Shown piece after piece: positions 1 through 64,000 of a DNA stretch of 64,000 nt. Below the pieces are notes generated by a model. That model did not search any database and was not told where the DNA came from. It saw only the letters and a list, made by a program, of their open reading frames with translations. Location of the stretch: the NCBI GenBank assembly GCA_965116955.1, contig OZ220742.1, positions 71,577-135,576 of the forward strand, in the 5' to 3' direction. This stretch comes from Thermoanaerobaculia bacterium. Its GTDB lineage: Bacteria; Acidobacteriota; Thermoanaerobaculia; Multivoradales; Multivoraceae. The translations under genes were made by a program, and so were the position numbers. Numbering within the stretch: position 1 is the stretch's first letter; every line of letters starts with the position of its first letter.

Positions 1-742
1 AGACGACATCGTCCGTGGTCGTTGCGCCCGCGGTGATCACCCGTTCCGAGAAGGCCTCCGCGATCACGCCGCGCGCCAGGGAGACGATCTGCGGATAGGC
101 CTCCATCTGCAGCGGACTTCGGGTCTCGATCCAGCGCACGACCAGCTCCTCGGCGCTGGTCACGCGTTCCTTGAGTTCCGGCGTCAGCACCTCGAGGAGC
201 CGCTCGTGGAGCGCCGCCGACAACCCGTCCGCGACGGGCCAGTGGCGCGAGACGTTGACGCCGATTCGCTTCGGATCGCGGGCGGCGATCACCTCGCCCA
301 GTCCCTGCCACTGTTCCTCCAGGTCGCCGCCCTCCCAGGCCGACTCGTACAGCGCGCCGTACGGGTAGCGGTTGACCGTCAGAAGTTCGACCCCGCCGTT
401 GTCCGGTCCGCGGTCGAAGAACACGAGCATCGTCGTCCGCCGGGCCGCGAACACCGGCCGCGGCACCAGGCTGAAGAACACCGGATCCTCGTTGTACTCC
501 CGGTTGATGACGAGCCACATGTCGATCCCGGTCTCGCGCATCAGCCGCGGCAGGAGATCGTTCAGCCGCTCCTCGAGCATGCGGTTGAAGGGCTCCACCC
601 GGTCCCGGTGCGGCAGCACATGGCCGGGTCCGTGGAGTACCCGTCCCTGCTCGAAGTCAGTGCCCTGGGCAGTAGCGGGCGCCGCGGCGAGCGTGACCAG
701 ACCGAGGGCAACGACCAGCCGGCGCACGGGAGAGCGCTTCAT
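1..742 (-). CDS. Secreted M24-family metallopeptidase (Xaa-Pro aminopeptidase/creatinase-like), partial: N-terminal ~247 aa present, remainder beyond window start
   Basis: Reverse-strand ORF opens with ATG at 742-740 (ATGA overlap with the upstream gene's stop) and runs off the window edge. N-terminus MKRSPVRRLVVALGLVTLAAAPATAQG looks like a signal peptide. Creatinase/prolidase N-domain-like stretch (GIDMWLVINREYNEDPVFF) followed by the start of an M24 catalytic domain (TRSPLQMEAYPQIVSLARGVIAEAF...ITAGATTTDDV). Not in the ORF track because no stop lies within the window. Confidence 0.5.
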   Translation of the reverse strand, partial: MKRSPVRRLVVALGLVTLAAAPATAQGTDFEQGRVLHGPGHVLPHRDRVEPFNRMLEERLNDLLPRLMRETGIDMWLVINREYNEDPVFFSLVPRPVFAARRTTMLVFFDRGPDNGGVELLTVNRYPYGALYESAWEGGDLEEQWQGLGEVIAARDPKRIGVNVSRHWPVADGLSAALHERLLEVLTPELKERVTSAEELVVRWIETRSPLQMEAYPQIVSLARGVIAEAFSERVITAGATTTDDVV

Positions 743-1863
743 GTTTCCAGTACCTCCAGGCGGCCCGACAGAACGGCCTTCCGGGCCGTCTCCAGCAGAC
801 CGCAGCGAAAACCGGCCTCCGCCTCAAGCGGCAGTTGGCCGCCGCCGATCAGCCGGCGGACGATCTCGACTCCGGCGTACCGGGCCACGAGTGGCCGGTC
901 GACGCCGGATTCGACATCTTCGGCTTCTTCCGAGCCGACGGCCGCCGACAGAAACGCCGCGACGACCTCCTCCGGTTGCCGAGCAAGCAGCAGATGGGCA
1001 AGCCCGGTGCCGATGTCGAACTCGGGATCGCCCCAGCCGCCGTACTGCGGGTCCACGACCCGAACGCCGCCGCCCGGCACGAGCAGCCAGTTGGCGGGAT
1101 GGAACGCGCCGTGCACCAGGCAGGCGCCGGCGGCTAGAAAGCGGATGCCCAGCTCCGCTACGGACTCTCTGAACGCGCGATCCGACCGCAGTGCCGACGC
1201 CGCCTCGCCAAGTCCCGGTTCGGTCGCGTCGAGGGCGGCATCGTCCGGCGCCGAACCGTCAGGCCCGAAGGCATCTCCGCCCGCCATCGCCGAAACGAAC
1301 GGCGCCTCGAACAGCATGCGGTGGTTCAAGGCCTTCATGTCCGTGCTCGCAAGGTCCGGCTCCTCCATGCCGCGCGTCCCGTGGCGAAGCGCCCGAAGGA
1401 ACGCGCCCAAAGCCTGGGCGGCCTCCTCAGCCAGCGAACCGCCCTGGTAGAGCGACGCGAGATTCGAGGCGCCGCGGAAGTCCTCGAGCAGCAACAGGGA
1501 CCTCGCTTCGTTGACGGCCATCAGGCGCGGCATGTGGGCCGCGGCCGCGGGCACCCGAGCTACCTCCGCGTAGAACGTGCGCTCGCCGCGCCAGCGATCG
1601 GCCGGCATGGCGACCGACTCGTCGCTCCGCAGCCACGGCAGCGACTGCTTCAGAACCGCGGTGCGCCACCCTCCGCGGAGTTCCTGGAGTTCGACCCGCA
1701 TCACGGTGCTCGACTCGCCGCCCAGGGAGGCGCAGGTCGTGACCTGCTCCTCGTCGCCCAACCAGCCGACCGCCCCCATCACCAGGTCCACTCGACCCGC
1801 CTGGTCCGCCGACAGGACGTGAACTTCCGGGTGCTCAGCCTCGAACTCGGCCCGCCGGCTCAT
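739..1863 (-). CDS. Phosphotransferase (APH/choline-kinase-like) family protein
   Basis: 374-aa ORF with kinase-like motifs HGAFHPANWLL (catalytic-loop-like) and DPEFDIGTGLAHL (DxD/DFG-like), characteristic of aminoglycoside/homoserine-kinase-type phosphotransferases. Its stop overlaps the downstream start (ATGA). Confidence 0.6.
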   Translation of the reverse strand: MSRRAEFEAEHPEVHVLSADQAGRVDLVMGAVGWLGDEEQVTTCASLGGESSTVMRVELQELRGGWRTAVLKQSLPWLRSDESVAMPADRWRGERTFYAEVARVPAAAAHMPRLMAVNEARSLLLLEDFRGASNLASLYQGGSLAEEAAQALGAFLRALRHGTRGMEEPDLASTDMKALNHRMLFEAPFVSAMAGGDAFGPDGSAPDDAALDATEPGLGEAASALRSDRAFRESVAELGIRFLAAGACLVHGAFHPANWLLVPGGGVRVVDPQYGGWGDPEFDIGTGLAHLLLARQPEEVVAAFLSAAVGSEEAEDVESGVDRPLVARYAGVEIVRRLIGGGQLPLEAEAGFRCGLLETARKAVLSGRLEVLET

Positions 1864-1983
1864 CGGCGCAAGCTATCACCGGGCACCCGGGTGCCGCGTC
1901 CTCGCGCGACCCGCGTCACCGTCCGAGCGCCCGTCCTCGGACGGTCGGATGTCGGACCGCCATATGCTTGCCCTGAGGACGCC

Positions 1984-2829
1984 ATGAACCGCACCGACCG
2001 CGAACGATTCGAGGCCACCGGACTGGTCAAGTTGCCCGGACTTCTCCCGGACGAGCTGACCAGCCGCGCGCGGAACCTCGTCCACGAGAAGTCGGAGCAG
2101 GCGGGGGTCCGCCGCAACGGCGTCTGGCTCCTGGACCAACTGACCGACGAGCCTGTCCAGCGTCACAACAAGCGGCTGCTCGAGGGAATCCGACACGCCC
2201 CGGTGCTCGCCGATATGGTCACGCCGGAACTCGAAGCAACGGTCGAGGGGGCCGCGGGCGGGCCGGTCAGGCCGTTGATGAAGTGGCCGCAGCTCCTCTT
2301 CTCGTTCCCGCAACCCGGCGCCTGGTCCCTGCCCGAGACCGTCTGGCACGTCGACCTGCCGAAGCTGCCCAACCGGCGGACCGTCCCCGGCGTCCAGGTG
2401 TTCGCGATGCTCGACACGGTCGAGCCGGGCGGCGGCGGCACGGTCGTCGTCCAGGGCGGTCACCGGCTCCTCTACGACATTCCCTGGCTCGGTTCGAGGC
2501 AGATCAACCACCGCCTTCGCCGGGAGAGCTACTTCCGGGAACTCATGTCGAAGCAGGTGAAGGACCGCGGCCGGTTCCTGCGCGACAGCGTGCGCTGCGG
2601 CGACGCCGACCTTCAGGTCGTCGAGCTGACCGGCCGGCGCGGCGACGTCTACCTGATCGACATGCGCCTGCTGCACGCGCCCGCTCCGAACGTGTCCGCA
2701 ACGCCGAGGATCATGTGGACCCAGCGCTTCCTGACCGAGGCCACCCACGACGACATGGCCGCCCTGTTCGCCCGGATGCGGGCCGGGTATGGAACGGCCG
2801 GCGAGGCGGTCGCGGCGGCAACTTCCTGA
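1984..2829 (+). CDS. Phytanoyl-CoA dioxygenase (PhyH) family Fe(II)/2OG oxygenase
   Basis: Internal ATG at 1984 selected, because the 5' part of the long ORF 1321..2829 lies antisense to the kinase gene and is Arg-rich. HxD motif (WHVDLP), a downstream His, and overall PhyH-like sequence. Divergent from the kinase gene with a 120-bp intergenic gap. Confidence 0.6.
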   Translation: MNRTDRERFEATGLVKLPGLLPDELTSRARNLVHEKSEQAGVRRNGVWLLDQLTDEPVQRHNKRLLEGIRHAPVLADMVTPELEATVEGAAGGPVRPLMKWPQLLFSFPQPGAWSLPETVWHVDLPKLPNRRTVPGVQVFAMLDTVEPGGGGTVVVQGGHRLLYDIPWLGSRQINHRLRRESYFRELMSKQVKDRGRFLRDSVRCGDADLQVVELTGRRGDVYLIDMRLLHAPAPNVSATPRIMWTQRFLTEATHDDMAALFARMRAGYGTAGEAVAAATS

Positions 2830-2870
2830 GCGGCGAAGTGTCCGGTGAGCGACAGGTGCTGAGGATCGCG

Positions 2871-3581
2871 ATGTGGTCCGGCCCCCGGAACATCTCGACC
2901 GCGATGCTGCGGGCCTGGGGGAACCGCGACGACACCTTCGTGTGCGACGAGCCGCTCTACGCCAACTACCTGCTCGAGCACGGGCTCGACCACCCTGGCC
3001 GGGACGAGATCCTCGCCCACCATGACAGTGATCTGGAGCGAGTCGTCCACTGGTTGACCGAGGACACCTCCTTCGACCGGGCGGTCTTCTACCAGAAGCA
3101 CATGGCGCACCACCTGTTGCCGGAAACGGACCGGTCCTGGGTGGCGAAGCTCACCAACGTCTTCCTGATTCGCGATCCGGCGGAGATGCTGACGTCGCTG
3201 ATCCACATCCTCCCGGAACCGAAGCTGCCCGATACCGGCCTTCCCCAGCAGCGGGAGCTCTTCGACCTGGAACGCGAGCGGCTGGGCCGGGCCCCGGCGG
3301 TCATCGACTCGGCCGACGTGCTGCGGAACCCCCGCGCGGGTCTCGACTGTCTTTGCCGCGCGGTCGGCGCCGACTTCGACGAAGCGATGCTGAACTGGCC
3401 GCCCGGCCGCCGCGAGACGGACGGCATCTGGGCGCCGCACTGGTACGGTGCGGTCGAGAAGAGCACCGGCTTCGCGCCGTACCGTCCCAAGAACGAGCCG
3501 GTTCCGGAGTTCCTTGCCGGTGTGCTCGAGGAGTGCCAGGAGCACTACGATCACCTGGCCGCGCACCGCCTGCTCTTCTGA
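2871..3581 (+). CDS. Sulfotransferase-family-like protein (putative)
   Basis: 236-aa ORF from ATG 2871 (alternative GTG at 2856). LIRDPAEML resembles the sulfotransferase 3'-phosphate-binding RDP motif. Lies immediately upstream of a class-IV aminotransferase. Confidence 0.4.
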   Translation: MWSGPRNISTAMLRAWGNRDDTFVCDEPLYANYLLEHGLDHPGRDEILAHHDSDLERVVHWLTEDTSFDRAVFYQKHMAHHLLPETDRSWVAKLTNVFLIRDPAEMLTSLIHILPEPKLPDTGLPQQRELFDLERERLGRAPAVIDSADVLRNPRAGLDCLCRAVGADFDEAMLNWPPGRRETDGIWAPHWYGAVEKSTGFAPYRPKNEPVPEFLAGVLEECQEHYDHLAAHRLLF

Positions 3582-3609
3582 GCCGCCCCCAACCGCCAGC
3601 GAACCCGTC

Positions 3610-4509
3610 ATGCTCCAGAACGCCGACCCCAGGAACCGGGACCTGCTGATCAACATCAACGGCGACCTGATCCACCGCGACCAGGCGGGCATCAGCCCCT
3701 TCGATTCCGCCGTCCAGGGTGGCGACGCCGTCTGGGAGGGGCTGCGCCTGTACGACGGCCGCATCTTCAAGCTCGAGCAGCACCTGGACCGCCTCCGCCA
3801 CTCGGCGCTGGCTCTGGCCTTCGCGGAAATCCCGCAGCAAGAGGAGATCATCGACGAGATCCGCCGCACCGTGGAGGCGAACGGGATGCGGGACGACGTC
3901 CACATTCGCCTGACCCTGACCAGGGGAGTCAAGGTCACGTCCGGCATGGACCCGCGGCTCAACACGTCCGGCCCCACCCTGATCGTCCTCGCCGAACACA
4001 AGGCGCCGGTCTACGGCTCACAGCCCATCCGGCTGATGACCTCCTCGATCCGCCGCTTCCCGCCCGACTGCATGGACCCGAAGATCCACCACAACAACCT
4101 GATCCAGTCCATCCTGGCCAAGATCGAGGCGAACGCCGCCGGCGCCGACGACGCCCTGATGCTCGACCGCCAGGGCTTCGTGGCGGAAACGAACGCGACC
4201 CACGTCTTCCTGGTGCGCGACGCGGTCGTGGTGACCAGCCATTGCCACGCCTGTCCCGAGGGTGTCACCCGCTCGACCGTGCTCGAACTCTGCCGGAACC
4301 ACGGCATCCCCCATGAAGTCGCCGACTTCACCCAGGCTGAGCTCTACCGCGCCGACGAGGCCTTCTGTACCGGCACGATGGGCGAACTGGTGGCGGTCGC
4401 GGAGGTCGACGGCCGTCCGATCGGCGGCGCCGTCCGGCCCGTGCTCGAGCGGCTGCAGGGCCTGTTCCGCGAGCTGACCGCCGTGAGCGGCTATCCCATC
4501 CTGGACTAG
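3610..4509 (+). CDS. Aminotransferase class IV (branched-chain amino acid / D-amino acid aminotransferase family)
   Basis: 299-aa ORF from ATG 3610. Fold-type IV PLP-enzyme signature throughout (e.g. FDSAVQGGDAVWEGLR..., ...EAFCTGTMGELVAVAEVDGRPIG). Confidence 0.75.
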   Translation: MLQNADPRNRDLLININGDLIHRDQAGISPFDSAVQGGDAVWEGLRLYDGRIFKLEQHLDRLRHSALALAFAEIPQQEEIIDEIRRTVEANGMRDDVHIRLTLTRGVKVTSGMDPRLNTSGPTLIVLAEHKAPVYGSQPIRLMTSSIRRFPPDCMDPKIHHNNLIQSILAKIEANAAGADDALMLDRQGFVAETNATHVFLVRDAVVVTSHCHACPEGVTRSTVLELCRNHGIPHEVADFTQAELYRADEAFCTGTMGELVAVAEVDGRPIGGAVRPVLERLQGLFRELTAVSGYPILD

Positions 4510-4518
4510 GGGCCACGG

Positions 4519-6522
4519 ATGAGCGCGGTAGAGCCGGCGAGCCGCCTGGACCCGGAAGGGTCCCCGCTCCGGACGACGGGCCCGCAGAAATGGCTGCTCG
4601 GGCTGCTGCTCCTGTGGGCGCTTGCCGTCCGCGTTCTCTTCAGTTGGCCGGACCCGACGATGAACCGGCTCTGGGACGAGCGCTACAACGCCGGCAACGT
4701 CGCCGCGGTCCTGGCCCACGACCAGTGGCGCCCGGTGCGCACGCACTACCCGACGCTCTCCTACCTGCCCCACGCGGCGACTCTCAAGGTGTACGAGACG
4801 GCGCGCTCGCTGCCATGGCTCTCCTCCCTGCCGACGACGTTCGGGATCGCACCGGATGGACGGCCCTATCTCACGCGGATCGCCGTGCGCGTCTCCCGGA
4901 TCATCCAGGCCCTACTCGGCACCGCCTCGCTGTTCGTCCTGTTCCTGATCGGCCGGCGGCTGTTCGGCCCCTGGGTCGGGCTGGGCGCGGCCTTCCTGCT
5001 CGCCGTGGCCCCCTGGCATATGCGCCAATCGGGGGTGTTCAAACCCGACGTCATGCTGGTCCTGACTGCCGTCCTGACCCTCTACGCGATCCTCAGCGCG
5101 CGGCGAAGCGAGAGCCTCCGAGGCTACGCGCTTGCCGGCGCGATGGTCGGAGCAACCGCCGCCGCCAAGTGGAACGGCGCGGCGCTGGCGTTGCCGCTCC
5201 TCTTCGCGATCGCCCTGGGCGGCGTCCGCGACATCGGTCTGCTGGTCCGCCGTACCGCGGCCGCGGCCGCCGGCGGCGCCGGGGTGCTGCTCCTGCTCAA
5301 TCCCTGGCTGGTGCTCGCGCCCGAGTTGTACCGGCGCCACCTCGGATCGACCGTGAACCACTACCGGGAGCGGCTCGCCGAGGTGGGCGCCGGGCTGTTC
5401 GACCAGCCGCTGAACGCCGTGACCAGCCTTGCCGGAAGCGTCTACTTCAGCCCCGTGCTGGGCGCCTGCGGGCTCCTCGGCCTGGGCTGGCTGCTCCTTC
5501 TCTCGCTGCGCGCCCGGCGCGAGGTCCGGGGGCCGCTGCCGGGCGGACGGGGCGACGCCACGGTTGCCGACGCACTCGTCCTCGCCGTCTTCTTCGGCGG
5601 CTACGTCGCCTCCCTTTGGGTCGTCACCCGCTATCCGAAACCGCCCAACTGGCTGATCGTCGCTCCGGTCGTCGCCTTGGCCGGCGCCTGGTGCCTCGGC
5701 AAGCTGGCGAGCGCTGCCCGCTCCCTGCCGGAACGTCGCTTGACGATCGTCGCGTTCGCCATCCTGGCTGCCGGCGCCGGACTGGCCGGACTCGACAAGG
5801 TCCGCTTCGTCCACACCGCAGTGTACGACGTGAACATACCGCTGACTTCGGCGGCCGCCGCCCGAACGGCCGGGAGGCCGAAGCCGCTCAGGGGACGGAC
5901 ATTCATCACCGAACTGCCGCTTGGGAACCAGGACTTCGACCCGCGAATCTGGAACGGGAACTACGTGTCCACGCTGATCCGTACGGACAGCATCGCCGCC
6001 GAGTCCAGGGCGGAGCGGGAGGCGGCCGACGTTCTGCTCTTCCCGGCCGCGCGGCTTGAACCCGACCAGGACTCCGCCTACCGGGAGCTGGCGGCTCAGC
6101 CGGATGTGACCGTCCAGCGTTTCGATCCGAAGCTGTTCCGGCTGCGCGGAGATCCCGTCGTCCTCGTCCGCCGACCCTACGAGGCGCTGGGACCACCCGC
6201 GCCCACCGCCTTCTCCCGTGCGGGCGAGGGACTCTACGAAGTCGATCCGGCGGCGCTCCACCCAGGAACCGACGCACCCGATGCAGTCCCAACCCTCGTA
6301 TCGCTGGAGATCGCGGTACGCACTCCCTCACGCGACGTGGTGGGGATCTCCGTCGAGGTCGAAGGCCAGCGCCTGCCCTGCCGGCACACCCAGAAGGGCA
6401 GGGAACGGCGACGCTGCCTGACCCCGCGGTTCGAAGCGCCGCAGTCGCCGATCCGGATCCTGGTCGAGCCGGCGCGAGAGGTCATCGACGTCACCGCGTT
6501 CCACTGGCGAAGACCTTCCTAG
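4519..6522 (+). CDS. Glycosyltransferase family 39 / ArnT-PMT-like membrane glycosyltransferase
   Basis: 667-aa polytopic membrane protein with an N-terminal transmembrane region and loop pattern typical of dolichyl-phosphate-mannose / 4-amino-arabinose transferases (PMT_2-like), followed by a large periplasmic C-terminal region. Confidence 0.55.
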   Translation: MSAVEPASRLDPEGSPLRTTGPQKWLLGLLLLWALAVRVLFSWPDPTMNRLWDERYNAGNVAAVLAHDQWRPVRTHYPTLSYLPHAATLKVYETARSLPWLSSLPTTFGIAPDGRPYLTRIAVRVSRIIQALLGTASLFVLFLIGRRLFGPWVGLGAAFLLAVAPWHMRQSGVFKPDVMLVLTAVLTLYAILSARRSESLRGYALAGAMVGATAAAKWNGAALALPLLFAIALGGVRDIGLLVRRTAAAAAGGAGVLLLLNPWLVLAPELYRRHLGSTVNHYRERLAEVGAGLFDQPLNAVTSLAGSVYFSPVLGACGLLGLGWLLLLSLRARREVRGPLPGGRGDATVADALVLAVFFGGYVASLWVVTRYPKPPNWLIVAPVVALAGAWCLGKLASAARSLPERRLTIVAFAILAAGAGLAGLDKVRFVHTAVYDVNIPLTSAAAARTAGRPKPLRGRTFITELPLGNQDFDPRIWNGNYVSTLIRTDSIAAESRAEREAADVLLFPAARLEPDQDSAYRELAAQPDVTVQRFDPKLFRLRGDPVVLVRRPYEALGPPAPTAFSRAGEGLYEVDPAALHPGTDAPDAVPTLVSLEIAVRTPSRDVVGISVEVEGQRLPCRHTQKGRERRRCLTPRFEAPQSPIRILVEPAREVIDVTAFHWRRPS

Positions 6523-6635
6523 AGGCCGACCCTTGCCAATCGCAGGTTTCTGTGCGAACCTTCTGCTGCGTTGCAGCAAGCAGCGCAGCATAGACCCCTA
6601 CCCATACGCGATCCGCCCGTTCTGGAGACCCCAAA

Positions 6636-8165
6636 ATGGCCACGGAACTGAACCGATTCCTGACCCCGCTCGACGCCGCCTTCCTCTATGTCGAACGCCC
6701 CAACGAGACGATGCACATCGGCGGTTGCATGGTCTACGAAGGCGAGTTCTCGCGCGAGTACATGGTCGAGCAGCTTGCCGCCCGCATGCACCTCCTGCCC
6801 CGCTACCGCCAGCGCGTGCTGTTCCCGCCCTTCCTCGTCTCCCACCCGGTATGGGTCGATGACCCGTCCTTCAACCTGGACAACCACGTCGAAGAGGTCT
6901 GGATCCCGGAGGACAGCGACCACCAGGTACTCGCCCGCGCCGCCGCCGAGGCGTACGGCGGCATGCTCGACCGCAACCGGCCGCTCTGGAAGGGGATTCT
7001 GCTCCGCGGCATCCCCGGACACACGGCGGTCGTCTGGAAGATCCATCACGCGATGGTCGACGGCGTCTCCGGCGTCGATCTGTCGATGGTGCTGAGCGAC
7101 TTCTCACCTACCGAAGAGCTGCCGGACGCACCGGCCGAGCCCTGGGCGCCGAAGCCGCTGCCGGACTCTCTGAGCCTCCTGCAGGAAGCGATGCAGCATC
7201 GCCTCGGACAACTGAACGAGTCCTGGACGAACGCCGCCTTCGACGCCGCCCGCCCTCGCCTGATGGCCGACCGCCTACGCGAGATGGTGGCGGCCAGCGC
7301 CGCGACCCTGCCGGTCTCCGCCGCTCCGGCGCCGCGCACCGTCTTCAATCGGCCGGTCAGCAAGGAGCGGGGGTTCGCATGGGCCCAGTTCTCCTTCCCC
7401 GAGCTGCGCGCCGTCAAGTCCGCCCTGAGCGGCACCGTGAACGACGTCGTGCTCACCGTGCTCGCCGGCGGTATCGGCCGCTACCTGCGCGAGCGCGGCC
7501 AGGACACGAAGGGAGTCGAGCTGCGCGCCATGTGCCCGGTCAGCATGCGCCAGCAGGACGAACGGGGGCAGCTCGGGAATCTCGTCTCGAACATGATCGC
7601 TCCACTCTTCGTCGGGGTCGACGACCCGGTCGAACGCCTCGGCAGGGAACGGGACGCCATGAACAAGCTGAAGGAGGCCGGGCAGGCGAAGGCCTTCTAC
7701 CAACTGACCCAGTTCGGCGACCGGGTGCCGCCGCTCATGGCCGCGGTCGCGGCGACGATGCCCTTCTCCCAGACCCTGTTCAACACGGTCTCGACCAACG
7801 TGCCCGGGCCGATGATTCCGCTGTACTTCGGACCCCACAAGCTCGTCGACTGGCTGCCGCTCGGCATCGTTTCGAACAACATCGGCCTGTTCGTCGCCAT
7901 CCTGAGCTACAACCAGCGCATCACCGTCGGGATGACGGTGGACGCCAAACTCATCCCCGACGCGTGGTTCCTCGCCCAGTGCCTGGAAGAGTCCTACGCC
8001 GAACTGCGGGAGGCGGCCGGTGTGGAGAGCGAGGAGCCGAGCGGCGCGCGCTGCTTTGCGGCCGCGCCACCCCAGATCGAGTTGCAGGAGGCCGAAGAGG
8101 TCGCCGCCGCGACCGACTCGGACGCCGACTCCCACTCCGACGCGTCTCTGCGAGGAGTCGCCTAG
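6636..8165 (+). CDS. Wax ester synthase / acyl-CoA:diacylglycerol acyltransferase (WS/DGAT)
   Basis: 509-aa protein with the canonical HHxxxDG active-site motif (HHAMVDGVSG) and WS/DGAT N- and C-domains. Its TAG stop overlaps the GTG of the next gene (TAGTG). Confidence 0.85.
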   Translation: MATELNRFLTPLDAAFLYVERPNETMHIGGCMVYEGEFSREYMVEQLAARMHLLPRYRQRVLFPPFLVSHPVWVDDPSFNLDNHVEEVWIPEDSDHQVLARAAAEAYGGMLDRNRPLWKGILLRGIPGHTAVVWKIHHAMVDGVSGVDLSMVLSDFSPTEELPDAPAEPWAPKPLPDSLSLLQEAMQHRLGQLNESWTNAAFDAARPRLMADRLREMVAASAATLPVSAAPAPRTVFNRPVSKERGFAWAQFSFPELRAVKSALSGTVNDVVLTVLAGGIGRYLRERGQDTKGVELRAMCPVSMRQQDERGQLGNLVSNMIAPLFVGVDDPVERLGRERDAMNKLKEAGQAKAFYQLTQFGDRVPPLMAAVAATMPFSQTLFNTVSTNVPGPMIPLYFGPHKLVDWLPLGIVSNNIGLFVAILSYNQRITVGMTVDAKLIPDAWFLAQCLEESYAELREAAGVESEEPSGARCFAAAPPQIELQEAEEVAAATDSDADSHSDASLRGVA

Positions 8166-8986
8166 TGACCGCGGCGGCCCGGCGGCGCCAGGCCAATCCG
8201 ATCTGGAGCGCGAACCCGCGCCTCCTGCGGGACTCGGTGCCGGCGGCGCTGCCGCTGTGGCGTGAACCGTTCGCGGCCGCCGAGTTCGCCTTCCTGCCGT
8301 TCACACCGACCTACCACGGCATCGGCGTTCCGCGCGGCGACGGCGCCGCGGTGATCGTCGTTCCCGGCTTCACCGGCACCGACGGCTACCTGGCGCCGAT
8401 GCGCGGCTGGCTCGGCCGCATCGGCTACCGTCCCTACCGTTCGGCCATCGGGCAGAACGCCGACTGTCTCGACCGGCTGGGCAACCGGCTGATCGGAACC
8501 CTCCAGAAGGCGGCGGACGACACCGGCCGGCGCGCTCACCTGGTCGGCCACAGCCTGGGCGGCATGCTCTCGCGCGGTGTGACGAGCCTGCGTCCCGATC
8601 TGGTCGCGTCCGTCACGACGATGGGCTCACCCATCCGGGGCGTCCGCTCCCATCCTATGGTGATGCGGCTGGCGGAGGCGGTACGCCGCCGCGTCGTCGA
8701 ACGGGACGACGCGCGGGAACCCGCCTGTTTCTCGGGTGACTGCCGCTGCGACCTGGTGCGCTCGGTGCAGAGTCCGTTCCCCGAAGAGGTGCCGCAGCTC
8801 GCCATCTTCACCCGGCGGGACGGCGTCGTCGCCTGGCGCTACACGCGGCTCCACGACCCGTCGCTGAATCGGGAGGTTCTCGGCACCCATTCCGGCCTGG
8901 CCGCCAACGCCCTCGCTTACTGCCATCTCGCTCGGTTCCTGAAGCGCCACCCGAGCCTCGCACTCACCGCGGAGATCGCGACGTGA
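8165..8986 (+). CDS. Alpha/beta-hydrolase (lipase/esterase-like)
   Basis: 273-aa ORF from GTG 8165, overlapping the WS/DGAT stop. Nucleophile-elbow motif GHSLGG. No in-frame ATG near the 5' end, so a GTG start is assumed. Confidence 0.65.
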   Translation: MTAAARRRQANPIWSANPRLLRDSVPAALPLWREPFAAAEFAFLPFTPTYHGIGVPRGDGAAVIVVPGFTGTDGYLAPMRGWLGRIGYRPYRSAIGQNADCLDRLGNRLIGTLQKAADDTGRRAHLVGHSLGGMLSRGVTSLRPDLVASVTTMGSPIRGVRSHPMVMRLAEAVRRRVVERDDAREPACFSGDCRCDLVRSVQSPFPEEVPQLAIFTRRDGVVAWRYTRLHDPSLNREVLGTHSGLAANALAYCHLARFLKRHPSLALTAEIAT

Positions 8987-10371
8987 CCGCTCCCAACGCC
9001 CTCCTGACCCCCGACCAGGCGGTCCTGTGGAACCTGGAGCGCCGCGGCCCCGGACTGCACGTCGCCGGTCTCGCGCTCGTCGACGGCGAGATCGACCGGC
9101 GGGAACTCCTCCACTGGATGACCCGGCTGCGCAGACTCCCCCGGTTCAGCCTCCGCGTCGACGGGCCGCCCTGGGGACCGCCGCGCTGGCGATCGGCGCC
9201 GTTCAAACTCGAGGAGCACCTCCACGTGATCTCGAACGGCGACCCTGATTCCGCGTTCGACGAAGCCCTGGGCAAGCCGCTCGATCCCCACCGGCCGCTG
9301 TGGGAGTTCCACCTGGCGCCCGGCTACCACGAAGAGGGCGACGCCCTGCTGGTCAAGACCCACCTGGTCGCCGCCGACGGCATGGCCACCGGCGACCTCT
9401 TTCATGCGCTGTTTGCAAGCGGCTCGACAGTCGAGGAGAAGAAGGCCGGCGAACCGGCATCGAACGGCGCCCGATGTGGCGCTCGCGGGGCCGAGTGGCT
9501 CCAAAATTGGGCACTGATTGGCCAGCACCTGGCGGCGGGCCTCCAGGAGCTCACCTCGGAAGACACGCGGACCGCGCTCCTGACCCTGAACGAAACGATG
9601 CCCGATCTCGCACTGCCGCCGGTGCCCACGCCGTTCAACCGAAAGCTCGGGGGACGGCGGCGCCTGATTCGGTGCGCCTTCTCCTACCGCGACATCCGGC
9701 TGATCCGGGCCCGGCTGGGCGGCGCGCTCTCGGATGTGGTCGTCGCCCTGGCCGGCGGCGCGCTCGAGCGCTATCTGGACCTGAGAGGCGTCTCGACCAG
9801 AGGCCGAAGCCTGCGCGTGGCTCTGGCCACCGACCTCCCCGAACGAGATCGGAAACGACGAAGCCTGCTGCCCATCGAAGTTCCCCTGAGCGTCGGCGCC
9901 GCGGACCGGCTCCGTACAGTGCATCAGTTCGCGCGCTTGATGCGAACGGCGCGCGTGGCAGACGTACTGTCGCGCTTCGCCGGCGTACAGGGCGTCGCAG
10001 GCCCGCTGGCGGCCGCCGCGACCGCGATGACCTCTTCGGTGCGGCCGCCGTTCCATCTGACCGTCGCCAACGCGAACGGCCCCCAGATCCCCCAGTTCCT
10101 GGCCGGCCGGCCGCTTTCCGGCTACACGCCCTCCTGGCCGATCGGTTACAGCCAGGGCCTCTCCTGCGCGTTCTTCGCCTACAACCAGGCGCTGCACGTC
10201 GGCGTCACGGTGGACGAACGAGCCTGTCCCGACGCCGACGTGCTGCCCGACCTGCTCGCGGAGTCGTTCGACGAACTCCGCGAAGCGGCAGGTCGAGCTC
10301 CCCGACGACGGCGGCGGAGCGCTCCGCCCCCGTCCGAACCGCGGCAGTTCCACAACCTGGAGACACCATGA
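8983..10371 (+). CDS. WS/DGAT-family acyltransferase (paralog)
   Basis: 462-aa protein with a WS/DGAT-like N-domain and motif THLVAADGMATG (HxxxxDG variant). GTG start overlaps the preceding stop (GTGA). Confidence 0.7.
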   Translation: MTAPNALLTPDQAVLWNLERRGPGLHVAGLALVDGEIDRRELLHWMTRLRRLPRFSLRVDGPPWGPPRWRSAPFKLEEHLHVISNGDPDSAFDEALGKPLDPHRPLWEFHLAPGYHEEGDALLVKTHLVAADGMATGDLFHALFASGSTVEEKKAGEPASNGARCGARGAEWLQNWALIGQHLAAGLQELTSEDTRTALLTLNETMPDLALPPVPTPFNRKLGGRRRLIRCAFSYRDIRLIRARLGGALSDVVVALAGGALERYLDLRGVSTRGRSLRVALATDLPERDRKRRSLLPIEVPLSVGAADRLRTVHQFARLMRTARVADVLSRFAGVQGVAGPLAAAATAMTSSVRPPFHLTVANANGPQIPQFLAGRPLSGYTPSWPIGYSQGLSCAFFAYNQALHVGVTVDERACPDADVLPDLLAESFDELREAAGRAPRRRRRSAPPPSEPRQFHNLETP

Positions 10372-10736
10372 CCCGAACCAACATCCCGAGCAACATCCCA
10401 AGACAGGTGCTTGCCTTCCAGAGGCAGGTCCTCGAGTTCCAGAGAGCCGCGTTCGAGAACGGCTACGACGCGATCGTCGCCCTCCAGGAACGCCAGCTCG
10501 AACTCGCCGACCGGATGATGAACCAGGTCCCGAACCTCCCCGACGAGGCGCGTGATCTGATCCAGACTTGGCGGGGCGCCGCCCAGGAAGGTCAGCGCCA
10601 GTTCAAGAACACGATCGACGGATCCTTCGATGCCGTCACCACCTACCTCGACCGGCTCGCCGACGGCGCTGCCGGCGACGAGGCAACCGACCCAGCCCCA
10701 CCCAAGCCCCAAGCGCAAGAGGAGACAGCCGAGTGA
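10368..10736 (+). CDS. Phasin-like small amphipathic protein (putative lipid-body/granule-associated)
   Basis: 122-aa helical, Gln/Glu/Ala-rich protein (VLAFQRQVLEFQRAAFENGYDAIVALQERQLELADRMM...). ATG overlaps the stop of WS/DGAT-2 (ATGA). Composition resembles the phasin family. Function inferred from sequence character and context only. Confidence 0.45.
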   Translation: MTRTNIPSNIPRQVLAFQRQVLEFQRAAFENGYDAIVALQERQLELADRMMNQVPNLPDEARDLIQTWRGAAQEGQRQFKNTIDGSFDAVTTYLDRLADGAAGDEATDPAPPKPQAQEETAE

Positions 10737-10741
10737 ACGAC

Positions 10742-11302
10742 ATGGCGACCCAGTACCCGCGGACGGTCCGCCTCAAGAACCAGTCCTTTCAGTTCAGCCT
10801 TCTGAGGCAGGAAGATCGCGACGACGTGCTCTCCTTCGCGCGGGCGCTGCCGGAAGAGGACCTCCGGTTCCTGCGCGTCGACATGACCGATCCGAAGGTC
10901 GTCGACAATTGGGTCGAAGGCGCGATGGCCGGAACCCGCGTCGCCGTGCTCGCTCATTCCGGCGACCGGGTCGTCGGCTACGGCAGCCTGAACCGGCGCG
11001 AGTCGTCCTGGATGAGGCACCTGGGCGAGATCAGGATCATGGTCCTGCCCGAGGTCCGCCAGGCCGGCCTCGGCGGCCAACTGGCGCATGACGTGTTCCA
11101 CCTGGCCCAGCAGATCGGGCTGACCAAGATCATCGCCCAGATGGCCCGCGAGCAGCGCGGCGCCCGTCAGATGTTCCAGAACCTGGGCTTCTCAGTGGAA
11201 GCCCTGCTCGCCGATTGGGTCATCGACCCGAACGACGCCACGCACGACCTGATCCTGATGTCGTACGACGTGACGGGCCTGGAAGCGGGGGCCGGCGCCT
11301 AA
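10742..11302 (+). CDS. GNAT family N-acetyltransferase
   Basis: 186-aa ORF from ATG 10742. Acetyl-CoA-binding motif region (RQAGLGGQLAHDV...) typical of GNAT proteins. Confidence 0.65.
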   Translation: MATQYPRTVRLKNQSFQFSLLRQEDRDDVLSFARALPEEDLRFLRVDMTDPKVVDNWVEGAMAGTRVAVLAHSGDRVVGYGSLNRRESSWMRHLGEIRIMVLPEVRQAGLGGQLAHDVFHLAQQIGLTKIIAQMAREQRGARQMFQNLGFSVEALLADWVIDPNDATHDLILMSYDVTGLEAGAGA

Positions 11303-11318
11303 GACAGCGCTGGCGAGC

Positions 11319-11975
11319 CTACTTGGCTTCGAGTTGCCTCCACCAGTTCGGGCTGGACAGGATCACGCCGTTCGCCTCCGCCAACTCGTTGGCAAGGTCG
11401 AGAGATGCAAACCCCGGATCGGTCGAGATGACGAATCCGTTCGGGATCTCGCCGAGCGGCGAGACGCGGCCGGCCTCGATGCCGTTCTCCGCCAGAAACG
11501 TGTTGACCCGGCTACGCGACCAGCCCCCCTCGACCACCAGGAGAACACCGCCGGGAAGCGCCATGATCGCCCCGGACCGGCTCCGGAACACCGGCCCGAT
11601 ACCGTCGTCCAGGGAGCTGCCGTCACCAGAACGACTCGCGCTGAAGGACGCCTGAATCTCTCGCGCGCGTTCACTTTCAGGGGCTAGCCGCACGATCGAC
11701 CCGAAGCTCGTCTCCACGACTTCCTCGCCGTCCAGGGCGACCTCTCTTCCCGCCAGAACCAATTCGGTGTCCAGGTAGGCCGTGCGAAGCCGGTCGCCGT
11801 CTCGCCACGTGTAGGCGATGCGGCCTTCGCTGGAGTCGGGACTCGGGGGGACCTCCTGCCGAGCCGCCGGAGAATTGCCCGAGAGGCTCTGCGCGGCCGC
11901 ACGACTCGCAGGCAAACATGCCACGCTTGCGCAGGCAATCAGGATCGCGCCCCGTCTTGCCCTACGATTCTTCAT
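11319..11975 (-). CDS. Secreted hypothetical protein
   Basis: Internal start MKNRRARRGAILIACASVACLPASRAAAQS gives a clear signal peptide. No recognisable catalytic motifs. Confidence 0.5.
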   Translation of the reverse strand: MKNRRARRGAILIACASVACLPASRAAAQSLSGNSPAARQEVPPSPDSSEGRIAYTWRDGDRLRTAYLDTELVLAGREVALDGEEVVETSFGSIVRLAPESERAREIQASFSASRSGDGSSLDDGIGPVFRSRSGAIMALPGGVLLVVEGGWSRSRVNTFLAENGIEAGRVSPLGEIPNGFVISTDPGFASLDLANELAEANGVILSSPNWWRQLEAK

Positions 11976-12203
11976 CCCAGCCTCTTCCCGACACCCTGGC
12001 CCGGCTCCTGCACCCACGCAAAGCCCTGTCGAGCTGTCCAGAATCAGCACTGTCCAGAATCAGCATCAGTACTCCATCATCAGGAGAGCCTGCATCGTCA
12101 GCCCAATCGAGACCGGCTCTCTGGCCAAGCCCCGACAGGCTACAAGCAGCGGGAGTCGCGCGTCAATCGGCCGCGCCCGGTACTCCGGGCTTCTTGTGCC
12201 CGG

Positions 12204-12458
12204 TCAGCTTCCACCGGAGCCCGCGCTGCCTTCGCGGTCCCCGGAGACCTTCGGGGCACCGGGCCGGCCGCCAAGGCGAGCCGCGGCGCCCGGGAACCAG
12301 AACCGGAACATCTCCTGCGGGTCCGCGTACTTCAGGTTGGCGACCATGCGGTCGCGAACCTTCTCGAGCATCTCGTTCTGGATTCCGGCGACGTCGGGGA
12401 GGCCGAGAAAGGCGCGCGCCTCTTCGGGCGTACAGTCGATATCGAGTTTGATCTTCAC
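12204..12458 (-). CDS. Small hypothetical protein (84 aa)
   Basis: Codon usage matches the genome. GGGAG Shine-Dalgarno about 5 nt upstream of the ATG. N-terminus MKIKLDIDCTPEEARAFLGLPDVAGIQNEMLEKVRDRMVANL looks like a genuine folded small protein. Overlapping plus-strand ORFs are Arg/Ser-rich artefacts. Confidence 0.45.
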   Translation of the reverse strand: MKIKLDIDCTPEEARAFLGLPDVAGIQNEMLEKVRDRMVANLKYADPQEMFRFWFPGAAARLGGRPGAPKVSGDREGSAGSGGS

Positions 12459-12554
12459 GGGTTCTCCCTTGGTCGCGGTCGTCGACGGTCTTCACTAGCA
12501 TACGTGGATCGGGGCGCTCATCATCGGAGGTTCGACCTCCGGGAAAGGTGAACC

Positions 12555-14351
12555 ATGCCGCCACTTCCGCTCCGCTTGCTCCGCGTCGTCGCGGTCGCGA
12601 TCTGCTGCTTTCCCGCGTTCGCCGGCGGACTTCTCGCTCAATCGACCGCCACTGTCGTTCAGGGCGCCCGTGTGTTCACCGGCGACGAGGTGCTCGACGC
12701 CGCCACCGTGGTGTTCCGCGCCGGCACGATCGAGTCCGTCACACCCGGAACCGGCGTTCCGGAAGGCGCCGGCGACGACGCGACGATCGTCGACGGCGCC
12801 GGCATGACCCTGCTGCCGGGGCTGATCGACAGCCATACCCACAACTTCGGGCCGGCGCTCGAGCAGGCGCTGAACTTCGGCGTCACGACCGTTCTGGACA
12901 TGCTCACCGCGGAGGCCATGGCGGCGCAGTGGCGACGGCAGCAGGCGGCCGGAGCGGTTCCGGGCCGGGCCGACGTCTTCGCCGGCGGTCCCGTAACCGT
13001 CGCGGACGGCCACGGCACGCAGTTCGGCGTCGCGTTGCCTACCCTGGACGACCCGGAACAGACCGAGGCCTTCATCGCCGACCGGGCGGCCGCGGGCGCC
13101 GACTTCATCAAGGTGATCTACGAAGCGGGTTCCGCCGGGCGCCCGCTTCCCACGTTCGCGGTCTCGACCCTGTCCCGGATCGTGGCCGCCGCGCACAGTC
13201 GCGATCTGCTGGCCGTCTTCCACATCAGCACGGCGGAAGCGGCCGGGGAAGTCATCGCCGCGGGCGCCGATGGCCTGGTCCACATGCACTTCGACCGCGC
13301 CGGAGATGGCGAGATCGTCGAAGCGGCCCGCGAGGCGGCGATCTTCCTCGTCCCCACGCTCGCCGTGCTCGAGACGATCGCGGCCACCGGAGGGGGTGCG
13401 GAGCTGGCAGCGGACCCCCTGATCGCTCCCTTCCTCACGCCCGAGCAGCGAGGCGGCCTGGGTCGGAACTTCGGCCGGGAACCGAACCCCGAGTTGATGG
13501 CGAACATCCTGGCCGACGTCGGCGCGCTGCACGCCGCCGGAGTGCCGATCCTGGCCGGCTCGGACGCGCCGAATCCCGGAACGACTCATGGCGCGAGCGT
13601 CCACCGGGAACTCGAACTGCTGGTCCGCGCCGGTCTGACGCCGGTCCAGGCCCTGCGGGCGGCCACCGCCGCGGCCGTCGACGCCTTCGACCTGCGCGAC
13701 CGCGGCCGGATCGCGGCGGGCCTCAAGGCCGATCTGATCCTGGTGCGCGGCGACGCGACCGCGGACGTGGGCGCCACGCGAGACATCGCGGCGATCTGGA
13801 AGGACGGGATCCGCTTCGAACGCCGGATCGCCGAACCCACGACCGGCCGGCCGCGCCTCGAACCCACCCTGCTGAGCGACTTCGAGGATCTGGGCGGAAA
13901 CACCCTGCCCCCCAAGTGGTCGCACTCGACCGACGCTTTCGCCGGCGGCAAGTCGACGGTGACGACCGCCGCGGCGCCACGCGGCGAGGCCGGCAACGCT
14001 CTGCGGATCGAAGGCGAGATCAAGGAGGGCTTCGCCTTCCCGTGGTCAGGGGTCATGTTCCTGCTCGGTGCCCGGTTCAACGACCCGGTCGACGCCGGCG
14101 CTATCCGCGCCCTGGCCTTCGACGCCCGCGGCGAGGGCGCCACCTACCAGGCGATGGCGTTCGCCGAGAGCCTGGGAATGCAGCCGGCAGCCGTCTCCTT
14201 CGAGGCCGGAGAGGACTGGGGCCGGGTCGAGATCCCGCTGTCCTCGTTCAACGGTCTGGACCCCTCGGGCGCCTGGGCCTTCTTCATCGGCGGACCCACG
14301 CCCCTCGGCGCTTTCTGGCTCGAGATCGACAACGTCGAGCTGGTGGAGTAG
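12555..14351 (+). CDS. Secreted amidohydrolase-family metallo-hydrolase with extra C-terminal beta-sandwich domain
   Basis: ATG 12555 preceded by GGAAAGG. Signal peptide MPPLPLRLLRVVAVAICCFPAFAGG. Amidohydrolase motifs: DSHTH metal site, a second His pair (...GLVHMHFD...), and catalytic Asp (GSDAPN). About 180 aa C-terminal extension (..FEDLGGNTLPPKWSHSTDAF...FNGLDPSGAWAFF..) resembling a CIA30/CBM-like domain. Confidence 0.7.
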   Translation: MPPLPLRLLRVVAVAICCFPAFAGGLLAQSTATVVQGARVFTGDEVLDAATVVFRAGTIESVTPGTGVPEGAGDDATIVDGAGMTLLPGLIDSHTHNFGPALEQALNFGVTTVLDMLTAEAMAAQWRRQQAAGAVPGRADVFAGGPVTVADGHGTQFGVALPTLDDPEQTEAFIADRAAAGADFIKVIYEAGSAGRPLPTFAVSTLSRIVAAAHSRDLLAVFHISTAEAAGEVIAAGADGLVHMHFDRAGDGEIVEAAREAAIFLVPTLAVLETIAATGGGAELAADPLIAPFLTPEQRGGLGRNFGREPNPELMANILADVGALHAAGVPILAGSDAPNPGTTHGASVHRELELLVRAGLTPVQALRAATAAAVDAFDLRDRGRIAAGLKADLILVRGDATADVGATRDIAAIWKDGIRFERRIAEPTTGRPRLEPTLLSDFEDLGGNTLPPKWSHSTDAFAGGKSTVTTAAAPRGEAGNALRIEGEIKEGFAFPWSGVMFLLGARFNDPVDAGAIRALAFDARGEGATYQAMAFAESLGMQPAAVSFEAGEDWGRVEIPLSSFNGLDPSGAWAFFIGGPTPLGAFWLEIDNVELVE

Positions 14352-14385
14352 GCGCGGGGAGGTTCGGCGGAGCTACAATCGCCGA

Positions 14386-15606
14386 ATGTCTGAGACGCCT
14401 TCGCCCGACTCCGGTTCGGGCGGCCCGCTTGACGGCATCCGGGTCCTCGACTTCACGAGCTTCATCGCCGGTTCCTACGGCGCCATGCTGCTCGGCGACA
14501 TGGGCGCCGATGTCCTGAAGATCGAATCACCCGGCGGCGACAACGCCCGCCACTGGGGACCCTTCATCGAAGGCGAGAGCCGGATGTTCCAGGCCTGGAA
14601 CCGGAACAAGCGCGGCATCGCGGTCAACCTGAAGACCGAGCAGGGCCGGCAGGTGATCTACGACCTCGCCCGGGATGCCGACGTCGCGATGGAGAACTTC
14701 CGTCCGGGCGTCGCCGCCAGACTCCGTATCGACTACGACACGCTGAGCCGCCACAACCCGGGGCTGGTCTACGCCTCGTCCAGCGCCTTCGGCGGCAGCG
14801 GGCCGTACGCGCAGCGGCCCGGCTACGACCCGGTGCTGCAGTCGATGGCCGGCGCCGCCCACCTGCAGCAACTGATGAACGGCGTCGCCGCCATCTGCCC
14901 GGTAGCGGTTTCCGACTACATGGCCGCCGTGCTCACGGTCTGCTCGATCAACGCCGCCCTCCTCCACCGCGAGCGCACCGGCGTTGGCCAGTACATCGAG
15001 ACCTCTCTGCTGCAGGCGATCATGACCGCCCAGGCGCAGTCCTACCTCCAGCCGCTGGATGCCGAGATCACCGGACCTCCCGGCATCTTTCCCTACCGGA
15101 TGTTCGCCGCCGCCGACGGCCCGATCTTCATCGCCGCCGGCACGGACAAGTTCTGGAAGCTGTTCTGCGAAGCGATCGGCCGGGACGACCTGGCCCAGGA
15201 CTCCCGCTACCAGACGAACCCGCAGCGGGTCGGCAGCGCCGTCGAACTGAGCGCCGAGATCGACCCGATCGTCGCCTCGAGGCCGGCGCGGGAGCTGGAG
15301 GCGGAGCTGGTCGCGGTCGGCGTTCCCTGCGCCGCCGTCCGTTCGGCCGAGGAGTTCTTCGACGATCCGCAGGTCGAGGCGATGGCGATGAGCCAGGTCG
15401 TCCGGCACCCGCAACTCGGCAACCTGCGCATGGCCGGCGTGCCCTGGCGTTTCTCGCAGACGCCGGGGACGATCCGGAGGCCCGCGCCGCGTCTCGGCGA
15501 GCACACGGGCGAAGTGCTCGCGGAGTTGGGCTACGGCGCGGAGCGGATCGCCGGTCTCGAAGCGTCCGGCGCGGTGCGGGCGGCGGACACAGCAGACGCG
15601 CACTGA
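14386..15606 (+). CDS. CoA-transferase family III (CaiB/BaiF-type)
   Basis: 406-aa ORF from ATG 14386. Family-III CoA-transferase signature region (VLDFTSFIAGSYGAMLLGDMGADVLKIESPGGD...). Stop overlaps the next start (TGATG). Confidence 0.8.
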   Translation: MSETPSPDSGSGGPLDGIRVLDFTSFIAGSYGAMLLGDMGADVLKIESPGGDNARHWGPFIEGESRMFQAWNRNKRGIAVNLKTEQGRQVIYDLARDADVAMENFRPGVAARLRIDYDTLSRHNPGLVYASSSAFGGSGPYAQRPGYDPVLQSMAGAAHLQQLMNGVAAICPVAVSDYMAAVLTVCSINAALLHRERTGVGQYIETSLLQAIMTAQAQSYLQPLDAEITGPPGIFPYRMFAAADGPIFIAAGTDKFWKLFCEAIGRDDLAQDSRYQTNPQRVGSAVELSAEIDPIVASRPARELEAELVAVGVPCAAVRSAEEFFDDPQVEAMAMSQVVRHPQLGNLRMAGVPWRFSQTPGTIRRPAPRLGEHTGEVLAELGYGAERIAGLEASGAVRAADTADAH

Positions 15607-17840
15607 TGCCTCAGGTCGTCCTGGTCGGCGCCGGGCACACCCACATCCAGGTGCTCCGGCACTGGATGATGCACCCGGATCCCGCGGTCGAGGCGACCCT
15701 CGTCGTCGACACGCCCATCGCCGTCTACTCCGGCATGGCGCCCGGACTGGTCGCCGGACAGTACGAACGGCATGAACTGGAGATCGACGCCGTGCCGCTG
15801 GCTCGGAGGGCCGGCGTTCGGGTGGTTCTCGCACCCTGCACCGGCGTCGAAGCGGCGAACCGGCGCGTTCTGGTCGAAGGCCGGGAGCCGCTCCCGTTCG
15901 GCGTCGCCTCTTTCGACGTTGGATCGACCGTAGCCGGACTCGAGCTGCCCGGCGTGCGCGAGCACGCGGTTCCCACGCGGCCGATCAACCGGCTGGCCGC
16001 GGCCATCTCCGGCCGCCTCGAGGCCCTGACCAGCCAGCAGCCGAACGTGGTCGTCGTCGGCAGCGGCGCGGGCGGCATCGAACTCGCGTTCTGCATCGAC
16101 GCCCGGCTGCGCGGTCTGGACCTGGAACCCAGGGTCACGATCGTCGAGGCGGGCGACCGCATCCTGCCCGGCTACCACCCGGCGCTGGCGCGGCGCATCG
16201 AGGCGGCGGCACGCGAGCGCGGCCTTCGGACCCTGGTCGACACGACCGTCGCCGCGGTCGAGGAGCACGGCGTACGCCTCGCAGACGGTCGAACGCTCGA
16301 CTCCGACCTGACCTTCTGGGTAACCGGCGCCGCCGCGTTGCCGATCTTCCGGGGCACCGACCTGCCCCTCTGCGATCGCGGCTTCGCCCGCACACGTTCC
16401 ACCTTGCAGGTGGAGGGCCACGACCACATCTTCGCCGTCGGCGACTGCGCGACTTTGATCGACCAGCCGAACCGTCCTCGGGCAGGCGTCTACGCGGTGC
16501 GCATGGGGCCCTACCTGATCGAGAACCTGGAGCGCCTGAACACGGGGCAGCGACTCCGCCGCTACAAGCCGCAGGGCGACTTTCTGGCCCTGCTCAACCT
16601 GGGCGACGGGCGCGCCGCCGGCGCCAAGTGGGGCGCCGCTTTCGACGGTCGATGGGTCATGCGGCTCAAGGACCGGATCGACCGCCGGTTCATGGAACGT
16701 TTCCAGGCGCTCGGCCCGGACGGCGCGACGCTGCCAGCGTTCGGCGTCATGAGCGCAACTCCCGAAGCGCACACGGCGAACGGCGATCCTCCGTCGACCC
16801 CCATGTTCTGCGGCGGTTGCGCGGCGAAAGTAGGACCCGATCGGCTGGGCAGAGCCCTGGCGCGGGCGGGTCTGGAGGCTCGGCCGGACGCAGAAGGCGA
16901 CCAGGTCATTCTGGACACCGGGACGCCGGACGATGCGGTGGCTTACCGGACGCCGGCCGGAGATCGCATCGTCGCCTCGCTGGACGCCTTCCCCGCCTTC
17001 ACCGACGACCCCTGGCTCGTGGGCAAGGTAGCCGCCGTCAACGCCTGCTCCGATCTCCACGCCACCGGGGTAACGCCCCGGTTCGCCCAGGCTCTGGTCA
17101 CACTGCCCCAGACGGCAGACGGCGAGACCGCCGAAGAACTCCTGATCCAGGTCCTGGCGGGCGCCCGTGCGGCGCTCGACCCGGAGGGTGTTCAGCTCCT
17201 GGGCGGCCACACGAACACCGGGCCTGAACTGGTCGTCGGCTTCCACGTCGAGGGTGTGCCGGAAGACGGCCGTGAGCTGCTGCTCAAGAGCCGGGTCCGG
17301 CCCGGCGACGCGCTGGTCCTGACCAAGCCACTCGGCTCCGGCGTACTGCTCGCCGCCGACCGGATGGGGCTCTGTTCCGGTCGCTGGCTGCGGGCCTGCC
17401 TCGCCTCGATGCAGACGAGCAATCGGGGCGCAATGGAGGCGGCGAGGCGGGCTGGCGTGACCGCCGCGACCGACGTCAGCGGCTTCGGCCTGGCCGGCCA
17501 CCTGGGCGAGATGGCGCAGGCGAGCGGCGTGAACGTCGATGTCTTCCTCAGCGCCCTGCCCGCACTACCAGGCGCACTGGAACTGCTGGACCGAGGCGAG
17601 CGCAGCACGAGCCACGATCAGAACACCCGGCTGCCGATCGAGGTCGAGCTGGCGGCCCCGGGAGTGCGGCTGGAGCTGGCCTTCGATCCCCAGACGGCCG
17701 GTGGACTCGTACTGGCGGTCGATTCGAAACAGGCCGATGTCCTCTTGAGCGACCTGAAGGCCCAAGGCCTCCACGCGGCCGCGGTCATCGCGCGCGCGCG
17801 AGCGGCCCGTTCCGGGAACCCGCGCCTGACTCTGACCTGA
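15606..17840 (+). CDS. selD: Bifunctional FAD/NAD(P)-binding pyridine nucleotide-disulfide oxidoreductase :: selenide, water dikinase (SelD) fusion
   Basis: N-terminal ~380 aa: Rossmann GxGxxH (VVLVGAGHTH) and a second dinucleotide motif (VVVVGSGAGGIE) as in NDH-2-like oxidoreductases fused to SelD. C-terminal ~350 aa: SelD/AIR-synthase-like domain with the glycine-rich SelD N-motif CGGCAAK. Cys variant, no in-frame TGA. Confidence 0.8.
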   Translation: MPQVVLVGAGHTHIQVLRHWMMHPDPAVEATLVVDTPIAVYSGMAPGLVAGQYERHELEIDAVPLARRAGVRVVLAPCTGVEAANRRVLVEGREPLPFGVASFDVGSTVAGLELPGVREHAVPTRPINRLAAAISGRLEALTSQQPNVVVVGSGAGGIELAFCIDARLRGLDLEPRVTIVEAGDRILPGYHPALARRIEAAARERGLRTLVDTTVAAVEEHGVRLADGRTLDSDLTFWVTGAAALPIFRGTDLPLCDRGFARTRSTLQVEGHDHIFAVGDCATLIDQPNRPRAGVYAVRMGPYLIENLERLNTGQRLRRYKPQGDFLALLNLGDGRAAGAKWGAAFDGRWVMRLKDRIDRRFMERFQALGPDGATLPAFGVMSATPEAHTANGDPPSTPMFCGGCAAKVGPDRLGRALARAGLEARPDAEGDQVILDTGTPDDAVAYRTPAGDRIVASLDAFPAFTDDPWLVGKVAAVNACSDLHATGVTPRFAQALVTLPQTADGETAEELLIQVLAGARAALDPEGVQLLGGHTNTGPELVVGFHVEGVPEDGRELLLKSRVRPGDALVLTKPLGSGVLLAADRMGLCSGRWLRACLASMQTSNRGAMEAARRAGVTAATDVSGFGLAGHLGEMAQASGVNVDVFLSALPALPGALELLDRGERSTSHDQNTRLPIEVELAAPGVRLELAFDPQTAGGLVLAVDSKQADVLLSDLKAQGLHAAAVIARARAARSGNPRLTLT

Positions 17841-17954
17841 CGGCGCAAGTCGGCGGGCTTCGCCGGACGTTTCCAGGCCGCCTTCGGCGGCAGCGGGTCA
17901 GCACCCGCGTACCGACCGCAAACAGGGCGTAAGTCGTGCTAGGCTGCCTCCCTC

Positions 17955-19097
17955 GTGAACGTCCGCGACAGCGCCTCCGACCGCCCCTCCAGACCTCGCA
18001 AGGCTCCCTCCGGAGCCGTACGCGGCCGCGGCGCCGCCGCCAACCCCCGCAACCGCTTCGAGCGGATCGAGATCGACTTCGAACCGGGAGAGAGCGTCGC
18101 CGAACGCGGCGACGCGCCGCCGACCGAGTTGTTCCGCGACGAGTCCAGAACCATCCTGTCTCGCAACGACTCGCCGGACCTCGGCTTCGAGTACAGCCTG
18201 AACCCCTACCGCGGCTGCGAGCACGGCTGCATCTACTGCTACGCCCGTCCCACCCACGAGTACCTCGGCTTCTCCGCCGGGCTCGACTTCGAGAGCCGGA
18301 TACTCGTCAAGGAGCGTGCGCCGGACCTGCTTCGGAAGGCACTCCTGAGCCCGCGCTGGAAACCCCGGGTCATCGTGCTCTCCGGCGTCACCGACCCGTA
18401 CCAGCCGATCGAACGAAAGCTCCGGATCACGCGGCGCTGTCTGGAGGTGCTTGCCGAGTTCCGCAACCCGGTGGCGATCATCACGAAGAACCACCTCGTG
18501 ACCCGCGACCTCGACCTGCTCGTGGAACTCAATCGCTTCCAGGCCTGCGGCGTCTACCTCTCGATCACGTCGGCCTCCGCCTCGCTGTCGGCGCGGATGG
18601 AACCACGGGCCTCAACGCCTCGGCGTCGCTTCGAGGCGCTGCGTGAACTGAGCGCCGCCGGCATCCCCTGCGGCGTGATGGCCGCGCCGATCATCCCCGG
18701 TCTGAACGACGACCAGATCCCCGCGATCCTGGAGGCAGCGGCCGAAGCAGGGGCGAGGCGAGCGGGTTACATCCTGGTCCGCCTGCCCCACGGCCTTCGG
18801 GAGCTCTTCTCCGACTGGCTTGCGACCCACTTCCCGGATCGCCGTGACCGGGTGCTGAACCGGCTGCGGGAAGCGCGCGACGGCAACCTGAACGACCCCC
18901 GCTTCCACCACCGCATGAAAGGCGGCGGGGAGTACGCGGAACAGATCGGCAGACTGTTCGAGACGGTGCGGCGTCGCGTCGGGCTCGACGGCGGCGGGAA
19001 CGGGCGCACCGGCAGTCCTTCCACGGCGGCGTTCCGGCGCCGCACGGACCAGCGGAGTCTCTTCGACGAAGCGGCCGCCCCGGAAGCCCATCCCTGA
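17955..19097 (+). CDS. Radical SAM protein (PA0069 / SPL-like DNA-repair-photolyase family)
   Basis: GTG start. CxxxCxxC cluster motif CEHGCIYC within the radical SAM core. Overall similarity to the PA0069 family. Confidence 0.7.
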   Translation: MNVRDSASDRPSRPRKAPSGAVRGRGAAANPRNRFERIEIDFEPGESVAERGDAPPTELFRDESRTILSRNDSPDLGFEYSLNPYRGCEHGCIYCYARPTHEYLGFSAGLDFESRILVKERAPDLLRKALLSPRWKPRVIVLSGVTDPYQPIERKLRITRRCLEVLAEFRNPVAIITKNHLVTRDLDLLVELNRFQACGVYLSITSASASLSARMEPRASTPRRRFEALRELSAAGIPCGVMAAPIIPGLNDDQIPAILEAAAEAGARRAGYILVRLPHGLRELFSDWLATHFPDRRDRVLNRLREARDGNLNDPRFHHRMKGGGEYAEQIGRLFETVRRRVGLDGGGNGRTGSPSTAAFRRRTDQRSLFDEAAAPEAHP

Positions 19098-19313
19098 AAC
19101 AAACCGGACCGAATCAGGGCTTGGGCCGGCGGCGACTCGCTGCTACAATCCGCGCTCCGCTGCAGGCGCCAGCCAGCCCCGGCCAGGCGACCAGGGGCAC
19201 GACGCCGGTCGAACCGACCTATCGGGACAAGAGATCGGCCCGGTGCCCGCGCGCGGATCGAGCGGCGCAAGAACCCCAGGACACTCGGCACAGGACATTC
19301 GGAGATACACCAC

Positions 19314-19907
19314 GTGAAGTTCAACGGGCCCAAGGTCAAGCTCTCCCGCAAGCTGGGCATACCACTGACGCCCAAGGCCTCGCGGTACATGGAAAAGAAG
19401 GGCCATCCCCCGGGCATGCATGGCCTCAAGCGGCGCCGCCGCCAGAGCAACTACGGGCGGCAGTTGCTCGAGAAGCAGCGGCTGCGTTACCAGTACAACG
19501 TCAGTGAGCGCCAGCTCCGCAACTACTACAAGCGGGCGACGCGGATGAAGGGCGTGACCGGCGACAATCTGGTCGGTCTGCTCGAGACCCGACTCGACTC
19601 GGTCGTCCATCGGGCCTTCGCGCCCAGCGTGTTTGCCGCGCGTCAGTTCGTCGGCCACGGCCACATCCTGGTCAACGGCCGGCGCGTCAACATTCCGTCC
19701 TACGGAGTGAAGGAAGGCGACGTCGTCGAGGTGCGGGAGAAGAGCCGGAAACTCCGCTGCTTCAACGAGCCGCGCGGCGTGACGGTCCCCACCTACGTGG
19801 AGACGGATGAAACCGGCTATCAGGCGACCCTGCGCAGCACACCGGTTCGGGACGAAGTCCCGATCGTCTGCGAAGTGCCGCTGGTCATCGAGTTCTACTC
19901 CCGCTGA
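19314..19907 (+). CDS. rpsD: 30S ribosomal protein S4
   Basis: GTG start preceded by GGAGA. Highly conserved uS4 sequence (MKFNGPKVKLSRKLGIPLTPKASRYMEKK...S4 domain). Has a ~210-nt 5' leader. Confidence 0.95.
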   Translation: MKFNGPKVKLSRKLGIPLTPKASRYMEKKGHPPGMHGLKRRRRQSNYGRQLLEKQRLRYQYNVSERQLRNYYKRATRMKGVTGDNLVGLLETRLDSVVHRAFAPSVFAARQFVGHGHILVNGRRVNIPSYGVKEGDVVEVREKSRKLRCFNEPRGVTVPTYVETDETGYQATLRSTPVRDEVPIVCEVPLVIEFYSR

Positions 19908-19927
19908 CGGCGAGGAGACGAAGATCG

Positions 19928-20659
19928 ATGCTTCACCTGCGCGCCCACCGCTCAGGCCCTGTCATCGCCGCCTGGGCGCTGGCCGGCGCCATCCTGATCT
20001 CCGGAAGTGCCGCTGCCGCCGAGTTCAGCATCAGCGGCACGGTCACCTACGAGGGCGAACCGCTCAAGCGATTCCCGCTGCGCATGGACGCCGACCCGAA
20101 CTGCGCCGCGATGTACGACGGCAAGCGCGTCCTCTCGCGCGACAGCCTGGTCGGCGACGACGGCGCGGTCGAGAACGTCTTCGTTTATCTCCGGGAGGCG
20201 CCCGAAGGCGCCGCCGCCGACAAGCCCGAGGAGGCCGTCCGGCTGGAGCAGCGGGGCTGCCTCTACACGCCGCGGATCATCGGCGTTCGCGTGGAGCAGG
20301 ACATCGAGATCGTCAACGACGATCCCACTCTCCACAACGTCCGCGCCCTGGCCAAGGCGAACCGCCCCTTCAACATCGGCCAGCCCGCGCGTGGCACGAG
20401 GATCAAGTCCTTCAGGGCGCCCGAGAAGCCGATTCAGGTGAAGTGCGACGTCCATCCCTGGATGTCCGCCTATGTCTTCGTCCTGGAACACTCGTTCCAC
20501 TCCACCACCGGCAGGGACGGCAAGTACCGGATCGACGCGCTTCCCGCCGGCTCCTACGAACTCGTGTTCTGGCACGAGAAGCTCGGCGAACAGATCGTTG
20601 AAGTCGAAGTCACCGCGAACGTCGAGGGTCTGAACCTCACCTTCGAAGGCAGCGAGTAG
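19928..20659 (+). CDS. Secreted protein with cupredoxin-like type-1 copper motif
   Basis: Signal peptide (MLHLRAHRSGPVIAAWALAGAILISGSAAAAE). C-terminal C-x2-H-x2-M (KCDVHPWM) resembling amicyanin/pseudoazurin copper ligands. Function uncertain. Confidence 0.5.
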   Translation: MLHLRAHRSGPVIAAWALAGAILISGSAAAAEFSISGTVTYEGEPLKRFPLRMDADPNCAAMYDGKRVLSRDSLVGDDGAVENVFVYLREAPEGAAADKPEEAVRLEQRGCLYTPRIIGVRVEQDIEIVNDDPTLHNVRALAKANRPFNIGQPARGTRIKSFRAPEKPIQVKCDVHPWMSAYVFVLEHSFHSTTGRDGKYRIDALPAGSYELVFWHEKLGEQIVEVEVTANVEGLNLTFEGSE

Positions 20660-20688
20660 GTGACGCCGACCTTCCACTCCGTAGGTTG

Positions 20689-21093
20689 ATGCCCTACGGC
20701 GTCCGGAAGATCGGAGGCGTCGGTCCCGCAGTTGCCGCCAAGCTGGCGAAGGCCGGAATTCGAACCACGGACGGTCTCCTCGCCGCCTGCCGCGACCGCC
20801 GCGAGCGCCGGCTCCTGTCGGAACGCACCGGACTGCCCGAGCGCCAGATCCAGAGGTTCGTCAACCGGGCCGATCTGATGCGCATTCGCGGCGTCGGCGC
20901 CGACTTCGCGGAACTGCTCGTCGCCTCGGGCGTCCGCACCGTGCGCGAGTTGAGCCGCCGCCGGCCCCTGAACCTCGCGCTCAAGGTGAGCGCCGTGAAC
21001 GCGGAGAAGAAGCTGAGCCGCCGCGCGCCGTCGGCGTCGATGGTGGAACGCTGGATCACGAAGGCGCAGGAGTTGAAGGAGACGGCCCGCTGA
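20689..21093 (+). CDS. DUF4332 (helix-hairpin-helix) domain protein
   Basis: 134-aa ORF. ATG at 20689 (TTG at 20686 in the ORF track). Characteristic KIGGVGPAVAAKLAKAGIRT...IRGVGADFAELLVASGVRTVRELS repeats. Confidence 0.6.
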   Translation: MPYGVRKIGGVGPAVAAKLAKAGIRTTDGLLAACRDRRERRLLSERTGLPERQIQRFVNRADLMRIRGVGADFAELLVASGVRTVRELSRRRPLNLALKVSAVNAEKKLSRRAPSASMVERWITKAQELKETAR

Positions 21094-21106
21094 GGCCGCG
21101 GACACG

Positions 21107-22354
21107 GTGCCTGCCCAGCGACCACTCGGCATCGGTTTCGTCGGCAGCGGCTTCATCGCCCGCTTCCACATCCGTTCCTGGACCGCCGTTCGGGGCGCCG
21201 ATGTACGGGGGGTGTGGAGCCCGAACGGCGAGAGCGCCGAGTCCGCGGCGGCGCTGGCCGCCGAGCTCGATGTCGGAGACGCCCGGGCCTACGAGTCGAT
21301 CGCGGCGATGGTCGCGGACGATGCCATCGACGCGATCTGGATCTGCGGCCGCAACGACCACCGGATCGCCAACATGGAGGAGATCGCCGAAGCGGTCGGC
21401 GGCGGCCGCGGCCGCCTGGTCGGGATCGCCTGCGAGAAGCCGCTAGCCCGCAACGCGGGTGAAGCGCTGCGAATGGTCGAGCTCGCGACCGAGATCGGCG
21501 TCCTCGACGGCTACCTCGAGAACCAGGTGTTCAGTCCCTCAGTCGTCCGCGGCCGCGAGCTGGCCTGGGAGCGCGGCGCCCGCGCAGCCGGCCGCCCGTA
21601 TCTGGCGCGTGCCGCCGAGGAACACTCCGGCCCGCACAACGCCTGGTTCTGGCAGGGCGAACTCCAGGGCGGCGGGGTCCTGAACGACATGATGTGCCAC
21701 TCCGTCGAGGCGGCGCGCTTTCTTCTCACCGAGCCCGGCAAGCCGCGCAGCAGCCTGACCCCGAAGCGCGTTCACGCGCAGATCCACTGCCTCAAGTGGC
21801 AGCGTCCGGAGTACGCCCGCAAGCTGCGCGACCAGTATGGAGACGCAGTCGACTACGCGCGGCGCCCGGCCGAGGACTTCGCCCGGGCGATGGTCGAGTA
21901 CGAGGACGAGAACGGCACACCCCTGGTGGTCGAAGCGACGACGTCGTGGAGCTACGTGGGCGCCGGCCTGCGTCTGTCGATGGAGCTGCTTGGGCCGGAG
22001 TACTCGATGCGGGCGAACAGTCTCGACACGGAACTCGAACTCTTCTTCAGCCGCGATTTGGAGCAGCACACCGGCGAGGATCTGGTCGAGAAGCAGAACG
22101 CCGAGATGGGCCTCATGCCGGTGCTCCCGAACGAGCCGGCCGCCTACGGTTACGACGCCGAGAACCGGCACATGGTGGAGAGCTTCCGGCGTGGCGAACG
22201 CCCGCGCGAGACCTTCGAGGACGGCCTGGAAGTCACCCGGCTGCTGATGGCCGCCTACATGAGCGCCGAACTCGGCCGCGCTGTCGACTACCCGCCGGAA
22301 GGCCTCGACGAGTTCGTGCCCGCCGTCGCCCGCGGCGAGTGGAACCCCGCGTAA
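21107..22354 (+). CDS. Gfo/Idh/MocA family NAD(P)-dependent oxidoreductase
   Basis: GTG start. N-terminal Rossmann GIGFVGSGFIARFH and conserved family core (ACEKPLA...). Confidence 0.75.
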   Translation: MPAQRPLGIGFVGSGFIARFHIRSWTAVRGADVRGVWSPNGESAESAAALAAELDVGDARAYESIAAMVADDAIDAIWICGRNDHRIANMEEIAEAVGGGRGRLVGIACEKPLARNAGEALRMVELATEIGVLDGYLENQVFSPSVVRGRELAWERGARAAGRPYLARAAEEHSGPHNAWFWQGELQGGGVLNDMMCHSVEAARFLLTEPGKPRSSLTPKRVHAQIHCLKWQRPEYARKLRDQYGDAVDYARRPAEDFARAMVEYEDENGTPLVVEATTSWSYVGAGLRLSMELLGPEYSMRANSLDTELELFFSRDLEQHTGEDLVEKQNAEMGLMPVLPNEPAAYGYDAENRHMVESFRRGERPRETFEDGLEVTRLLMAAYMSAELGRAVDYPPEGLDEFVPAVARGEWNPA

Positions 22355-22360
22355 GCGGCC

Positions 22361-23569
22361 CTACTCGTCCACTTCGTAGTAGTCGACGAAGCCGATCATC
22401 ATCTCGTCCGTCGTCTCGCGTCCCCAGGAGACGTCCCGGGCCGGATCGGGGTTCAGCGGATTGTCACTGCTGTTGTCGTAAGTCGCCGTGCAGCGAAGCC
22501 GCGTGCCGGCGGGAAGCAGCCTGGGCTCGGCGAACCGGTAGGTCGTCTGCCAGTTGAAGTCGTAGCCGGTGACCAGGAGCAGCATCTCGGAACGTCCGTC
22601 CGGATACTCCGCCCGGAACTCGAACGTGTCGCCGCGCAGGTGCATGTGCGGCCTGAGCGACAGCAGGCGGGTGGCGCGCGGAAAAGTCAGCTCGGCCTCG
22701 AACCGGACGTCCCGCTCGCCCGCCGGAATCCACAGGAAGGGCGTCGAGCAGAGCCCGGTGAGGGACTCGTGGCGAGGCGGCTCTGCCGCCAGGATCAGGC
22801 CGATCCGGCTCCGGTCCGTCTCCTCCTTTCCAGTCGGCGTGTAGTGCATCTGGAAGTCGAGCACGGCGCCCGCGGGAAGCCGGCGGCCGACCCCGGGCGG
22901 CATGACGAGGGGGCCGGTTCCCGGCGCGTAACCACCGAGATCCCCCGCCGTGCGCGGATCGCCGCCGGGGCTTTCGCGGACCGCGCCGGCGCCCGGGAAC
23001 GCCTGCACGATGATGTGATGAACAACGGCCGGGTTGCCGGGCCGCGTCTCCGCCGCCTGGATCCACACGTCCTCGGCCAGACCCGTTTCCACCCGGTAAC
23101 CGTGGTACGGAACGTCACCGGTCGCCGGCACCGTCACCACTTCCGGCAGCTCGAAGACGAGGTCGGGAACGCCGATGCTCCAGTCGACTCTCCCGGCAGA
23201 TGCGGACCGTTCCGCCGCCATCGCCTCCCGCGACGCAGACCCAGGCTGGCTGCCGCCGTCGATCCACGCCAGCAGCTTCGCCTTCTCGGACGCCGTCAGA
23301 CGCCGGTCGTTCACGAAGTCGCCGTAGCGCGGGTCGGCGTGCCATGGAGGCATCGCTCCCGAGGCCACCGCCCGGCGGATCGAGGACGACCAGGCGCGCG
23401 CCTGCTCGAAGGTCCGCAGCGCGAACGGCGCAGGACCGCCCTCCGTGTGACAACCGGAGCAGCGGCTCCGCAACACCTCCGCTACCGCGTCGAAGTCGAC
23501 CGCGGCCGCCGGCTGGACCAGCGCCGTCAGGCCGAACCAGAGCGCGGCCGCCGCCGGCCCGGCGTTCAG
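22361..23569 (-). CDS. Cytochrome c (CxxCH) fused to copper type II ascorbate-dependent monooxygenase (DBH/PHM)-like domain; start codon uncertain
   Basis: Hydrophobic signal-like segment (PAAAALWFGLTALVQPAAA). Heme-binding CSGCH. Downstream CuH-like HHIIV...FQMHY and CuM-like HMHLRG...M motifs. No in-frame ATG/GTG/TTG between the upstream in-frame stop and the signal-like segment. The only candidate is CTG at 23569-23567, overlapping the PQQ-gene stop (CTGA). The remainder of ORF 22361..24730 overlaps the real PQQ-repeat gene in another frame. Confidence 0.5.
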   Translation of the reverse strand: MNAGPAAAALWFGLTALVQPAAAVDFDAVAEVLRSRCSGCHTEGGPAPFALRTFEQARAWSSSIRRAVASGAMPPWHADPRYGDFVNDRRLTASEKAKLLAWIDGGSQPGSASREAMAAERSASAGRVDWSIGVPDLVFELPEVVTVPATGDVPYHGYRVETGLAEDVWIQAAETRPGNPAVVHHIIVQAFPGAGAVRESPGGDPRTAGDLGGYAPGTGPLVMPPGVGRRLPAGAVLDFQMHYTPTGKEETDRSRIGLILAAEPPRHESLTGLCSTPFLWIPAGERDVRFEAELTFPRATRLLSLRPHMHLRGDTFEFRAEYPDGRSEMLLLVTGYDFNWQTTYRFAEPRLLPAGTRLRCTATYDNSSDNPLNPDPARDVSWGRETTDEMMIGFVDYYEVDE

Positions 23570-24960
23570 GGTCCGCTCGCGCCGCCCGCCTGATTCGTGA
23601 TCCGGTACAGCTTGCTCCGGGTGCGGATGTAGAGGCTGCCGTCGGCGATCGCCGGCGTCGACATGGCCATCTCGTCGAGCGAGTTCTTGCCGACGACCTT
23701 GAACTCGTCGCCGGCCTCGATCACGAACGTGTCGCCGTCCTCGCTGAGCACGAAGACCTTGCCGTTGTAGGCCCAGGGCGACGCCGTGAAGGCGCCCGAC
23801 CCGCGTTCGATCCGCTGCTTGCCGTAGACCTCGGCGCCCGTCTTCGGATCGTGCGCGGTGAAGAAGCCCCGGTCGAGCAGGGTGTAGAAGCGGTCGCGGT
23901 AGATCAGCGGCGTCGGGTTGTAGGCGCCGGCCTGAGGCTGGTACCAGACCACCCAGCGGTTGCTCTGCTGATCCTTCTCCAGCGTGATGTCGCCTTCGGC
24001 GCCCGGCTTGATCGCGTAGACCGGGCGGACCTGGTCGCCGATGTAGCCCGACGACACGTACAGCAGGCCGTACTTCGAGAACGGCTGCGGAATCGCGATG
24101 GACGACATGCCGCCGAAGTGCCACAGGAGGTTTCCCTGCTCGTCGTACGAACGCACCTGGTCGGTACCCGGCGTGATCACCTCCGTGCGAAGTTCGTTCT
24201 CCCACACGAAGGGGGTCGCCCAGTTGCTCCCCTCTTCGCGGGCGTCGCGCCACAGCTCCTCGCCGGTCGCTGCGTCGAGGGCCATCAGGAAGGACTGGTC
24301 CTCGTTGTCGTTCACGACGTAGAGCTGCCCGTTGTGTACGACCGGCGACGCCGCCGTCCCCCAACCGAAGCGCGTCCGGACCACCTCGAAGCGCTGCTCC
24401 CAGACCGGCTCGCCGTCCAGCGTGAAGGCGAAGACGCCGACGTTGCCGAAGTACGCGTAGATCCGCTCGCCGTCCGTGACGGGAGTCTCCGAGGCGTAGG
24501 TGTTCTTCAGGTGGCGCGGGAAGTCCGGCGCCCCGACCAGCACCTCGCGCTCCCAGCACTTCTCGCCGGTCTCCACCTCGAAGCAGACGACCGACCAGTG
24601 GTGCTCGTCGGCGGACGGCTGCATCCGGTTTCCGCCGAGGTAGAGGCCCTTCTTCGGCTCCTCGACCTCTCCCTCGCTCCACACCGTGGTCAGGTACACG
24701 CGGTCGCCCTGCACGATGGGCGAAGACCAACCCAGGCCCGCCACATCGACGACCCAGGCCACGTTCTCCGTCGTGCTCCAGGTCTCCGGCAGGCGCGGGT
24801 CGTCGTCGGCGACGCTCATGGCGTCCGGGCCGCGGAAGGCCGGCCAGTTCTCAGTGGCCGGCGGAGCGGCGAGGACGGCGACGGCGAAAAGGAGGGCGGC
24901 CGTGGCCGCGGTGAACACGAGTCTAGGTGTGCGCATCCGGAATCTCCAGGTGGAGGTCAT
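23566..24960 (-). CDS. PQQ-like beta-propeller repeat protein (BamB/YfgL-like), secreted
   Basis: Start at 24960 forms an ATGA overlap with the ogt stop. An alternative ATG at 24936 has GGAG 7 nt upstream. Signal peptide (MRTPRLVFTAATAALLFAVAVLAAP). Repeated W/G propeller blades (e.g. NVAWVVDVAGLGWSSPIV, GQLYVVNDNEDQSFLMALDAATGEELW). Confidence 0.75.
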   Translation of the reverse strand: MTSTWRFRMRTPRLVFTAATAALLFAVAVLAAPPATENWPAFRGPDAMSVADDDPRLPETWSTTENVAWVVDVAGLGWSSPIVQGDRVYLTTVWSEGEVEEPKKGLYLGGNRMQPSADEHHWSVVCFEVETGEKCWEREVLVGAPDFPRHLKNTYASETPVTDGERIYAYFGNVGVFAFTLDGEPVWEQRFEVVRTRFGWGTAASPVVHNGQLYVVNDNEDQSFLMALDAATGEELWRDAREEGSNWATPFVWENELRTEVITPGTDQVRSYDEQGNLLWHFGGMSSIAIPQPFSKYGLLYVSSGYIGDQVRPVYAIKPGAEGDITLEKDQQSNRWVVWYQPQAGAYNPTPLIYRDRFYTLLDRGFFTAHDPKTGAEVYGKQRIERGSGAFTASPWAYNGKVFVLSEDGDTFVIEAGDEFKVVGKNSLDEMAMSTPAIADGSLYIRTRSKLYRITNQAGGASGP

Positions 24961-25514
24961 TCTGGCTGGGAAACTGCCTGCGAAGTCGCGCGCGAGCTTA
25001 GCACCGGCGAGAGCCGCAGCTGCCTTCCGGCCACGCGCTGTTCCAGGTCCAGCAACGCCTGCTTCGTCGGCAGACCGCCGCCGAAGCCGGTCAGCCGGCC
25101 GTCGCTGCCGATCACTCGATGGCAGGGCACGACGACCGGCAGCGGGTTGCGGCCGTTGGCGGCGCCCACGGCCCTCGAGGCCGTCGGCTTGCCGATTCGC
25201 GCCGCCAGCTCGCCATAGGAGATCGTCTCGCCGAACGGGATGCGCCGCAGTTCGGTCCATACGCGGCGCTGGAACGCGGTGCCGTGGGGAGAAAGCGGCA
25301 GGTCGAAGTCCTGCCGCTCACCGGCGAAGTACTCCTCGAGCTGCCGTTTCGCTTCCGCCAGCGCCGCCGGAAGCACCTCACTCGAAGGCTTCCAGGTCGG
25401 ACTAGGTGGTTCCACCGCCCGATTCGGCAAGTCGATGCAGTCGATGGAGTCCTCTCCACCCACCAGGCGGAGGGTGCCGATTGGCGTGTCGAAGGCGTGG
25501 TAGATCGCAGTCAT
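24957..25514 (-). CDS. ogt: Methylated-DNA--protein-cysteine methyltransferase
   Basis: 185-aa protein with the active-site PCHRV motif and MGMT DNA-binding domain (RVWTELRRIPFGETISYGELA). Confidence 0.9.
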   Translation of the reverse strand: MTAIYHAFDTPIGTLRLVGGEDSIDCIDLPNRAVEPPSPTWKPSSEVLPAALAEAKRQLEEYFAGERQDFDLPLSPHGTAFQRRVWTELRRIPFGETISYGELAARIGKPTASRAVGAANGRNPLPVVVPCHRVIGSDGRLTGFGGGLPTKQALLDLEQRVAGRQLRLSPVLSSRATSQAVSQPE

Positions 25515-25647
25515 CGGCCGGACTCCTTCCTTGCGTAGTGCGCCCCGTCGGGGCTCAGTCTAGCTCTAGCGTGCGGGACCGGGACGAAACGGCTCCACCG
25601 AGGTGGAGGGGTCAGGTACCCGTGGCCGCGGCGGTCTCGTGACGCTA

Positions 25648-25683
25648 TTGAGTAAATCAACTCATTAGAGTAATCTGCCGTAC
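25648..25683 (+). promoter_or_regulatory. Sigma70-like promoter, predicted leaderless, upstream of the AAA-ATPase/NACHT operon, with embedded imperfect palindrome
   Basis: TTGAGT (25648-25653), 17-nt spacer, TAATCT (25671-25676). The ATG of the ATPase gene lies 7 nt downstream, so the transcript would begin at or next to the start codon. Imperfect palindrome TGAGTaaatcaACTCA at 25649-25664. Locally AT-rich in an otherwise 70% GC context. Confidence 0.35.
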
Positions 25684-26985
25684 ATGGCCGAGTACGAACG
25701 CCCTCAGGTCACAGCTCTACGCCAGCGGCTCGCCGAGCCTCCGAGGACGATCACGGTCGTCAGCGGCCCCAGGCAAAGCGGCAAGACGACCCTTGTAACG
25801 CAAGCGCTGCGCGCAGTCGCCGGGCCTCGAATCTACAAGGATATCGACCAAGCCGGAACCGGTGACTGGAGCACGCTTGCCCCCGCAACGCCCCTCGTGG
25901 AGCCGGACGGCATGACCGGCGTGGACCGGGATCGGGGTTGGCTCGTCGACGTCTGGCGCGAGGCCCGGGACGTGGCGGACCGACACGGTAGCTGCGTCCT
26001 GGTCCTGGACGAGATTCAGAACATCGACCGCTGGACCAGCGTCGTCAAGGGGCTCTGGGATGCCGACAGACGGCGCCGGCGCCCCCTCCATGCGGTCATC
26101 CTGGGGTCGGCCCCGCTGGCCATTCAGGCTGGCCTCACCGAGGGCCTGACCGGGCGCTTTGAGCTGATCCGCTGCACCCATTGGTCTCTCGCCGAGATGA
26201 CCGAGGCCTTCGGCGTCGACCTTCCTGGCTACCTCTACTTCGGCGGCTACCCCGGCGCTGCCCACTTGATTCCATCTCTCCCATTGGATCAACCAGGGGA
26301 CGAGTCCCTTTGGCGACGGTACATCCTGGATTCCCTGATCGAGCCGAGTATCACCAAGGATGTGCTGGCAATGACCCGAATCGACAAGCCTGCTCTGCTA
26401 CGACAGCTCGTCGAGACCGGCGCCTCCTACTCGGGCCAGATCGTCGCGCTCGCCAAGCTCCTGGGGCAACTGCAGGACGCCGGCAACACGACGACTCTTG
26501 CACGCTACCTTGAACTCCTTCGGACAGTCGGCCTGTTCGCGGGGCTGTCCAAGTACGACGGGAGCGCGATACGGCGCCGCAAGTCGCCACCCAAGCTCCT
26601 GGCAATGAACACCGCGGTGATGACCGCGAACTCGGACTACGACTTCCGAGCCGCGCGGGAGGACCGGACTTACTGGGGCCGACTCGTCGAGACGGCGGTA
26701 GGCGCCCATCTACTGAACACCGCCCAGTCAGGCATGCATGTCCACTACTGGCGACAGGGCAACGACGAAGTGGACTTCGTCCTCACTTGGTACCAGCGAG
26801 TTGTCGGCATCGAAGTTAAGAGCGGTGCTCAGCACGGGAGAACCCGCGGGATGGCCGCATTCGAGCGCAAGGTGCGACCCGAACGCGTCATCCTTGTGGC
26901 CACGCACGACTCGGGGCCCCACACCATTCCTCTCGTCGAATTCCTCTCCCGGCCTGCCACCGATTGGTTCGAGGACGCCGAATGA
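25684..26985 (+). CDS. AAA+ ATPase (COG1373 / AAA_14 family) with C-terminal DUF4143-like PD-(D/E)xK domain
   Basis: Walker A GPRQSGKTTL and Walker B VLVLDEIQ. C-terminal NDEVDFVL...GIEVKSG (D-x12-E-V-K) matches the restriction-endonuclease-like DUF4143 module. Stop overlaps the next ATG (ATGA). Confidence 0.75.
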   Translation: MAEYERPQVTALRQRLAEPPRTITVVSGPRQSGKTTLVTQALRAVAGPRIYKDIDQAGTGDWSTLAPATPLVEPDGMTGVDRDRGWLVDVWREARDVADRHGSCVLVLDEIQNIDRWTSVVKGLWDADRRRRRPLHAVILGSAPLAIQAGLTEGLTGRFELIRCTHWSLAEMTEAFGVDLPGYLYFGGYPGAAHLIPSLPLDQPGDESLWRRYILDSLIEPSITKDVLAMTRIDKPALLRQLVETGASYSGQIVALAKLLGQLQDAGNTTTLARYLELLRTVGLFAGLSKYDGSAIRRRKSPPKLLAMNTAVMTANSDYDFRAAREDRTYWGRLVETAVGAHLLNTAQSGMHVHYWRQGNDEVDFVLTWYQRVVGIEVKSGAQHGRTRGMAAFERKVRPERVILVATHDSGPHTIPLVEFLSRPATDWFEDAE

Positions 26986-29900
26986 CCTTCGTCGACCGCA
27001 GTTGCACGGAGCTTCCGAAGCCCGTCGCCGGGCGCGAGCAGCCGCCCGTCTCCAGACCATTGTCGGAGTACCGATCCGAGACCGCATTCGTGCTCCTGGG
27101 CGACCCCGGTGCCGGCAAGACGACGTGCTTCAAGCAGGAGTGCGCGGTGCCGGGAGAGTCCGCGATCCTCGTCCCGGCTCGCGAATTCGTCACGTTCGAC
27201 ACGGAACGCCACCCGGAGTGGCGCGACCGAACCCTCTTCATCGACGGCCTGGACGAGATCCGTGCCGGCGACGGCGACCCGCGCCCCGCTCTGGACCGGG
27301 TTCGCACGCAACTGGACCGGCTGGGAAAACCCACTTTCCGGTTGTCCTGCAGGGAAGCCGACTGGCTTGGAGGCAACGATCGGACCAGGCTGGAGGCCGT
27401 CGCCCCGGGAGGTCGACTCGCCGTTCTTCGGCTTGACCCGCTCACCGAGGCGGACGCGGAGACGATCCTCGGTGACAGCGAGGCCGGCAATGCCATCGCG
27501 TTCCTCCACCAGGCTCACGAGAGAGGACTCGGCAGCTTCCTGCAGAACCCCCAGAACCTGACCCTGCTGGTTGAGGCGGTCGCCGACGGCAGATGGCCCA
27601 GCAACCGTCGCGAGCTGTTCGAAGACGCGTGCCGGCGATTGGTTCAGGAAGTGAACCCGGAGCACCGAGGCGCCGACCGGAACCGGCCGACCGACACGCT
27701 GCTCCTGGAGACTGCGGGCCAGTTGTGCGCCCTCCTCCTGCTCTCGGGGTGCGCAGGCGTCCACTCGGCGGCGGAGAGCAACGGCGCGGACTATCCGGTG
27801 CTCGGCGATCTCGGCCCGCCGTTCGCCGGCCTCTCGCCACGCCAAGGGCAGGTCTTGGCACGCCGACAGCGACTCGTTCTGGCAAGCCGGCTCTTTACCT
27901 CGGCGATGCCGGACTCCAAGGACGCGCGGCGCTTCGAGCCGATACACCGGCACATCGCCGAGTTTCTCGGCGGGCGCTACCTGGCGGAGCGCATCGACGC
28001 AGGTCTCCCGCCGGCTCGGGTCATCGCGCTGACCACCACGGGCGATGGCGGCGTAGTCACCGCCCATCGCGGACTCTCGGCCTGGCTGGCGGCGCATTCC
28101 AAGCCAGCCAGGGCAGAACTGATCGACCGCGACCCGATTGGCGTCGGCCTCTATGGCGACATCGCCGGCTACTCGGGCGACGAGAAGCGGTTGCTGCTCG
28201 AAGCGCTGATCCGCGAAGGCCGGAGACTCGACGACATGGGCTACTCGAACACGGCAGCCTTCGCGTCCCTTGCCGTTCCGGCGCTCGAAACTCCTTTCAC
28301 CGCGTTGCTGACTGCGCCGGGGCGAAGCGAGGACGACCAGTTCGCGCTCAAGTTCGTGCTCAGAGTGCTGAGCCGCGGCACGCCGATGCCTGGGCTCGCA
28401 GCTTCGATCCTCAACATCCTCTACGACGACGGATGGCCGCCAGAGGTCGTCTGGGCAGCGCTCGATGCCTTCATCCGCCAGTGCGCGGACGCGAAGGAGC
28501 GAACCTGCAGGTTGAGACGGATTCTCTCCGGAGTTCAAGGCGGCGGTTTGCGGGATGTGCACAACGAGCTGACCGCCACGGTGCTCGAGGAGCTCTATCC
28601 CGATGCCATCGGACCGGCGGAAATCTGGAGACACCTCGATCGATGTCGACCGACGAGCGTGCATGGACGCCACCGCCTTTTCTGGACGCGCACGCTCGAA
28701 GAGAAGACGACGGACGAGGACATCGGCAAACTCGTCGACGCACTCGCCGCGCAAAGGCCCGACCTCGGTCTGGTCGACAACGGTTTCGGCGAAGGCCGGG
28801 CCTCAGCGGAGAGCCTCCTGGCGCGCGCACTCGCCGTTCACGGCGAAACGCTGACGCCGCAACGACTCTCCGAGTGGCTCAACGGACCCGCCCGGACAGA
28901 CGAGGAGTTCCACGAACTGCGGAGTGCCGAACAGGCGAGGCAGGCGGCATTCGAGCTCCTCCAGATGGACCCGGAGCCCGGCGCAGCCGAAGCGGAATCG
29001 TCCGAATCCCCATCAAGGACCGTGCGTTCCTGGCTGGAGGCTCACCCGGATGCCTACAAGGCCGTTTTCCTGGAGGGCATTCGCCACTACGCCGACGAGG
29101 CGGACCTGCAAGGCAAGGTGCATCTCGTTGACCAGCGGCTGCGGGGGGCACAGCCCCCGACCGACTTCGGACTCTGGTGCCTGACGCAGGCTCGCAAGGC
29201 CGCCGGGGCCCAGCCGGAACTGGCGCGCTGGCTCTTCGGTCGAGCGCGCGAACGCCTCAACGAGGGCGAAGAGGGCTTGTCGCAAAAGCTCATCGACGAC
29301 GCGGCAAACGAACAGCCTTCGCTGCGGCCGCGGCCACTCGATCCCCAAGTCGCCAGGAAGCTACGGGAACTGTCGCACAGGAACCACGCAAGGGTCAGGG
29401 CCCTCCAGGATCAACGCAGGCGAGAAGAACAGGAGTGGCTGGACACTGTTCGCGCCGAGGCGCCGGCCCTGGAGCACAACCGAGGCGCACCGTGGCTTCT
29501 GTATCGCCTGGCGACCGGGTGGCTTCAACGGTACGACCAACAGCCGCATTCCCTCTGCGACTGGCTCACGGGAGAGCTAGGCAACCAGGCTGACCTAGCC
29601 AAGGCGGTTGTCGCCGGTCTGCGCGGCGTCATTGATCGTGAGGACGTGCCGGACTGGAGCGAGGTCCTGCGGCTCCATGGCGAGAACCGGATGCACCAAC
29701 TCGCCACGCCGTTCCTCGTTTCGCTCGACGAACGGGACCTCGCCGACTCGCGATTCGTCGACGGGCTGAGCAAGCGGCAGAAGCGCCAAGCCTGTGCCTT
29801 CTACTTCACCGTACTGATCAGCCGCAGCGTTCATCCGAACTGGTACCGGCGTTTGCTTGAGCGGAGTGTCGAGTTGGTCGCGGATGTGCTGCTCCCGCTG

Positions 29901-31202
29901 GCTCGCCAGGAACTGCGACGCGGCACGGAGAACGTGCCGTGCCTGTGGGACCTGGCGCACGACGACGACCACGCCGACCTTGCTCGCCTCGTCTGTCTGC
30001 CCCTCCTGCGCGCCGTTCCGGTGCGTTGCCACGCCCGGCAGTTGCACAACCTGACGCGTCTGCTGTGGACGGCGCTGCACCATGCGGACCGCGAAGCGCT
30101 GCTCCATCTCGTCGAGAACAAGCTCGCGGCCGGGAGCATGACTGTCAACCAGCGCGTCCATTGGCTGGCGGCGGCTACTGTCGCGGCGCCCGACGCGTTC
30201 GCCGAGCGGCTGGACAACTTCATCGGCGGCAAGGAACTGCGTGCGCGGCAACTCGCCAGGTTCCTGTGGTTGGAACACCCCGAGCCGTTTCGCCCTGCCG
30301 CACTGCCGCCCCACGCATTGGAGATCCTGATCCGGCAGTCGGGCGCCGCCTACGGCGTCTCCGAGCTGAGGGACAGGCCACAAACTGCCGGAAGACCGGG
30401 GAAAGGACAGTACAACGCACAGCCTGAATCGGTGCTCTGGCGCATCCCCGACCTGATCGAGTCCCTTGCTGCTTCACCGGAACCCGAGGCCGGCGCCGCC
30501 CTGAACCGACTGGCAAACGACGAAACGCTTCATCGCTGGCGCTACCAACTTCGCCATGCCTGCGACCGGCAGGCGGTCATCTTCCGCGACAGCTCCTACC
30601 GCCGCCCCGAACTTCGAGAGATTCGCGCAACGCTCGACGATCTCGCTCCCGCCAACGCCGCCGACCTCGCCGCCCTCGCGCTCGACCGCCTGGACGAACT
30701 TGCCCGATCCGTCCGCACCACGAACACGAACGACTGGAGTCAGTACTGGAACCAGGACGGGCACGGCAGACCGACCCGACCCAAAGCCGAGAACGACTGC
30801 CGAAACGCCTTGCTCCGCGATCTGCGGACCCGCCTGCCAGACGATGTCGACGCGCAACCCGAAGGCCAGTACGCCGCGAATCGGCGCGCCGACATTCGTC
30901 TGTCCTGCTCCGGCTTCCACCTGGCCATTGAAATCAAGAAGCACTACCACCCCGCCCTGTATCGCGCGGCGCGCGATCAGCTTGTCGCCAAGTACGCCCA
31001 GGATCCGGCAACCGGCGGCCACGGGATCTTCCTGGCGCTCTGGTTCGGCGGCGCCGACAAGGCGCCGCTGGACGAGACGGGGACTCGGCCCGGCAGCCCG
31101 GAAGAACTTCGCGAGCGGCTTGAAGCCTGCCTCACCAGACAACTGCCGCACGAACAACGACGCAAGATCGCGGTTCGAGTCATCGACGTCAGCAAGCCCT
31201 GA
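26982..31202 (+). CDS. NACHT-type STAND NTPase (1406 aa) with long helical C-terminal region and C-terminal PD-(D/E)xK-like motif
   Basis: Walker A FVLLGDPGAGKTTCF at about 27099-27143. NACHT-signature Walker B TLFIDGLDEIR (hhhhDGhDE) at about 27231-27263. About 1200 aa of helical region follows. C-terminal ADIRLSCSGFHLAIEIKK (D-x12-E-I-K) at about 30888-30941, near-identical in spacing to the ATPase C-terminus. Confidence 0.75.
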   Translation: MTFVDRSCTELPKPVAGREQPPVSRPLSEYRSETAFVLLGDPGAGKTTCFKQECAVPGESAILVPAREFVTFDTERHPEWRDRTLFIDGLDEIRAGDGDPRPALDRVRTQLDRLGKPTFRLSCREADWLGGNDRTRLEAVAPGGRLAVLRLDPLTEADAETILGDSEAGNAIAFLHQAHERGLGSFLQNPQNLTLLVEAVADGRWPSNRRELFEDACRRLVQEVNPEHRGADRNRPTDTLLLETAGQLCALLLLSGCAGVHSAAESNGADYPVLGDLGPPFAGLSPRQGQVLARRQRLVLASRLFTSAMPDSKDARRFEPIHRHIAEFLGGRYLAERIDAGLPPARVIALTTTGDGGVVTAHRGLSAWLAAHSKPARAELIDRDPIGVGLYGDIAGYSGDEKRLLLEALIREGRRLDDMGYSNTAAFASLAVPALETPFTALLTAPGRSEDDQFALKFVLRVLSRGTPMPGLAASILNILYDDGWPPEVVWAALDAFIRQCADAKERTCRLRRILSGVQGGGLRDVHNELTATVLEELYPDAIGPAEIWRHLDRCRPTSVHGRHRLFWTRTLEEKTTDEDIGKLVDALAAQRPDLGLVDNGFGEGRASAESLLARALAVHGETLTPQRLSEWLNGPARTDEEFHELRSAEQARQAAFELLQMDPEPGAAEAESSESPSRTVRSWLEAHPDAYKAVFLEGIRHYADEADLQGKVHLVDQRLRGAQPPTDFGLWCLTQARKAAGAQPELARWLFGRARERLNEGEEGLSQKLIDDAANEQPSLRPRPLDPQVARKLRELSHRNHARVRALQDQRRREEQEWLDTVRAEAPALEHNRGAPWLLYRLATGWLQRYDQQPHSLCDWLTGELGNQADLAKAVVAGLRGVIDREDVPDWSEVLRLHGENRMHQLATPFLVSLDERDLADSRFVDGLSKRQKRQACAFYFTVLISRSVHPNWYRRLLERSVELVADVLLPLARQELRRGTENVPCLWDLAHDDDHADLARLVCLPLLRAVPVRCHARQLHNLTRLLWTALHHADREALLHLVENKLAAGSMTVNQRVHWLAAATVAAPDAFAERLDNFIGGKELRARQLARFLWLEHPEPFRPAALPPHALEILIRQSGAAYGVSELRDRPQTAGRPGKGQYNAQPESVLWRIPDLIESLAASPEPEAGAALNRLANDETLHRWRYQLRHACDRQAVIFRDSSYRRPELREIRATLDDLAPANAADLAALALDRLDELARSVRTTNTNDWSQYWNQDGHGRPTRPKAENDCRNALLRDLRTRLPDDVDAQPEGQYAANRRADIRLSCSGFHLAIEIKKHYHPALYRAARDQLVAKYAQDPATGGHGIFLALWFGGADKAPLDETGTRPGSPEELRERLEACLTRQLPHEQRRKIAVRVIDVSKP

Positions 31203-31349
31203 GCACACACCAACCAGACGGTCGGCGACCGCAAGGTCAGCGACGCCCGGCCGTCGGTTGCCTGACCAGTCAGCGCTACGCCCTAGCCAAGGCGTGGATC
31301 ACACCATTTGAACAAACTCGTTCAGCAGCGCAACTCCCGGCTGTCCATG

Positions 31350-32273
31350 TCAGCCGCCGCCGCCCCGGCGCCACAACAGGATCGCCGCGTAGGCGCGCAG
31401 CGGGCGCCAGGCCTCCGCCATCGCGTCCAGCTCGGCGGCGCTGGGCGGCTGGTCGCGGTCGATCGCCTTGCGCAGGCCCAGGTCGCTGGCGGGAAACGCG
31501 TCGCGGTCGCCCAGGGCGCGCATCGCGACGTACTCGACCGTCCAGGGGCCGATGCCCTTGATGTCGAGCAGCCGGCGGCAGACCTCTTGCGGGTCGGCGT
31601 CCAGCCTCAACCCGCCGCTCGCAACTTCCGAAGCCAGGTCACCAAGCGCCCGGGCGCGGGACCCGGGCAGACCGATCTTCCGGAGATCGAGGGACGCGAC
31701 CTGCTCCGGACCTGGGAACGTCCGCTCGAGCCCGGGCTCCGCCAACCCCGAGGGAAGCTCCGGGCCCAGGGCCGCGACAAGGCGGCCGGCCAGGGTCCGC
31801 GCGCCGGCCACCGAGATCTGCTGACCCAGCACAGCCCGCACCGCGGTCTCGAAGCGGCACCAGGCGCCGGGAACCCGTACGCCCGCCGGGATGCGGCCAC
31901 CCGAAGCCAGTTCGGGGGCACCGCTCAAGGCGGAGCGAATGGCGTCCGGGTTCGCGTCGAGGTCGAAGAGTCGCCGCAGTCGGCGCTCGACCTCTTCCTC
32001 AAGATGCGATTCGAGCCGTCCACTCGCAGTGGCATGTACTTCCGCGCTCAGGCGGGAGCCTCCGAAGTCGACCCGCAGGACGCCGGGCCGTGAACCGCTT
32101 TCCGGCGCCCCCGGCGCCAGTCGCGCGAGGTCGATCGTCCGGCAGTAGAGCAGGCGCTCCGCGTCGACGACCTCAACGCCCGGCAACGCGCGGGCGGCGA
32201 AGAACTCGAGCAGGCCCCGGACGTCGAACGGCCGCCGGCAGGACGCTTCAAGCGAGCAGACGGCGTGCGGCAT
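31350..32273 (-). CDS. alkA: DNA-3-methyladenine glycosylase II (AlkA-family, AlkA_N + HhH-GPD)
   Basis: Internal ATG at 32273 chosen (MPHAVCSLEASCRRPFDV...). HhH-GPD motif LLDIKGIGPWTVEYVAMRALGD with catalytic Asp. Confidence 0.75.
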   Translation of the reverse strand: MPHAVCSLEASCRRPFDVRGLLEFFAARALPGVEVVDAERLLYCRTIDLARLAPGAPESGSRPGVLRVDFGGSRLSAEVHATASGRLESHLEEEVERRLRRLFDLDANPDAIRSALSGAPELASGGRIPAGVRVPGAWCRFETAVRAVLGQQISVAGARTLAGRLVAALGPELPSGLAEPGLERTFPGPEQVASLDLRKIGLPGSRARALGDLASEVASGGLRLDADPQEVCRRLLDIKGIGPWTVEYVAMRALGDRDAFPASDLGLRKAIDRDQPPSAAELDAMAEAWRPLRAYAAILLWRRGGGG

Positions 32274-32359
32274 CCATGGTGGAGCATAGTCGTCCGGCGG
32301 AAGCCCGAGCCGCGATAGCCTTCGCCGCCGCTCACACCTCAACCAACCGGAAACCGACG

Positions 32360-33508
32360 ATGACCGAACTCCCCGCCGACGGCCTGGCCCTCCACTCCAC
32401 CATTCGCTCCGACGACCAGGGAGGCGGCACCGTCGAACTGGCGCTGGTCAGGGTCCCGGTGCCGGAACCCGGACCGGACCAGGTCGTCATCCGGGTCGAG
32501 GCGTCGCCGATCAACCCGTCCGACCTGGGCGTGCTGTTCGGGCCGGCCGACGTCTCCACGGTCCGCGCGTCGGACGGAGAACACGGCCCCGTGGTGGTCG
32601 CCGACCTCCCCAAGGGCCTGGCGCGGCTGGTCGCCGGCCGTGTCGGCCAGGCAATACCGACCGGCAACGAGGGCGCCGGCGTGGTCGTCGCCGCCGGTTC
32701 GTCGCCGGCCGCCCAGGCCCTGATCGGCCGCACGGTCGCCGTCCTCGGCGGCTCGATGTACGCGGAGTACCGGCTGGCCGAGGCCCGGCAGTGCCTTGCA
32801 CTGCTCGAAGGCACGACGCCCGCGGAAGGCGCCTCCTGCTTCGTCAATCCGCTGACCGCCCTGGGCATGGTCGAGACGATGCGGCTCGAGGGCCACGCCG
32901 CCCTGGTCCACACCGCCGCCGCTTCCAACCTCGGCCAGATGCTCCAGAAGATCTGCACCGCGGACGGCGTGCCGCTGGTCAACGTCGTCCGCCGGCCGGA
33001 ACACGAGGAACTCCTGCGCGGCATCGGCGCCAGCCACGTCGTCAACTTGAGTACCGAGACCTTCATGGCCGACCTCGTCGCCGCGCTCACCGACACCGGC
33101 GCAACGCTCGGCTTCGACGCCACCGGCGGCGGCAAGTTGGCCGGCCAGATCCTGACCGCGATGGAGGCGGCGCTCTCCGCCAACGCCCCCGAGTACAGCC
33201 GCTACGGCTCGGCGACCCTCAAGCAGGTCTACATCTACGGCGGACTCGACCGCAGCCAGACCGTCCTGACCCGCAACTTCGGCATGGCCTGGGGCCTGGG
33301 CGGCTGGCTGCTGCCCCACTTCCTGCGCCGCATCGGCTACGAGGCCTCGGAACGCCTCCGCCAGCGGGTCGCCGCCGAGATCAGGACGACCTTCGCGTCG
33401 AGCTACGCGAAGACGGTCACCCTGCGGCAGGCTCTCGATCCGGCGTCCATCGCGGTCTACGCGAAGCAGGCGACCGGCGAGAAGTACCTCGTGACACCAC
33501 ACGGGTAG
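32360..33508 (+). CDS. Zinc-binding alcohol dehydrogenase / quinone oxidoreductase family (MDR superfamily) protein
   Basis: ATG at 32360 selected because the upstream part of ORF 32090.. is Arg-rich and antisense to alkA. GroES-like N-domain and Rossmann (AVLGGSMYAEY...LVHTAAASNLGQ). Confidence 0.7.
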   Translation: MTELPADGLALHSTIRSDDQGGGTVELALVRVPVPEPGPDQVVIRVEASPINPSDLGVLFGPADVSTVRASDGEHGPVVVADLPKGLARLVAGRVGQAIPTGNEGAGVVVAAGSSPAAQALIGRTVAVLGGSMYAEYRLAEARQCLALLEGTTPAEGASCFVNPLTALGMVETMRLEGHAALVHTAAASNLGQMLQKICTADGVPLVNVVRRPEHEELLRGIGASHVVNLSTETFMADLVAALTDTGATLGFDATGGGKLAGQILTAMEAALSANAPEYSRYGSATLKQVYIYGGLDRSQTVLTRNFGMAWGLGGWLLPHFLRRIGYEASERLRQRVAAEIRTTFASSYAKTVTLRQALDPASIAVYAKQATGEKYLVTPHG

Positions 33509-33517
33509 AGGGACGCC

Positions 33518-34450
33518 TCACACCCGGCGGTAAGCGAGGTCCCCCTCCATGTAGGTGAGATAGAAGCGGGCCGGCTCGACGGCGCGGTTCGGGTTGCGGA
33601 ACCAAAGCGGACGCCGGTAGAAGACCTCGCCGCCCAGCGACTCCGTGGCCCGCAACAGGCCCTCTTCCGTGGCCAGGACGGTCGCCTCGGCGCAGCCTTC
33701 CCGGCGGAGCCGGTCGAGGATGGCGAGCAGCGCCAGATCCGCATCTTCTTCGAGACAAGGCATGTGGACGATCCGGCCGGTGGGCGGATCGTTCGCCCGG
33801 TTGACGTAGAGCAGGACCGGACCCAGCGGCTCCCCCGACCGTTCCAGCGTGAACAGCAGGCCGTCATGCTCCGGACAGGCGGCCAGCCACGCCAGGTGAT
33901 CCGGCTCGGCGAGGTTGACCAGCGTGTCTCGGGGAGACGCCGGACCGGCCGCCGCGGGATCGAAGTCGGCCAGCTTCACGACTGACTGCCTGGCCGCGGC
34001 CGCGCCGGCCGCCGCGGTGCTCAGACGCAGTTCCAGCGCCTCGCCGACCTCGCGAAAGCCGCGCATGACCAGCATCGCCTTGGTGGCGGCGGTGCCGCCG
34101 AGCACGACCTCGAAGTCCGTGTCGGGCGTACGGCCGGCCAAGGGAACGCCGGCTCTGCCCCTCGCCCCGTGCTCGACCATCCACAGCATCCGGTGAGCAC
34201 CCGTCACCGTCTCGCCATGGACCCGGTAGCGGCAGTGCAACGAAGCCACGTGGCCGACGATTCGGTCATGCCGTTCGGCGACGGAAGACTCGACCTCCGG
34301 CCCCGGACCGGGATGGAAGAGAAGCCAGCGCAGCACCTCCGGCTCGCGCCGCACGCCGTAGACGACCTCGGTCAGTTCGGAGAGACGAGGGAGTTCGCTC
34401 TCGGCAGTCGGGCGCAGCAGGACGTCCCGAACCGTACGCACCCGATCCAT
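33518..34450 (-). CDS. GNAT-like acyltransferase family protein (putative, two-lobed)
   Basis: 310-aa ORF with genome-typical codon usage. Weak acyl-CoA N-acyltransferase-like features. Function uncertain. Confidence 0.4.
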   Translation of the reverse strand: MDRVRTVRDVLLRPTAESELPRLSELTEVVYGVRREPEVLRWLLFHPGPGPEVESSVAERHDRIVGHVASLHCRYRVHGETVTGAHRMLWMVEHGARGRAGVPLAGRTPDTDFEVVLGGTAATKAMLVMRGFREVGEALELRLSTAAAGAAAARQSVVKLADFDPAAAGPASPRDTLVNLAEPDHLAWLAACPEHDGLLFTLERSGEPLGPVLLYVNRANDPPTGRIVHMPCLEEDADLALLAILDRLRREGCAEATVLATEEGLLRATESLGGEVFYRRPLWFRNPNRAVEPARFYLTYMEGDLAYRRV

Positions 34451-34461
34451 CGACCCGAAGG

Positions 34462-35265
34462 CTACTTCGACCCGCCGCGCCCCGCCCGAAACGCCTTGTC
34501 GCGCTCCGCCCGCAGGCGCAGCCCCTCCCGGAAGCGCTCGACATTCGCCTCGGCGCGGCGCCTGAGCCGGCGGTACTTGAACTCGGCTTCGAGGAGCAGC
34601 AGCTCGTCCCAGTCCAGGCCTTCCTCCGTCCAGTGGTACTCGTGGGTGAGGAGCTGGATCTGGTCGTAGCGGTCGAGCAGCGACGTCACCACGCCCTCGC
34701 GCCAGGCCTGGGTGCTGTCGGAGAGGTACTTGATCCGCTCGAAGTAGAGCGGGTCGTAGGCGTCGACGATGCCGGGGATCCGTAACGTCCGACCCGACCG
34801 CATCGGCATGTGGGGGCTGGCGGCCCGGATCTCCACACCGAAGAACCCCTCCATCAGGCCGATCGCACGCCGCGCCAGTGCGACCGGATCGCCGCCCGAG
34901 CGCTCGAACAGGCCCAGGTCGTAGTGGAAGCCGAGGTCGTGCCCGAGGCCGAGGATCTGTTCGACCGCCTCGGCGCCGTCGGCCTCGAACAGGTTGTAGT
35001 CGGAACCGATCTGCACGAAGAAGGTCGAGCGGACGCCGGCGTCGTGGTCGGCCCGCGCCATGGTCAACGCGGCATCGAGACTGAACTCGACATCGTGCCG
35101 CATCAGGACGAAGCGATCCACCTCAAGCAGCGCCTCGCCCATCGGCGCCGCCTCGCCGAACGAGAAGGTCCGGTGGGTCGAGGTGATCCGCGCGAGGATC
35201 TCCCGGTAGTGATCCAGCGTGAAGTCGAGGTCCGGATCGGCCGGACGTGCCGGTTGTCTGGTCAT
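34462..35265 (-). CDS. Polysaccharide deacetylase-like protein (putative)
   Basis: ATG at 35265 overlaps the stop of the upstream glycosyltransferase (ATGA). MRHDVEFSLD...FFVQIGSDYNL resembles the deacetylase (NodB-like / DUF) fold. Confidence 0.45.
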   Translation of the reverse strand: MTRQPARPADPDLDFTLDHYREILARITSTHRTFSFGEAAPMGEALLEVDRFVLMRHDVEFSLDAALTMARADHDAGVRSTFFVQIGSDYNLFEADGAEAVEQILGLGHDLGFHYDLGLFERSGGDPVALARRAIGLMEGFFGVEIRAASPHMPMRSGRTLRIPGIVDAYDPLYFERIKYLSDSTQAWREGVVTSLLDRYDQIQLLTHEYHWTEEGLDWDELLLLEAEFKYRRLRRRAEANVERFREGLRLRAERDKAFRAGRGGSK

Positions 35266-36326
35266 GCCGGCCGCCAGGACACTTCGTTCCACACATGCGC
35301 TGCCAGGTCGCCGAGCGGACGCTCGGCGCCGCCGTCGATCCAGTCGACCAGGTGGCGCGTCACGTCCGGGTAGTTCATGGGAGCGGGCTCCGGAGTATCG
35401 ATCCAGGACTCGATCCCCTCCGCCGTCAGCCGCTCGACGACGGTGCCAAGCCCTAGTGCCGTGAGCGCCCGGCCGTTGAGGAACTGCTCCGGATGGCGGC
35501 GAATCGGCTGCACCAGGAGACGGCGGCCCAGGTGCAGCGCCTCACTGGCGAGCGAGAAACCCGCATTCGTGATCACTCCCGCGCAGTCGACCAGGTCGGC
35601 CACGAAGGCCTTGCGATCGTAGGGGCGAATCGAGACGTTGCCACGCTCGACCGGCTCGGGCACGGGCCGGTAGGCGACAAACCGCTGACGCGGCAGTCGC
35701 CCCAGAAGATCCACGATGCTCTGTTCGCTCTCTGCCGGCAGGTAGACGAGGAACCGCTGGCCATCTCTACGGGCGGAACCGTTCGCGGCCGCCGCGACGA
35801 GGTCGGGACTGATCGTCGGCGGCAGATTCGTGCCGCCGAATCGATGCCAGTGAAGGCCGACCGCGGTACGGACAGGGGTGTAGAGCGGCGCAAACAGCCG
35901 GAGCGCCCACCGTGCCGGCCCGGTCCGCCCGGGAAGTCGAAGACGCCGGTGGAACGCGTACAGATGGCCGACGCCGATGCTGCGCCGCCGGCATCGACGG
36001 GCGATCCAGGCGGAAACCGGCTCGTAGTCGGTCAGCACGAGATCGAAGCCGGACGCGTCGAAGCTGCGCACGTCGCGCAGAAAGCGAACCACGCGCAACT
36101 GCCGAATGGTCTGGAGCAACCGCACTCGTCCGCCGGCCGCCTGCCCGGTGAAGCCCTCGAGCAGCGTGTGGCTGGCCCGGATCTCAGGGTCGGCGAACGC
36201 CGCCGAAGACCGGCCGGTCAACAGGCAGTGAACATCGTGGCCCCGACTCCGCAGGCCGGCCACCATCGCCGCCGACCGCACCAGGTGACCGTGGCCCGTG
36301 CCCTGCACCCCGTAGAGAATCCTCAT
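35262..36326 (-). CDS. Glycosyltransferase (GT1/GT28 MGT-like, UDP-sugar dependent)
   Basis: Start MRILYGVQGTGHGHLVRS, the typical glycine-rich N-terminus of MGT/MurG-like GT-B enzymes. C-terminal UDP-binding-like region (GVITNAGFSLASEALHLGRRLLVQP). Confidence 0.6.
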   Translation of the reverse strand: MRILYGVQGTGHGHLVRSAAMVAGLRSRGHDVHCLLTGRSSAAFADPEIRASHTLLEGFTGQAAGGRVRLLQTIRQLRVVRFLRDVRSFDASGFDLVLTDYEPVSAWIARRCRRRSIGVGHLYAFHRRLRLPGRTGPARWALRLFAPLYTPVRTAVGLHWHRFGGTNLPPTISPDLVAAAANGSARRDGQRFLVYLPAESEQSIVDLLGRLPRQRFVAYRPVPEPVERGNVSIRPYDRKAFVADLVDCAGVITNAGFSLASEALHLGRRLLVQPIRRHPEQFLNGRALTALGLGTVVERLTAEGIESWIDTPEPAPMNYPDVTRHLVDWIDGGAERPLGDLAAHVWNEVSWRPA

Positions 36327-36583
36327 CACGGGGTGGCGGGCGGTCCTGTTCCCGACCAGAGCACGCGGGCGGAAGGTAGCACCCGCCGAGCTACCGTCGC
36401 AAGAGGAACTCGCCCGCACGCCGTGCGACCCTCACCACGTTGCTAGACTGGCTTCTCCGTTTCCTTGCGGATTCTTCCCGGTTCACACTCGAGAGCGCGG
36501 TCTGATCTCGGCGGCGGAAACCAGCAGGGGGTGACATCACGCGCGTTCTCATAGCAGGCATCGACGGCTACCTCGGCTGGCCG

Positions 36584-37876
36584 TTGGCGCAGTACCTGAC
36601 GGCCCGCGGTCACGAGGTTTCCGGCATCGATGCCGGCTTCCGCCGCGAGTGGGTCGCCGAGATGGGCGGCCGTTCCGCCTTGCCGGTCGCTTCCATCGAG
36701 GCGCGGCTCAACGCCTTCGAGTCCGCCTACGGCCGGCGTCCTCACGTCGTCCGGGGCGACCTGACCGACAAGGACGTGGTGTACCGGCTGTTCGAGGACG
36801 TCCGGCCGGAGGCGATCGTTCACCTGGGTGAGTGCCCCTCGGCGCCCTACTCGATGATCGACGCGGACCACGCCATCTGGGTGCAGCGCAACAACATCGA
36901 GGGCACGATGAACGTGCTCTACGCGATGCGCGATCTGGCGCCCGAGGCGCACCTGGTCAAGCTCGGCACGATGGGCGAGTACGGCACACCGAACCTCGAC
37001 ATCCCCGAGGGTTTCTTCGAAATCGAGTACCGCGGCCGCCGCGACCGACTGCCCTTCCCACGGCAAGCCGGCTCCTGGTACCACTGGAGCAAGGTCCACG
37101 ACAGCAACAACGTGATGTTCGCCTGCCGCATCTTCGGGCTCCGGGCCACTGACGTGATGCAGGGCGTCGTCTACGGCACCCGCTTCTTCGGCAGCGCCGC
37201 CGACCATCCGGCCGACCCCGCGCTCCACACCCGGCTCGACTTCGACCAGGCCTTCGGCACCGCGCTGAACCGCTTCTGCTGCCAGTCCGTGATCGGCGAG
37301 CCGCTGACCCTGTTCGGCCTCGGCAACCAGCGCCGCGGCTTCCTGCCGATCTGCGACTCGATGCAGTGCCTGACTCTGGCGGTCGACAATCCGCCCGAAG
37401 CCGGCGACTACCGCGTGTTCAACCAGTTCGAGGAGACGTACACGATCTCCGAACTCGCCGCCAAGGTCGCCGCGGTTGCTTCCGGGATGGGCCTCGATCC
37501 GCACATCCGGCGGATCGAGAATCCGCGCAAGGAAATGGAAGAGCACCACTACAACCCGGACCACGACCACCTGCTCGCCCTGGGTTACGAGCCGACCCGC
37601 GACATGGACTCGGAACTCCGGGCGATGCTCGAGGACCTCCTGCCGCACAACGACCGGATCGCGGCCAAACGCGACGTGCTGCTGCCCGACATCCGCTGGG
37701 ACGGCAGCCGGCGGACATCCGTCTTTCTGGGTGGAGCGCCCCCTCTGGAAGGCGGCAACGGTGCGGGACCGGACGAGCCCGCCGCCGCAAAGCCGTCAGT
37801 CGACGAGACGGATGCGGGTGCCGCAGATGTGGATCACGCCGTCGGCGCCCAGGCAACCCCGGTCGCGCGCGGCTGA
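36584..37876 (+). CDS. sqdB: UDP-sulfoquinovose synthase (SQD1/SqdB); true start upstream of the listed TTG
   Basis: Very strong similarity to SQD1/SqdB (HLGECPSAPYSMID, HLVKLGTMGEYGTPN, WYHWSKVHDS, GTALNRFC). The conserved Rossmann motif RVLIAGIDGYLGW is encoded upstream at about 36542-36580, in frame. That frame has no ATG/GTG/TTG between the stop at 36503 and the TTG at 36584. Confidence 0.85.
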   Translation: MAQYLTARGHEVSGIDAGFRREWVAEMGGRSALPVASIEARLNAFESAYGRRPHVVRGDLTDKDVVYRLFEDVRPEAIVHLGECPSAPYSMIDADHAIWVQRNNIEGTMNVLYAMRDLAPEAHLVKLGTMGEYGTPNLDIPEGFFEIEYRGRRDRLPFPRQAGSWYHWSKVHDSNNVMFACRIFGLRATDVMQGVVYGTRFFGSAADHPADPALHTRLDFDQAFGTALNRFCCQSVIGEPLTLFGLGNQRRGFLPICDSMQCLTLAVDNPPEAGDYRVFNQFEETYTISELAAKVAAVASGMGLDPHIRRIENPRKEMEEHHYNPDHDHLLALGYEPTRDMDSELRAMLEDLLPHNDRIAAKRDVLLPDIRWDGSRRTSVFLGGAPPLEGGNGAGPDEPAAAKPSVDETDAGAADVDHAVGAQATPVARG

Positions 37877-38560
37877 ACGGGCGCGGTCGGCGTCGACCGC
37901 GCGCAGATCGATGCCGCCCAGGCCCTCGGGCCGGCCGTCGGTCGGCAGCACGAAGCGCAGGTCGGCGTTCTCGAAGGGGATCGTCGGCACGCCGTCGAGA
38001 TCGCGCAGCGGGATCTCCGCGATCTCGCTCCAGCGGGCCGCGAGCCGGCCCGGGTCCGGGGTCTGAATCTCTCCCGCCACGATCGCGTCGACGACGTCGG
38101 TCCGGCGGCAGCGCTGCCAGTTCTCCCCCGCCGGTTCCCACGGTCCGTCCGGCTCCAGACCGTTCGTCTGGCAGTCGATCTCGAAGAACGTCCCGCCCGT
38201 GTCCTTGGGATGGAGCTGCATGTTCTGGAAACCGTGGCGCTCGAACTCGTTGACCAGGCGAATCCCCAGTTCCTCGACCCGCCGCCGGCGCGGGGCATGG
38301 TCGTCGCACTGGGTGATGAACATGTAGCCGCCGTCGCCGCCGCGCTTCTCCAGGTAGCGGCCGCCCGCCGTGTTCTCCTCGATCGGAGCCACGACCTCGA
38401 GCAACTGGTTGCCGATCGGCAGCAGGGCGTTCTCCAGCCCGAAACGGCCCACGCCGGGATCGTTGTAGCAGACCTCGATGTCGAACACGGCCTCCAGGTC
38501 GTCGACGACCGGGGCGAGTTTCTCGGCTACCAGACAGATCTGCCGCAGGCGCAACCACAT
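37796..38560 (-). CDS. VOC (glyoxalase/bleomycin-resistance/dioxygenase fold)-like protein
   Basis: 254-aa ORF with genome-typical codon usage. Glyoxalase-like beta-alpha-beta modules. Its 3' end overlaps the sqdB 3' end by about 80 nt (convergent). Confidence 0.45.
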   Translation of the reverse strand: MWLRLRQICLVAEKLAPVVDDLEAVFDIEVCYNDPGVGRFGLENALLPIGNQLLEVVAPIEENTAGGRYLEKRGGDGGYMFITQCDDHAPRRRRVEELGIRLVNEFERHGFQNMQLHPKDTGGTFFEIDCQTNGLEPDGPWEPAGENWQRCRRTDVVDAIVAGEIQTPDPGRLAARWSEIAEIPLRDLDGVPTIPFENADLRFVLPTDGRPEGLGGIDLRAVDADRARSAARDRGCLGADGVIHICGTRIRLVD

Positions 38561-38646
38561 GACGAATCTCCTTCAGGTGCGTCGGTTCGGAGGGAACGCC
38601 GGATCATGGCACGAACGCGCGGCGCCCACGCCATGACGTGCCGCGG

Positions 38647-39840
38647 CTACGACTCCGGCCAGGAACCCCGCCCCTCCAGCAGGAAGGTCAGGTGCGGGTG
38701 GTACAGCGCCGGTTCCAGCAGGAACGAGTCGTGCCCCTTGTCGGAGTGGACGATGATCCTCATGCAACTGACGCCGGCTTCCTCGAGGGTCGCCATCAGT
38801 TCGCCCTGCTCCTCGGGGTAGTAGCAGACGTCCGAGTTGATCGAGAAGATGAGGAAGCGCTGGTCCCGGCAGCGCTCGAAGGCCTCCCGGAGAGAGTCGG
38901 CGCCGGCGGCCGCGGCCAGATCGAACTGACTCCAGGCGTCGAGAATCCGCAGGTAGGAGTTCGCGTCGAACCGGGCCGCGAACTTCCGGCCCTGATGCCT
39001 CATGTAGGACTCGATCGGGTGGTTCACGCCGTACCAGGGGACGCCCGACGCCTCGGCAACGGTGTTCCTGGCCCGCCGCCGCAAGGTGCGCAGCGACACG
39101 AAGGTCTTGTGGTTGATCTGGCGCGCGATCTTCATCCCCTCGAGTTCGATACCCGGCGGGTAGTTGCCGGCGGCGAATCGCGGATCGTTGGCGATCGCCT
39201 GGATCTGCTCGAAGTTGTGGATCCGCTGGAGCGGCGTCACCTCCATGCCGGCGGCGACCACGACGACGTTGCGCACCCGCTCCGGGAACATGACCGCGAG
39301 ATCGAGCACCGCCATGCCGCCGGTCGAGGGTCCGATCCCCGCGTGCAGCACGTCGATTTCCAGCCGGTCGACCAGGCGCATCGCCGCCCGCACCGAGTCC
39401 GAGAAGCGCACCCGGGGGAAAGTCGGCCCCCAACGCTCGCCCGTGGCCGGGTCGATCGAGAGCGGGCCGGTCGACCCGTAGCAGCCGCCGATGTAGTTGA
39501 CGCAGATGACGCAGAAGTCGTCCGTGTCGATCGCCCGCCCCGGCCCGATGAACTCGTGCCACCAGCCGACCACCATCTCGTCGGTCCACGCGTCTTCCAG
39601 GCCCGGAACGCCGTGGTTCGTGCCCGCCGCGTGATGGCTCCCGGTCAAGGCGTGGAACAGGAGCACGGCGTTGTCGCGCGCGGCGTTCAGTTCGCCGTAC
39701 TGCTCCCAGGCCAGGGTGAACCCGGACAGCGTGTCGCCGCAACGGAGTTCGAGCGGTTCGTCGAAGTGCTCGAACCGGGTCTCGACAACGCCGATGCCGC
39801 CGCTGGCATCCGTCGGTTGCAGGTTGCGAACCGTCTCCAT
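38647..39840 (-). CDS. metX: Homoserine O-acetyltransferase
   Basis: 397-aa alpha/beta-hydrolase with MetX-specific motifs (FHALTGSHHAAG...; GGSMGGMQ-like GPSTGGMAVL nucleophile elbow) and C-terminal His/Asp. Confidence 0.85.
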   Translation of the reverse strand: METVRNLQPTDASGGIGVVETRFEHFDEPLELRCGDTLSGFTLAWEQYGELNAARDNAVLLFHALTGSHHAAGTNHGVPGLEDAWTDEMVVGWWHEFIGPGRAIDTDDFCVICVNYIGGCYGSTGPLSIDPATGERWGPTFPRVRFSDSVRAAMRLVDRLEIDVLHAGIGPSTGGMAVLDLAVMFPERVRNVVVVAAGMEVTPLQRIHNFEQIQAIANDPRFAAGNYPPGIELEGMKIARQINHKTFVSLRTLRRRARNTVAEASGVPWYGVNHPIESYMRHQGRKFAARFDANSYLRILDAWSQFDLAAAAGADSLREAFERCRDQRFLIFSINSDVCYYPEEQGELMATLEEAGVSCMRIIVHSDKGHDSFLLEPALYHPHLTFLLEGRGSWPES

Positions 39841-39894
39841 GGGCCGACACTATCCCCACCCGACCGTGAGCGTAGGGGGCGGTAAGTCAGACGG

Positions 39895-41220
39895 TTACGG
39901 CGGCGACACCAGACTGCGTGGCACCAGCGCCCAGTAGCGGCCCCGGTGCGCCATGCGGCCGGCGATCGACTTCGCACGTTCGCCTGAGCCCCAGTACACA
40001 TCGCCGCGCACTGAGCCCCGAATCGCGCCGCCCGTGTCCTGGGCCACGAGCAGCCACTGGCGGCGCTCGTCGGGCGCGTCAACGTCAGCGGCCGGAATCA
40101 ATGCGTCGAGCCAGACGGGAACGCCGAGCGGGACGTATTGGCGGTCGACCGCCAGGGAACGCTCCGTCGTCAGGGCGACGCCCTGCGCCCCCACCGGTCC
40201 CTCGCCGCGGATCTCGCGAAAGAAGACATAGGACGCGTTCGTCGCCATGACCTCGCCGGCGCGGTCCGGGTTCGCCCGAAGCCAGGCGTCGATCGACTGG
40301 AGCGAGACCTCCGCGAGCTCCATCTCCCCCATATCGACCAGAGTGCGGCCGATCGCGTGGTACGGGTGACCGTTCTGGGCCGCGTAGCCGACCCGCAGGA
40401 CCGTTCCGTCGTCGAGTTCGATCCGGCCCGAACCCTGGATGTGGAGGAAGAACGCGTCAACCGCGTCGTCGACCCAGACGAGTTCCAGGCCCCGGCCCGC
40501 GAGCGAACCCGCGGCGATCTCCTGGCGGTCGTCGTAGACGTCGAGGCTTCCGCCGCGCACGCGACCGGCCACGCGGCGGCCGCGCAGGTCGTCGCGGAAG
40601 CGGCCGAGGTCGACCATGACGAGATCGGAGGGGTGGGTGTAGAGCGGCACGTTGTAGCGATCGCTGCGTCGCCGGCTGCCATGGAGATGGGGCTCGAAGT
40701 AGCCGGTGAAGAGTCCGATCCGCGAAAACCAGCCGGAGGCGTTCCCGGGCCGGCCGCCGGCGTCGCCCGCGTCCGCTCGGGAAAGCGGCACGGCGACCAC
40801 CTCGCGCTCGATGACCGCGCGTACTTCCTCCTCCCCCGCCGTATCGCCCAGGCCACGCAGGGCATCGCACAACGGACGCCAGCCGGCGGGCGTGCCGCCC
40901 AGTTCGACCGGCTGGAGCGGTCGGTCGGCCGGCTGCGCCAGCAGCCGACCGCAACTCCTGAGCAGGGCCGGCAGGGCCTCCGACACATCGTCACCGGTCC
41001 AGCCCGGCAGCGCCGTGACCTCGAGTGGCGGACCGTAGACGGCGATCGCCTCAGCATCGGGCGGTGCCGGCGCCGCTCGTCCCGACAACCAGCCGGCCAC
41101 TCGGTCGGGGCCCACGGCGAGAACAGTGGCGACCAACGCCCAGCCCAGCACAAGAAGCCCGGCGATCCGAAGAGCCCGCTCGCGGGGAGGAAGGTCCCGT
41201 ACCAGCCATCCCATATGCAA
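39895..41220 (-). CDS. mltA: Membrane-bound lytic murein transglycosylase A
   Basis: N-terminal membrane anchor. MltA-specific domain followed by 3D domain (YHAIGRTLVDMG...DTGGAIRGSVRGDVYWG). Confidence 0.8.
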   Translation of the reverse strand: MHMGWLVRDLPPRERALRIAGLLVLGWALVATVLAVGPDRVAGWLSGRAAPAPPDAEAIAVYGPPLEVTALPGWTGDDVSEALPALLRSCGRLLAQPADRPLQPVELGGTPAGWRPLCDALRGLGDTAGEEEVRAVIEREVVAVPLSRADAGDAGGRPGNASGWFSRIGLFTGYFEPHLHGSRRRSDRYNVPLYTHPSDLVMVDLGRFRDDLRGRRVAGRVRGGSLDVYDDRQEIAAGSLAGRGLELVWVDDAVDAFFLHIQGSGRIELDDGTVLRVGYAAQNGHPYHAIGRTLVDMGEMELAEVSLQSIDAWLRANPDRAGEVMATNASYVFFREIRGEGPVGAQGVALTTERSLAVDRQYVPLGVPVWLDALIPAADVDAPDERRQWLLVAQDTGGAIRGSVRGDVYWGSGERAKSIAGRMAHRGRYWALVPRSLVSPP

Positions 41221-41317
41221 CGACGCTAGCAGCGCGGCTGCGGGCGGTGCCCGTTCGGCGGCTGTTCTGATCCAGGGCGACCTGCGGGCGGGTGGGCCGA
41301 CGGGTACGCTTTCCGCG

Positions 41318-42517
41318 ATGACGGAACGCCCGCTGCGATGGCTGTTCTTCTACGACTGCATCTACCCGGAGTCGCTCGGCGGCGTCGAGCACCGGAATCA
41401 CGAGCTGGCGCGGGAGCTCGGCCGGCTCGGCCATGAGGTCGTGCTCTCGGGTTGGGCGGATGGTCCCGGCGCACCGCACCCGAACGTCCGCGTCGAACCG
41501 GTCGCCCGGGCGAGCCGCCGCTACCTCGCCCGCGGCCGCAGGTCGGGTATCGAAGCGCTGACGCTCGCCTCCCAGGTGCGCCGCATTCCGCTCGACGGCA
41601 TCGATATCGTCGAGACCGCGAACATCCCCTACCTGCACCTGCCCCTGCTTGCCCGGCGCTGCCGGAAGCGGCGCATCCCACTGCTCGTCACCTGGCACGA
41701 GCACTGGGGACGCTACTGGCGAAAACACCGGCCTCCAGGGCCCTTCAGCCCCGGCATGTGGCGCTTCTACGCCCTCTGCGAACACTGGTCGGCGCGTTTC
41801 GGCACGCAGGCGGTCGCGGTCAGTCGGCTCACCGCGGACCGTGTCTCCAGGGTCCGCGGCCAGACGGTCGACGTCGTCCCCAACGGCATTCCGTTCGAAC
41901 GAATCCGCGCCCTCGCGGCGGAAGCGGACGCGAACGCTCCGCCCCTGGTCTACGCCGGCCGGTTGATTCCAGAGAAACGGATCGACCTGCTGCTCGACGC
42001 CACGGCTCGACTGGCGGCAACGGAGACGGGCCGCAGGCTCGTCGCCGAGCGCGGAGCCCTGCTCCGGATCATCGGCGGCGGCCCGGCGGAGGACGACATC
42101 CGCGCGCACATCGAGCGCGAGAACCTCTCTGGAATCGTCGACTTCGCCGGCCGGCTGCCCGAAAACGAGGACGTATGGCGCGCCGTAGCCGGCGCCCGCC
42201 TGGCGGTACAACCCTCCGCCCGCGAGGGCTTCGGGCTCTTCCCGCTGGAAGCGATGGCCGCCGGCGTGCCGGTAGTGCACTGCAGGTCCCCGAACAGCGC
42301 CGTGTCCGAACTCGTGCGCGACGGCAGGGAGGGATGGGCCTCCCCCGCCGACGTGGGCGAACTGGCCCGACTGCTCGAACGGCTGCTCGGCGCACCCACG
42401 GATACCACCGCCGCCGCGCGCGCTGCACTGGAGCGCGCTGCCGGCTACGACTGGCGACAGGTCGCTGACCGGGTCATCGAAACCGGAACCGAACTCGTGC
42501 GGCGCGAGCGCGCCTGA
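41318..42517 (+). CDS. Glycosyltransferase family 4
   Basis: Internal ATG at 41318 (upstream ORF portion is antisense to mltA). GT-B, with C-terminal EGFGLFPLEAMAAGVPVV motif typical of GT4. Confidence 0.75.
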   Translation: MTERPLRWLFFYDCIYPESLGGVEHRNHELARELGRLGHEVVLSGWADGPGAPHPNVRVEPVARASRRYLARGRRSGIEALTLASQVRRIPLDGIDIVETANIPYLHLPLLARRCRKRRIPLLVTWHEHWGRYWRKHRPPGPFSPGMWRFYALCEHWSARFGTQAVAVSRLTADRVSRVRGQTVDVVPNGIPFERIRALAAEADANAPPLVYAGRLIPEKRIDLLLDATARLAATETGRRLVAERGALLRIIGGGPAEDDIRAHIERENLSGIVDFAGRLPENEDVWRAVAGARLAVQPSAREGFGLFPLEAMAAGVPVVHCRSPNSAVSELVRDGREGWASPADVGELARLLERLLGAPTDTTAAARAALERAAGYDWRQVADRVIETGTELVRRERA

Positions 42518-42561
42518 CCGCGCTTCGGACGGATCGGGACTGCTGTAAGGTCTCCGCCGTT

Positions 42562-42954
42562 GTGGGGACCGTGCTCCAGGTCGAGGTGTCGCCGGGCGAA
42601 CTGATCGACAAGATCACGATCCTCGAGATCAAGGCCGAGCGGATCGCCGATCCGGACAAACTGGCCAATGTCCACCGCGAGCTGGAGAGCCTGACCGCGA
42701 CCCGCGAGGAAGCGCTGGACTCCTCGCCGGAACTCGACGGGTTCACCGCGGAGCTTCGCCGGATCAACGAGCGTCTCTGGGAGATCGAGGACGACATCCG
42801 CGACTGCGAGCGGAACGGCGACTTCGGCGAGCGCTTCATCGAACTCGCGCGGGCGGTCTATCGCACGAACGACCGGCGCGCCGCGGCGAAGCGGAGCATC
42901 AACGAACTGTTGGGCTCCGAACTCGTCGAAGAGAAGGACTACGCCGACTACTGA
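42562..42954 (+). CDS. Small conserved hypothetical protein (DUF6165-like)
   Basis: GTG start (alternative GTG at 42571). Motif GELIDKITILEIKAERI typical of a small conserved family of unknown function. Confidence 0.5.
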   Translation: MGTVLQVEVSPGELIDKITILEIKAERIADPDKLANVHRELESLTATREEALDSSPELDGFTAELRRINERLWEIEDDIRDCERNGDFGERFIELARAVYRTNDRRAAAKRSINELLGSELVEEKDYADY

Positions 42955-42961
42955 TCGGCCG

Positions 42962-43402
42962 CTACCAGGTGCCCTCGTTCGGCATCGAGGCCCACGGCTC
43001 CTCGACCGGCAGGGAGCCGCCGGCCTGAAGGAGCTCGATCGAGATCCCGTCCGGCGAACGGATAAAGGCCATGCGACCGTCCCGCGGCGGCCGGTTGATC
43101 GTCACCCCCTGCTCCTGCAGCGAGCGGCAGGTGCCGTAGATGTCGTCGACTTCGAAGGCGAGGTGCCCGAAGTTGCGACCGCCGGTGTAGTCCTCCGGAT
43201 CCCAGTTGTACGTCAGCTCGAGCAAGGGCGCCGTCCGCTCGCGGGCGAGTTCGACGTCGGCGGGGGCGGCCAGGAAGACGAGGGTGAACCGCCCCTGTTC
43301 GCTGTCGAACCGCCGCAGTTCGACCATTCCCAGCTTGCCGCAGTAGAAGTCGAGTGCATCCTCCAGGCTGGCGACCCGGACCATCGTGTGCAGGTACTTC
43401 AT
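42962..43402 (-). CDS. gloA: Lactoylglutathione lyase (glyoxalase I)
   Basis: 146-aa protein. [16 protein letters not shown]... and [13 protein letters not shown] motifs match the Ni/Zn GloA metal ligands. Confidence 0.85.
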
Positions 43403-43471
43403 CCTTCGCCTTCCCCCTTCCCGGCCAGCCCAGCGGGCGCCGCCGAATCGATCCGGTAGCTTACGCCCTCA

Positions 43472-44626
43472 ATGCGGATCAGGGAGGTAGTGCATCGGGT
43501 GATCGACTCGCCGATCACCCAGATCGGGCGGTGGAAGAGCAACGCCTCCCGGGACCTGCCCCTCATCGACGTCTCCCAGGCCGCGCCGACCTACCCGCCC
43601 GCCCAGGAACTGCGCGACCACATCGCTTCCCAGGCCCAGAGCCCGGCCACCGCGACCTACACCGACCAGCAGGGAGTCCCCGAACTGCGTGTGGCCCTGG
43701 CCCGTGCTCTAACCGTGGACTACGACGCCCCGATCGCCGTCGAACACATGGCCGTCACCGCCGGCTGCAACCAGGCCTTCTGCCTGGCGATGATGGCGCT
43801 GACCGAACCAGGCGACGAGGTCCTGCTGCCCCTGCCCTCCTACTTCAACCACGACATGTGGCTACGTTCCCAGGATGTCGAGCCGGTCTACCTGGAACCC
43901 GGCCCGGACATGAGCCCGGACCCGGCGGAGGCCGCGGCCGCCATCACCGACAGAACGCGCGCCATCGTCCTGGTGACGCCGAACAACCCGACCGGCGCCG
44001 TCTACCCGCCGGCCCTGATCGAGAGCTTCTTCGAACTCGCCCGCGAACGCGGACTCGTCCTGGTGATCGACGAGACGTACCGCGAGTTCCGGGAGCACTC
44101 CGACCCGCCGCACCGCCTCTTCGCCCGCTCCGACTGGAGCGACACCCTGATCCATCTCTACAGCTTCTCCAAGGCGTACTGCATGGCGGGCTACCGGATC
44201 GGCTGCATGGCCACGAATCCCGCCCTGCTGCGGGAAACGCTCAAGATCGCCGACTGCGTCGCCCTCTGCCCGTCCAACATCGGCCAGTTGGCGGCCAACT
44301 ACTGCCTCGAACACCTGGACGCCTGGAAACGCGAGTACCGCCGCACCGTCCGCGACCGCGTCACCTACGCCGCCCGCCGCCTCCACGAAGCGAACACCGG
44401 CTTCGACGTCGTCTCCTCCGGCGGCTACTTCGTCTACCTGCGCCACCCCTTCACCGACCGCTCCTCCGCCTCCGTCGGCCGCAGCCTCGCCGAGGACCAC
44501 GGCATCCTCTGCCTCGCCGGCTCCATGTTCGGCCCCGGCCAGGACCGCTACCTCCGCCTCGCCTTCGCCAACGTCGATCTGCCGGCGATCGACGAGCTCG
44601 TCGAGCGGCTGCGACGGGTTCGGTGA
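43472..44626 (+). CDS. Pyridoxal-phosphate-dependent aminotransferase (class I/II)
   Basis: PLP-lysine motif SFSKAY. Fold-type I aminotransferase pattern (VLVTPNNPTG...). Start ambiguous: ATG 43472, or GTG at 43490/43499 downstream of AGGGAGG. Confidence 0.75.
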   Translation: MRIREVVHRVIDSPITQIGRWKSNASRDLPLIDVSQAAPTYPPAQELRDHIASQAQSPATATYTDQQGVPELRVALARALTVDYDAPIAVEHMAVTAGCNQAFCLAMMALTEPGDEVLLPLPSYFNHDMWLRSQDVEPVYLEPGPDMSPDPAEAAAAITDRTRAIVLVTPNNPTGAVYPPALIESFFELARERGLVLVIDETYREFREHSDPPHRLFARSDWSDTLIHLYSFSKAYCMAGYRIGCMATNPALLRETLKIADCVALCPSNIGQLAANYCLEHLDAWKREYRRTVRDRVTYAARRLHEANTGFDVVSSGGYFVYLRHPFTDRSSASVGRSLAEDHGILCLAGSMFGPGQDRYLRLAFANVDLPAIDELVERLRRVR

Positions 44627-44698
44627 TGGCCGCCTGTCGGCGAGTACGGGGGGAGGTTCCAAGCGGACGCTGATCGGCCGTGCAGATATCGAGCGCCG

Positions 44699-45976
44699 AT
44701 GCTCCAGAATGCGACACGTGATATGCCCGCACAGTTAGAAAGGCACGCGCATCCCCGTTTCTTCGTCTCCGCGGATTGGAGCAAGGACCCAAGGAAGCGC
44801 TCGGTCTACGTTGCCGATCTGAGCAAGTGCCTCATCTACCGCGAAGAGCGACCGGACTGGGCGCTGGGGAGCCTCATGGCCTTGGCGACGCAGCTCGCCC
44901 AGTCGGGCTCCGTGCTGGTCGGCGTCGACGTGGCGTTGGGAGTGCCCCGGAGCTACTGGAAGCTGGTTCAAGCCGACGACCGCTACGACCAACCCGGCAA
45001 CTTCGTCGACTGGCTCGGACGCCTCAGCGAACACGACCGTTTCTTCGACCCCGCCAACACGATCAGAAACCACGAGCGGTGGCGCGTCGCTCGGCCCTGG
45101 TTTCACGTGCCAAAGGGCAAGGGTGCTCTGACCGCGTTCAAGAAGAGGGCCGACGACGGCTTCCTCCGCCTGATTGACCGATCCTCCGGAGCCAAGCCTC
45201 TGTTCGCGGTGAGTGGCATCCCCGGAACAGTGGGTTCCGGGACCCGTGACTTTTGGCGAGAGTTGGCACCGAACCTGACAACGAACCGCAAGTTCGCGGT
45301 CTGGCCTTTCGAAGGCGAACTCGCTGAGCTTCTCTGCACGAACAGGATCGTGCTCGCGGAGACCTATCCCGGCCTCGCCTATGCGGCCGCCCTTGCCGAG
45401 GAACTGCCAACCGGGCGGATCGCGGTCAGCAAGACGAAGCACCAACCGCGAAACGACGCTTGCAACCTGCTGGCCAACGCGAAATGGGTGGCGACCTACG
45501 GCGTGGAGCTCGACGACATCGGCAGCGCGCGAATCGACGAAGACGACTTCGACGCACTGATGACTGCCGCCGCCGTTCTGCGCTGCGCCCTTGAGCACAC
45601 CCCGCTGGCCACCCCAGACTGGATATGCCATGTCGCCGAGGGCGCGATGCTCCTGGCCGGTCCCGTCGATCCGACCCGCAGGTCCAGAACCATCTCCAGG
45701 CCCGACAAGGCTGCTCAGGCAAAGTTCCAACTGTCCCCCGCTGCCGTTCCCAAGAAGGAACCGCGCCCACCAGAACCACGGAAACATACTGCCGGCGAGA
45801 AGGTCACATATCGGTGCCCGATCCCAGGCTGTTCCAAGGTCTTCTCCGACTCTCGGGGCGGTTGGGACGCTCACGTCGCATCACGCCGTAAACACCCCGA
45901 CTGGTTCCCCGACATAGAGAATCCCCAATTGCGCAAGGAACTCTTCCGCAGGGACTTCGGCTACTGGTTCCGCTAG
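44699..45976 (+). CDS. Hypothetical protein; N-terminal DUF429-like (RNase-H-fold) region and C-terminal C2H2-like zinc-finger motif
   Basis: Local GC is lower (about 62%). N-terminal FFVSADWSKDPRKRSVYVADL resembles the DUF429 opening. C-terminus CPIPGC-x13-H-x6-H. No close characterised family recognised. Confidence 0.5.
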   Translation: MLQNATRDMPAQLERHAHPRFFVSADWSKDPRKRSVYVADLSKCLIYREERPDWALGSLMALATQLAQSGSVLVGVDVALGVPRSYWKLVQADDRYDQPGNFVDWLGRLSEHDRFFDPANTIRNHERWRVARPWFHVPKGKGALTAFKKRADDGFLRLIDRSSGAKPLFAVSGIPGTVGSGTRDFWRELAPNLTTNRKFAVWPFEGELAELLCTNRIVLAETYPGLAYAAALAEELPTGRIAVSKTKHQPRNDACNLLANAKWVATYGVELDDIGSARIDEDDFDALMTAAAVLRCALEHTPLATPDWICHVAEGAMLLAGPVDPTRRSRTISRPDKAAQAKFQLSPAAVPKKEPRPPEPRKHTAGEKVTYRCPIPGCSKVFSDSRGGWDAHVASRRKHPDWFPDIENPQLRKELFRRDFGYWFR

Positions 45977-46065
45977 AGCACCGACTCGTACCGGCGATCC
46001 TCGACGCTGCGAACGGCTACTGACTGACCACGACCAATCGACGCCCCGCGACCCAGCGCCGTCCA

Positions 46066-46245
46066 GCCTGCCGGCGGGGCCGGAGGAGAGGGTCCCAGCG
46101 AGGCTGTCGGCAAGCGATGCCCGGCGCCCTTCCATACACCGACACCCGACCGGAGCGCAGCCGACCGCAGCGAGCGCTCACCCTCCATTCATCCGGCAAG
46201 CGTGAGCGTCCGCTGGGACCCTCTCCTCCGGCCACGCCGGCAGGC
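46066..46245. repeat. 35-bp inverted repeat pair flanking ~110 bp (MITE-like element or large structured RNA)
   Basis: Arm 46066-46100 gcctgccggcggggccggaggagagggtcccagcg. Its reverse complement at 46211-46245 has a single mismatch. Internal short direct repeats (cggcaagcg x2). Sits in the 370-bp convergent intergenic region. Confidence 0.6.
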
Positions 46246-46343
46246 GGCCCGAACCGCTCATCCTGTGCGCGGATGTCGACGGTCAGGGCAGCCGCTGGGA
46301 GAGGCTCTGTCCCCGCGGTCCGGCGACCGGATGAACGGCCTGC

Positions 46344-46955
46344 TCAAGCGAACACGCGCGGCTCGAAGTCCTCGGCGTTGACGATGGAGGCGCTGTCGCC
46401 GGTGGCCCGGATGACGAAGAACCCCCGCCGTTCCGCTTCACGCGCCACGTCGTCCGACGCCTGAAGGAAGGCGATCGCGCCGTAGACCTTGCGATCCCGG
46501 TACTCGGGCCACCACTCCTTGAAGCGGACCAGCTTGGACCGGAAGCGCCGGACGTCCCTGGGGCGGAGCGTCGTCTTGACCTCGACCACGACGATCTCCT
46601 CGCCGTTTACCGCCACGATGTCCACTTCGTAGCTCTCGCCGCCTCGCCGCTTCAGCGTCTCCCGCGCAAGACCGTCCACGCCGACATCCCGGCCGGCCAG
46701 CAACTCGACCAGATCGCCCTTGACCAGGCTCTCCATCAACTTGCCCCACTGTGTCGTGAACAAGTCCTCCGCCTTCTTGAGACGGCGGTCGGTCTCCCGC
46801 ATCTGGCGGTCGGTTTCCCGCATCCGCGCCCGAAGTTCCTTCCATTCCCTTCGGGCGAGCCTCTCGCCTTCCTTCTGGCGCGCCGCCACCTGGCGGAGAA
46901 TCTCCCAGATCTCCTCCGGCGTGGCTGGCGACTGTTGCGTCTGCTCGCTGCTCAT
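46344..46955 (-). CDS. Coiled-coil + PD-(D/E)xK nuclease-fold protein (DUF3782-like)
   Basis: Internal ATG at 46955 (MSSEQTQQ...); the upstream part of the long ORF is Ser/Pro-rich artefact. Charged coiled-coil N-terminus with 7-aa tandem repeat MRETDRQ/MRETDRR (21-bp tandem duplication at about 46780-46823). C-terminal YEVDIVAVNGEEIVVVEVKTT (D...E.K) nuclease-like core. Confidence 0.6.
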   Translation of the reverse strand: MSSEQTQQSPATPEEIWEILRQVAARQKEGERLARREWKELRARMRETDRQMRETDRRLKKAEDLFTTQWGKLMESLVKGDLVELLAGRDVGVDGLARETLKRRGGESYEVDIVAVNGEEIVVVEVKTTLRPRDVRRFRSKLVRFKEWWPEYRDRKVYGAIAFLQASDDVAREAERRGFFVIRATGDSASIVNAEDFEPRVFA

Positions 46956-47157
46956 GGGCCGACTCCTCGTGCGAGTATAGGTCCGGTCCGAGGGCGCATG
47001 GGCGCCGCGGCATCGACGACGGCGGGGCGCACCCACCCCTCTTCCGACAAGGACGGAAACTCGCCGCGGAAACCGACTCGCCGCCGAACGCGGCCAGGAG
47101 TACGCGCCGGCCGTCAGGCCCGCTCCACCTGGCCGGGCCAAGTCGAACGGCGATCGT

Positions 47158-47835
47158 TCAGACCCCCGGCTCTGGTCCGCGGATCTCGAAGTCGAAAGTC
47201 CCAACGTCCGGGTCGGCTTCGATGACGACGGAGCGGCCCTGGAACCAGGGGCCGGGGTTGACGAGGCGGGTTGAGCCGATCGTGTCCTGGCCGATCGCTT
47301 CGTGGATGTGGCCGGAGAAGACGAGGTCTGGTTGGTGGTGTTCGACGGCGGCGCGGAGCGACTTCGAGCCAACGTGCTGGCCGCGGGCGAGGTCGCAGGC
47401 CGTGCCGAAGGGGGGCTGGTGGGAGACGAGGATGGTCGGCTTTCCCTCGACCGCGGCGGCCCGCTCGAAGACCTCGGCGGCCACCCGCTCGTAGTCTGCC
47501 TCGGTCCGTTCGTAGGGAAGGTCACCGAAGGGGAGACCGCCGGAGAGGCCGACGAAGCGGACGCCTTCGACCACGCGAGCGCGGCGGTCGAGGTCGATGT
47601 CGATCTCGCGGAAGTAGTCGTCCACCGGAGGCTGGTCGCAGTTGCCGCAGACCGCCAGCACCGGAACGCCGGAGTCCCGGAGCGGTTCGACGATCCTGCG
47701 GGCATGGTCCGGGCCGAGGAAGTTCGTCAGGTCTCCAGCCAGGAGCACCAGGTCGAAGCCGGACGGGTCCGGCAGGCGCGGCGGCCTCTTGCCGGACCAG
47801 TGCAGATCGACGACGCCGAGTATTCGGAGAGTCAA
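47158..47835 (-). CDS. Metallophosphoesterase (calcineurin-like phosphoesterase)
   Basis: Motifs GDLHW.. (VVDLHWSG), GDLTN (LAGDLTNF), and GNCD/GNHD (VCGNCD), with downstream GHIH (SGHIHEA). Confidence 0.75.
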   Translation of the reverse strand: MTLRILGVVDLHWSGKRPPRLPDPSGFDLVLLAGDLTNFLGPDHARRIVEPLRDSGVPVLAVCGNCDQPPVDDYFREIDIDLDRRARVVEGVRFVGLSGGLPFGDLPYERTEADYERVAAEVFERAAAVEGKPTILVSHQPPFGTACDLARGQHVGSKSLRAAVEHHQPDLVFSGHIHEAIGQDTIGSTRLVNPGPWFQGRSVVIEADPDVGTFDFEIRGPEPGV

Positions 47836-47923
47836 GGTCGGACTCCACCCCGCCGCCGGAGTACGTCGACGACGCCGAGGACGCGCGGCGTCAACTCAGG
47901 GCCTCCGGCCGCCCGCTCGGCCG

Positions 47924-48325
47924 TCAGTGAACCAGGGAAGGAGTGGTATGAGCCGACTCCCGGGGTTCGTCGTCCAGGCCGTGGGACATGACGAACACCC
48001 ACGCCGCCGTGCGCTCCCGCTCCGTCTCCGCGATCAACTCGAACACGTACTCGTTCTCCTGCTCCCCCTGGAACGACTGGACGTAGGCGACCCGCTCGCG
48101 GTCGATCAGGATCTCTCCCACCAGGCGCTTGCCGTAGACGAGCTGCGCGATCAGGAGGCTGTTCTCCTCAGACACGAACTGCCAGTGGAAGTCCTCGTCG
48201 TCGCAGAGCAGGGCGTCGACCGATCCGGCCCGGATGACGCAGTTTGGATGGAGGACGAGCCAGTTCCAGAACGCGTCGAGATCGAGCGTGGCCCGGGAAC
48301 GCTCGACCGCGGTCGGGGCAGTCAT
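47924..48325 (-). CDS. Hypothetical protein (133 aa)
   Basis: Genome-typical codon usage, no overlapping alternative. No recognisable motifs. Confidence 0.45.
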   Translation of the reverse strand: MTAPTAVERSRATLDLDAFWNWLVLHPNCVIRAGSVDALLCDDEDFHWQFVSEENSLLIAQLVYGKRLVGEILIDRERVAYVQSFQGEQENEYVFELIAETERERTAAWVFVMSHGLDDEPRESAHTTPSLVH

Positions 48326-48371
48326 CGGGCAATCGTATCTACGCCGGAGGGGTTTTGGCTAAAGTGCGCCC

Positions 48372-49367
<996 letters not shown>

Positions 49368-49426
49368 CGCGCCGGCGTCCGGCGCTTGACCCAGGAAGGG
49401 AACGACAACGAAGGGGGAGGACAAGG

Positions 49427-50167
49427 ATGGATCTCGGAATCCAGGGGAAGAAGGCCGCCGTCGCCGCGGCATCGACGGGACTCGGCTTCGGCTGCGCCAG
49501 GGCGCTGCTCGAGGACGGCGTGGAAGTCGCGATCTGCAGCCGCAGCGAGGACCGGATCCAGGACGCGGCCGCGGAGCTGGGCGCCGGCGCCCAGCCGATC
49601 GTCGCCGACATGTCGACGGAAGACGGCGCGCGCTCCTTCGTCGAACAGGCGATCGCGAAGCTGGGCCAGGTCGACATCCTGGTCGCCAACGCGGGCGGTC
49701 CGCCGCCCGGCTCGCCCGCCACCACGTCGATCGACGGCTACCGCGAGGCGCTCGACCTGAATCTGCTGTCGACGATCGTCATGTGCCAGGCGGCCCTCCC
49801 GGGCATGCGCGAGCGTGGCTGGGGCCGGATCGTGGCGATCACATCGATCGGCGCCCGCCAGCCGATCGGCAATCTCGCGGCGTCCTCGGTCGCCCGCGCC
49901 GGCGTCAGCAGCTTTCTCAAGACCCTGTCGGCGGAGGTCGCTCGGGACGGCGTGACGGTCAACTCGGCCCAACCCGGCATTCACGCCACCGACCGGATCA
50001 AAGGGCTCGGCAACACCGACGTCGTGGCACAGCGAGTGCCGACCGGCACGCTGGGCACCGCGGACGACTTCGGCAAGGCGGTAGCCTTCCTCTGTTCCGA
50101 GCCGGCGAAGTTCATCACCGGCACGAGCATCCTGCTCGACGGCGGCGCCTACAGTGGGCTGATCTGA
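49427..50167 (+). CDS. SDR family oxidoreductase
   Basis: ATG 49427 preceded by GGGGGAGG. TGxxxGxG-like AAASTGLGFG, NAG motif (LVANAG), and SDR active-site region. Confidence 0.8.
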   Translation: MDLGIQGKKAAVAAASTGLGFGCARALLEDGVEVAICSRSEDRIQDAAAELGAGAQPIVADMSTEDGARSFVEQAIAKLGQVDILVANAGGPPPGSPATTSIDGYREALDLNLLSTIVMCQAALPGMRERGWGRIVAITSIGARQPIGNLAASSVARAGVSSFLKTLSAEVARDGVTVNSAQPGIHATDRIKGLGNTDVVAQRVPTGTLGTADDFGKAVAFLCSEPAKFITGTSILLDGGAYSGLI

Positions 50168-50184
50168 GTCGGCTGCGAGCCGCG

Positions 50185-50832
50185 TCAGACCGCCGCGGCT
50201 TCAAGCTCCGCGTCCAGAACGGCCAGCCGACCCTGGCTTTCGAGCATCGCCCGCTCGAGTCTCGGTCTCGACTGGTCTGTCGCGACCGCCAGCAGGCAGA
50301 GGCTCACGAGATGCCCGACCCGAGCCGCCGTCTCCTCGGCGTCGATCACGCGCCGTGCCCACAACGGTAGCCACACTACCGAGTGGCCGAGGATCATCAG
50401 CGCCAGTTGTTCCGGATCGACAGAGTCGGCCAGATCGCCCGCCGCGCTGGCCCGCCGGAGTTCGTGTTCCAACTGCGCCTTCGCGACGAGCTCGATCGGC
50501 CCGGTGCCCGGACGGCGCCGCGGCCCCGGAAGGTTGATGGGCCTCGCCAAACCGGCCGGCGACTCCCGCACGCCCAGCATCAGGTCGACGATCGCGCGAA
50601 TACGATCGACGGGATCCGTCTCCTCGAGTTGCGCAATCCGGCGTTCGAGCTTCCTGGCGCCCGATCGCCGCAGGGCCTCGAGGATTTCCTCCTTGGAGCC
50701 GTAGTAGTTGTAGAGCGTTGTCACGTCGAGCCGGGACCTCCGGGCCAGTTCGCGCATGGTGCACGCCTCGATGCCCCCGTTCGAGATCAGCTTCGTCGCC
50801 GCCTCCAGGATCCGCCGCTTGCGCCGGCGCAT
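50185..50832 (-). CDS. TetR/AcrR family transcriptional regulator
   Basis: Internal ATG at 50832. N-terminal HTH (ILEAATKLISNGGIEACTMRELARRSRLDVTTLYNYYGSKEE). Confidence 0.8.
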   Translation of the reverse strand: MRRRKRRILEAATKLISNGGIEACTMRELARRSRLDVTTLYNYYGSKEEILEALRRSGARKLERRIAQLEETDPVDRIRAIVDLMLGVRESPAGLARPINLPGPRRRPGTGPIELVAKAQLEHELRRASAAGDLADSVDPEQLALMILGHSVVWLPLWARRVIDAEETAARVGHLVSLCLLAVATDQSRPRLERAMLESQGRLAVLDAELEAAAV

Positions 50833-50968
50833 GTTCTGTTCTCGTCTACCCGCCAAGGAACCCCCCCTTCCGGGACTCCGCCCGCCCGTACGACCCACGG
50901 CAGTCTACAGTCGATCCAACCCTATCTTCCAACTTTGTTGGCGTCCCAGAGGCCCGTGACGCCCGTCC

Positions 50969-52168
50969 TCACACAGGCCGGCGCACGAAGTCTCTCCCCG
51001 CCGCCCACAGCGCCACGCAGCCCAGCCAGGACATGACCGCTCCCAGCGCGTAGGCGCTGCGGTAGCCGCCTGCCAGGTCGTGAGCCCATCCCAGCAGGAA
51101 GGGTCCCAGCGCGACTCCGATCGAGGCCAGCAACGTGCTCACCGAGTAGATCCGCGCGTAGCGCCTGGTGCCGAAAGCCTCGGCGAGCAGAAGTGGTTGC
51201 ATCATCAGGAAGCTACCGATGGTGAGCCCGAAGGCGCTCGAGGCGATCAGCAGGCCCGCCACGCTGGTGCTCGATCCCAGGACGACCAGCGTGAATCCCT
51301 GGAGAACCAGCAGGACCAACGCGAACCCACGGTAGGGAATCCGCTCCAGCAACGCGCCGGAAGCCAGCCGCCCCACGACGCTCGAGGCGGCCAGCACCGA
51401 GACCGCGAGGCCCGCCACGCCGGGCTCGTGGACGCTGACCAGGCGAAACTGGTGGGCAATGGCGCCAACCTGCGCCATCAGGCCGAAGAAGAACGTGCCG
51501 GCAATGCCCAGGAAGTAGCGTGAGCGGAACGCCTCCCGGGCGGCGACACCCGGCTCCTCGGTGCCCTCGAACTCCCCCACCCGGTCCATCTCTCCGCGCG
51601 GCCGCGGAATCAGCCGCCACAGCGACAGGGGCAGGATGCCCACGACGTACAAGGCGGCCACGATCTCGGTCCCGCGCCGCAGACCGTACTCACCCATCAC
51701 CCAGGCGGCCAATGGGGCGACGGCGATGCCGCCAACCGAGAGCCCCGTGAACACCACCGACAGGGCAAGCGCCCGCCGGCGGGCGAACCAGCGCGTGACG
51801 ACCGTGCTCGCGGTCAGCATGTTCGTGGCGGAGAATCCGAAACCGAAGAGGGCGAAGGCCGCGTAAACCTGGAGGACAGTCTCGACACGACCGATAAGGA
51901 CGAGAGATACGGCGCAGATCGCGACGCCCGCCGCGACCGACCAGCGGGCATCGACCCGTTCGATCACGCTGGCCACAGCGAGCCCGGCGAAACCGCTCAC
52001 GGCGAAGAAGATGGTCGGGGCAAGCGAGGCCGCGAAGACGGTCAGCCCGCGTTCACGCGTCAGCGCTTCCAACAACACCGACTGGTTGTAGAAGCCGAGG
52101 CCGGACGAGAACATCATCATCGCGAACAGCGCACCGACGATCTGCCAGCGGGTGGAGATGCGCGGCAT
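50969..52168 (-). CDS. MFS transporter
   Basis: About 12 TM helices. Start MPRISTRWQIVGALFAMMMF at 52168; an alternative in-frame ATG at 52222 lies inside the duplicated segment. The upstream part of ORF ..52390 is out-of-frame overlap with the permease gene. Confidence 0.75.
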   Translation of the reverse strand: MPRISTRWQIVGALFAMMMFSSGLGFYNQSVLLEALTRERGLTVFAASLAPTIFFAVSGFAGLAVASVIERVDARWSVAAGVAICAVSLVLIGRVETVLQVYAAFALFGFGFSATNMLTASTVVTRWFARRRALALSVVFTGLSVGGIAVAPLAAWVMGEYGLRRGTEIVAALYVVGILPLSLWRLIPRPRGEMDRVGEFEGTEEPGVAAREAFRSRYFLGIAGTFFFGLMAQVGAIAHQFRLVSVHEPGVAGLAVSVLAASSVVGRLASGALLERIPYRGFALVLLVLQGFTLVVLGSSTSVAGLLIASSAFGLTIGSFLMMQPLLLAEAFGTRRYARIYSVSTLLASIGVALGPFLLGWAHDLAGGYRSAYALGAVMSWLGCVALWAAGRDFVRRPV

Positions 52169-52270
52169 CAACGCGCCTCGCGCAAGGATGGCAAAAATCC
52201 GACCGGCGCTGAGCGCCACCATTGCATCTGCCAGCGGGTGGAGATGCGCGGCATCAACGCGCCTCGCGCA
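52140..52270. repeat. Perfect 43-45 bp direct duplication (copies 52140-52184 and 52226-52270) separated by a 41-43 bp unique spacer
   Basis: ctgccagcgggtggagatgcgcggcatcaacgcgcctcgcgca occurs twice. Each copy contains the permease stop / MFS start junction (..CGCGTTGATGCCGCGCAT.. on the coding strand). Confidence 0.85.
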
Positions 52271-54851
52271 GGGAGTCGATCGGCGGCCTCTGCAGCGCGC
52301 CGGCGCTGGCAAGCAGCCCCGTCGCGAGCGACAGCAGGCTGCCCGCGGCGAGCGCCCCGAACACTGCCCAGGGCCTGAACGACCAGGCAAGTTCGAGCTC
52401 CCGCGTCACCAGCCACCACCCTGCCGCCGAGCCGAGCACGGCCGCCACGACCGCCGCCGACAGGCCGACCAGCGCGTACTCGGCCGCGAAGGCGCGCAGT
52501 ACGTCGAAGCGGGTCGAACCGATCGTCTTGAGCAGGGCCGCCTCACGACCGCGCCGCGACGAACTCGCGGCGACCGCCCCGGCCAGCGTCAGCAGGGCCG
52601 CGGCCACCGTGAAGCTGCCGAGAACCCGCACTCCGACCTGAAGGTTGCCCACGAGGTCGACCACCTTCTGGAGCACTTCCCGGATCCGGACCACGGCGAC
52701 ACCGGGATAGGCGAGGTAGATCTCGTCCTGGATCCGCTGTTCCCGCTCCTGCGGCAACCAGGCCGCCGCCAGCCGGGTGTGCGGCGCCCATTCCAGCACG
52801 GACGGTTCGACCACGAGGAAGAAGTTGATGCCGAAACCCTCCCAGTCCACCCGTCGCAGGCTGGTCACGGTGATTCTGGTCTCCCGGCCGCCGACCTCGA
52901 GGTCGATCGTCGAGCCGACGTTCACTCCAATCGTCTCCGCGAAGTCCTGCTCGACACTGACCTCGCCGAGCTCCGGATCGACCCAGGGCCGCGGCGCCGT
53001 CGCCGGCCCGGCCGCCTCGAGGATCACGTTGTCCGCGGGCAGCTCATCGAGAAAGGTCATCCGCAGTTGCCGCCTCAGGGCCCAGCGGTTGCGGTCGTTC
53101 AGCCGCTCCGCCACCGGAACTCCGTCGATCGCCCTGACCCGGGCCATCACCACCGGCGCCGACTGCACCCTCTCCGCCCCCCGGCGCTCCAGAAGCCCGG
53201 CGAGGTCACCCCAGCCCGTAGCCGGCACGTTCAGGAGGAACGCGCTCGGCGCCTCGTCCGGAAGCCCGGCGGCCAGTTCGTCGTGAAGGTGCCCCTGGAC
53301 CACGAACATGGCGAGCAACACCATCAGACCCATTCCCAGTGCGACCGAGGCCGCCAGCGTGCCCGACTCGGGTCGCGCCAGAGCCGCGACGCCGTAACGG
53401 AGCCACGAGGAGCGGCACTTGGGCGCCAGGAAGCGGGCCAGCCTCCGCAACGCCAGCGCCGCCAGGATCAGGGCGACGACAGCCGCCGCCACCGCGCCCA
53501 TGAACCGGAGCGCCAGCCACAGCGACCCGGCCTGGAGCGCGGTCGAACCGGCCACACCGACGCTTACAGCGAACACGGACAGGGCGCTGGCGAGCCGTGA
53601 ACCCGGCAGCGGTTCGGCGCCGCTGCGAAACACCCGCACCGGCGGCGCCCGCAGCACGACGAGCAGCGCGGGCGCCGAGAACGCGGTCGATACGCCGATG
53701 CCGAGGGCCACTCCCCGGACGAAGGCCCAGGGCTGCCAGATCGACACCGCCTCGACCGGCAGCGCGCCGCCCAGGATCGCCGGCACGAGGAGGATGGAGA
53801 GCAGCCCGACCACGCCGCCGATCACCCCGGCCACCAGGCCCAGCAGGACCGCCTGAACGACGTACGTGCGCATCAGATCGCGCGGCCGGGCGCCCAGGCA
53901 CTTGAGCACCGCGAGCGCGTCCAGACGCTGGGTCAGCCAGGCGCGAATGCCCTGGGCGACGCCCACGCCGCCGACCAGGAGCGACAGCAACGCGACCAGC
54001 CCGAGGTAGCGCGAGAGGCGTTCGAGGTCCTCACGAATGCCGGGCTGGGCATCGGCGTAGGTCTCGACCCGCACCGCGGCGTTGTCGTCCATCGCGTCGC
54101 GCAGGGCGCTCGCCCGAAGTTCAAGCTCCTCGAGCGACTGCTCTCCCTGCAGCCGCACCAGCACGCGGTAACCGCCGAAGCCGGCGAAGGGGAAGATCCG
54201 CGCCGCCTCCTGCGCCGCGATGCCGACGATGACCCGCGGCCCGAACGCGAAACCGGTGGGCAGCCGGTCCGGTTCCGCTTCGAGCGAACCGACGATCCGC
54301 AGCGTCCGCCCGCCGAGACGCAGATCCTCGCCGACCTCCAGACCGAGCCGGGACAGAGCCTCCGGCGACACCAGCGCGGAGTGGTCGCCCAGAATGTCCG
54401 CCGGTGTCGTTCCGGCCGGTAGCGGCGGCTCCGTCACGAGCTCGCCATAGAACGGGTAGCCGCCCGACACCGCCTTCAGTTCGGCCAGCAGACTCGACGG
54501 CCCGTCGCCGCCCACCTCTGCCGGCGACGCTGCTCCCGGAGACGCTGGCCGGGGCGAGGCGCGGCCCACCATCGCCGCCATCTCGCGCACTTCGGCGCGA
54601 ACGGCCCCGGGGACGCCGTCGATCGTCTCCAGCACGTCCTCCGGAATCGGGCCCCGTGAGCGAACCACCAGGTCCGCCGCCAACAGCTTCCGGGCCTCGC
54701 CCCGGATCGCGCCATCGACGCTCGAGGCGAGACCAGCCACCGAAACGACGGCGCCCACTCCGACCGAGAGGCACGCCACCCAGACCCAGACCCGTCCCAG
54801 GGAGCCCCGAATCTCCCGCAGCGAGTACCGGAGCGCGACCCGCGGGCTCAC
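52254..54851 (-). CDS. ABC transporter permease, FtsX-like (two FtsX domains, MacB/YbbP-type)
   Basis: 865-aa membrane protein with duplicated 4-TM FtsX modules and large periplasmic domains. Start overlaps the stop of the ABC ATPase gene. Confidence 0.8.
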   Translation of the reverse strand: MSPRVALRYSLREIRGSLGRVWVWVACLSVGVGAVVSVAGLASSVDGAIRGEARKLLAADLVVRSRGPIPEDVLETIDGVPGAVRAEVREMAAMVGRASPRPASPGAASPAEVGGDGPSSLLAELKAVSGGYPFYGELVTEPPLPAGTTPADILGDHSALVSPEALSRLGLEVGEDLRLGGRTLRIVGSLEAEPDRLPTGFAFGPRVIVGIAAQEAARIFPFAGFGGYRVLVRLQGEQSLEELELRASALRDAMDDNAAVRVETYADAQPGIREDLERLSRYLGLVALLSLLVGGVGVAQGIRAWLTQRLDALAVLKCLGARPRDLMRTYVVQAVLLGLVAGVIGGVVGLLSILLVPAILGGALPVEAVSIWQPWAFVRGVALGIGVSTAFSAPALLVVLRAPPVRVFRSGAEPLPGSRLASALSVFAVSVGVAGSTALQAGSLWLALRFMGAVAAAVVALILAALALRRLARFLAPKCRSSWLRYGVAALARPESGTLAASVALGMGLMVLLAMFVVQGHLHDELAAGLPDEAPSAFLLNVPATGWGDLAGLLERRGAERVQSAPVVMARVRAIDGVPVAERLNDRNRWALRRQLRMTFLDELPADNVILEAAGPATAPRPWVDPELGEVSVEQDFAETIGVNVGSTIDLEVGGRETRITVTSLRRVDWEGFGINFFLVVEPSVLEWAPHTRLAAAWLPQEREQRIQDEIYLAYPGVAVVRIREVLQKVVDLVGNLQVGVRVLGSFTVAAALLTLAGAVAASSSRRGREAALLKTIGSTRFDVLRAFAAEYALVGLSAAVVAAVLGSAAGWWLVTRELELAWSFRPWAVFGALAAGSLLSLATGLLASAGALQRPPIDSLREAR

Positions 54852-55549
54852 CGGGCGCTAGCTTCCGCCACGCGGCCGTCCACCATGACCAGCTCGCGGT
54901 CGGCGCGCGCAGCCACGGCAGGATCATGGGTCACCAGCACCAGGGTCGATCCGAATCGATCCCGCAGCGCCATCATCACATCGAGAACCGCCGCACCGGT
55001 CACCGAGTCCAGGTTGCCGGTCGGCTCGTCCCCCAGGAGGATCCGGGGCTCGGCGGCGAACGCCCTGGCCAGAGCCACGCGCTGCTGCTCCCCGCCCGAG
55101 AGCTGCGACGGATAGTGGTGGACGCGTTCCGCGAGGCCGACCTCCGCCAGGAGTTCCTCCGCCCGCCGGCCGGAGCGCCTGCGCCCAAGGAGGTCGAGCG
55201 GAAACTGGACGTTCTCGCGCGCGGTCAGGTTTGGAAGCAACTGGAACGCCTGGAAGACGAGGCCGATCTTCTCGCGCCTCAGCAGGGCCAGTTCGTCCTC
55301 GCTGAGATGCTCGATCGGCTGACCGTCGATCAGAACGCTCCCGGCGGTAGGCCGGTCGAGTCCGGCAAGCAGCGCGAGCAACGTCGACTTGCCGGCCCCG
55401 GAAGGGCCCCGCACGGACACGCACTCGCCAGCGGCCACTTCGAGATCGACGTCGTCGACCACGACCAGGGTGCGTTCCCCTGAGCGCAGTTCCCGACGCA
55501 GTCCGCGAGTCTCGAGGCGGGCAGGGGCCCCCTGCGACACGGATGTCAC
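54848..55549 (-). CDS. ABC transporter ATP-binding protein (LolD/MacB-type)
   Basis: GTG start at 55549 (the upstream part of the long ORF is artefact). Walker A GPSGAGKST, signature LSGGEQQRVALARA, Walker B ILLGDEPTGNLD. Confidence 0.85.
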   Translation of the reverse strand: MTSVSQGAPARLETRGLRRELRSGERTLVVVDDVDLEVAAGECVSVRGPSGAGKSTLLALLAGLDRPTAGSVLIDGQPIEHLSEDELALLRREKIGLVFQAFQLLPNLTARENVQFPLDLLGRRRSGRRAEELLAEVGLAERVHHYPSQLSGGEQQRVALARAFAAEPRILLGDEPTGNLDSVTGAAVLDVMMALRDRFGSTLVLVTHDPAVAARADRELVMVDGRVAEASAR

Positions 55550-55572
55550 CGCCCCGGGCGCATCCCCGGGAC

Positions 55573-56256
55573 TCAAACGTAGCCCAGCATCGCCCGCCAC
55601 TGCTCGAGGCTGTCCGGTCGGAGGTAGGCGTTCCACATGAGTTCCCGGCCGATCGTCGAACTGGACTCGGGGCCGTAGTCGTGGCCCGGGTAGATCGCGA
55701 GCTCCGGCGGCAGGCCCTTCAGCCGCTGCAGGGAGCGGTACATCGCGTCGACATCGCTGTGCGGAAGGTCGATCCGGCCGATCCCCTGCACGAACAGCGT
55801 GTCCGCTGTCAGTACATGGCTTCCGGCGCGGAAACAGCAACTGCCCGGTGAGTGGCCCGGGGTGTGCAGCACCTCGACCGCCAGCTCGCCCAGTTCGAGG
55901 ACATCGCCGTCCCGGAACGATTCCACGCGGTGCGGCGGGCAACCGGCGATCTCGGCACCGCGCTCCGCTTCGGCCTCGTGAATCAGCATCGGCAGGTCGA
56001 ACTCGGCGCGCAGTTCGCGCACCCCCGGAACGTGCTGGCCGAAGATGTCGCCGCCGATGTGGTCCTGGTGAAAGTGAGTCGCCAGCACGCCGACCACCTC
56101 GTAGCCCTGCTCCTCCGCGATCCTGACGACGCCGAGCGGCTCCCAGGCCGGATCGACGACCCAGGCGCGGCGGGTCGACGGGTCGGCCAGGACGTAGACG
56201 AAGTTCGCCATCGGTCCGGCCTGGATCTGGATCAGGCGCGGTTCGCCGTCGCTCAT
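55573..56256 (-). CDS. MBL-fold metallo-hydrolase (hydroxyacylglutathione-hydrolase-like)
   Basis: THFHQDH motif, with downstream HTPGHSPGS and PGHDYG ligands. Confidence 0.75.
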   Translation of the reverse strand: MSDGEPRLIQIQAGPMANFVYVLADPSTRRAWVVDPAWEPLGVVRIAEEQGYEVVGVLATHFHQDHIGGDIFGQHVPGVRELRAEFDLPMLIHEAEAERGAEIAGCPPHRVESFRDGDVLELGELAVEVLHTPGHSPGSCCFRAGSHVLTADTLFVQGIGRIDLPHSDVDAMYRSLQRLKGLPPELAIYPGHDYGPESSSTIGRELMWNAYLRPDSLEQWRAMLGYV

Positions 56257-56306
56257 CGTCCGCGGAATCTACCCCGGCCCCGGCCGGAGTTGTAATCTCG
56301 CCGGCC

Positions 56307-57074
56307 ATGACCGCCAAAGACGCACGACGCATCTTCGATCTGTCCGGACGCACCGCCCTCGTCACCGGCGGCAGCCGCGGTCTCGGCCGCGAGATGTCGC
56401 TCGCCTTCGCCGCCGCCGGGGCGAACGTCGTCGTCACCAGCCGGAAGATCGACTCCTGCCGCTCCGTCGTCTCGGAGATCGAGGCGATGGGCGGAAGCGG
56501 CCTCGCCCATGCCTGCCATGTCGGTCGCTGGGCCGACGTTGACACCCTGATCGATGCCGCCTACGAACGCTTCGGCAAGGTCGACGTCCTGGTCAACAAC
56601 GCCGGCATGTCGCCGCTCTACCCGAGCCTCTCCAAGGTCAGCGAAGAGCTGTTCGACAAGGTCGTCGGCGTCAACCTGAAGGGGCCATTTCGACTCGCCG
56701 CGGTGATCGGCTCGCGGATGGCCGAAGGCGACGGCGGCAGCATCATCAACGTGACCAGCACGGCCGCGATCCACCCGAGCGCCAATGCCGAACCCTACGG
56801 CGCGGCCAAGGCCGGACTGAACGCCCTGACCGAGTCGCTCGCTCACGCCTACGGCCCGAAGGTCCGGGTCAACGCGATCATGCCCGGGCCGTTCCTGACC
56901 GACATCTCGAAGGCGTGGGACCTGGAGGCGTTCAACCGGCGGGCGAAGACCTCCATCGCGCTCGGCCGCGGCGGCGAGCCGGACGAAATCGTGGGCGCGG
57001 CGCTCTACCTCGCCTCCGACGCCTCGAGCTACACGACGGGGGCGATCCTGCGAATCGACGGCGGCAGCCGTTGA
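56307..57074 (+). CDS. SDR family oxidoreductase
   Basis: TGGSRGLG cofactor motif, NNAG, and Tyr/Lys catalytic pair (YGAAKAG). Confidence 0.85.
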   Translation: MTAKDARRIFDLSGRTALVTGGSRGLGREMSLAFAAAGANVVVTSRKIDSCRSVVSEIEAMGGSGLAHACHVGRWADVDTLIDAAYERFGKVDVLVNNAGMSPLYPSLSKVSEELFDKVVGVNLKGPFRLAAVIGSRMAEGDGGSIINVTSTAAIHPSANAEPYGAAKAGLNALTESLAHAYGPKVRVNAIMPGPFLTDISKAWDLEAFNRRAKTSIALGRGGEPDEIVGAALYLASDASSYTTGAILRIDGGSR

Positions 57075-57076
57075 CG

Positions 57077-59350
57077 ATGGCGATGTTCGAGCCCCGCCGC
57101 GCCCTCGGCGTGGTCGCCCTGGCGCTCCTCGCCTGCGGAGGCGACGACTCGCCGCCGGTCGTCACCGATCTCGCCTCGCACCTGGATCTCGCCGACCTCA
57201 CGGCCGAGTCGAGCGAGGTCGTTCCAGGCGACTACGACCAGCGGCGGGAACTGATGGCCGGCTGGTCCCCGCCCCGGCAGGATGCTGAAGGCGCTTTCGC
57301 CGCGAACGAGGGATCGCGTTCGGAGATCGCCTGGCGTCTCGCCTGGACCCGACCGCTCGAGCTCGTGCTCACCGGTCGTTCCATGACGGCCGCGAACGAA
57401 GCACCGGCCAAGGTGGCGGTCTCCTGGAACGGTGAACTGCTCGGGGACCTCCACCTGACCCCAGGCGCCGGCATGCAGGACCACCGGCTGGAAGTGCCGC
57501 TCAACGTGCAACGGACAGGAGCCAACACGATCCTCCTCGACTACTCCAGCGTGGCCGCGTCCTCCCCGACACCGCCGGAGGTCGCCTGGAGTCGCATCCG
57601 GGTCGAGGGCGCCGGTGTCGGCGCCAGGCCGGCGGCGACCGCGGACGGCAGCTTGCAACTGCCCTTCCGAACGGGGCTCGACTTCTACGTCATGCTGCCC
57701 GACGGCGGTTCACTGGCGCTGGACGACATCGAGCTCTACGGTCCCCAGGGCGCCTGGAGGAACGCCGACCCCGCTCCCGCGCTCCTGGTCTCCGTCCATC
57801 GCTACCCGGCGGCGCCGGCCGCGGTCAGCGAGACGATCACCGAGGGGCGGCGGCGCGTCCGCCTGCGACCGCACGAACTTCCGATCCGGATCCGCATCGA
57901 GCCGGTGGCCGGAGCGCGCCTGCCCCAGGCAGAGGCCGGGTTCCGTTTCTCCGGCGTACTGCAAGGCGCGGGTAACCCGTGGCCGCACGCGGCTTCAGCC
58001 GCCGCTGAGGCGCCGGCGGCCGCCGCTTCCGCACCGGAAGGCGACGCCAACAGCTCCGGAGTGAAGCCTCCTCACGTGCTCATCTTCCTCGTCGATACGC
58101 TCCGGGCCGATCGACTCGGCTGCTACGGCTACGAGCGCCCGACCTCGCCGAACATCGACCGGTTCGCGGCCGGGGCCGTTCGGTTCGAGCACGCGGTGGC
58201 CCAGTCCTCCTGGACCCGGCCGTCGACGGCCAGCATCCTCACCGGCCTCTATCCACACAACCACGGCGCCCGCAGCAGAAACCACGTCCTGGCCAGCGAC
58301 GTTCCGTACCTGCCCGAGATGCTCCGCACGATCGGCTATCGGGCGCTCGGCGTGTCCAGCAACAGCATCGCCGGACCGACCTTCGGGTTCCGCCGCGGCT
58401 TCAGCCACTTCAAGCAACTGCCGGAGAACCTCTCGAGCCCCGGCATCCACATTCCAGTCTGGCGGGTGGTCAACGAGACGCTGGAGTGGCTGGAACGCAT
58501 AGGCCCCGAAGACTCCTTCTTCGTGTACATGCACGCGATGGATCCGCACGCGCCTTACTACCCCCCGGAGCCACACCGGTCGCGCTTCGCTCCCGACGCT
58601 CCCGCCGGCCCACTGGGGACGAACATGGGCAAGCTGCAACCGTTCGAGATCCCTCACCTGAGCGATGTCTACGACGCCGAGATCGCCTCGGTCGACGAGC
58701 AGTTCGGCCGCCTGCTCGAAGAACTCGACAAACGCGGCTTCCTCGACGACACCCTGGTCGTGTTCGTCTCCGACCACGGCGAGGAGTTCCTGGACCACGG
58801 CAACCACGGTCACGGCTCGAACCTCTACCGTGAGCAGATCCACGTACCCCTGATCGTTCAGCTTCCGGCCCGGCTGCGAGCGGCGGTCGAACGCTCGGTG
58901 ATCGAGGAACAGGTGCAGCAGATCGATATCGCGCCGACGATTCTCGAGGCGATCGGGCGCCCCGGTCTGATCGAAACCGACGGCCGATCGCTACTGCCTC
59001 TGATGCAGTCCCGACGGAGCCGGGAGGAGTACCGGATCGCCATGTCCGACCTCCGCAACGACGGAGAGGCCGTCGACGCGCTACTGCTCGAGGAGGACGA
59101 CGAGCCCCGCCGCAAGCTGATCGACTACTGGAGCGCCTCGTTCGGGCAGACTCACCAGCTCTTCGACACGACCAACGACCCGGCCGAACTGCGCAATCTG
59201 CGCGCGAGGGAGCCGCATTGGGCCGGCTACCTGCGGGCGGTCGGCAGGCTCATGCGCCGTGGCTCGCGACAGCAACTCGAACCCGGCCTGGAGCCGGACA
59301 TGCCGCCGGAGCAGCGCCGCGCGCTCGAAGCGCTCGGCTACCTGGACTAG
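57077..59350 (+). CDS. Sulfatase-like hydrolase/transferase (alkaline-phosphatase superfamily) lipoprotein, lacking the formylglycine Cys/Ser
   Basis: Internal ATG at 57077. Lipobox-type signal (LALLAC|GGDD). Sulfatase N-domain motif LVDTLRADRLGCYG. At the expected C/S-x-P-x-R site the sequence reads SWTRPSTASILTG, so Thr replaces the FGly Cys. Large N-terminal non-catalytic region. Confidence 0.6.
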   Translation: MAMFEPRRALGVVALALLACGGDDSPPVVTDLASHLDLADLTAESSEVVPGDYDQRRELMAGWSPPRQDAEGAFAANEGSRSEIAWRLAWTRPLELVLTGRSMTAANEAPAKVAVSWNGELLGDLHLTPGAGMQDHRLEVPLNVQRTGANTILLDYSSVAASSPTPPEVAWSRIRVEGAGVGARPAATADGSLQLPFRTGLDFYVMLPDGGSLALDDIELYGPQGAWRNADPAPALLVSVHRYPAAPAAVSETITEGRRRVRLRPHELPIRIRIEPVAGARLPQAEAGFRFSGVLQGAGNPWPHAASAAAEAPAAAASAPEGDANSSGVKPPHVLIFLVDTLRADRLGCYGYERPTSPNIDRFAAGAVRFEHAVAQSSWTRPSTASILTGLYPHNHGARSRNHVLASDVPYLPEMLRTIGYRALGVSSNSIAGPTFGFRRGFSHFKQLPENLSSPGIHIPVWRVVNETLEWLERIGPEDSFFVYMHAMDPHAPYYPPEPHRSRFAPDAPAGPLGTNMGKLQPFEIPHLSDVYDAEIASVDEQFGRLLEELDKRGFLDDTLVVFVSDHGEEFLDHGNHGHGSNLYREQIHVPLIVQLPARLRAAVERSVIEEQVQQIDIAPTILEAIGRPGLIETDGRSLLPLMQSRRSREEYRIAMSDLRNDGEAVDALLLEEDDEPRRKLIDYWSASFGQTHQLFDTTNDPAELRNLRAREPHWAGYLRAVGRLMRRGSRQQLEPGLEPDMPPEQRRALEALGYLD

Positions 59351-60130
59351 TCAGGCGCGGCGAACCGTCAGTCCACCGTCGACCGGCAGCGCGACGCCGG
59401 TGATGAAGGACGAGGCGGGCAGGCAGAGGTGCAGCGTGCCGTGGGCCACCTCCTCCGGATCCCCGTAGCGGCGGAGGGCTGTGCGCCGGCGCGCGTAGAT
59501 CTGCTTGTGCTCCTCGGGAATCCGCTCCGTCATCGCGGTGCGGATGGGGCCGGGGCAGATGCAGTTCACGGTGATGCCCTCCTTGCCGAGTTCCACCGCC
59601 AGGCCCCGGGTCAACCCGATGACCCCGGTCTTCGCCGCCGAGTAGGCGCTGTTCATGGCCGTCGCTCCCAGCCCCTCGGTGGAAGCGATGTTCACGATCC
59701 GCGGTGAGTCCGACTTGCGAAGATGGGGCAGCGCCGCCCGAATCGTCCGCTGGTGCGCGGTGAGAAGCACGTTGACCGTCTCCTGCCAGCGCGCCTCGTA
59801 CTCGTCCGCGTCGATCGGGCCGCCGCGCGAGATGCCTGCGTTGTTGACGAGGATGTCCAGACCGCCGTAGCGAGCCGCCACCTCGTCGACCACGCGACGG
59901 ATCGCATCGCCGTCGCCCACGTCGAGCGTCCAGGCAGTGGCCTCCCGGCCGGCGGCCTCGATCTCGGCCACCGTCGCCCGGACGCCGTCCGAGTTGATAT
60001 CCGTCGCGGCGACGTTCGCGCCCTCGGCCGCGAACAGCTTGGCCGTCGCCCGCCCCATGCCGGAGGCGCAGCCCGTGATGAGCGCCGTCAGGCCCTCGAC
60101 CGACCGGCTCAACGTGCTCAGCCCCGTCAT
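59351..60130 (-). CDS. SDR family oxidoreductase
   Basis: Internal ATG at 60130 with GGAGGAG 7 nt upstream. ITGCASGMGRA, NNAG, and YSAAK motifs. Confidence 0.8.
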   Translation of the reverse strand: MTGLSTLSRSVEGLTALITGCASGMGRATAKLFAAEGANVAATDINSDGVRATVAEIEAAGREATAWTLDVGDGDAIRRVVDEVAARYGGLDILVNNAGISRGGPIDADEYEARWQETVNVLLTAHQRTIRAALPHLRKSDSPRIVNIASTEGLGATAMNSAYSAAKTGVIGLTRGLAVELGKEGITVNCICPGPIRTAMTERIPEEHKQIYARRRTALRRYGDPEEVAHGTLHLCLPASSFITGVALPVDGGLTVRRA

Positions 60131-61533
60131 CAGGACGCTCCTCCACCGGCCTCGACCCAGGCAAGGGTGTCGTTCAGGCCGCGGCCGAAGCGCTCCAGGA
60201 TCTCGTCGACGTCCGACTCGGTGACGATCAACGGCGGACAGAACGCCACCGTGTCGCCCAGCGCCCGCACGATCAGACCGTGGTCCAGGCAACGTTCCAT
60301 GCAGTACGCCCCCACTCCGCGCTGGATCGGAAAGGCCTCGCGGCTCTCCTTGCCCGCCACGAGCTCGCAGGCGCCAAGCAGTCCCTTGCCCCGTGCTTCC
60401 CCCACCAGCGGATGATCGGCAAAGCGACGTAGCCCGATCTGGAAGTAGCGCCCGACCCGGGCGGCGTGAGCGAAGAGGTTCCGCTCCTCCATCAGCTCCA
60501 GCGCCTTGAGCGCCACGGCCGCACAGACTGGATGGCCCGTGTAGGTGAAGCCGTGCCCGAAAACGCCCCAGCGCTCCCCGGCCTCCACGAAGACGTCGAC
60601 CATCTCGTCGGGCACCAGCACCGCGCTGATCGGCAGATAGGCGGACGACAGAGCCTTCGCCACCGAGGCGGTATCCGGCCTCATCTCCATCGCCTCGGCG
60701 CCGAACGGCGTACCGAGCCGCCCGAAACCGCAGATCACCTCGTCGTCGATCAGCAGCACATCGTGCTCGTCCAGGACCGCCTGGATCGCCGGGTAGTAGC
60801 CCTCGGGCGGCACGACGACGCCACCGGCGCCCAGCACCGGCTCGGCGATGAAGGCCGCTACGGTCTCAGGCCCCTCGGCACGGATCAGCTCGTCGAGTTC
60901 GGCCGCCAGCCGGGCCGTGAACTCCGCTTCCGTCTCGCCCGGCTCGCCCTCGCGGTAGTGGTGCGGGCAGGTCACGTGGCGGAACTGCGGCAGCGGCAGA
61001 TCGAAGCTCTTGTGGAACGGCGGCAGCCCGGTCATGCTGCCGGCGGCCACGGAAACCCCGTGGTAGCCCCGCCGGCGGCTGATGATCTTCTTCTTCTCCG
61101 GCCGGCCGAGCGCGTTGTTGTAGTACCAGACGAGCTTGACCTGGGTGTCGTTCGCGTCCGAACCGGAGGTGCCGAAGAAGGCCTTCGCGTTCGCGACCGG
61201 CCCGATCTCGCGCAGCTTCTCGGCCAGCGCGACCGCCGGTTCGTGGCTGCGACCCGCGAAGAGATGGGCGAAGGAGAGCTTCCGAATCTGCTCGGCGGCC
61301 GCGTCCGCGAGTTCCTCCACGCCATAGCCCAGGGCGGTGCACCAGAGGCCGGCCAACCCCTCGATGTACTCGTTGCCGGCCTCGTCCCAGACCCGGATGC
61401 CCTGCCCCCGCTCGATCACCAGCGGGCCGTCGCGCCGCAGCGCCGGCAGGTCGGTTGTCGGATGCAGGACGGACTGATGGTCGCGATCTGACGTGGAGGG
61501 GGCGAACGAAGTCGCTTCGGCGGGTAGGCTCAT
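60130..61533 (-). CDS. Class III (omega) aminotransferase, aspartate aminotransferase superfamily
   Basis: 467-aa. Class-III pattern (GSDANDTQVKL, DEVICGFGRLG, PLP-Lys region ASVAKALSS). Confidence 0.8.
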   Translation of the reverse strand: MSLPAEATSFAPSTSDRDHQSVLHPTTDLPALRRDGPLVIERGQGIRVWDEAGNEYIEGLAGLWCTALGYGVEELADAAAEQIRKLSFAHLFAGRSHEPAVALAEKLREIGPVANAKAFFGTSGSDANDTQVKLVWYYNNALGRPEKKKIISRRRGYHGVSVAAGSMTGLPPFHKSFDLPLPQFRHVTCPHHYREGEPGETEAEFTARLAAELDELIRAEGPETVAAFIAEPVLGAGGVVVPPEGYYPAIQAVLDEHDVLLIDDEVICGFGRLGTPFGAEAMEMRPDTASVAKALSSAYLPISAVLVPDEMVDVFVEAGERWGVFGHGFTYTGHPVCAAVALKALELMEERNLFAHAARVGRYFQIGLRRFADHPLVGEARGKGLLGACELVAGKESREAFPIQRGVGAYCMERCLDHGLIVRALGDTVAFCPPLIVTESDVDEILERFGRGLNDTLAWVEAGGGAS

Positions 61534-61582
61534 CTCGACTCCCGGATCGGGACAGGTTCAACGTACAAAGCAGGAGCAGTCT

Positions 61583-62122
61583 ATGCCGCATCGAGCCGCC
61601 GCCGTACACGTCGCAGCCGCCACTCTGGTGATCACCGTTGTCGCCACCACCGGCGCCGCCCTCTCGGCAGAAGACCTCGAAATCCGCTTCCTCGACGAGG
61701 CGTGGAACGGCGAAACCGTGCCCGAGGGCAGCCAGTGCCAGAAGTTCGGCGGTGAAGCGGGGTCTCCCGCCATCCACGTCGCCGGCATTCCCGAACAGGC
61801 GAACGCGCTGATCATCGAGTTCAGCGACCGCGACTTCGCGCCGATGGACGACGGCGGCCACGGCAAGTTCGGCCTCGAGATCGAGGCCGGCGCGGGCAGC
61901 GTCGATGTCGGTTCCGTGCCCGGCCATACGAGCGACCTGCCGGCCGGCTTTTTCGTCGTCGAGGAGCACAAGGCGCCGACATGGGACAAGGCCGGCGCCT
62001 ACCTGCCGCCCTGCTCCGGCGGCCGCGGCAACAGCTACTACCTGACGGTCAAGGCGGTCCACCGCATGGGCGACGAAACCCACGAACTGGCGGCCGCGAC
62101 GCTGGAGATGGGCAAGTACTGA
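61583..62122 (+). CDS. Secreted YbhB/YbcL (PEBP-like) family protein (putative)
   Basis: ATG 61583 preceded by AGGAG. Signal peptide. C-terminal AYLPPCSGGRGNSYYLTVKAV resembles the bacterial PEBP motif. Confidence 0.45.
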   Translation: MPHRAAAVHVAAATLVITVVATTGAALSAEDLEIRFLDEAWNGETVPEGSQCQKFGGEAGSPAIHVAGIPEQANALIIEFSDRDFAPMDDGGHGKFGLEIEAGAGSVDVGSVPGHTSDLPAGFFVVEEHKAPTWDKAGAYLPPCSGGRGNSYYLTVKAVHRMGDETHELAAATLEMGKY

Positions 62123-62133
62123 GGAGGCACCCC

Positions 62134-63348
62134 TCAGAGATCGGTGTCGCCCCGGAGTAGCTGGCGGGCGATCATCCGGTTCATGATCTCGTTCGAGCCG
62201 TCGGCGACGTTGACAACCCGCAGGGCCTTCCAGGCCTCGGTGAGGCCGAGGTCGTTCGTGAAGCCCAGGGCGCCGTGGGTTTGCATGGCCCGATCGACGG
62301 CCCGCAGCCCCACCTGGACCGAGTAGGCCTTCGTCATGCTCAGTTCCTTGATCGCGCGGCTGCCGCCATCGAGCAACCGGGCGGCGTTTCTCCCCATGAG
62401 ATGCGCGGCATGGAGTTCCGTTGCGGACTCTGCCAGGGGAAAGCTCACGCCCTGGTACTCGGCGATCGGGGAGCCGAAGGCTTCACGCGTCTGGGCGTAA
62501 GCGAGGGCCGTTTCGATCGCCCAACGACCGGTCCCCACCGCTCGCGCCGAGTTGTAGACGCGGCCGAGCGAAACACCGTAGAGCGCCGCGGCCAGACCGC
62601 GGTCGACCTCCCCGATGACCTGCCACGGCTCGACGTAGAGGCCATCGAGAGCGATCTCGGCCTCGTCGCCGCCGATGTCGCCGAACAGCTCGACGACGCG
62701 CATCCTCCGGAAGCCGTCCGCTCCGGTCGGCACGATGAAGGCGGTGATCCCCCGTTCGCCGGTACGCGCGAAGAGCACGCAGTAGTCGGCGATCGGTCCG
62801 TGCGTGGTCCAGATCTTGCGGCCGGTGATCCGCCAGCCGTCGCCGTCGCGCTCGGCCCGGGTCGCAAGCGCCGAGAGATCAGAACCGGCGCCCGGCTCCG
62901 AGAGCCCGAAGCACATGATCTTCGACCCGTCCATCAGCCCCGGCAGGAAGCGTTCGCGCGCGCGCCCGGAGAGCTGCGACAGGAGCCGGCTGGGACCGAA
63001 AGCCCAGTGCGCCATGACGTGCAGCAGGAGCCACGGACGCGGCCCCAGGCGGTGAAAGAGCGACTGCCAGCCGGCGTAGTAGGCGAGATGCCCGTGGCCG
63101 CCGCCGCCGAGCTCCTCGGGAACGCAGGCTGTGAAGATCCCTTCGCGCGCGGACGCCGTGCGCACTTCCCTGATCAGGTCGACGACGGCGGGTTGAAGCC
63201 GCCCGCCGGTGTCGTAGCGCTCACGCGGATCGTCGAGCAGTGTGCTGTGCCGCTCGTGCCGCGGCAACACCTCGCGCTCGGCGAACTCCAGCGTACGCCG
63301 CCGGAAGTCGTCGACCTCCGGCGGCAGCGGCTCAGCGATGGCGGTCAT
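62134..63348 (-). CDS. Acyl-CoA dehydrogenase family protein
   Basis: 404-aa. ACAD N/M/C domains (MCFGLSEPGAGSD, GRKIWTTHG, C-terminal catalytic region). Confidence 0.8.
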   Translation of the reverse strand: MTAIAEPLPPEVDDFRRRTLEFAEREVLPRHERHSTLLDDPRERYDTGGRLQPAVVDLIREVRTASAREGIFTACVPEELGGGGHGHLAYYAGWQSLFHRLGPRPWLLLHVMAHWAFGPSRLLSQLSGRARERFLPGLMDGSKIMCFGLSEPGAGSDLSALATRAERDGDGWRITGRKIWTTHGPIADYCVLFARTGERGITAFIVPTGADGFRRMRVVELFGDIGGDEAEIALDGLYVEPWQVIGEVDRGLAAALYGVSLGRVYNSARAVGTGRWAIETALAYAQTREAFGSPIAEYQGVSFPLAESATELHAAHLMGRNAARLLDGGSRAIKELSMTKAYSVQVGLRAVDRAMQTHGALGFTNDLGLTEAWKALRVVNVADGSNEIMNRMIARQLLRGDTDL

Positions 63349-63357
63349 GGCGCGAAA

Positions 63358-64000
63358 CTAGCCGCCGCCCAGCGCCCCATCCAGGGCGTCGAGCTTCTGC
63401 TTCAGCACACCCGATTCGGCGCCGATCGTGTCGCCGACGACGAGCGTCAGGTCGGTGTCGGGCTGGTATCGCGGCCACTCGGGCAGCCCCTCGCCGTTCG
63501 GGTCGCCGGTCTTCGCGAAGTTCGTCCAGTAGCTCGACAGCAGGTCGGCGATCTCGTGGTCCCAGTCCTCCCAGTTGATGCCCACCAAGTCCGTGTTGCC
63601 GAAGACGTACGCCAGATCGCCGGAATGGTAGGCGCCCATCCGGCGCGGACCCCCTGCGCCGCCCAGGTCCGGGCGGTCCGGCAGGTAGAGCCGGAACACC
63701 GGCGGCGCGTGCGGGATGTAGTAGAGCCAGGCGTCGCCGCCCGCGGCCGCGGCGTGGCGGACCCAGGTCCGGCTGCCCCAGCCGAAGATCGTGTCGGAGA
63801 AGATCAGGCTCGGCACCGCGCCGGGCGCCGCCTCAGCTTCAGCGGCGTAGGCGGCCAGGAGCCCGGCGCCCGCCTCCCCGTACTGCTCCTCCAACTGCCG
63901 TTCGAGCTCCGGGCGCTTGAGCGCCGGACCGGGAGCGAACAGCGCGCGCGACTCGTCGCCCATGAAGCCCACCATCATCGGCACCCGGTTGTGCTCGCCA
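63358..64000 (-). CDS. Carboxylesterase type B (partial; N-terminus beyond window end)
   Basis: C-terminal 200+ aa of a type-B carboxylesterase/lipase (..PEWPRYQPDTD...). The reverse-strand ORF continues past position 64000. Confidence 0.6.
   Translation of the reverse strand, partial: GEHNRVPMMVGFMGDESRALFAPGPALKRPELERQLEEQYGEAGAGLLAAYAAEAEAAPGAVPSLIFSDTIFGWGSRTWVRHAAAAGGDAWLYYIPHAPPVFRLYLPDRPDLGGAGGPRRMGAYHSGDLAYVFGNTDLVGINWEDWDHEIADLLSSYWTNFAKTGDPNGEGLPEWPRYQPDTDLTLVVGDTIGAESGVLKQKLDALDGALGGG

Follow-up and report, generated by a model that had tools for sequence, protein, structure and literature searches.

The proposed initiation codon of a cytochrome c/PHM-like gene in a Thermoanaerobaculia bacterium is a CUG that overlaps the stop codon of the preceding gene. 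The gene lies on the minus strand of a 64,000-nucleotide stretch of contig OZ220742.1 (hereafter the window) and, at its full proposed length, comprises 402 codons and a TAG (22361..23569), its product combining a cytochrome c domain with a PHM/DBH-like two-copper domain. Judging from sequence comparison, we assign a probability of roughly three in four to the reading that it is a functional, independently translated cistron initiated at CUG 23569-23567, within a CUGA stop-start overlap with an upstream beta-propeller gene. The T and G of this CTG (23567..23569, minus strand) are the first two bases of the propeller TGA (23566..23568, minus strand), which confirms the position of the CTG and its overlap with the TGA as given in an earlier note on this DNA. 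The same note had let the feature run to 23640; because the coding sequence ends at 23569, that position falls inside the upstream gene. The frame terminating at TAG 22363-22361 encodes ...LNAGPAAAALWFGLTALVQPAAA|VDFDAVAEVLRSRCSGCH..., together with the motifs HHIIV, FQMHY, HMHLRG and DEMM.

The gene is part of a tightly packed run of ogt, propeller and cytochrome c/PHM-like genes, the synteny of which is kept in all related loci that extend far enough upstream. The first gene, ogt (24957..25514, minus strand), encodes an O6-methylguanine-DNA methyltransferase (Pfam PF01035, 2.8e-35; PF02870, 1.2e-9). The propeller gene (PQQ_2/BamB-like; 23566..24960, minus strand) has its own signal peptide and starts either at ATG 24960, in an ATGA overlap with ogt, or at ATG 24936; its relatives are called at 455-458 aa. 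Overlaps of the ATGA and GTGA types are common in the window, the ogt-propeller junction (ATGA) included. Elsewhere in the window, in-frame CTGA junctions at 2827, 19905 and 42515, as well as two sites that read TGATG (15604 and 60132), were considered and set aside: all have canonical starts close by and thus provide no evidence of general CTG use.

No other start was found for this frame. From GTG 24124 to GTG 23476 and TTG 23473, it contains no in-frame ATG, GTG or TTG, and because ATT, ATC and ATA are likewise absent in frame between GTG 24124 and GTG 23476, CTG is the only near-cognate codon in the interval. GTG 24124 is the nearest canonical in-frame start upstream of the CTG, at a distance of 185 codons and inside the propeller gene; every upstream in-frame GTG or TTG of the window lies at least that far away, within the same gene. 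A start at GTG 24124 or another of these far-upstream codons was rejected, as such codons are not conserved (going upstream, five clade members reach an in-frame stop without passing one) and their use would also mean reading at least 185 codons out of frame through the propeller gene. On the downstream side, GTG 23476 and TTG 23473 follow the hydrophobic segment and stand just 4-5 codons before the heme Cys. It had been claimed that the frame lacks a canonical start between an upstream in-frame stop and the hydrophobic segment. The absence of a start holds back to GTG 24124, but the window offers no nearby in-frame stop: no stop interrupts the 427 codons that precede the CTG in this frame, and GTG and TTG codons occur among them. 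In its strict form, the claim is true of the sister genomes L001, L012, L014, L015 and L016, and also of L020.

The arrangement is conserved across species and deeper lineages. The clade comparison covered 11 distinct sequences, namely the window and 10 further loci, 9 of them from GTDB species representatives labelled Ca. Multivorans, Thermoanaerobaculia, Holophagales or Acidobacteria; two of these nine duplicate loci obtained earlier. The CCCTGAAC junction is identical and indel-free in all 11 sequences, which come from independent assemblies, and the CCCTGAACGC junction is without indels in the same set. The missing start codon itself could point to an indel introduced in assembly or sequencing, with an ordinary start concealed in a different frame, and high-GC, homopolymer-poor sequence can still carry errors. 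Yet short- and long-read assemblies from many different samples have the same junction without indels, and the other two frames hold no start leading into a compatible reading frame; this explanation, raised in the earlier note, is refuted by the independent assemblies, and we give it practically no weight.

Across related sequences, the CTGA junction is present in 22 of the 22 examined, and in 21 of these the CTG shares the reading frame of the mature protein, equivalent to 9 of 10 lineages (as the lineages are related, these are not fully independent trials). The distances from CTG to the heme Cys are 36, 36, 38, 39, 39, 39, 48, 50 and 78 codons, all in frame and free of stops; indels between the two points were therefore multiples of three. 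The only out-of-frame lineage, L008, has a 79-nt spacer and its own ATG. In a control set of 77 distant family members evaluated, a canonical start precedes the heme Cys by 28 codons or more in all 77. The C of the CTG is also kept in 22/22 sequences, where any change would be synonymous for the last Pro codon of the propeller and a change from C to G would give both the preferred Pro codon CCG and a canonical GTG start. Selection on this base was considered but is not significant, about 17% of comparable four-fold sites being invariant, and its conservation is not attributable to start function because L008 and L009, which have starts of their own, keep the C as well.

Substitution patterns within the clade bear on whether the segment between CTG and GTG is translated. 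Over its 31 codons, pN/pS is 0.26-0.30, compared with 0.21 for the rest of the gene and with 1.76 and 2.70 when the same segment is read in the other two frames; for codons 2-23 and 2-8, the values are 0.30 and 0.24, respectively. Variable columns fall at codon position 3 in 18 of 34 cases (binomial p=0.014), and the changes in codons 3-6 are mainly at third positions. Together, these patterns show a CTG-to-GTG segment, and with it the signal-peptide region, evolving as translated sequence in the target frame under frame-specific purifying selection.

The same values weigh against the idea that a deletion removed the start and left the window clade with a decaying or silent pseudogene. L008 and L009 possess a spacer, an ATG or GTG of their own and an Arg-rich n-region that is missing from the window clade, and this difference suggests a 5' deletion or rearrangement; in L003, moreover, the stop codon has been lost and the reading frame runs on for 40 codons. 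However, all 10 clade sequences that cover the end of the frame have it intact (L017 is stop-free as far as it extends), every heme and copper ligand is retained, and the start-less arrangement persists in much more divergent lineages. With pN/pS at 0.21 in the mature part and 0.26-0.30 in the signal peptide, pseudogenization, another of the alternatives first entertained, is contradicted by the data and very unlikely.

Codons 1-23 (23501..23569, minus strand) encode a predicted signal peptide, (M)NAGPAAAALWFGLTALVQPAAA, assigned heuristically, with an AxA site before VDFD. Its h-region in the window clade is AAAALWFGLTALV, followed by A-A-A before VDFD, and the peptide has homologous counterparts in P0011 and P0013, relatives whose starts are canonical. 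The n-region of the window clade (MNAGP) contains no K or R and hence no positive charge; R-rich n-regions occur in L019, L020, L021, L022 and L103. When read from the CTG, L019 encodes (M)SGALRTAAVGSFLAALALPSVA|VDFDD, L020 encodes (M)TGGRRTARIAAVGWVLAVGALPAAA|VDFD (its CTG stands 13 codons after an in-frame stop), L021 encodes (M)SRRAASRQFGSLPTVGFAVVAATTVAVRA|... and L103 encodes (M)IGGRGAASAAAAVWVLAAFALPAGA|DDFDD. The signal peptides of these divergent lineages are non-homologous and differ in length, yet the CTG of CTGA stands in frame directly before each of them. The first canonical codon comes after the signal peptide in L019 and leaves just 11-13 residues of it in L020 and L103. With an identical junction in 11 sequences, purifying selection and an in-frame CTG in divergent lineages, the earlier proposal that this codon is the only plausible initiator is supported.

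These observations also bear on the database annotation, according to which translation would start at GTG 23476 (Val32; 23474..23476, minus strand) and yield a 371-aa protein without a signal peptide that is cytoplasmic, heme-less or non-functional, or exported otherwise. This codon is the first canonical one in frame and the choice of automatic gene callers in sister genomes: P0001, P0003, P0005 and P0006 are 371-aa products starting at the Val32 position, and the first canonical in-frame codon was likewise chosen in P0008 and P0025. A GGAGG immediately precedes the GTG in the window. The GGAG adjoins the GTG at zero spacing, however, and the GGAGG is not conserved, being replaced by GCCGACGTG in L003, GCGCCGGTG in L012 and GCGGGAGTG in L017. 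Furthermore, the 31 codons upstream of it are under frame-specific purifying selection and encode a homologous signal peptide, and homologues with long N-termini conserve the Val at an internal position. A start at this position would drop the signal peptide and cut both the conserved VDFD.VAE segment and helix 26-36 of the structural model, within which the Val lies. Attachment of c-type heme requires export, and export of the cytochrome c domain holds only if the CTG start is used. We therefore regard the annotated start as improbable.

The frame-specific selection and the preserved frame past the junction are explained equally well by initiation at CTG and by a frameshift fusion starting in the propeller ORF. 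In such a case, a programmed -1 (or +2) frameshift near the end of the propeller ORF would create a propeller/cytochrome c/PHM-like fusion in which the apparent signal peptide is an internal linker or cleavage site. The target frame is indeed -1 relative to the propeller frame and open through the junction, and the propeller's own signal peptide could bring the fusion to the periplasm. Nonetheless, there is no X XXY YYZ heptamer at the junction, and no slippery site is conserved because the last codons vary (GGA, GGG or GGC CCC TGA; AGC TTC TGA in L021). The junction RNA folds no better than shuffled sequence (MFE -66.7 kcal/mol versus a shuffle mean of -66.3; z = -0.10). The segment directly after the CTG resembles an N-terminal signal peptide in its n-h-c layout, with AxA before the conserved VDFD, in every lineage; canonical starts of their own are available to L008, to L009 and to each of the 77 distant members evaluated; and the in-frame stop of L020, 13 codons upstream of the CTG, and that of L006, 26 codons upstream, leave very little room for a shift. 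Recoding, which the earlier note had offered alongside an indel, thus finds neither a slippery site nor a stimulatory RNA structure here, and we consider it quite improbable.

Initiation at CUG is the best explanation of these data. A ribosome terminating at the propeller UGA would re-initiate on the overlapping CUG, in a -4 nt 'NTGA' coupling, and initiator tRNA would give (f)Met-Asn-Ala-Gly-Pro..., the beginning of a Sec-type signal peptide with its cleavage site behind AAA. This would leave VDFD as the N-terminus of the mature periplasmic protein, which would carry one c-type heme and a PHM/DBH-like two-copper monooxygenase core. From the comparative data, we infer that ribosomes initiate on the CUG itself, that they can do so only upon terminating the upstream ORF, and that the protein undergoes export and maturation. 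In none of the 11 clade sequences do the 22 nt before the CTG contain a Shine-Dalgarno (SD) core (GGAG, GAGG or AGGA), which fits re-initiation that does not rely on SD recruitment.

Among prokaryotic gene couplings, the NTGA geometry is the most frequent (PMC12548453). Like known -4 nt termination-reinitiation overlaps of this type, the window pair is co-directional and shares two bases between TGA and NTG (J Bacteriol 2025, PMC12548453; Huber et al., 2019, PMC6728339). Whereas nearly all annotated cases use ATG, GTG or TTG, N is C here, giving the near-cognate CUG in a presumably coupled pair, and for this reason standard gene callers do not call the start. CUG is among the codons that initiator tRNA can decode (bioRxiv 10.1101/520783) and belongs, with AUU and AUC, to the near-cognate bacterial starts; one first-position base separates it from AUG, which places it in the same class as GUG and UUG (genetic code table 11; Meydan et al., 2019, bioRxiv 10.1101/520783). 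In mycobacteria, CUG is rarely used as a start and served as a 'non-start' mutation (PMC11260477). Its poor performance as an initiator in well-studied bacteria speaks against a CUG start, as does the lack of positive charge in the n-region of the window clade. Documented CUG starts are isolated and rare, whereas the CUG of the window is kept in at least 9 species-level genomes as well as in several deeper lineages and in each case forms part of a CUGA overlap. More tentatively, and with considerable doubt, the CUG might be a selected device and not a tolerated defect: in this uncultured Acidobacteriota clade, synthesis of the monooxygenase would then be restricted to ribosomes coming directly from the end of the propeller ORF, and the weakness of the codon would hold the two periplasmic partners at a low, strictly coupled stoichiometry.

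The start codon has consequences for annotation. Many database entries of the ortholog group begin at the first canonical codon; P0001, P0003-P0006, P0008 and P0025 have no signal peptide as a result, and only 11-13 signal-peptide residues remain in P0016, P0017, P0019 and P0020. Predictions of localisation and function for these proteins will consequently be wrong. Common gene callers are not known to consider CTG as a start, and the cause of mis-annotation is therefore a general one. The junction, a natural CUGA overlap that evolution has conserved and that lacks an SD core in the preceding 22 nt, also provides a clean test of how far termination-reinitiation relaxes start-codon selection.

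The heme and PHM/DBH-like copper assignments made in the earlier note are borne out by fold and ligand alignment. In an alignment of 30 sequences with identities down to 46%, C37, C40 and H41 of the heme c attachment motif CSGCH (23447..23461; this and the following sites are on the minus strand) are invariant along with M73, giving the CxxCH and distal Met of a class I c-type cytochrome. Pfam Cytochrome_CBB3 matches weakly (23.3 bits versus a cut-off of 27), and a single-sequence search of the PDB returned only weak monoheme cytochrome c matches (E ~0.03). The putative copper ligands are invariant as well. H184-H185 (HHIIV, 23015..23020), assigned to the CuH site, align to VHHM of PHM in a profile alignment, and H242 (FQMHY, 22844..22846), the third CuH-site histidine, to LQVHY. 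The CuM-site histidines H308-x-H310 (PHMHLRG, 22640..22648) align to RVHTHHLG, and M390 (DEMM, 22400..22402), a candidate CuM methionine ligand, is presumably equivalent to Met314 of PHM.

An AlphaFold2 (AF2) model of the protein (pLDDT 84, pTM 0.79) was compared with the PDB using Foldseek, and the top 31 matches were all PHM or DBH, with E down to 8.6e-14. The two-domain PHM catalytic-core fold is thus present in the predicted structure. The protein does not attain the Pfam gathering score for Cu2_monooxygen or Cu2_monoox_C: PF03712 scored 18.3 bits, below its cut-off of 23, and PF01082 was not reported in the Pfam search of the protein. An NCBIfam search gave no family. We found no solved structure for the family, and literature searches returned nothing relevant on it and nothing on Candidatus Multivorans. 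PHM and DBH are copper type II ascorbate-dependent monooxygenases (PDB 1phm, 3mll, 4zel) that have a two-domain beta-sandwich fold in common with the window protein (Foldseek E 8.6e-14 to 1e-12, approximately 280-310 aligned columns); their HH...H and HxH ligands align with those of the window protein, in which the Met is also conserved. Unlike PHM, to which it is approximately 16% identical, the window protein is bacterial. It further differs from PHM and DBH in its fusion to an N-terminal c-type cytochrome domain, which presumably replaces ascorbate as the electron donor, and in that many of its relatives carry an added AhpC/TSA-redoxin domain.

The fusion of a heme domain with a two-copper monooxygenase had been described as unusual, a view at odds with the 3,722 proteins recovered at E<=0.001 among 8,000 candidates and with the at least 575 loci confirmed in a metagenome scan. 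The metagenome loci, used only as a control, are mostly 40-52% relatives without a propeller neighbour (3/80 loci). The cytochrome c plus PHM-like architecture is widespread in Acidobacteriota, Planctomycetota and other metagenomic lineages, and the family is uncharacterised. This PHM-like family is very large and belongs to no Pfam or NCBIfam entry; it may be the more rewarding target. In the window and its relatives, the gene run points to a conserved, tightly packed and probably secreted pair, composed of a PQQ-like beta-propeller and a putative heme-plus-two-copper PHM-like monooxygenase.

The cytochrome c/PHM-like gene (minus strand, 22361–23569) ends at a TAG at 22363–22361, and its frame translates as ...ERT-L-NAGPAAAALWFGLTALVQPAAA-VDFDAVAEVLRSRCSGCH..., followed by HHIIV, FQMHY, PHMHLRG and DEMM. 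The gene upstream encodes a PQQ_2/BamB-like β-propeller (Pfam PF13360, 1.6e-24), and its TGA stop at 23568–23566 (minus strand) is overlapped by an in-frame CTG at 23569–23567, giving CTGA. An inventory of all in-frame ATG, GTG, TTG, CTG and ATH codons left as N-terminal candidates this CTG, two CTGs in the hydrophobic core, GTG 23476 and TTG 23473; the last two lie past the signal-like peptide, 4–5 codons ahead of the heme Cys. The earlier note had reported no canonical start between an upstream in-frame stop and the hydrophobic segment. No such stop lies nearby in the window, as the frame is open over 427 codons above CTG 23569; a canonical start is indeed missing near the N-terminus before the signal-like peptide, but in-frame GTG/TTG codons exist further up, the nearest 185 codons from the CTG within the propeller gene, whose frame differs. 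We consider that the gene initiates at CUG, with a probability of roughly three in four.

In each of the closest database proteins (P0001, P0003, P0005 and P0006; 371 aa, 89–92% identity), the first residue corresponds to GTG 23476; thus, the start-codon problem recurs in other genomes. Loci from the contigs of these proteins, and from species-representative genomes scanned with a propeller C-terminus pattern, formed a window clade of 11 distinct sequences including the window; nine clade loci are GTDB species representatives, two of which duplicate loci already in the set. The records are labelled Candidatus Multivorans (Acidobacteriota, class Thermoanaerobaculia), Thermoanaerobaculia, Holophagales or Acidobacteria bacterium. 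The CCCTGAACGC junction and the 89-nt distance to GTG are common to all 11, without a single indel, which makes an assembly error concealing an ordinary start at the CTG/TGA junction practically untenable and disposes of the sequencing indel previously offered as an alternative. A far-upstream canonical start is likewise ruled out for the clade, because in five members (L001, L012, L014, L015 and L016) the stretch from the upstream in-frame stop to the CTG contains no such codon.

Substitution patterns indicate that the 31-codon segment from CTG to GTG is translated in the target frame. Within it, 18 of 34 variable alignment columns fall at the target-frame third position (binomial p = 0.014), and pN/pS (Nei–Gojobori, summed across all sequence pairs) is 0.30 for codons 2–23, 0.24 for codons 2–8 and 0.26 for codons 2–31, as against 1.76 and 2.70 when the segment is read in the other two frames; the remainder of the gene gives 0.21. 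The clade consensus peptide is LNAGP[AG][AS][AVT]ALW[FL]GL[TA]A[LI][VAT][QL]P[AS][AVST]A|VDFD. These measures, with an ORF intact in the 10 clade members reaching its end, contradict the suggestion of a pseudogene, which is scarcely credible. In L003, the normal stop codon is lost and the ORF runs 40 codons further. In L003/L010 (P0008), EVED is followed by 40 extra Arg/Ser/Pro-rich residues and, so lengthened, the ORF reaches into the convergent GFO/IDH/MocA gene.

The key result comes from the junctions of deeper orthologues (73–81% identity to the target protein), in which the order ogt, propeller gene, target gene and convergent GFO/IDH/MocA oxidoreductase is kept. L019 reads CTGA, then (M)SGALRTAAVGSFLAALALPSVA|VDFDD, with its first canonical start only past the signal peptide; L020 reads CTGA, then (M)TGGRRTARIAAVGWVLAVGALPAAA|VDFD, with an in-frame stop 13 codons above the CTG and a called GTG that leaves just an 11-residue "signal peptide"; and L103 reads CTGA, then (M)IGGRGAASAAAAVWVLAAFALPAGA|DDFDD, where the called GTG leaves 13 residues. 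L021 has TTCTGA, then (M)SRRAASRQFGSLPTVGFAVVAATTVAVRA|..., the alternative start being a TTG at codon 13. An in-frame CTGA also occurs in L022, L023 and L029 (GTG at codon 7), L006 (ATG at codon 7) and L104 (downstream GTG codons available). In L009, a 102-nt spacer with a GAGG SD-like motif leads to a GTG start, the CTG still being in frame; in L008, a 79-nt spacer leads to the gene's own ATG, and the CTG is out of frame. From CTG to heme Cys there are 36 codons in the window clade, 36 in L019 (an unrelated peptide), and 38, 39, 39, 39, 48, 50 and 78 elsewhere, all in frame and stop-free; therefore, repeated indels preserved the frame starting at the CTG, directly after which comes a predicted signal peptide of typical n-h-c layout. 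In L104 (4303–5720), the GFO/IDH/MocA gene gives way to a Thoeris-like pair of defence genes (ThsB_TIR, ThsA_Macro) together with part of a DDE transposase.

Initiation at GTG 23476 is very improbable: a c-type cytochrome needs an export signal, which this start would delete, and it would cut the conserved VDFD.VAE segment, part of model helix 26–36; moreover, the GGAG adjoining this GTG at zero spacing is not conserved. A −1 frameshift out of the propeller ORF, the recoding raised in the earlier note, would account equally for translation of the segment, but is highly improbable. The junction contains no slippery heptamer, the propeller's last codons vary, and RNA structure is at the shuffled level (z = −0.10). 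In every lineage, the peptide has the predicted anatomy of an N-terminal signal peptide. L008 and L009 have a canonical start of their own available, as do all 77 distant family members evaluated among the metagenome matches listed, which served as a control and carry it 28 or more codons ahead of the heme Cys.

The CTG proposed earlier as initiator is thus supported by the conserved junction, selection on the segment and the agreement of deeper lineages. The best-supported mechanism would be stop–start coupling to the propeller gene, which we infer to proceed by re-initiation. The NTGA arrangement with a −4 nt overlap is the commonest coupling geometry in prokaryotes (PMC12548453), and CUG, although deemed a rare and weak start codon (PMC11260477), is among the near-cognate codons usable by initiator tRNA (10.1101/520783). 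The target gene matches this geometry, its N being C; both mechanism class and codon class are already known. Several ATGA and GTGA junctions occur in the window, and none of the 11 clade sequences has a GGAG, GAGG or AGGA in the 22 nt preceding the CTG. The conserved, probable CUG start within the CUGA overlap is a real feature, one that gene callers systematically mis-annotate. Its C doubles as the third position of the final Pro codon in the propeller ORF, where any change is synonymous and creates ATG, GTG or TTG; it is kept in 22 of 22 sequences, although Pro codons in the window favor CCG over CCC (169 vs 87). Selection for a weak start codon is no more than possible, because ~17% of comparable four-fold sites are likewise invariant and L008 and L009 also keep the C. 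Three further plus-strand CTGA junctions (2826–2829, 19904–19907 and 42514–42517), at which the CTG likewise shares the frame of the ORF that follows, are uninformative, each having a canonical start 11–47 nt downstream.

The PHM-like assignment of the earlier note proved correct, because the fold matches and the ligands align. With the AlphaFold2 model (pLDDT 84, pTM 0.79; low confidence in the inter-domain linker, residues 117–126), Foldseek ranks 1–31 were all PHM or DBH (E 8.6e-14 to 1e-12, ~280–310 columns), and a PDB-sequence profile search aligned HHII to PHM VHHM, QMHY to QVHY and PHMH to VHTH, the CuH and CuM histidines of PHM. C37, C40, H41, M73, H184, H185, H242, H308, H310 and M390 are invariant across a 30-homologue alignment reaching down to 46% identity. 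The architecture, formerly thought unusual for bacteria, is widespread and merely uncharacterised: 3,722 of 8,000 candidates scored E ≤ 0.001 in a protein search, and a metagenome scan confirmed at least 575 loci. A literature search on the family found nothing relevant, every Pfam match fell below the gathering score, NCBIfam holds no family for the protein, and no solved structure was found for this family of invariant heme and copper ligands. Members of this very large family (P0056, P0061, P0064–P0071 and others; loci L024–L102) turn up in Acidobacteriota and Planctomycetota as well as in metagenomes from soil, freshwater and marine sites; many carry an additional N-terminal AhpC/TSA-redoxin domain and are annotated just "peroxiredoxin" or "hypothetical". 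P0007, P0009, P0013, P0024 and P0026 bear big lineage-specific, Ala/Ser/Pro/Gly-rich low-complexity insertions (up to ~80 residues) in the cytochrome c/PHM-like linker and the loop past the HH motif.

The ogt stop and the propeller's first ATG overlap as ATGA (24957–24960, minus strand); together with the CTGA, this makes a chain of overlapping cistrons, an odd operon with a DNA-repair methyltransferase ahead of two secreted redox proteins. The 564-aa call for the propeller gene (ATG 25260) over-extends into ogt, relatives being called at 455–458 aa. In NCBIfam, its product (23566–24960) has a weak match to TIGR04528, "acido-empty-quinoprotein group A" (E 0.001), and further matches to propeller models for BamB and PQQ-dehydrogenases; all score far under the cut-off, and the protein may be a PQQ-less propeller. 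The propeller–monooxygenase pairing is confined to this Thermoanaerobaculia clade, a propeller gene lying nearby in 3 of 80 loci among the metagenome matches listed.

Follow-up and report, generated by a model that had tools for sequence, protein, structure and literature searches.

Two overlapping genes on the forward strand of the window (the whole 64,000-nucleotide stretch of Thermoanaerobaculia DNA that we analysed) each encode a predicted NTPase, and the locus raises the question of whether these genes form one defence system or two systems that are merely adjacent. A preliminary description, made from the DNA letters and translations, proposed that two coupled NTPase genes form a candidate module for defence or signalling that had not been described before. 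The coupled module, of defence type, is upheld by conserved coupling and by gene fusion. The word 'undescribed' has to be dropped, as gene 2 falls in the EruA family named by NCBI and gene 1 corresponds to the PADLOC candidate system PDC-S01. Each half is already catalogued, and it is the conserved coupling or fusion itself that may be new: in the databases and literature that we searched, tight and conserved coupling of these two genes was not found, and the literature search returned no paper tying DUF4143 ATPases to NACHT defence proteins.

The two genes and their predicted domains

Both open reading frames lie on the plus strand where they had first been placed, gene 1 at 25684..26985 (433 amino acids) and gene 2 at 26982..31202 (1406 amino acids), each called with an ATG start. 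An in-frame TTG at 26964 was considered as an alternative start of gene 2, and alignments of homologues give it no support. The stop codon of gene 1 and the start codon of gene 2 share the ATGA at 26982..26985 (+; read as GAC GCC GAATGACC), an overlap that had also been claimed and by which the two genes are predicted to be translationally coupled. Upstream of gene 1, a putative promoter at 25648..25676 (+) consists of TTGAGT (25648-25653), a 17-nt spacer and TAATCT (25671-25676), the last only 7 nt from the ATG, which leaves no space for a Shine-Dalgarno sequence. The earlier proposal of an AT-rich, leaderless promoter is plausible, for a leaderless or near-leaderless mRNA of the gene pair, in that the arrangement TTGnnn-17-TAAnnT, 7-9 nt before the ATG, is kept in two relatives (L001 and L090); it is nonetheless unproven, and a sigma-70 consensus scanner reported no promoter match within 25400-31500.

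Gene 1 is assigned to the AAA+ ATPases (Pfam AAA_14, 1.9e-16), with a C-terminal domain of predicted DUF4143 / PD-(D/E)xK nuclease fold (DUF4143, 2.3e-23). The translation contains Walker A as GPRQSGKTT (residues 28-36; 25765..25791, +) and Walker B as LVLDEIQ (residues 105-111; 25996..26016, +). G28, P29, R30, G33, K34 and T35 are invariant in an alignment of 27 homologues, K34 is retained in 73/73 coupled loci, and D109 and E110 of Walker B are invariant. The PD-(D/E)xK catalytic core (26689..26820, +) comprises E336 ... E362-V-D364 ... E377-V-K379, and the C-terminal motif reads E362-V-D364-FVL ... G-I-E377-V-K379 in the translation; in coupled loci, E336 and E377 are retained in 74/74, and D364 and K379 in 73/74. 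DUF4143/COG1373 is no. 100 among the PD-(D/E)XK families (Steczkiewicz 2012), and weak matches to the YraN family support the same assignment of this C-terminus. No NCBIfam model covers gene 1. The PADLOC PDC-S01 model PDLC04791 matches it at 4e-147, with residues 4-429 aligned to profile positions 2-394 of 395, and six more PDC-S01 models match as well, so that gene 1 is classed by its matches as a member of this candidate, within a NACHT-coupled sub-lineage.

Gene 2 is predicted to encode an EruA-family NACHT NTPase (Pfam DUF8371). The NCBIfam model NF058535, 'NACHT domain-containing antiphage protein EruA', matches it at 9.7e-243 and 809.2 bits in one collinear stretch, from residues 26-1404 to profile positions 17-1318 of 1318; 'antiphage' is here part of NCBI's family name. 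This score falls under the equivalog cut-off for EruA, which is 1000 bits. The closest relatives of gene 2 score 786-821 bits and a second tier 945-986, and the cut-off is exceeded by some forms from Betaproteobacteria and plasmids (1028-1098 bits), with relatives in the same tree from Thauera (1028), Comamonadaceae (1098) and a Bradyrhizobium plasmid (1035). A coupled pair with a NACHT protein above the cut-off can be obtained from a cultured organism, Thauera linaloolentis. Gene 2 has 3141 homologues, and thousands exist for the proteins of the pair.

The NACHT module of gene 2 covers approximately residues 30-400 (27069..28181, +). Its Walker A motif GDPGAGKTT (G40-T48; 27099-27125, +) and its Walker B and NACHT signature FIDGLDE (F86-E92; 27237-27257, +) were read from the translation. 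NACHT proteins are defined by Walker B followed by a D[GAS]hDE signature (Kibby et al., bioRxiv 10.1101/2022.07.19.500537), which gene 2 carries as D88-G89-L90-D91-E92. This signature is invariant in 14 sequences and nearly so in 27, and all 70 coupled loci and all 12 solo loci retain D88, D91 and E92. The fold of the NBD with its helical and winged-helix extension is also closer to NACHT proteins than to other STANDs. Membership in the NACHT class was assigned from motif and fold; the Pfam NACHT model does not match gene 2, as the family is too divergent for it, and the sole Pfam match at E <= 1 is a weak one to AAA_22 (E 0.13).

The middle region of gene 2 (approximately residues 401-1249; 28182..30728, +) is helical where modelled (385-555 and 1150-1250). 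About 1200 residues of helical sequence had been estimated at first, which is too high, since the NACHT module at approximately 30-400 and the nuclease domain at approximately 1250-1406 leave about 850 residues between them. No other part of the protein varies as much: identity to the window protein is 0.24-0.30 at residues 500-900, whereas the NACHT module and the nuclease domain show approximately 0.5. Such variation is expected for a sensor under arms-race selection, and this variable region is the presumed sensor. The C-terminal part (approximately residues 1250-1406; 30729..31199, +) is predicted to be a PD-(D/E)xK restriction-endonuclease-fold domain with the catalytic core E1294 ... D1304 ... 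E1317-I-K1319 (30861-30938, +), and the translation shows the motif A-D1304-IRL ... A-I-E1317-I-K1319. This domain has the alpha/beta fold of restriction-endonuclease-like proteins, with D...(D/E)xK on core strands.

Most of what the preliminary description reported for the motifs agrees with these results. The Walker A, Walker B and C-terminal motifs are present in both translations, as is the D-x12-E-x-K spacing in both proteins, but the gaps between EVDFVL and GIEVK and between ADIRL and AIEIK are seven residues long instead of eight. The PD-(D/E)xK-like character of both C-termini is borne out by their fold and conserved catalytic residues, and both proteins are predicted nucleases: across alignments of the family that extend down to 23% identity, the two ATPase sites and the two nuclease triads show almost no variation, which goes beyond chance. 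On the other hand, the two C-terminal modules had been thought homologous to each other, and a profile-profile comparison gave a probability of 1.7% over 23 columns only. Their resemblance is a generic superfamily signature and does not point to a specific common origin.

Coupling and fusion of the two genes

We surveyed the junction of the two genes in 80 species-representative loci from a scan, covering many phyla, and in 10 others, giving 90 loci. In 70/80 loci, a gene 1 homologue immediately precedes the NACHT gene and shares its strand. Among the 90 loci, 65 have a 4-nt NTGA overlap at the junction, 2 have an in-frame fusion, and 10 have a near overlap or gap. In the two fused genome loci, the gene 1 and NACHT parts lie head-to-tail with a 3-residue join. 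Head-to-tail fusion proteins, of 1795-1834 amino acids and with AAA_14 and DUF4143, also make up 15 of the best 120 among the 3141 homologues; 14 of these 15 are additionally marked PF28130, and one database fusion protein was verified residue by residue. Covalent fusion is seen in one sister lineage, and translational coupling in most loci.

The coupled gene 1 homologues are monophyletic, and all 71 stand-alone relatives in the tree fall outside their clade. The two genes also co-evolve, their pairwise identities being correlated across 70 loci (Pearson 0.87, Spearman 0.82), a pattern that could arise from the shared descent of adjacent genes and not from physical interaction. An examination of gene neighbourhoods, which had been proposed as a check on the module, showed the pair to be co-inherited across phyla and fused in some lineages. 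The description of the genes as 'obligately coupled' is correct for one large clade, but the link is asymmetric. Most gene 1 relatives stand alone, and a gene 1 partner is absent from basal EruA-like genes (two of which exceed the EruA cut-off) and from several nested ones. Solo EruA-like genes occur on plasmids and in some genomes. If the basal EruA-like genes are functional, they do without the ATPase partner, which is then not universally required. An N-terminal 'RTCTE' peptide is conserved in the window's clade, and basal solo forms do not have it.

Could PDC-S01 and an EruA-like NACHT nuclease then be two independent single-gene defence systems that simply lie next to each other, as is common for defence genes? 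PADLOC treats PDC-S01 as a single-gene system, the NCBIfam EruA model covers gene 2 only, and both genes are found solo elsewhere; stand-alone gene 1 relatives lack a NACHT neighbour in all of the 64 metagenome loci that could be assessed (0/64 with one). However, the 4-nt overlap recurs in 65 loci across many phyla, in-frame fusions exist, and the coupled ATPases form one clade with fixed gene order and strand and with correlated divergence. Chance adjacency would not be expected to outlast a divergence that takes gene 2 to 30% identity, and we regard independence of the two genes as very unlikely.

A different possibility is that gene 1 acts as a regulator or guard, which holds gene 2 inactive in a toxin-antitoxin-like manner or loads it on DNA, with a nuclease fold that binds DNA only. 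An upstream, coupled gene such as gene 1 is how antitoxin-toxin and regulator-effector pairs are usually arranged, the basal EruA-like proteins without gene 1 make it look like an add-on, and its higher conservation (mean identity across loci of 61%, versus 40% for gene 2) would be expected of a part that contacts the host or self. Yet Walker A, Walker B and the full E...D...ExK set of gene 1 are invariant in coupled loci, which suggests that ATPase and nuclease chemistry are retained, and a permanent covalent fusion is hard to square with a labile antitoxin. A regulatory role for gene 1 therefore seems unlikely to us, though it deserves some weight.

Genomic setting and proposed function

In the window, the pair is flanked by genes with housekeeping or repair functions (Ogt, AlkA, PQQ and GFO_IDH) and not by a defence island, and no tRNA or Rfam element was found near the pair in the window. 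Here and in three syntenic relatives the pair sits between ogt and alkA, and this placement, together with the nuclease-fold domains of both proteins, could indicate a housekeeping role in DNA repair or DNA maintenance that is tied to the flanking genes. We consider such a role extremely improbable, since the ogt/alkA context is limited to the lineage that the window belongs to. L002, L086 and plasmid loci have unrelated or defence-type genes as neighbours, and in L090, which is syntenic with the window, other genes replace alkA, and ApeA and a type III R-M system lie just downstream. Moreover, a patchy distribution and multiple copies per genome, like the variable middle region, are typical of defence genes, and the GC3 of the pair is atypical (0.79, versus 0.82-0.93 for its neighbours), which suggests acquisition. 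The neighbours of relatives include BrnT toxin-antitoxin genes, type IIG R-M, MqsA/CopG antitoxins and a transposase, and a Pantoea plasmid locus has Ppl, Abi and integrases nearby.

We think it fairly probable that the two proteins are subunits of one antiphage (or anti-mobile-element) NLR-like immune complex. Gene 2 would be the NACHT receptor, in which the variable helical middle most likely serves as the sensor of an infection cue. Oligomerisation through NACHT, dependent on nucleotide, would unite the C-terminal PD-(D/E)xK domains, and DNA would then be cut. Gene 1, made in fixed proportion by way of the ATGA overlap, would bind the N-terminal end of the NACHT protein, which is the usual effector position of NLR-type proteins, and could serve there as a second, ATP-driven nuclease effector or as a DNA-engaging co-factor. 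We thus infer for the pair a physical complex, sensing of a trigger, DNA cleavage and a defence phenotype. More tentatively, the pair could be a composite NLR, with a complete PDC-S01-type AAA+ ATPase-nuclease occupying the N-terminal 'effector slot', either in trans or as a fused part. Two distinct NTPase engines and two distinct PD-(D/E)xK sites would then be present in one complex.

Bacterial NACHT/NLR-like proteins have generally been described as single-gene systems, whereas here a clade that spans phyla keeps a dedicated ATPase-nuclease partner. If the pair is one system, separate 'PDC-S01' and 'EruA' calls would split it into two or catch half of it, and an inactive result may be obtained when an EruA-type gene is cloned apart from the gene upstream of it, or when PDC-S01 is cloned singly. 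In the fusions, the ATPase-nuclease occupies precisely the NLR effector position, which offers a testable model for the sensor wiring of an abundant family. The composite NLR, if true, would give PDC-S01 its first functional context, and its architecture would be one that is absent from the sources we searched.

Relation to known systems

Gene 2 has the same layout as EruA (NF058535), with an N-terminal NACHT module, a long helical middle and a C-terminal nuclease fold; the window's clade differs in its translationally coupled ATPase-nuclease and its 'RTCTE' N-terminal peptide. The match of gene 2 to a second NCBIfam model, NF058534 ('NACHT domain-containing antiphage protein HyoA'), is weak but long (6.9e-43), and that of its relatives reaches profile position 1428 of 1430, which indicates that HyoA is a paralogous family with a comparable length and layout. 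Membership of gene 2 in HyoA itself was rejected, at 146 bits against a cut-off of 1200 bits.

Gene 1 shares the AAA_14 and DUF4143 architecture of PDC-S01 over its full length. PDC-S01 is defined by a type I R-M operon context, and a close stand-alone relative of gene 1 (L091) is embedded in such an operon. Although PDC-S01 ranked fourth among the most common defence (candidate) systems across all prokaryotes in one survey, it is an unvalidated, single-gene candidate, and E. coli B carrying one representative was not protected against T7, T5 or T4, a failure that we note beside the risk of cloning partner genes singly. This single-gene definition does not fit the monophyletic sub-lineage of gene 1, whose members are joined to a NACHT protein by coupling or fusion. 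The comparison with PADLOC that had been suggested at the outset is informative for gene 1 only, as no PADLOC NLR or AVAST model matches gene 2.

Avs proteins are usually encoded by single genes and have N-terminal effectors, and in their working model, binding of a trigger leads to oligomerisation and activation of the nuclease. Gene 2 is likewise predicted to be a STAND NTPase that combines a nuclease effector with a large sensor region, but belongs to a different STAND subclass, NACHT. The preliminary description did not recognise a NACHT protein with a C-terminal effector as a known arrangement; Kibby et al. (bioRxiv 10.1101/2022.07.19.500537) already place the effectors of some bacterial NACHT proteins at the extreme C-terminus, as in gene 2. 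They also report that bacterial NACHT proteins are rarely in operons and that those operons are poorly conserved, and the gene 2 family differs from these bNACHT proteins in having a strongly conserved operon partner. Finally, Ragucci et al. (bioRxiv 10.1101/2025.07.10.664194) describe complex formation, in their abstract, as a universal feature of two-gene nuclease-NTPase operons. We found no evidence that the pair is one of their 16 systems. It likewise unites nuclease and NTPase functions, but here each of the two proteins holds a predicted NTPase domain as well as a predicted nuclease domain, and gene 2 encodes a NACHT receptor.

Two overlapping genes for an ATPase-nuclease and a NACHT protein

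Gene 1 (25684-26985, plus strand) starts with ATG and encodes 433 residues, and gene 2 (26982-31202, plus strand) encodes 1406 residues counted from its ATG; a start at the in-frame TTG at position 26964 would extend the latter by six N-terminal residues. At the junction, GAC GCC GAATGACC, the TGA stop of gene 1 and the ATG of gene 2 share four bases, and the ATGA overlap claimed in the preliminary description was thus read directly. Long antisense ORFs are usual in high-GC DNA, so the reality of an ORF must rest on homology. The G+C content of the window is about 69%, evenly along its whole length, and a 641-aa ORF antisense to gene 2 (26829-28754, minus strand), one of several long antisense ORFs, is most likely a high-GC artefact. 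For genes 1 and 2, the homology support is overwhelming, with more than 8000 and 3141 homologues, respectively.

Upstream of gene 1 we found TTGAGT-17 nt-TAATCT-7 nt-ATG, which is kept as TTGnnn-17-TAAnnT-(7-9)-ATG in the related loci L001 and L090. A promoter and terminator scan returned nothing matching the sigma-70 consensus, nor did it find a terminator on the plus strand downstream of gene 2. The proposed leaderless promoter is therefore favoured by the layout common to these loci but not by the consensus scanner; the conserved TTG-17-TAA layout supports a gene 1 transcript that would be leaderless or nearly so. The divergent ogt-gene 1 intergenic region also contains a 9-nt inverted repeat, TGCGCCCCG / CGGGGCTCA, with a spacing of 1 nt (25539-25557), which may serve as an operator or form a hairpin.

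The gene 1 protein consists of Pfam domains AAA_14 (residues 21-172) and DUF4143 (225-381). Comparison with PADLOC models gave a full-length match of gene 1 to PDLC04791, part of the candidate system PDC-S01 (4e-147), and no match of gene 2. DUF4143/COG1373 is included in a catalogue of PD-(D/E)XK families (Steczkiewicz 2012, PMC3424549). All motifs listed in the preliminary description were found in both translations. In gene 1, these are Walker A (GPRQSGKTT, residues 28-36), Walker B (LVLDEIQ, 105-111) and the nuclease motif EVDFVL...GIEVK (362-379). Among 27 homologues, Walker A residues G28, P29, R30, G33, K34 and T35, Walker B residues D109 and E110, and nuclease residues E336, E362, D364 and E377 are invariant, and K379 is nearly so.

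Gene 2 has no match in a local copy of Pfam-A, and its relatives in a public collection are tagged PF28130 (DUF8371), a recent Pfam family. Its match to NCBIfam model NF058535, named 'NACHT domain-containing antiphage protein EruA', is collinear from end to end (9.7e-243, 809 bits). Its translation contains Walker A (GDPGAGKTT, residues 40-48), Walker B (FIDGLDE, 86-92) and the C-terminal motif ADIRL...AIEIK (1303-1319). Since sequence searches of solved structures were uninformative for both genes (gene 1 gave only spurious TALE-repeat matches, and the full-length and C-terminal profiles of gene 2 gave nothing meaningful), a fold comparison was used. Non-NACHT STANDs were set clearly apart in the NACHT test (NRC2 12.3, MalT 12.2, Apaf-1 10.0), and D88-G-L-D-E92 conforms to the NACHT-defining signature D[GAS]hDE (Kibby et al., bioRxiv 10.1101/2022.07.19.500537); together, these results uphold the assignment of gene 2 to the NACHT proteins. 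The middle of gene 2 is its most variable part, with an identity of 0.24-0.30 for residues 500-900 and about 0.5 elsewhere.

The proposed C-terminal nuclease fold of gene 2 is supported by E1294, R1302, D1304, E1317, K1319, Q1333 and Y1338, which are invariant in 27 sequences, down to 23% identity. By an exhaustive profile search, 3437 representative proteins contain this domain (1259 with E <= 1e-30). In all of the best 150 matches it lies at the extreme C-terminus, and full-length proteins among them have about 1320-1470 aa or about 1810 aa. The two C-terminal domains had further been thought homologous to each other, based on a matching motif. The spacing D-x12-E-x-K is right in both proteins, although the quoted 'x8' is in fact seven residues. 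However, hhalign aligned only 23 columns at the catalytic core, with a probability of 1.7%, and we rejected specific homology of the two domains on this result. What the two share is the generic signature of the superfamily.

Coupling and fusion across phyla

A scan of species-representative genomes for adjacency returned 80 loci, from Acidobacteriota, Chloroflexota, Latescibacterota, Nitrospinota, Tectimicrobiota, Binatia, Spirochaetia, Dadabacteria, Acidimicrobiia, Gemmatimonadota, Verrucomicrobiota, and Beta- and Gammaproteobacteria. In 70 of the 80, a gene 1 homologue lies immediately upstream on the same strand, so the pair is conserved as neighbours in many phyla. The junctions in all collected loci comprise 65 4-nt NTGA overlaps, four 1-nt or other overlaps, six gaps and two fusions. 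Essentially all coupled loci preserve the two NTPase sites and the two nuclease triads. Over 70 loci, the pairwise identities of one gene follow those of the other (Pearson 0.87, Spearman 0.82), with gene 1 more conserved (mean identity 61%, versus 40% for gene 2).

Fusions also occur among database proteins: 15 of the best 120 gene 2 homologues have 1795-1834 aa and contain AAA_14 and DUF4143, and 14 of these 15 also bear the PF28130 mark. In one such protein, P0003, residues 3-426 align to gene 1 (57% identity) and the EruA profile then spans 446-1832. Genome loci L006 and L065 encode in-frame fusions with the join '...FLSRPASAWF-RSE-FVQRSCTEI...', in which three residues separate the C-terminus of gene 1 from the N-terminus of gene 2.

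The pair can occur more than once in a genome. A Longimicrobiales locus (L055, 6739-16777) has two tandem pairs and a third, distant DUF4143 ATPase, and on one Vicinamibacterales chromosome (OY760734.1; L010 and L019) about 48 kb separate two pairs. Close relatives of gene 2 also exist in two pieces on shared contigs, as P0242 (503 aa) and as P0243 (796 aa), both in the 90% cluster of the window's gene 2, which suggests that some strains hold a frameshifted or split copy in decay. Many carriers are MAGs that, by their names or bin labels, would be marine-sponge symbionts, e.g. Poriferisodalis, Spongiisociaceae and Porisulfidus (L007, L008, L011, L021, L035, L049, L061, L074, L081 and others); going by record titles only, the family seems particularly frequent in these organisms. 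Phages seldom carry the system: of two loci on IMG/VR viral contigs, one had the pair and the other did not, and phage records gave one partial match. A search of E. coli RefSeq genomes with the DNA of a Pantoea homologue found no match.

Phylogeny and genomic context

In a neighbour-joining tree of gene 2, built from a fast distance method, a basal group of proteobacterial genes, mostly plasmid-borne, lacks the partner (L003, L004, L005, L082). Beyond it lies a single large clade in which pairing is near-universal, and the fused forms branch as the sister group of the subclade that holds the window's gene. Scattered solo genes nested within this clade (L020/L025, L046, L049, L056, L057, L060) are best read as secondary losses of the partner. 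The partner accompanies some EruA-like proteins that score above 1000 bits (Thauera linaloolentis L032, 1028 bits) but not others (Comamonadaceae L082, 1098; Bradyrhizobium plasmid L005, 1035). In L032 (strain 47Lol), gene 1 lies at 5100-6344 and gene 2 extends from 6344 to about 10426. Just downstream of the solo gene in L082 is a distant DUF4143-type ATPase (7344-8414, 26% identity), perhaps the result of a separate association with this ATPase family. An N-terminal 'RTCTE' peptide is conserved in the coupled clade and absent from the basal solos; because the fusions join at that peptide, it is a candidate docking element.

The link is less strict from the side of gene 1. A metagenome scan by gene 1 profile returned 80 relatives (22-50% identity), and a neighbouring NACHT gene is absent from all 64 whose downstream sequence was long enough to judge. 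Set against 71 stand-alone relatives, the 74 coupled or fused gene 1 homologues form one monophyletic group. The closest stand-alone relative (49%; L091, 6001-10340) overlaps the start of hsdR by 4 nt in a type I R-M operon, an 'embedded' context that matches the origin of PDC-S01, which PADLOC nominated via 'guilt-by-embedding'; others adjoin patatin or MNT-HEPN genes. The coupling had been described as obligate, and this holds for pairing in one large clade, but not for the basal and nested solos or the stand-alone ATPases. Given the conserved adjacency and fusions, we consider it very unlikely that the two genes are merely independent neighbours.

In the window, the pair is surrounded by housekeeping genes and flanked by the alkylation-repair genes ogt (24957-25514, minus strand) on the gene 1 side and alkA (31350-32342, minus strand) on the gene 2 side. 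These flanks could suggest a housekeeping role in DNA repair. The ogt-pair-alkA synteny recurs in L001, L171 and L172/L173, but this context is lineage-specific, and we rejected the repair reading on that ground as highly improbable. In the syntenic locus L090 (14240-22522), a Uma2-family gene replaces alkA, and ApeA and a type III R-M system (N6_N4_Mtase and ResIII) lie a few genes downstream, which suggests that the site is a variable integration hotspot. Elsewhere, P0101 (22 contigs) is followed by BrnT, a type IIG R-M system and MqsA/CopG antitoxins, a Pantoea plasmid homologue lies between Ppl, Abi and integrase genes, and L002 has a DDE transposase nearby. Genes of defence or mobile-element type are seen beside relatives but not among the window's neighbours. 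Across the whole window we found no tRNA, no Rfam element and no flanking repeats marking an island. The GC3 of the pair (0.79 and 0.795, versus 0.82-0.93 for neighbours) is consistent with an older horizontal acquisition. A strong positive AT skew at 51000-54000 (0.21-0.37) has an ordinary cause, namely minus-strand genes for membrane proteins (an MFS transporter and a MacB/FtsX permease); an ABC ATPase gene (54848-56545) adjoins them.

Proposed mechanism and comparison with known systems

Building on this anatomy, gene 2 would be an NLR-like receptor whose variable middle is the likely sensor. Oligomerisation of the NACHT domain would bring the C-terminal restriction-endonuclease-fold domains together as an active nuclease, a mode proposed for other STAND and NACHT nucleases. 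Gene 1 would be produced stoichiometrically with gene 2. It could conceivably be a guard or regulator, though this is rather unlikely. More probably, as the three-residue fusion join implies, gene 1 abuts the N-terminus of the NACHT protein, where effectors canonically sit, and would there act as a second ATP-driven nuclease or DNA-engaging module. As a whole, this mechanism is inferred.

The module had been put forward as a candidate undescribed system, but its components are of known kinds: the EruA family, PDC-S01 and the NLR-related proteins of bNACHT type. C-terminal effectors on NACHT proteins, likewise presented as an unrecognised architecture, were already noted by Kibby et al., who also found bNACHT genes seldom in operons, and those poorly conserved. 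NCBIfam has no model covering gene 1, and PADLOC calls gene 1 alone of the pair. Our literature search found no paper mentioning DUF8371, 'DUF4143' and 'NACHT' together only in one unrelated genome paper, and no primary EruA/HyoA publication. The conserved coupling or fusion is without description in PADLOC, NCBIfam or the searched literature, which does not include the source publication of EruA, where it may already be described; we regard this coupling as the main finding at the locus. Gene 2 resembles EruA over its full length but scores below the curated cut-off of 1000 bits, and it resembles HyoA (NF058534) weakly. PDC-S01 is an unvalidated candidate that has been ranked fourth in frequency among the defence (candidate) systems of all prokaryotes (PMC12988326), and a representative tested in E. 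coli B did not protect against T7, T5 or T4. Whereas PDC-S01 is described as a single-gene system, its full-length counterpart here, gene 1, is coupled or fused to a NACHT gene.
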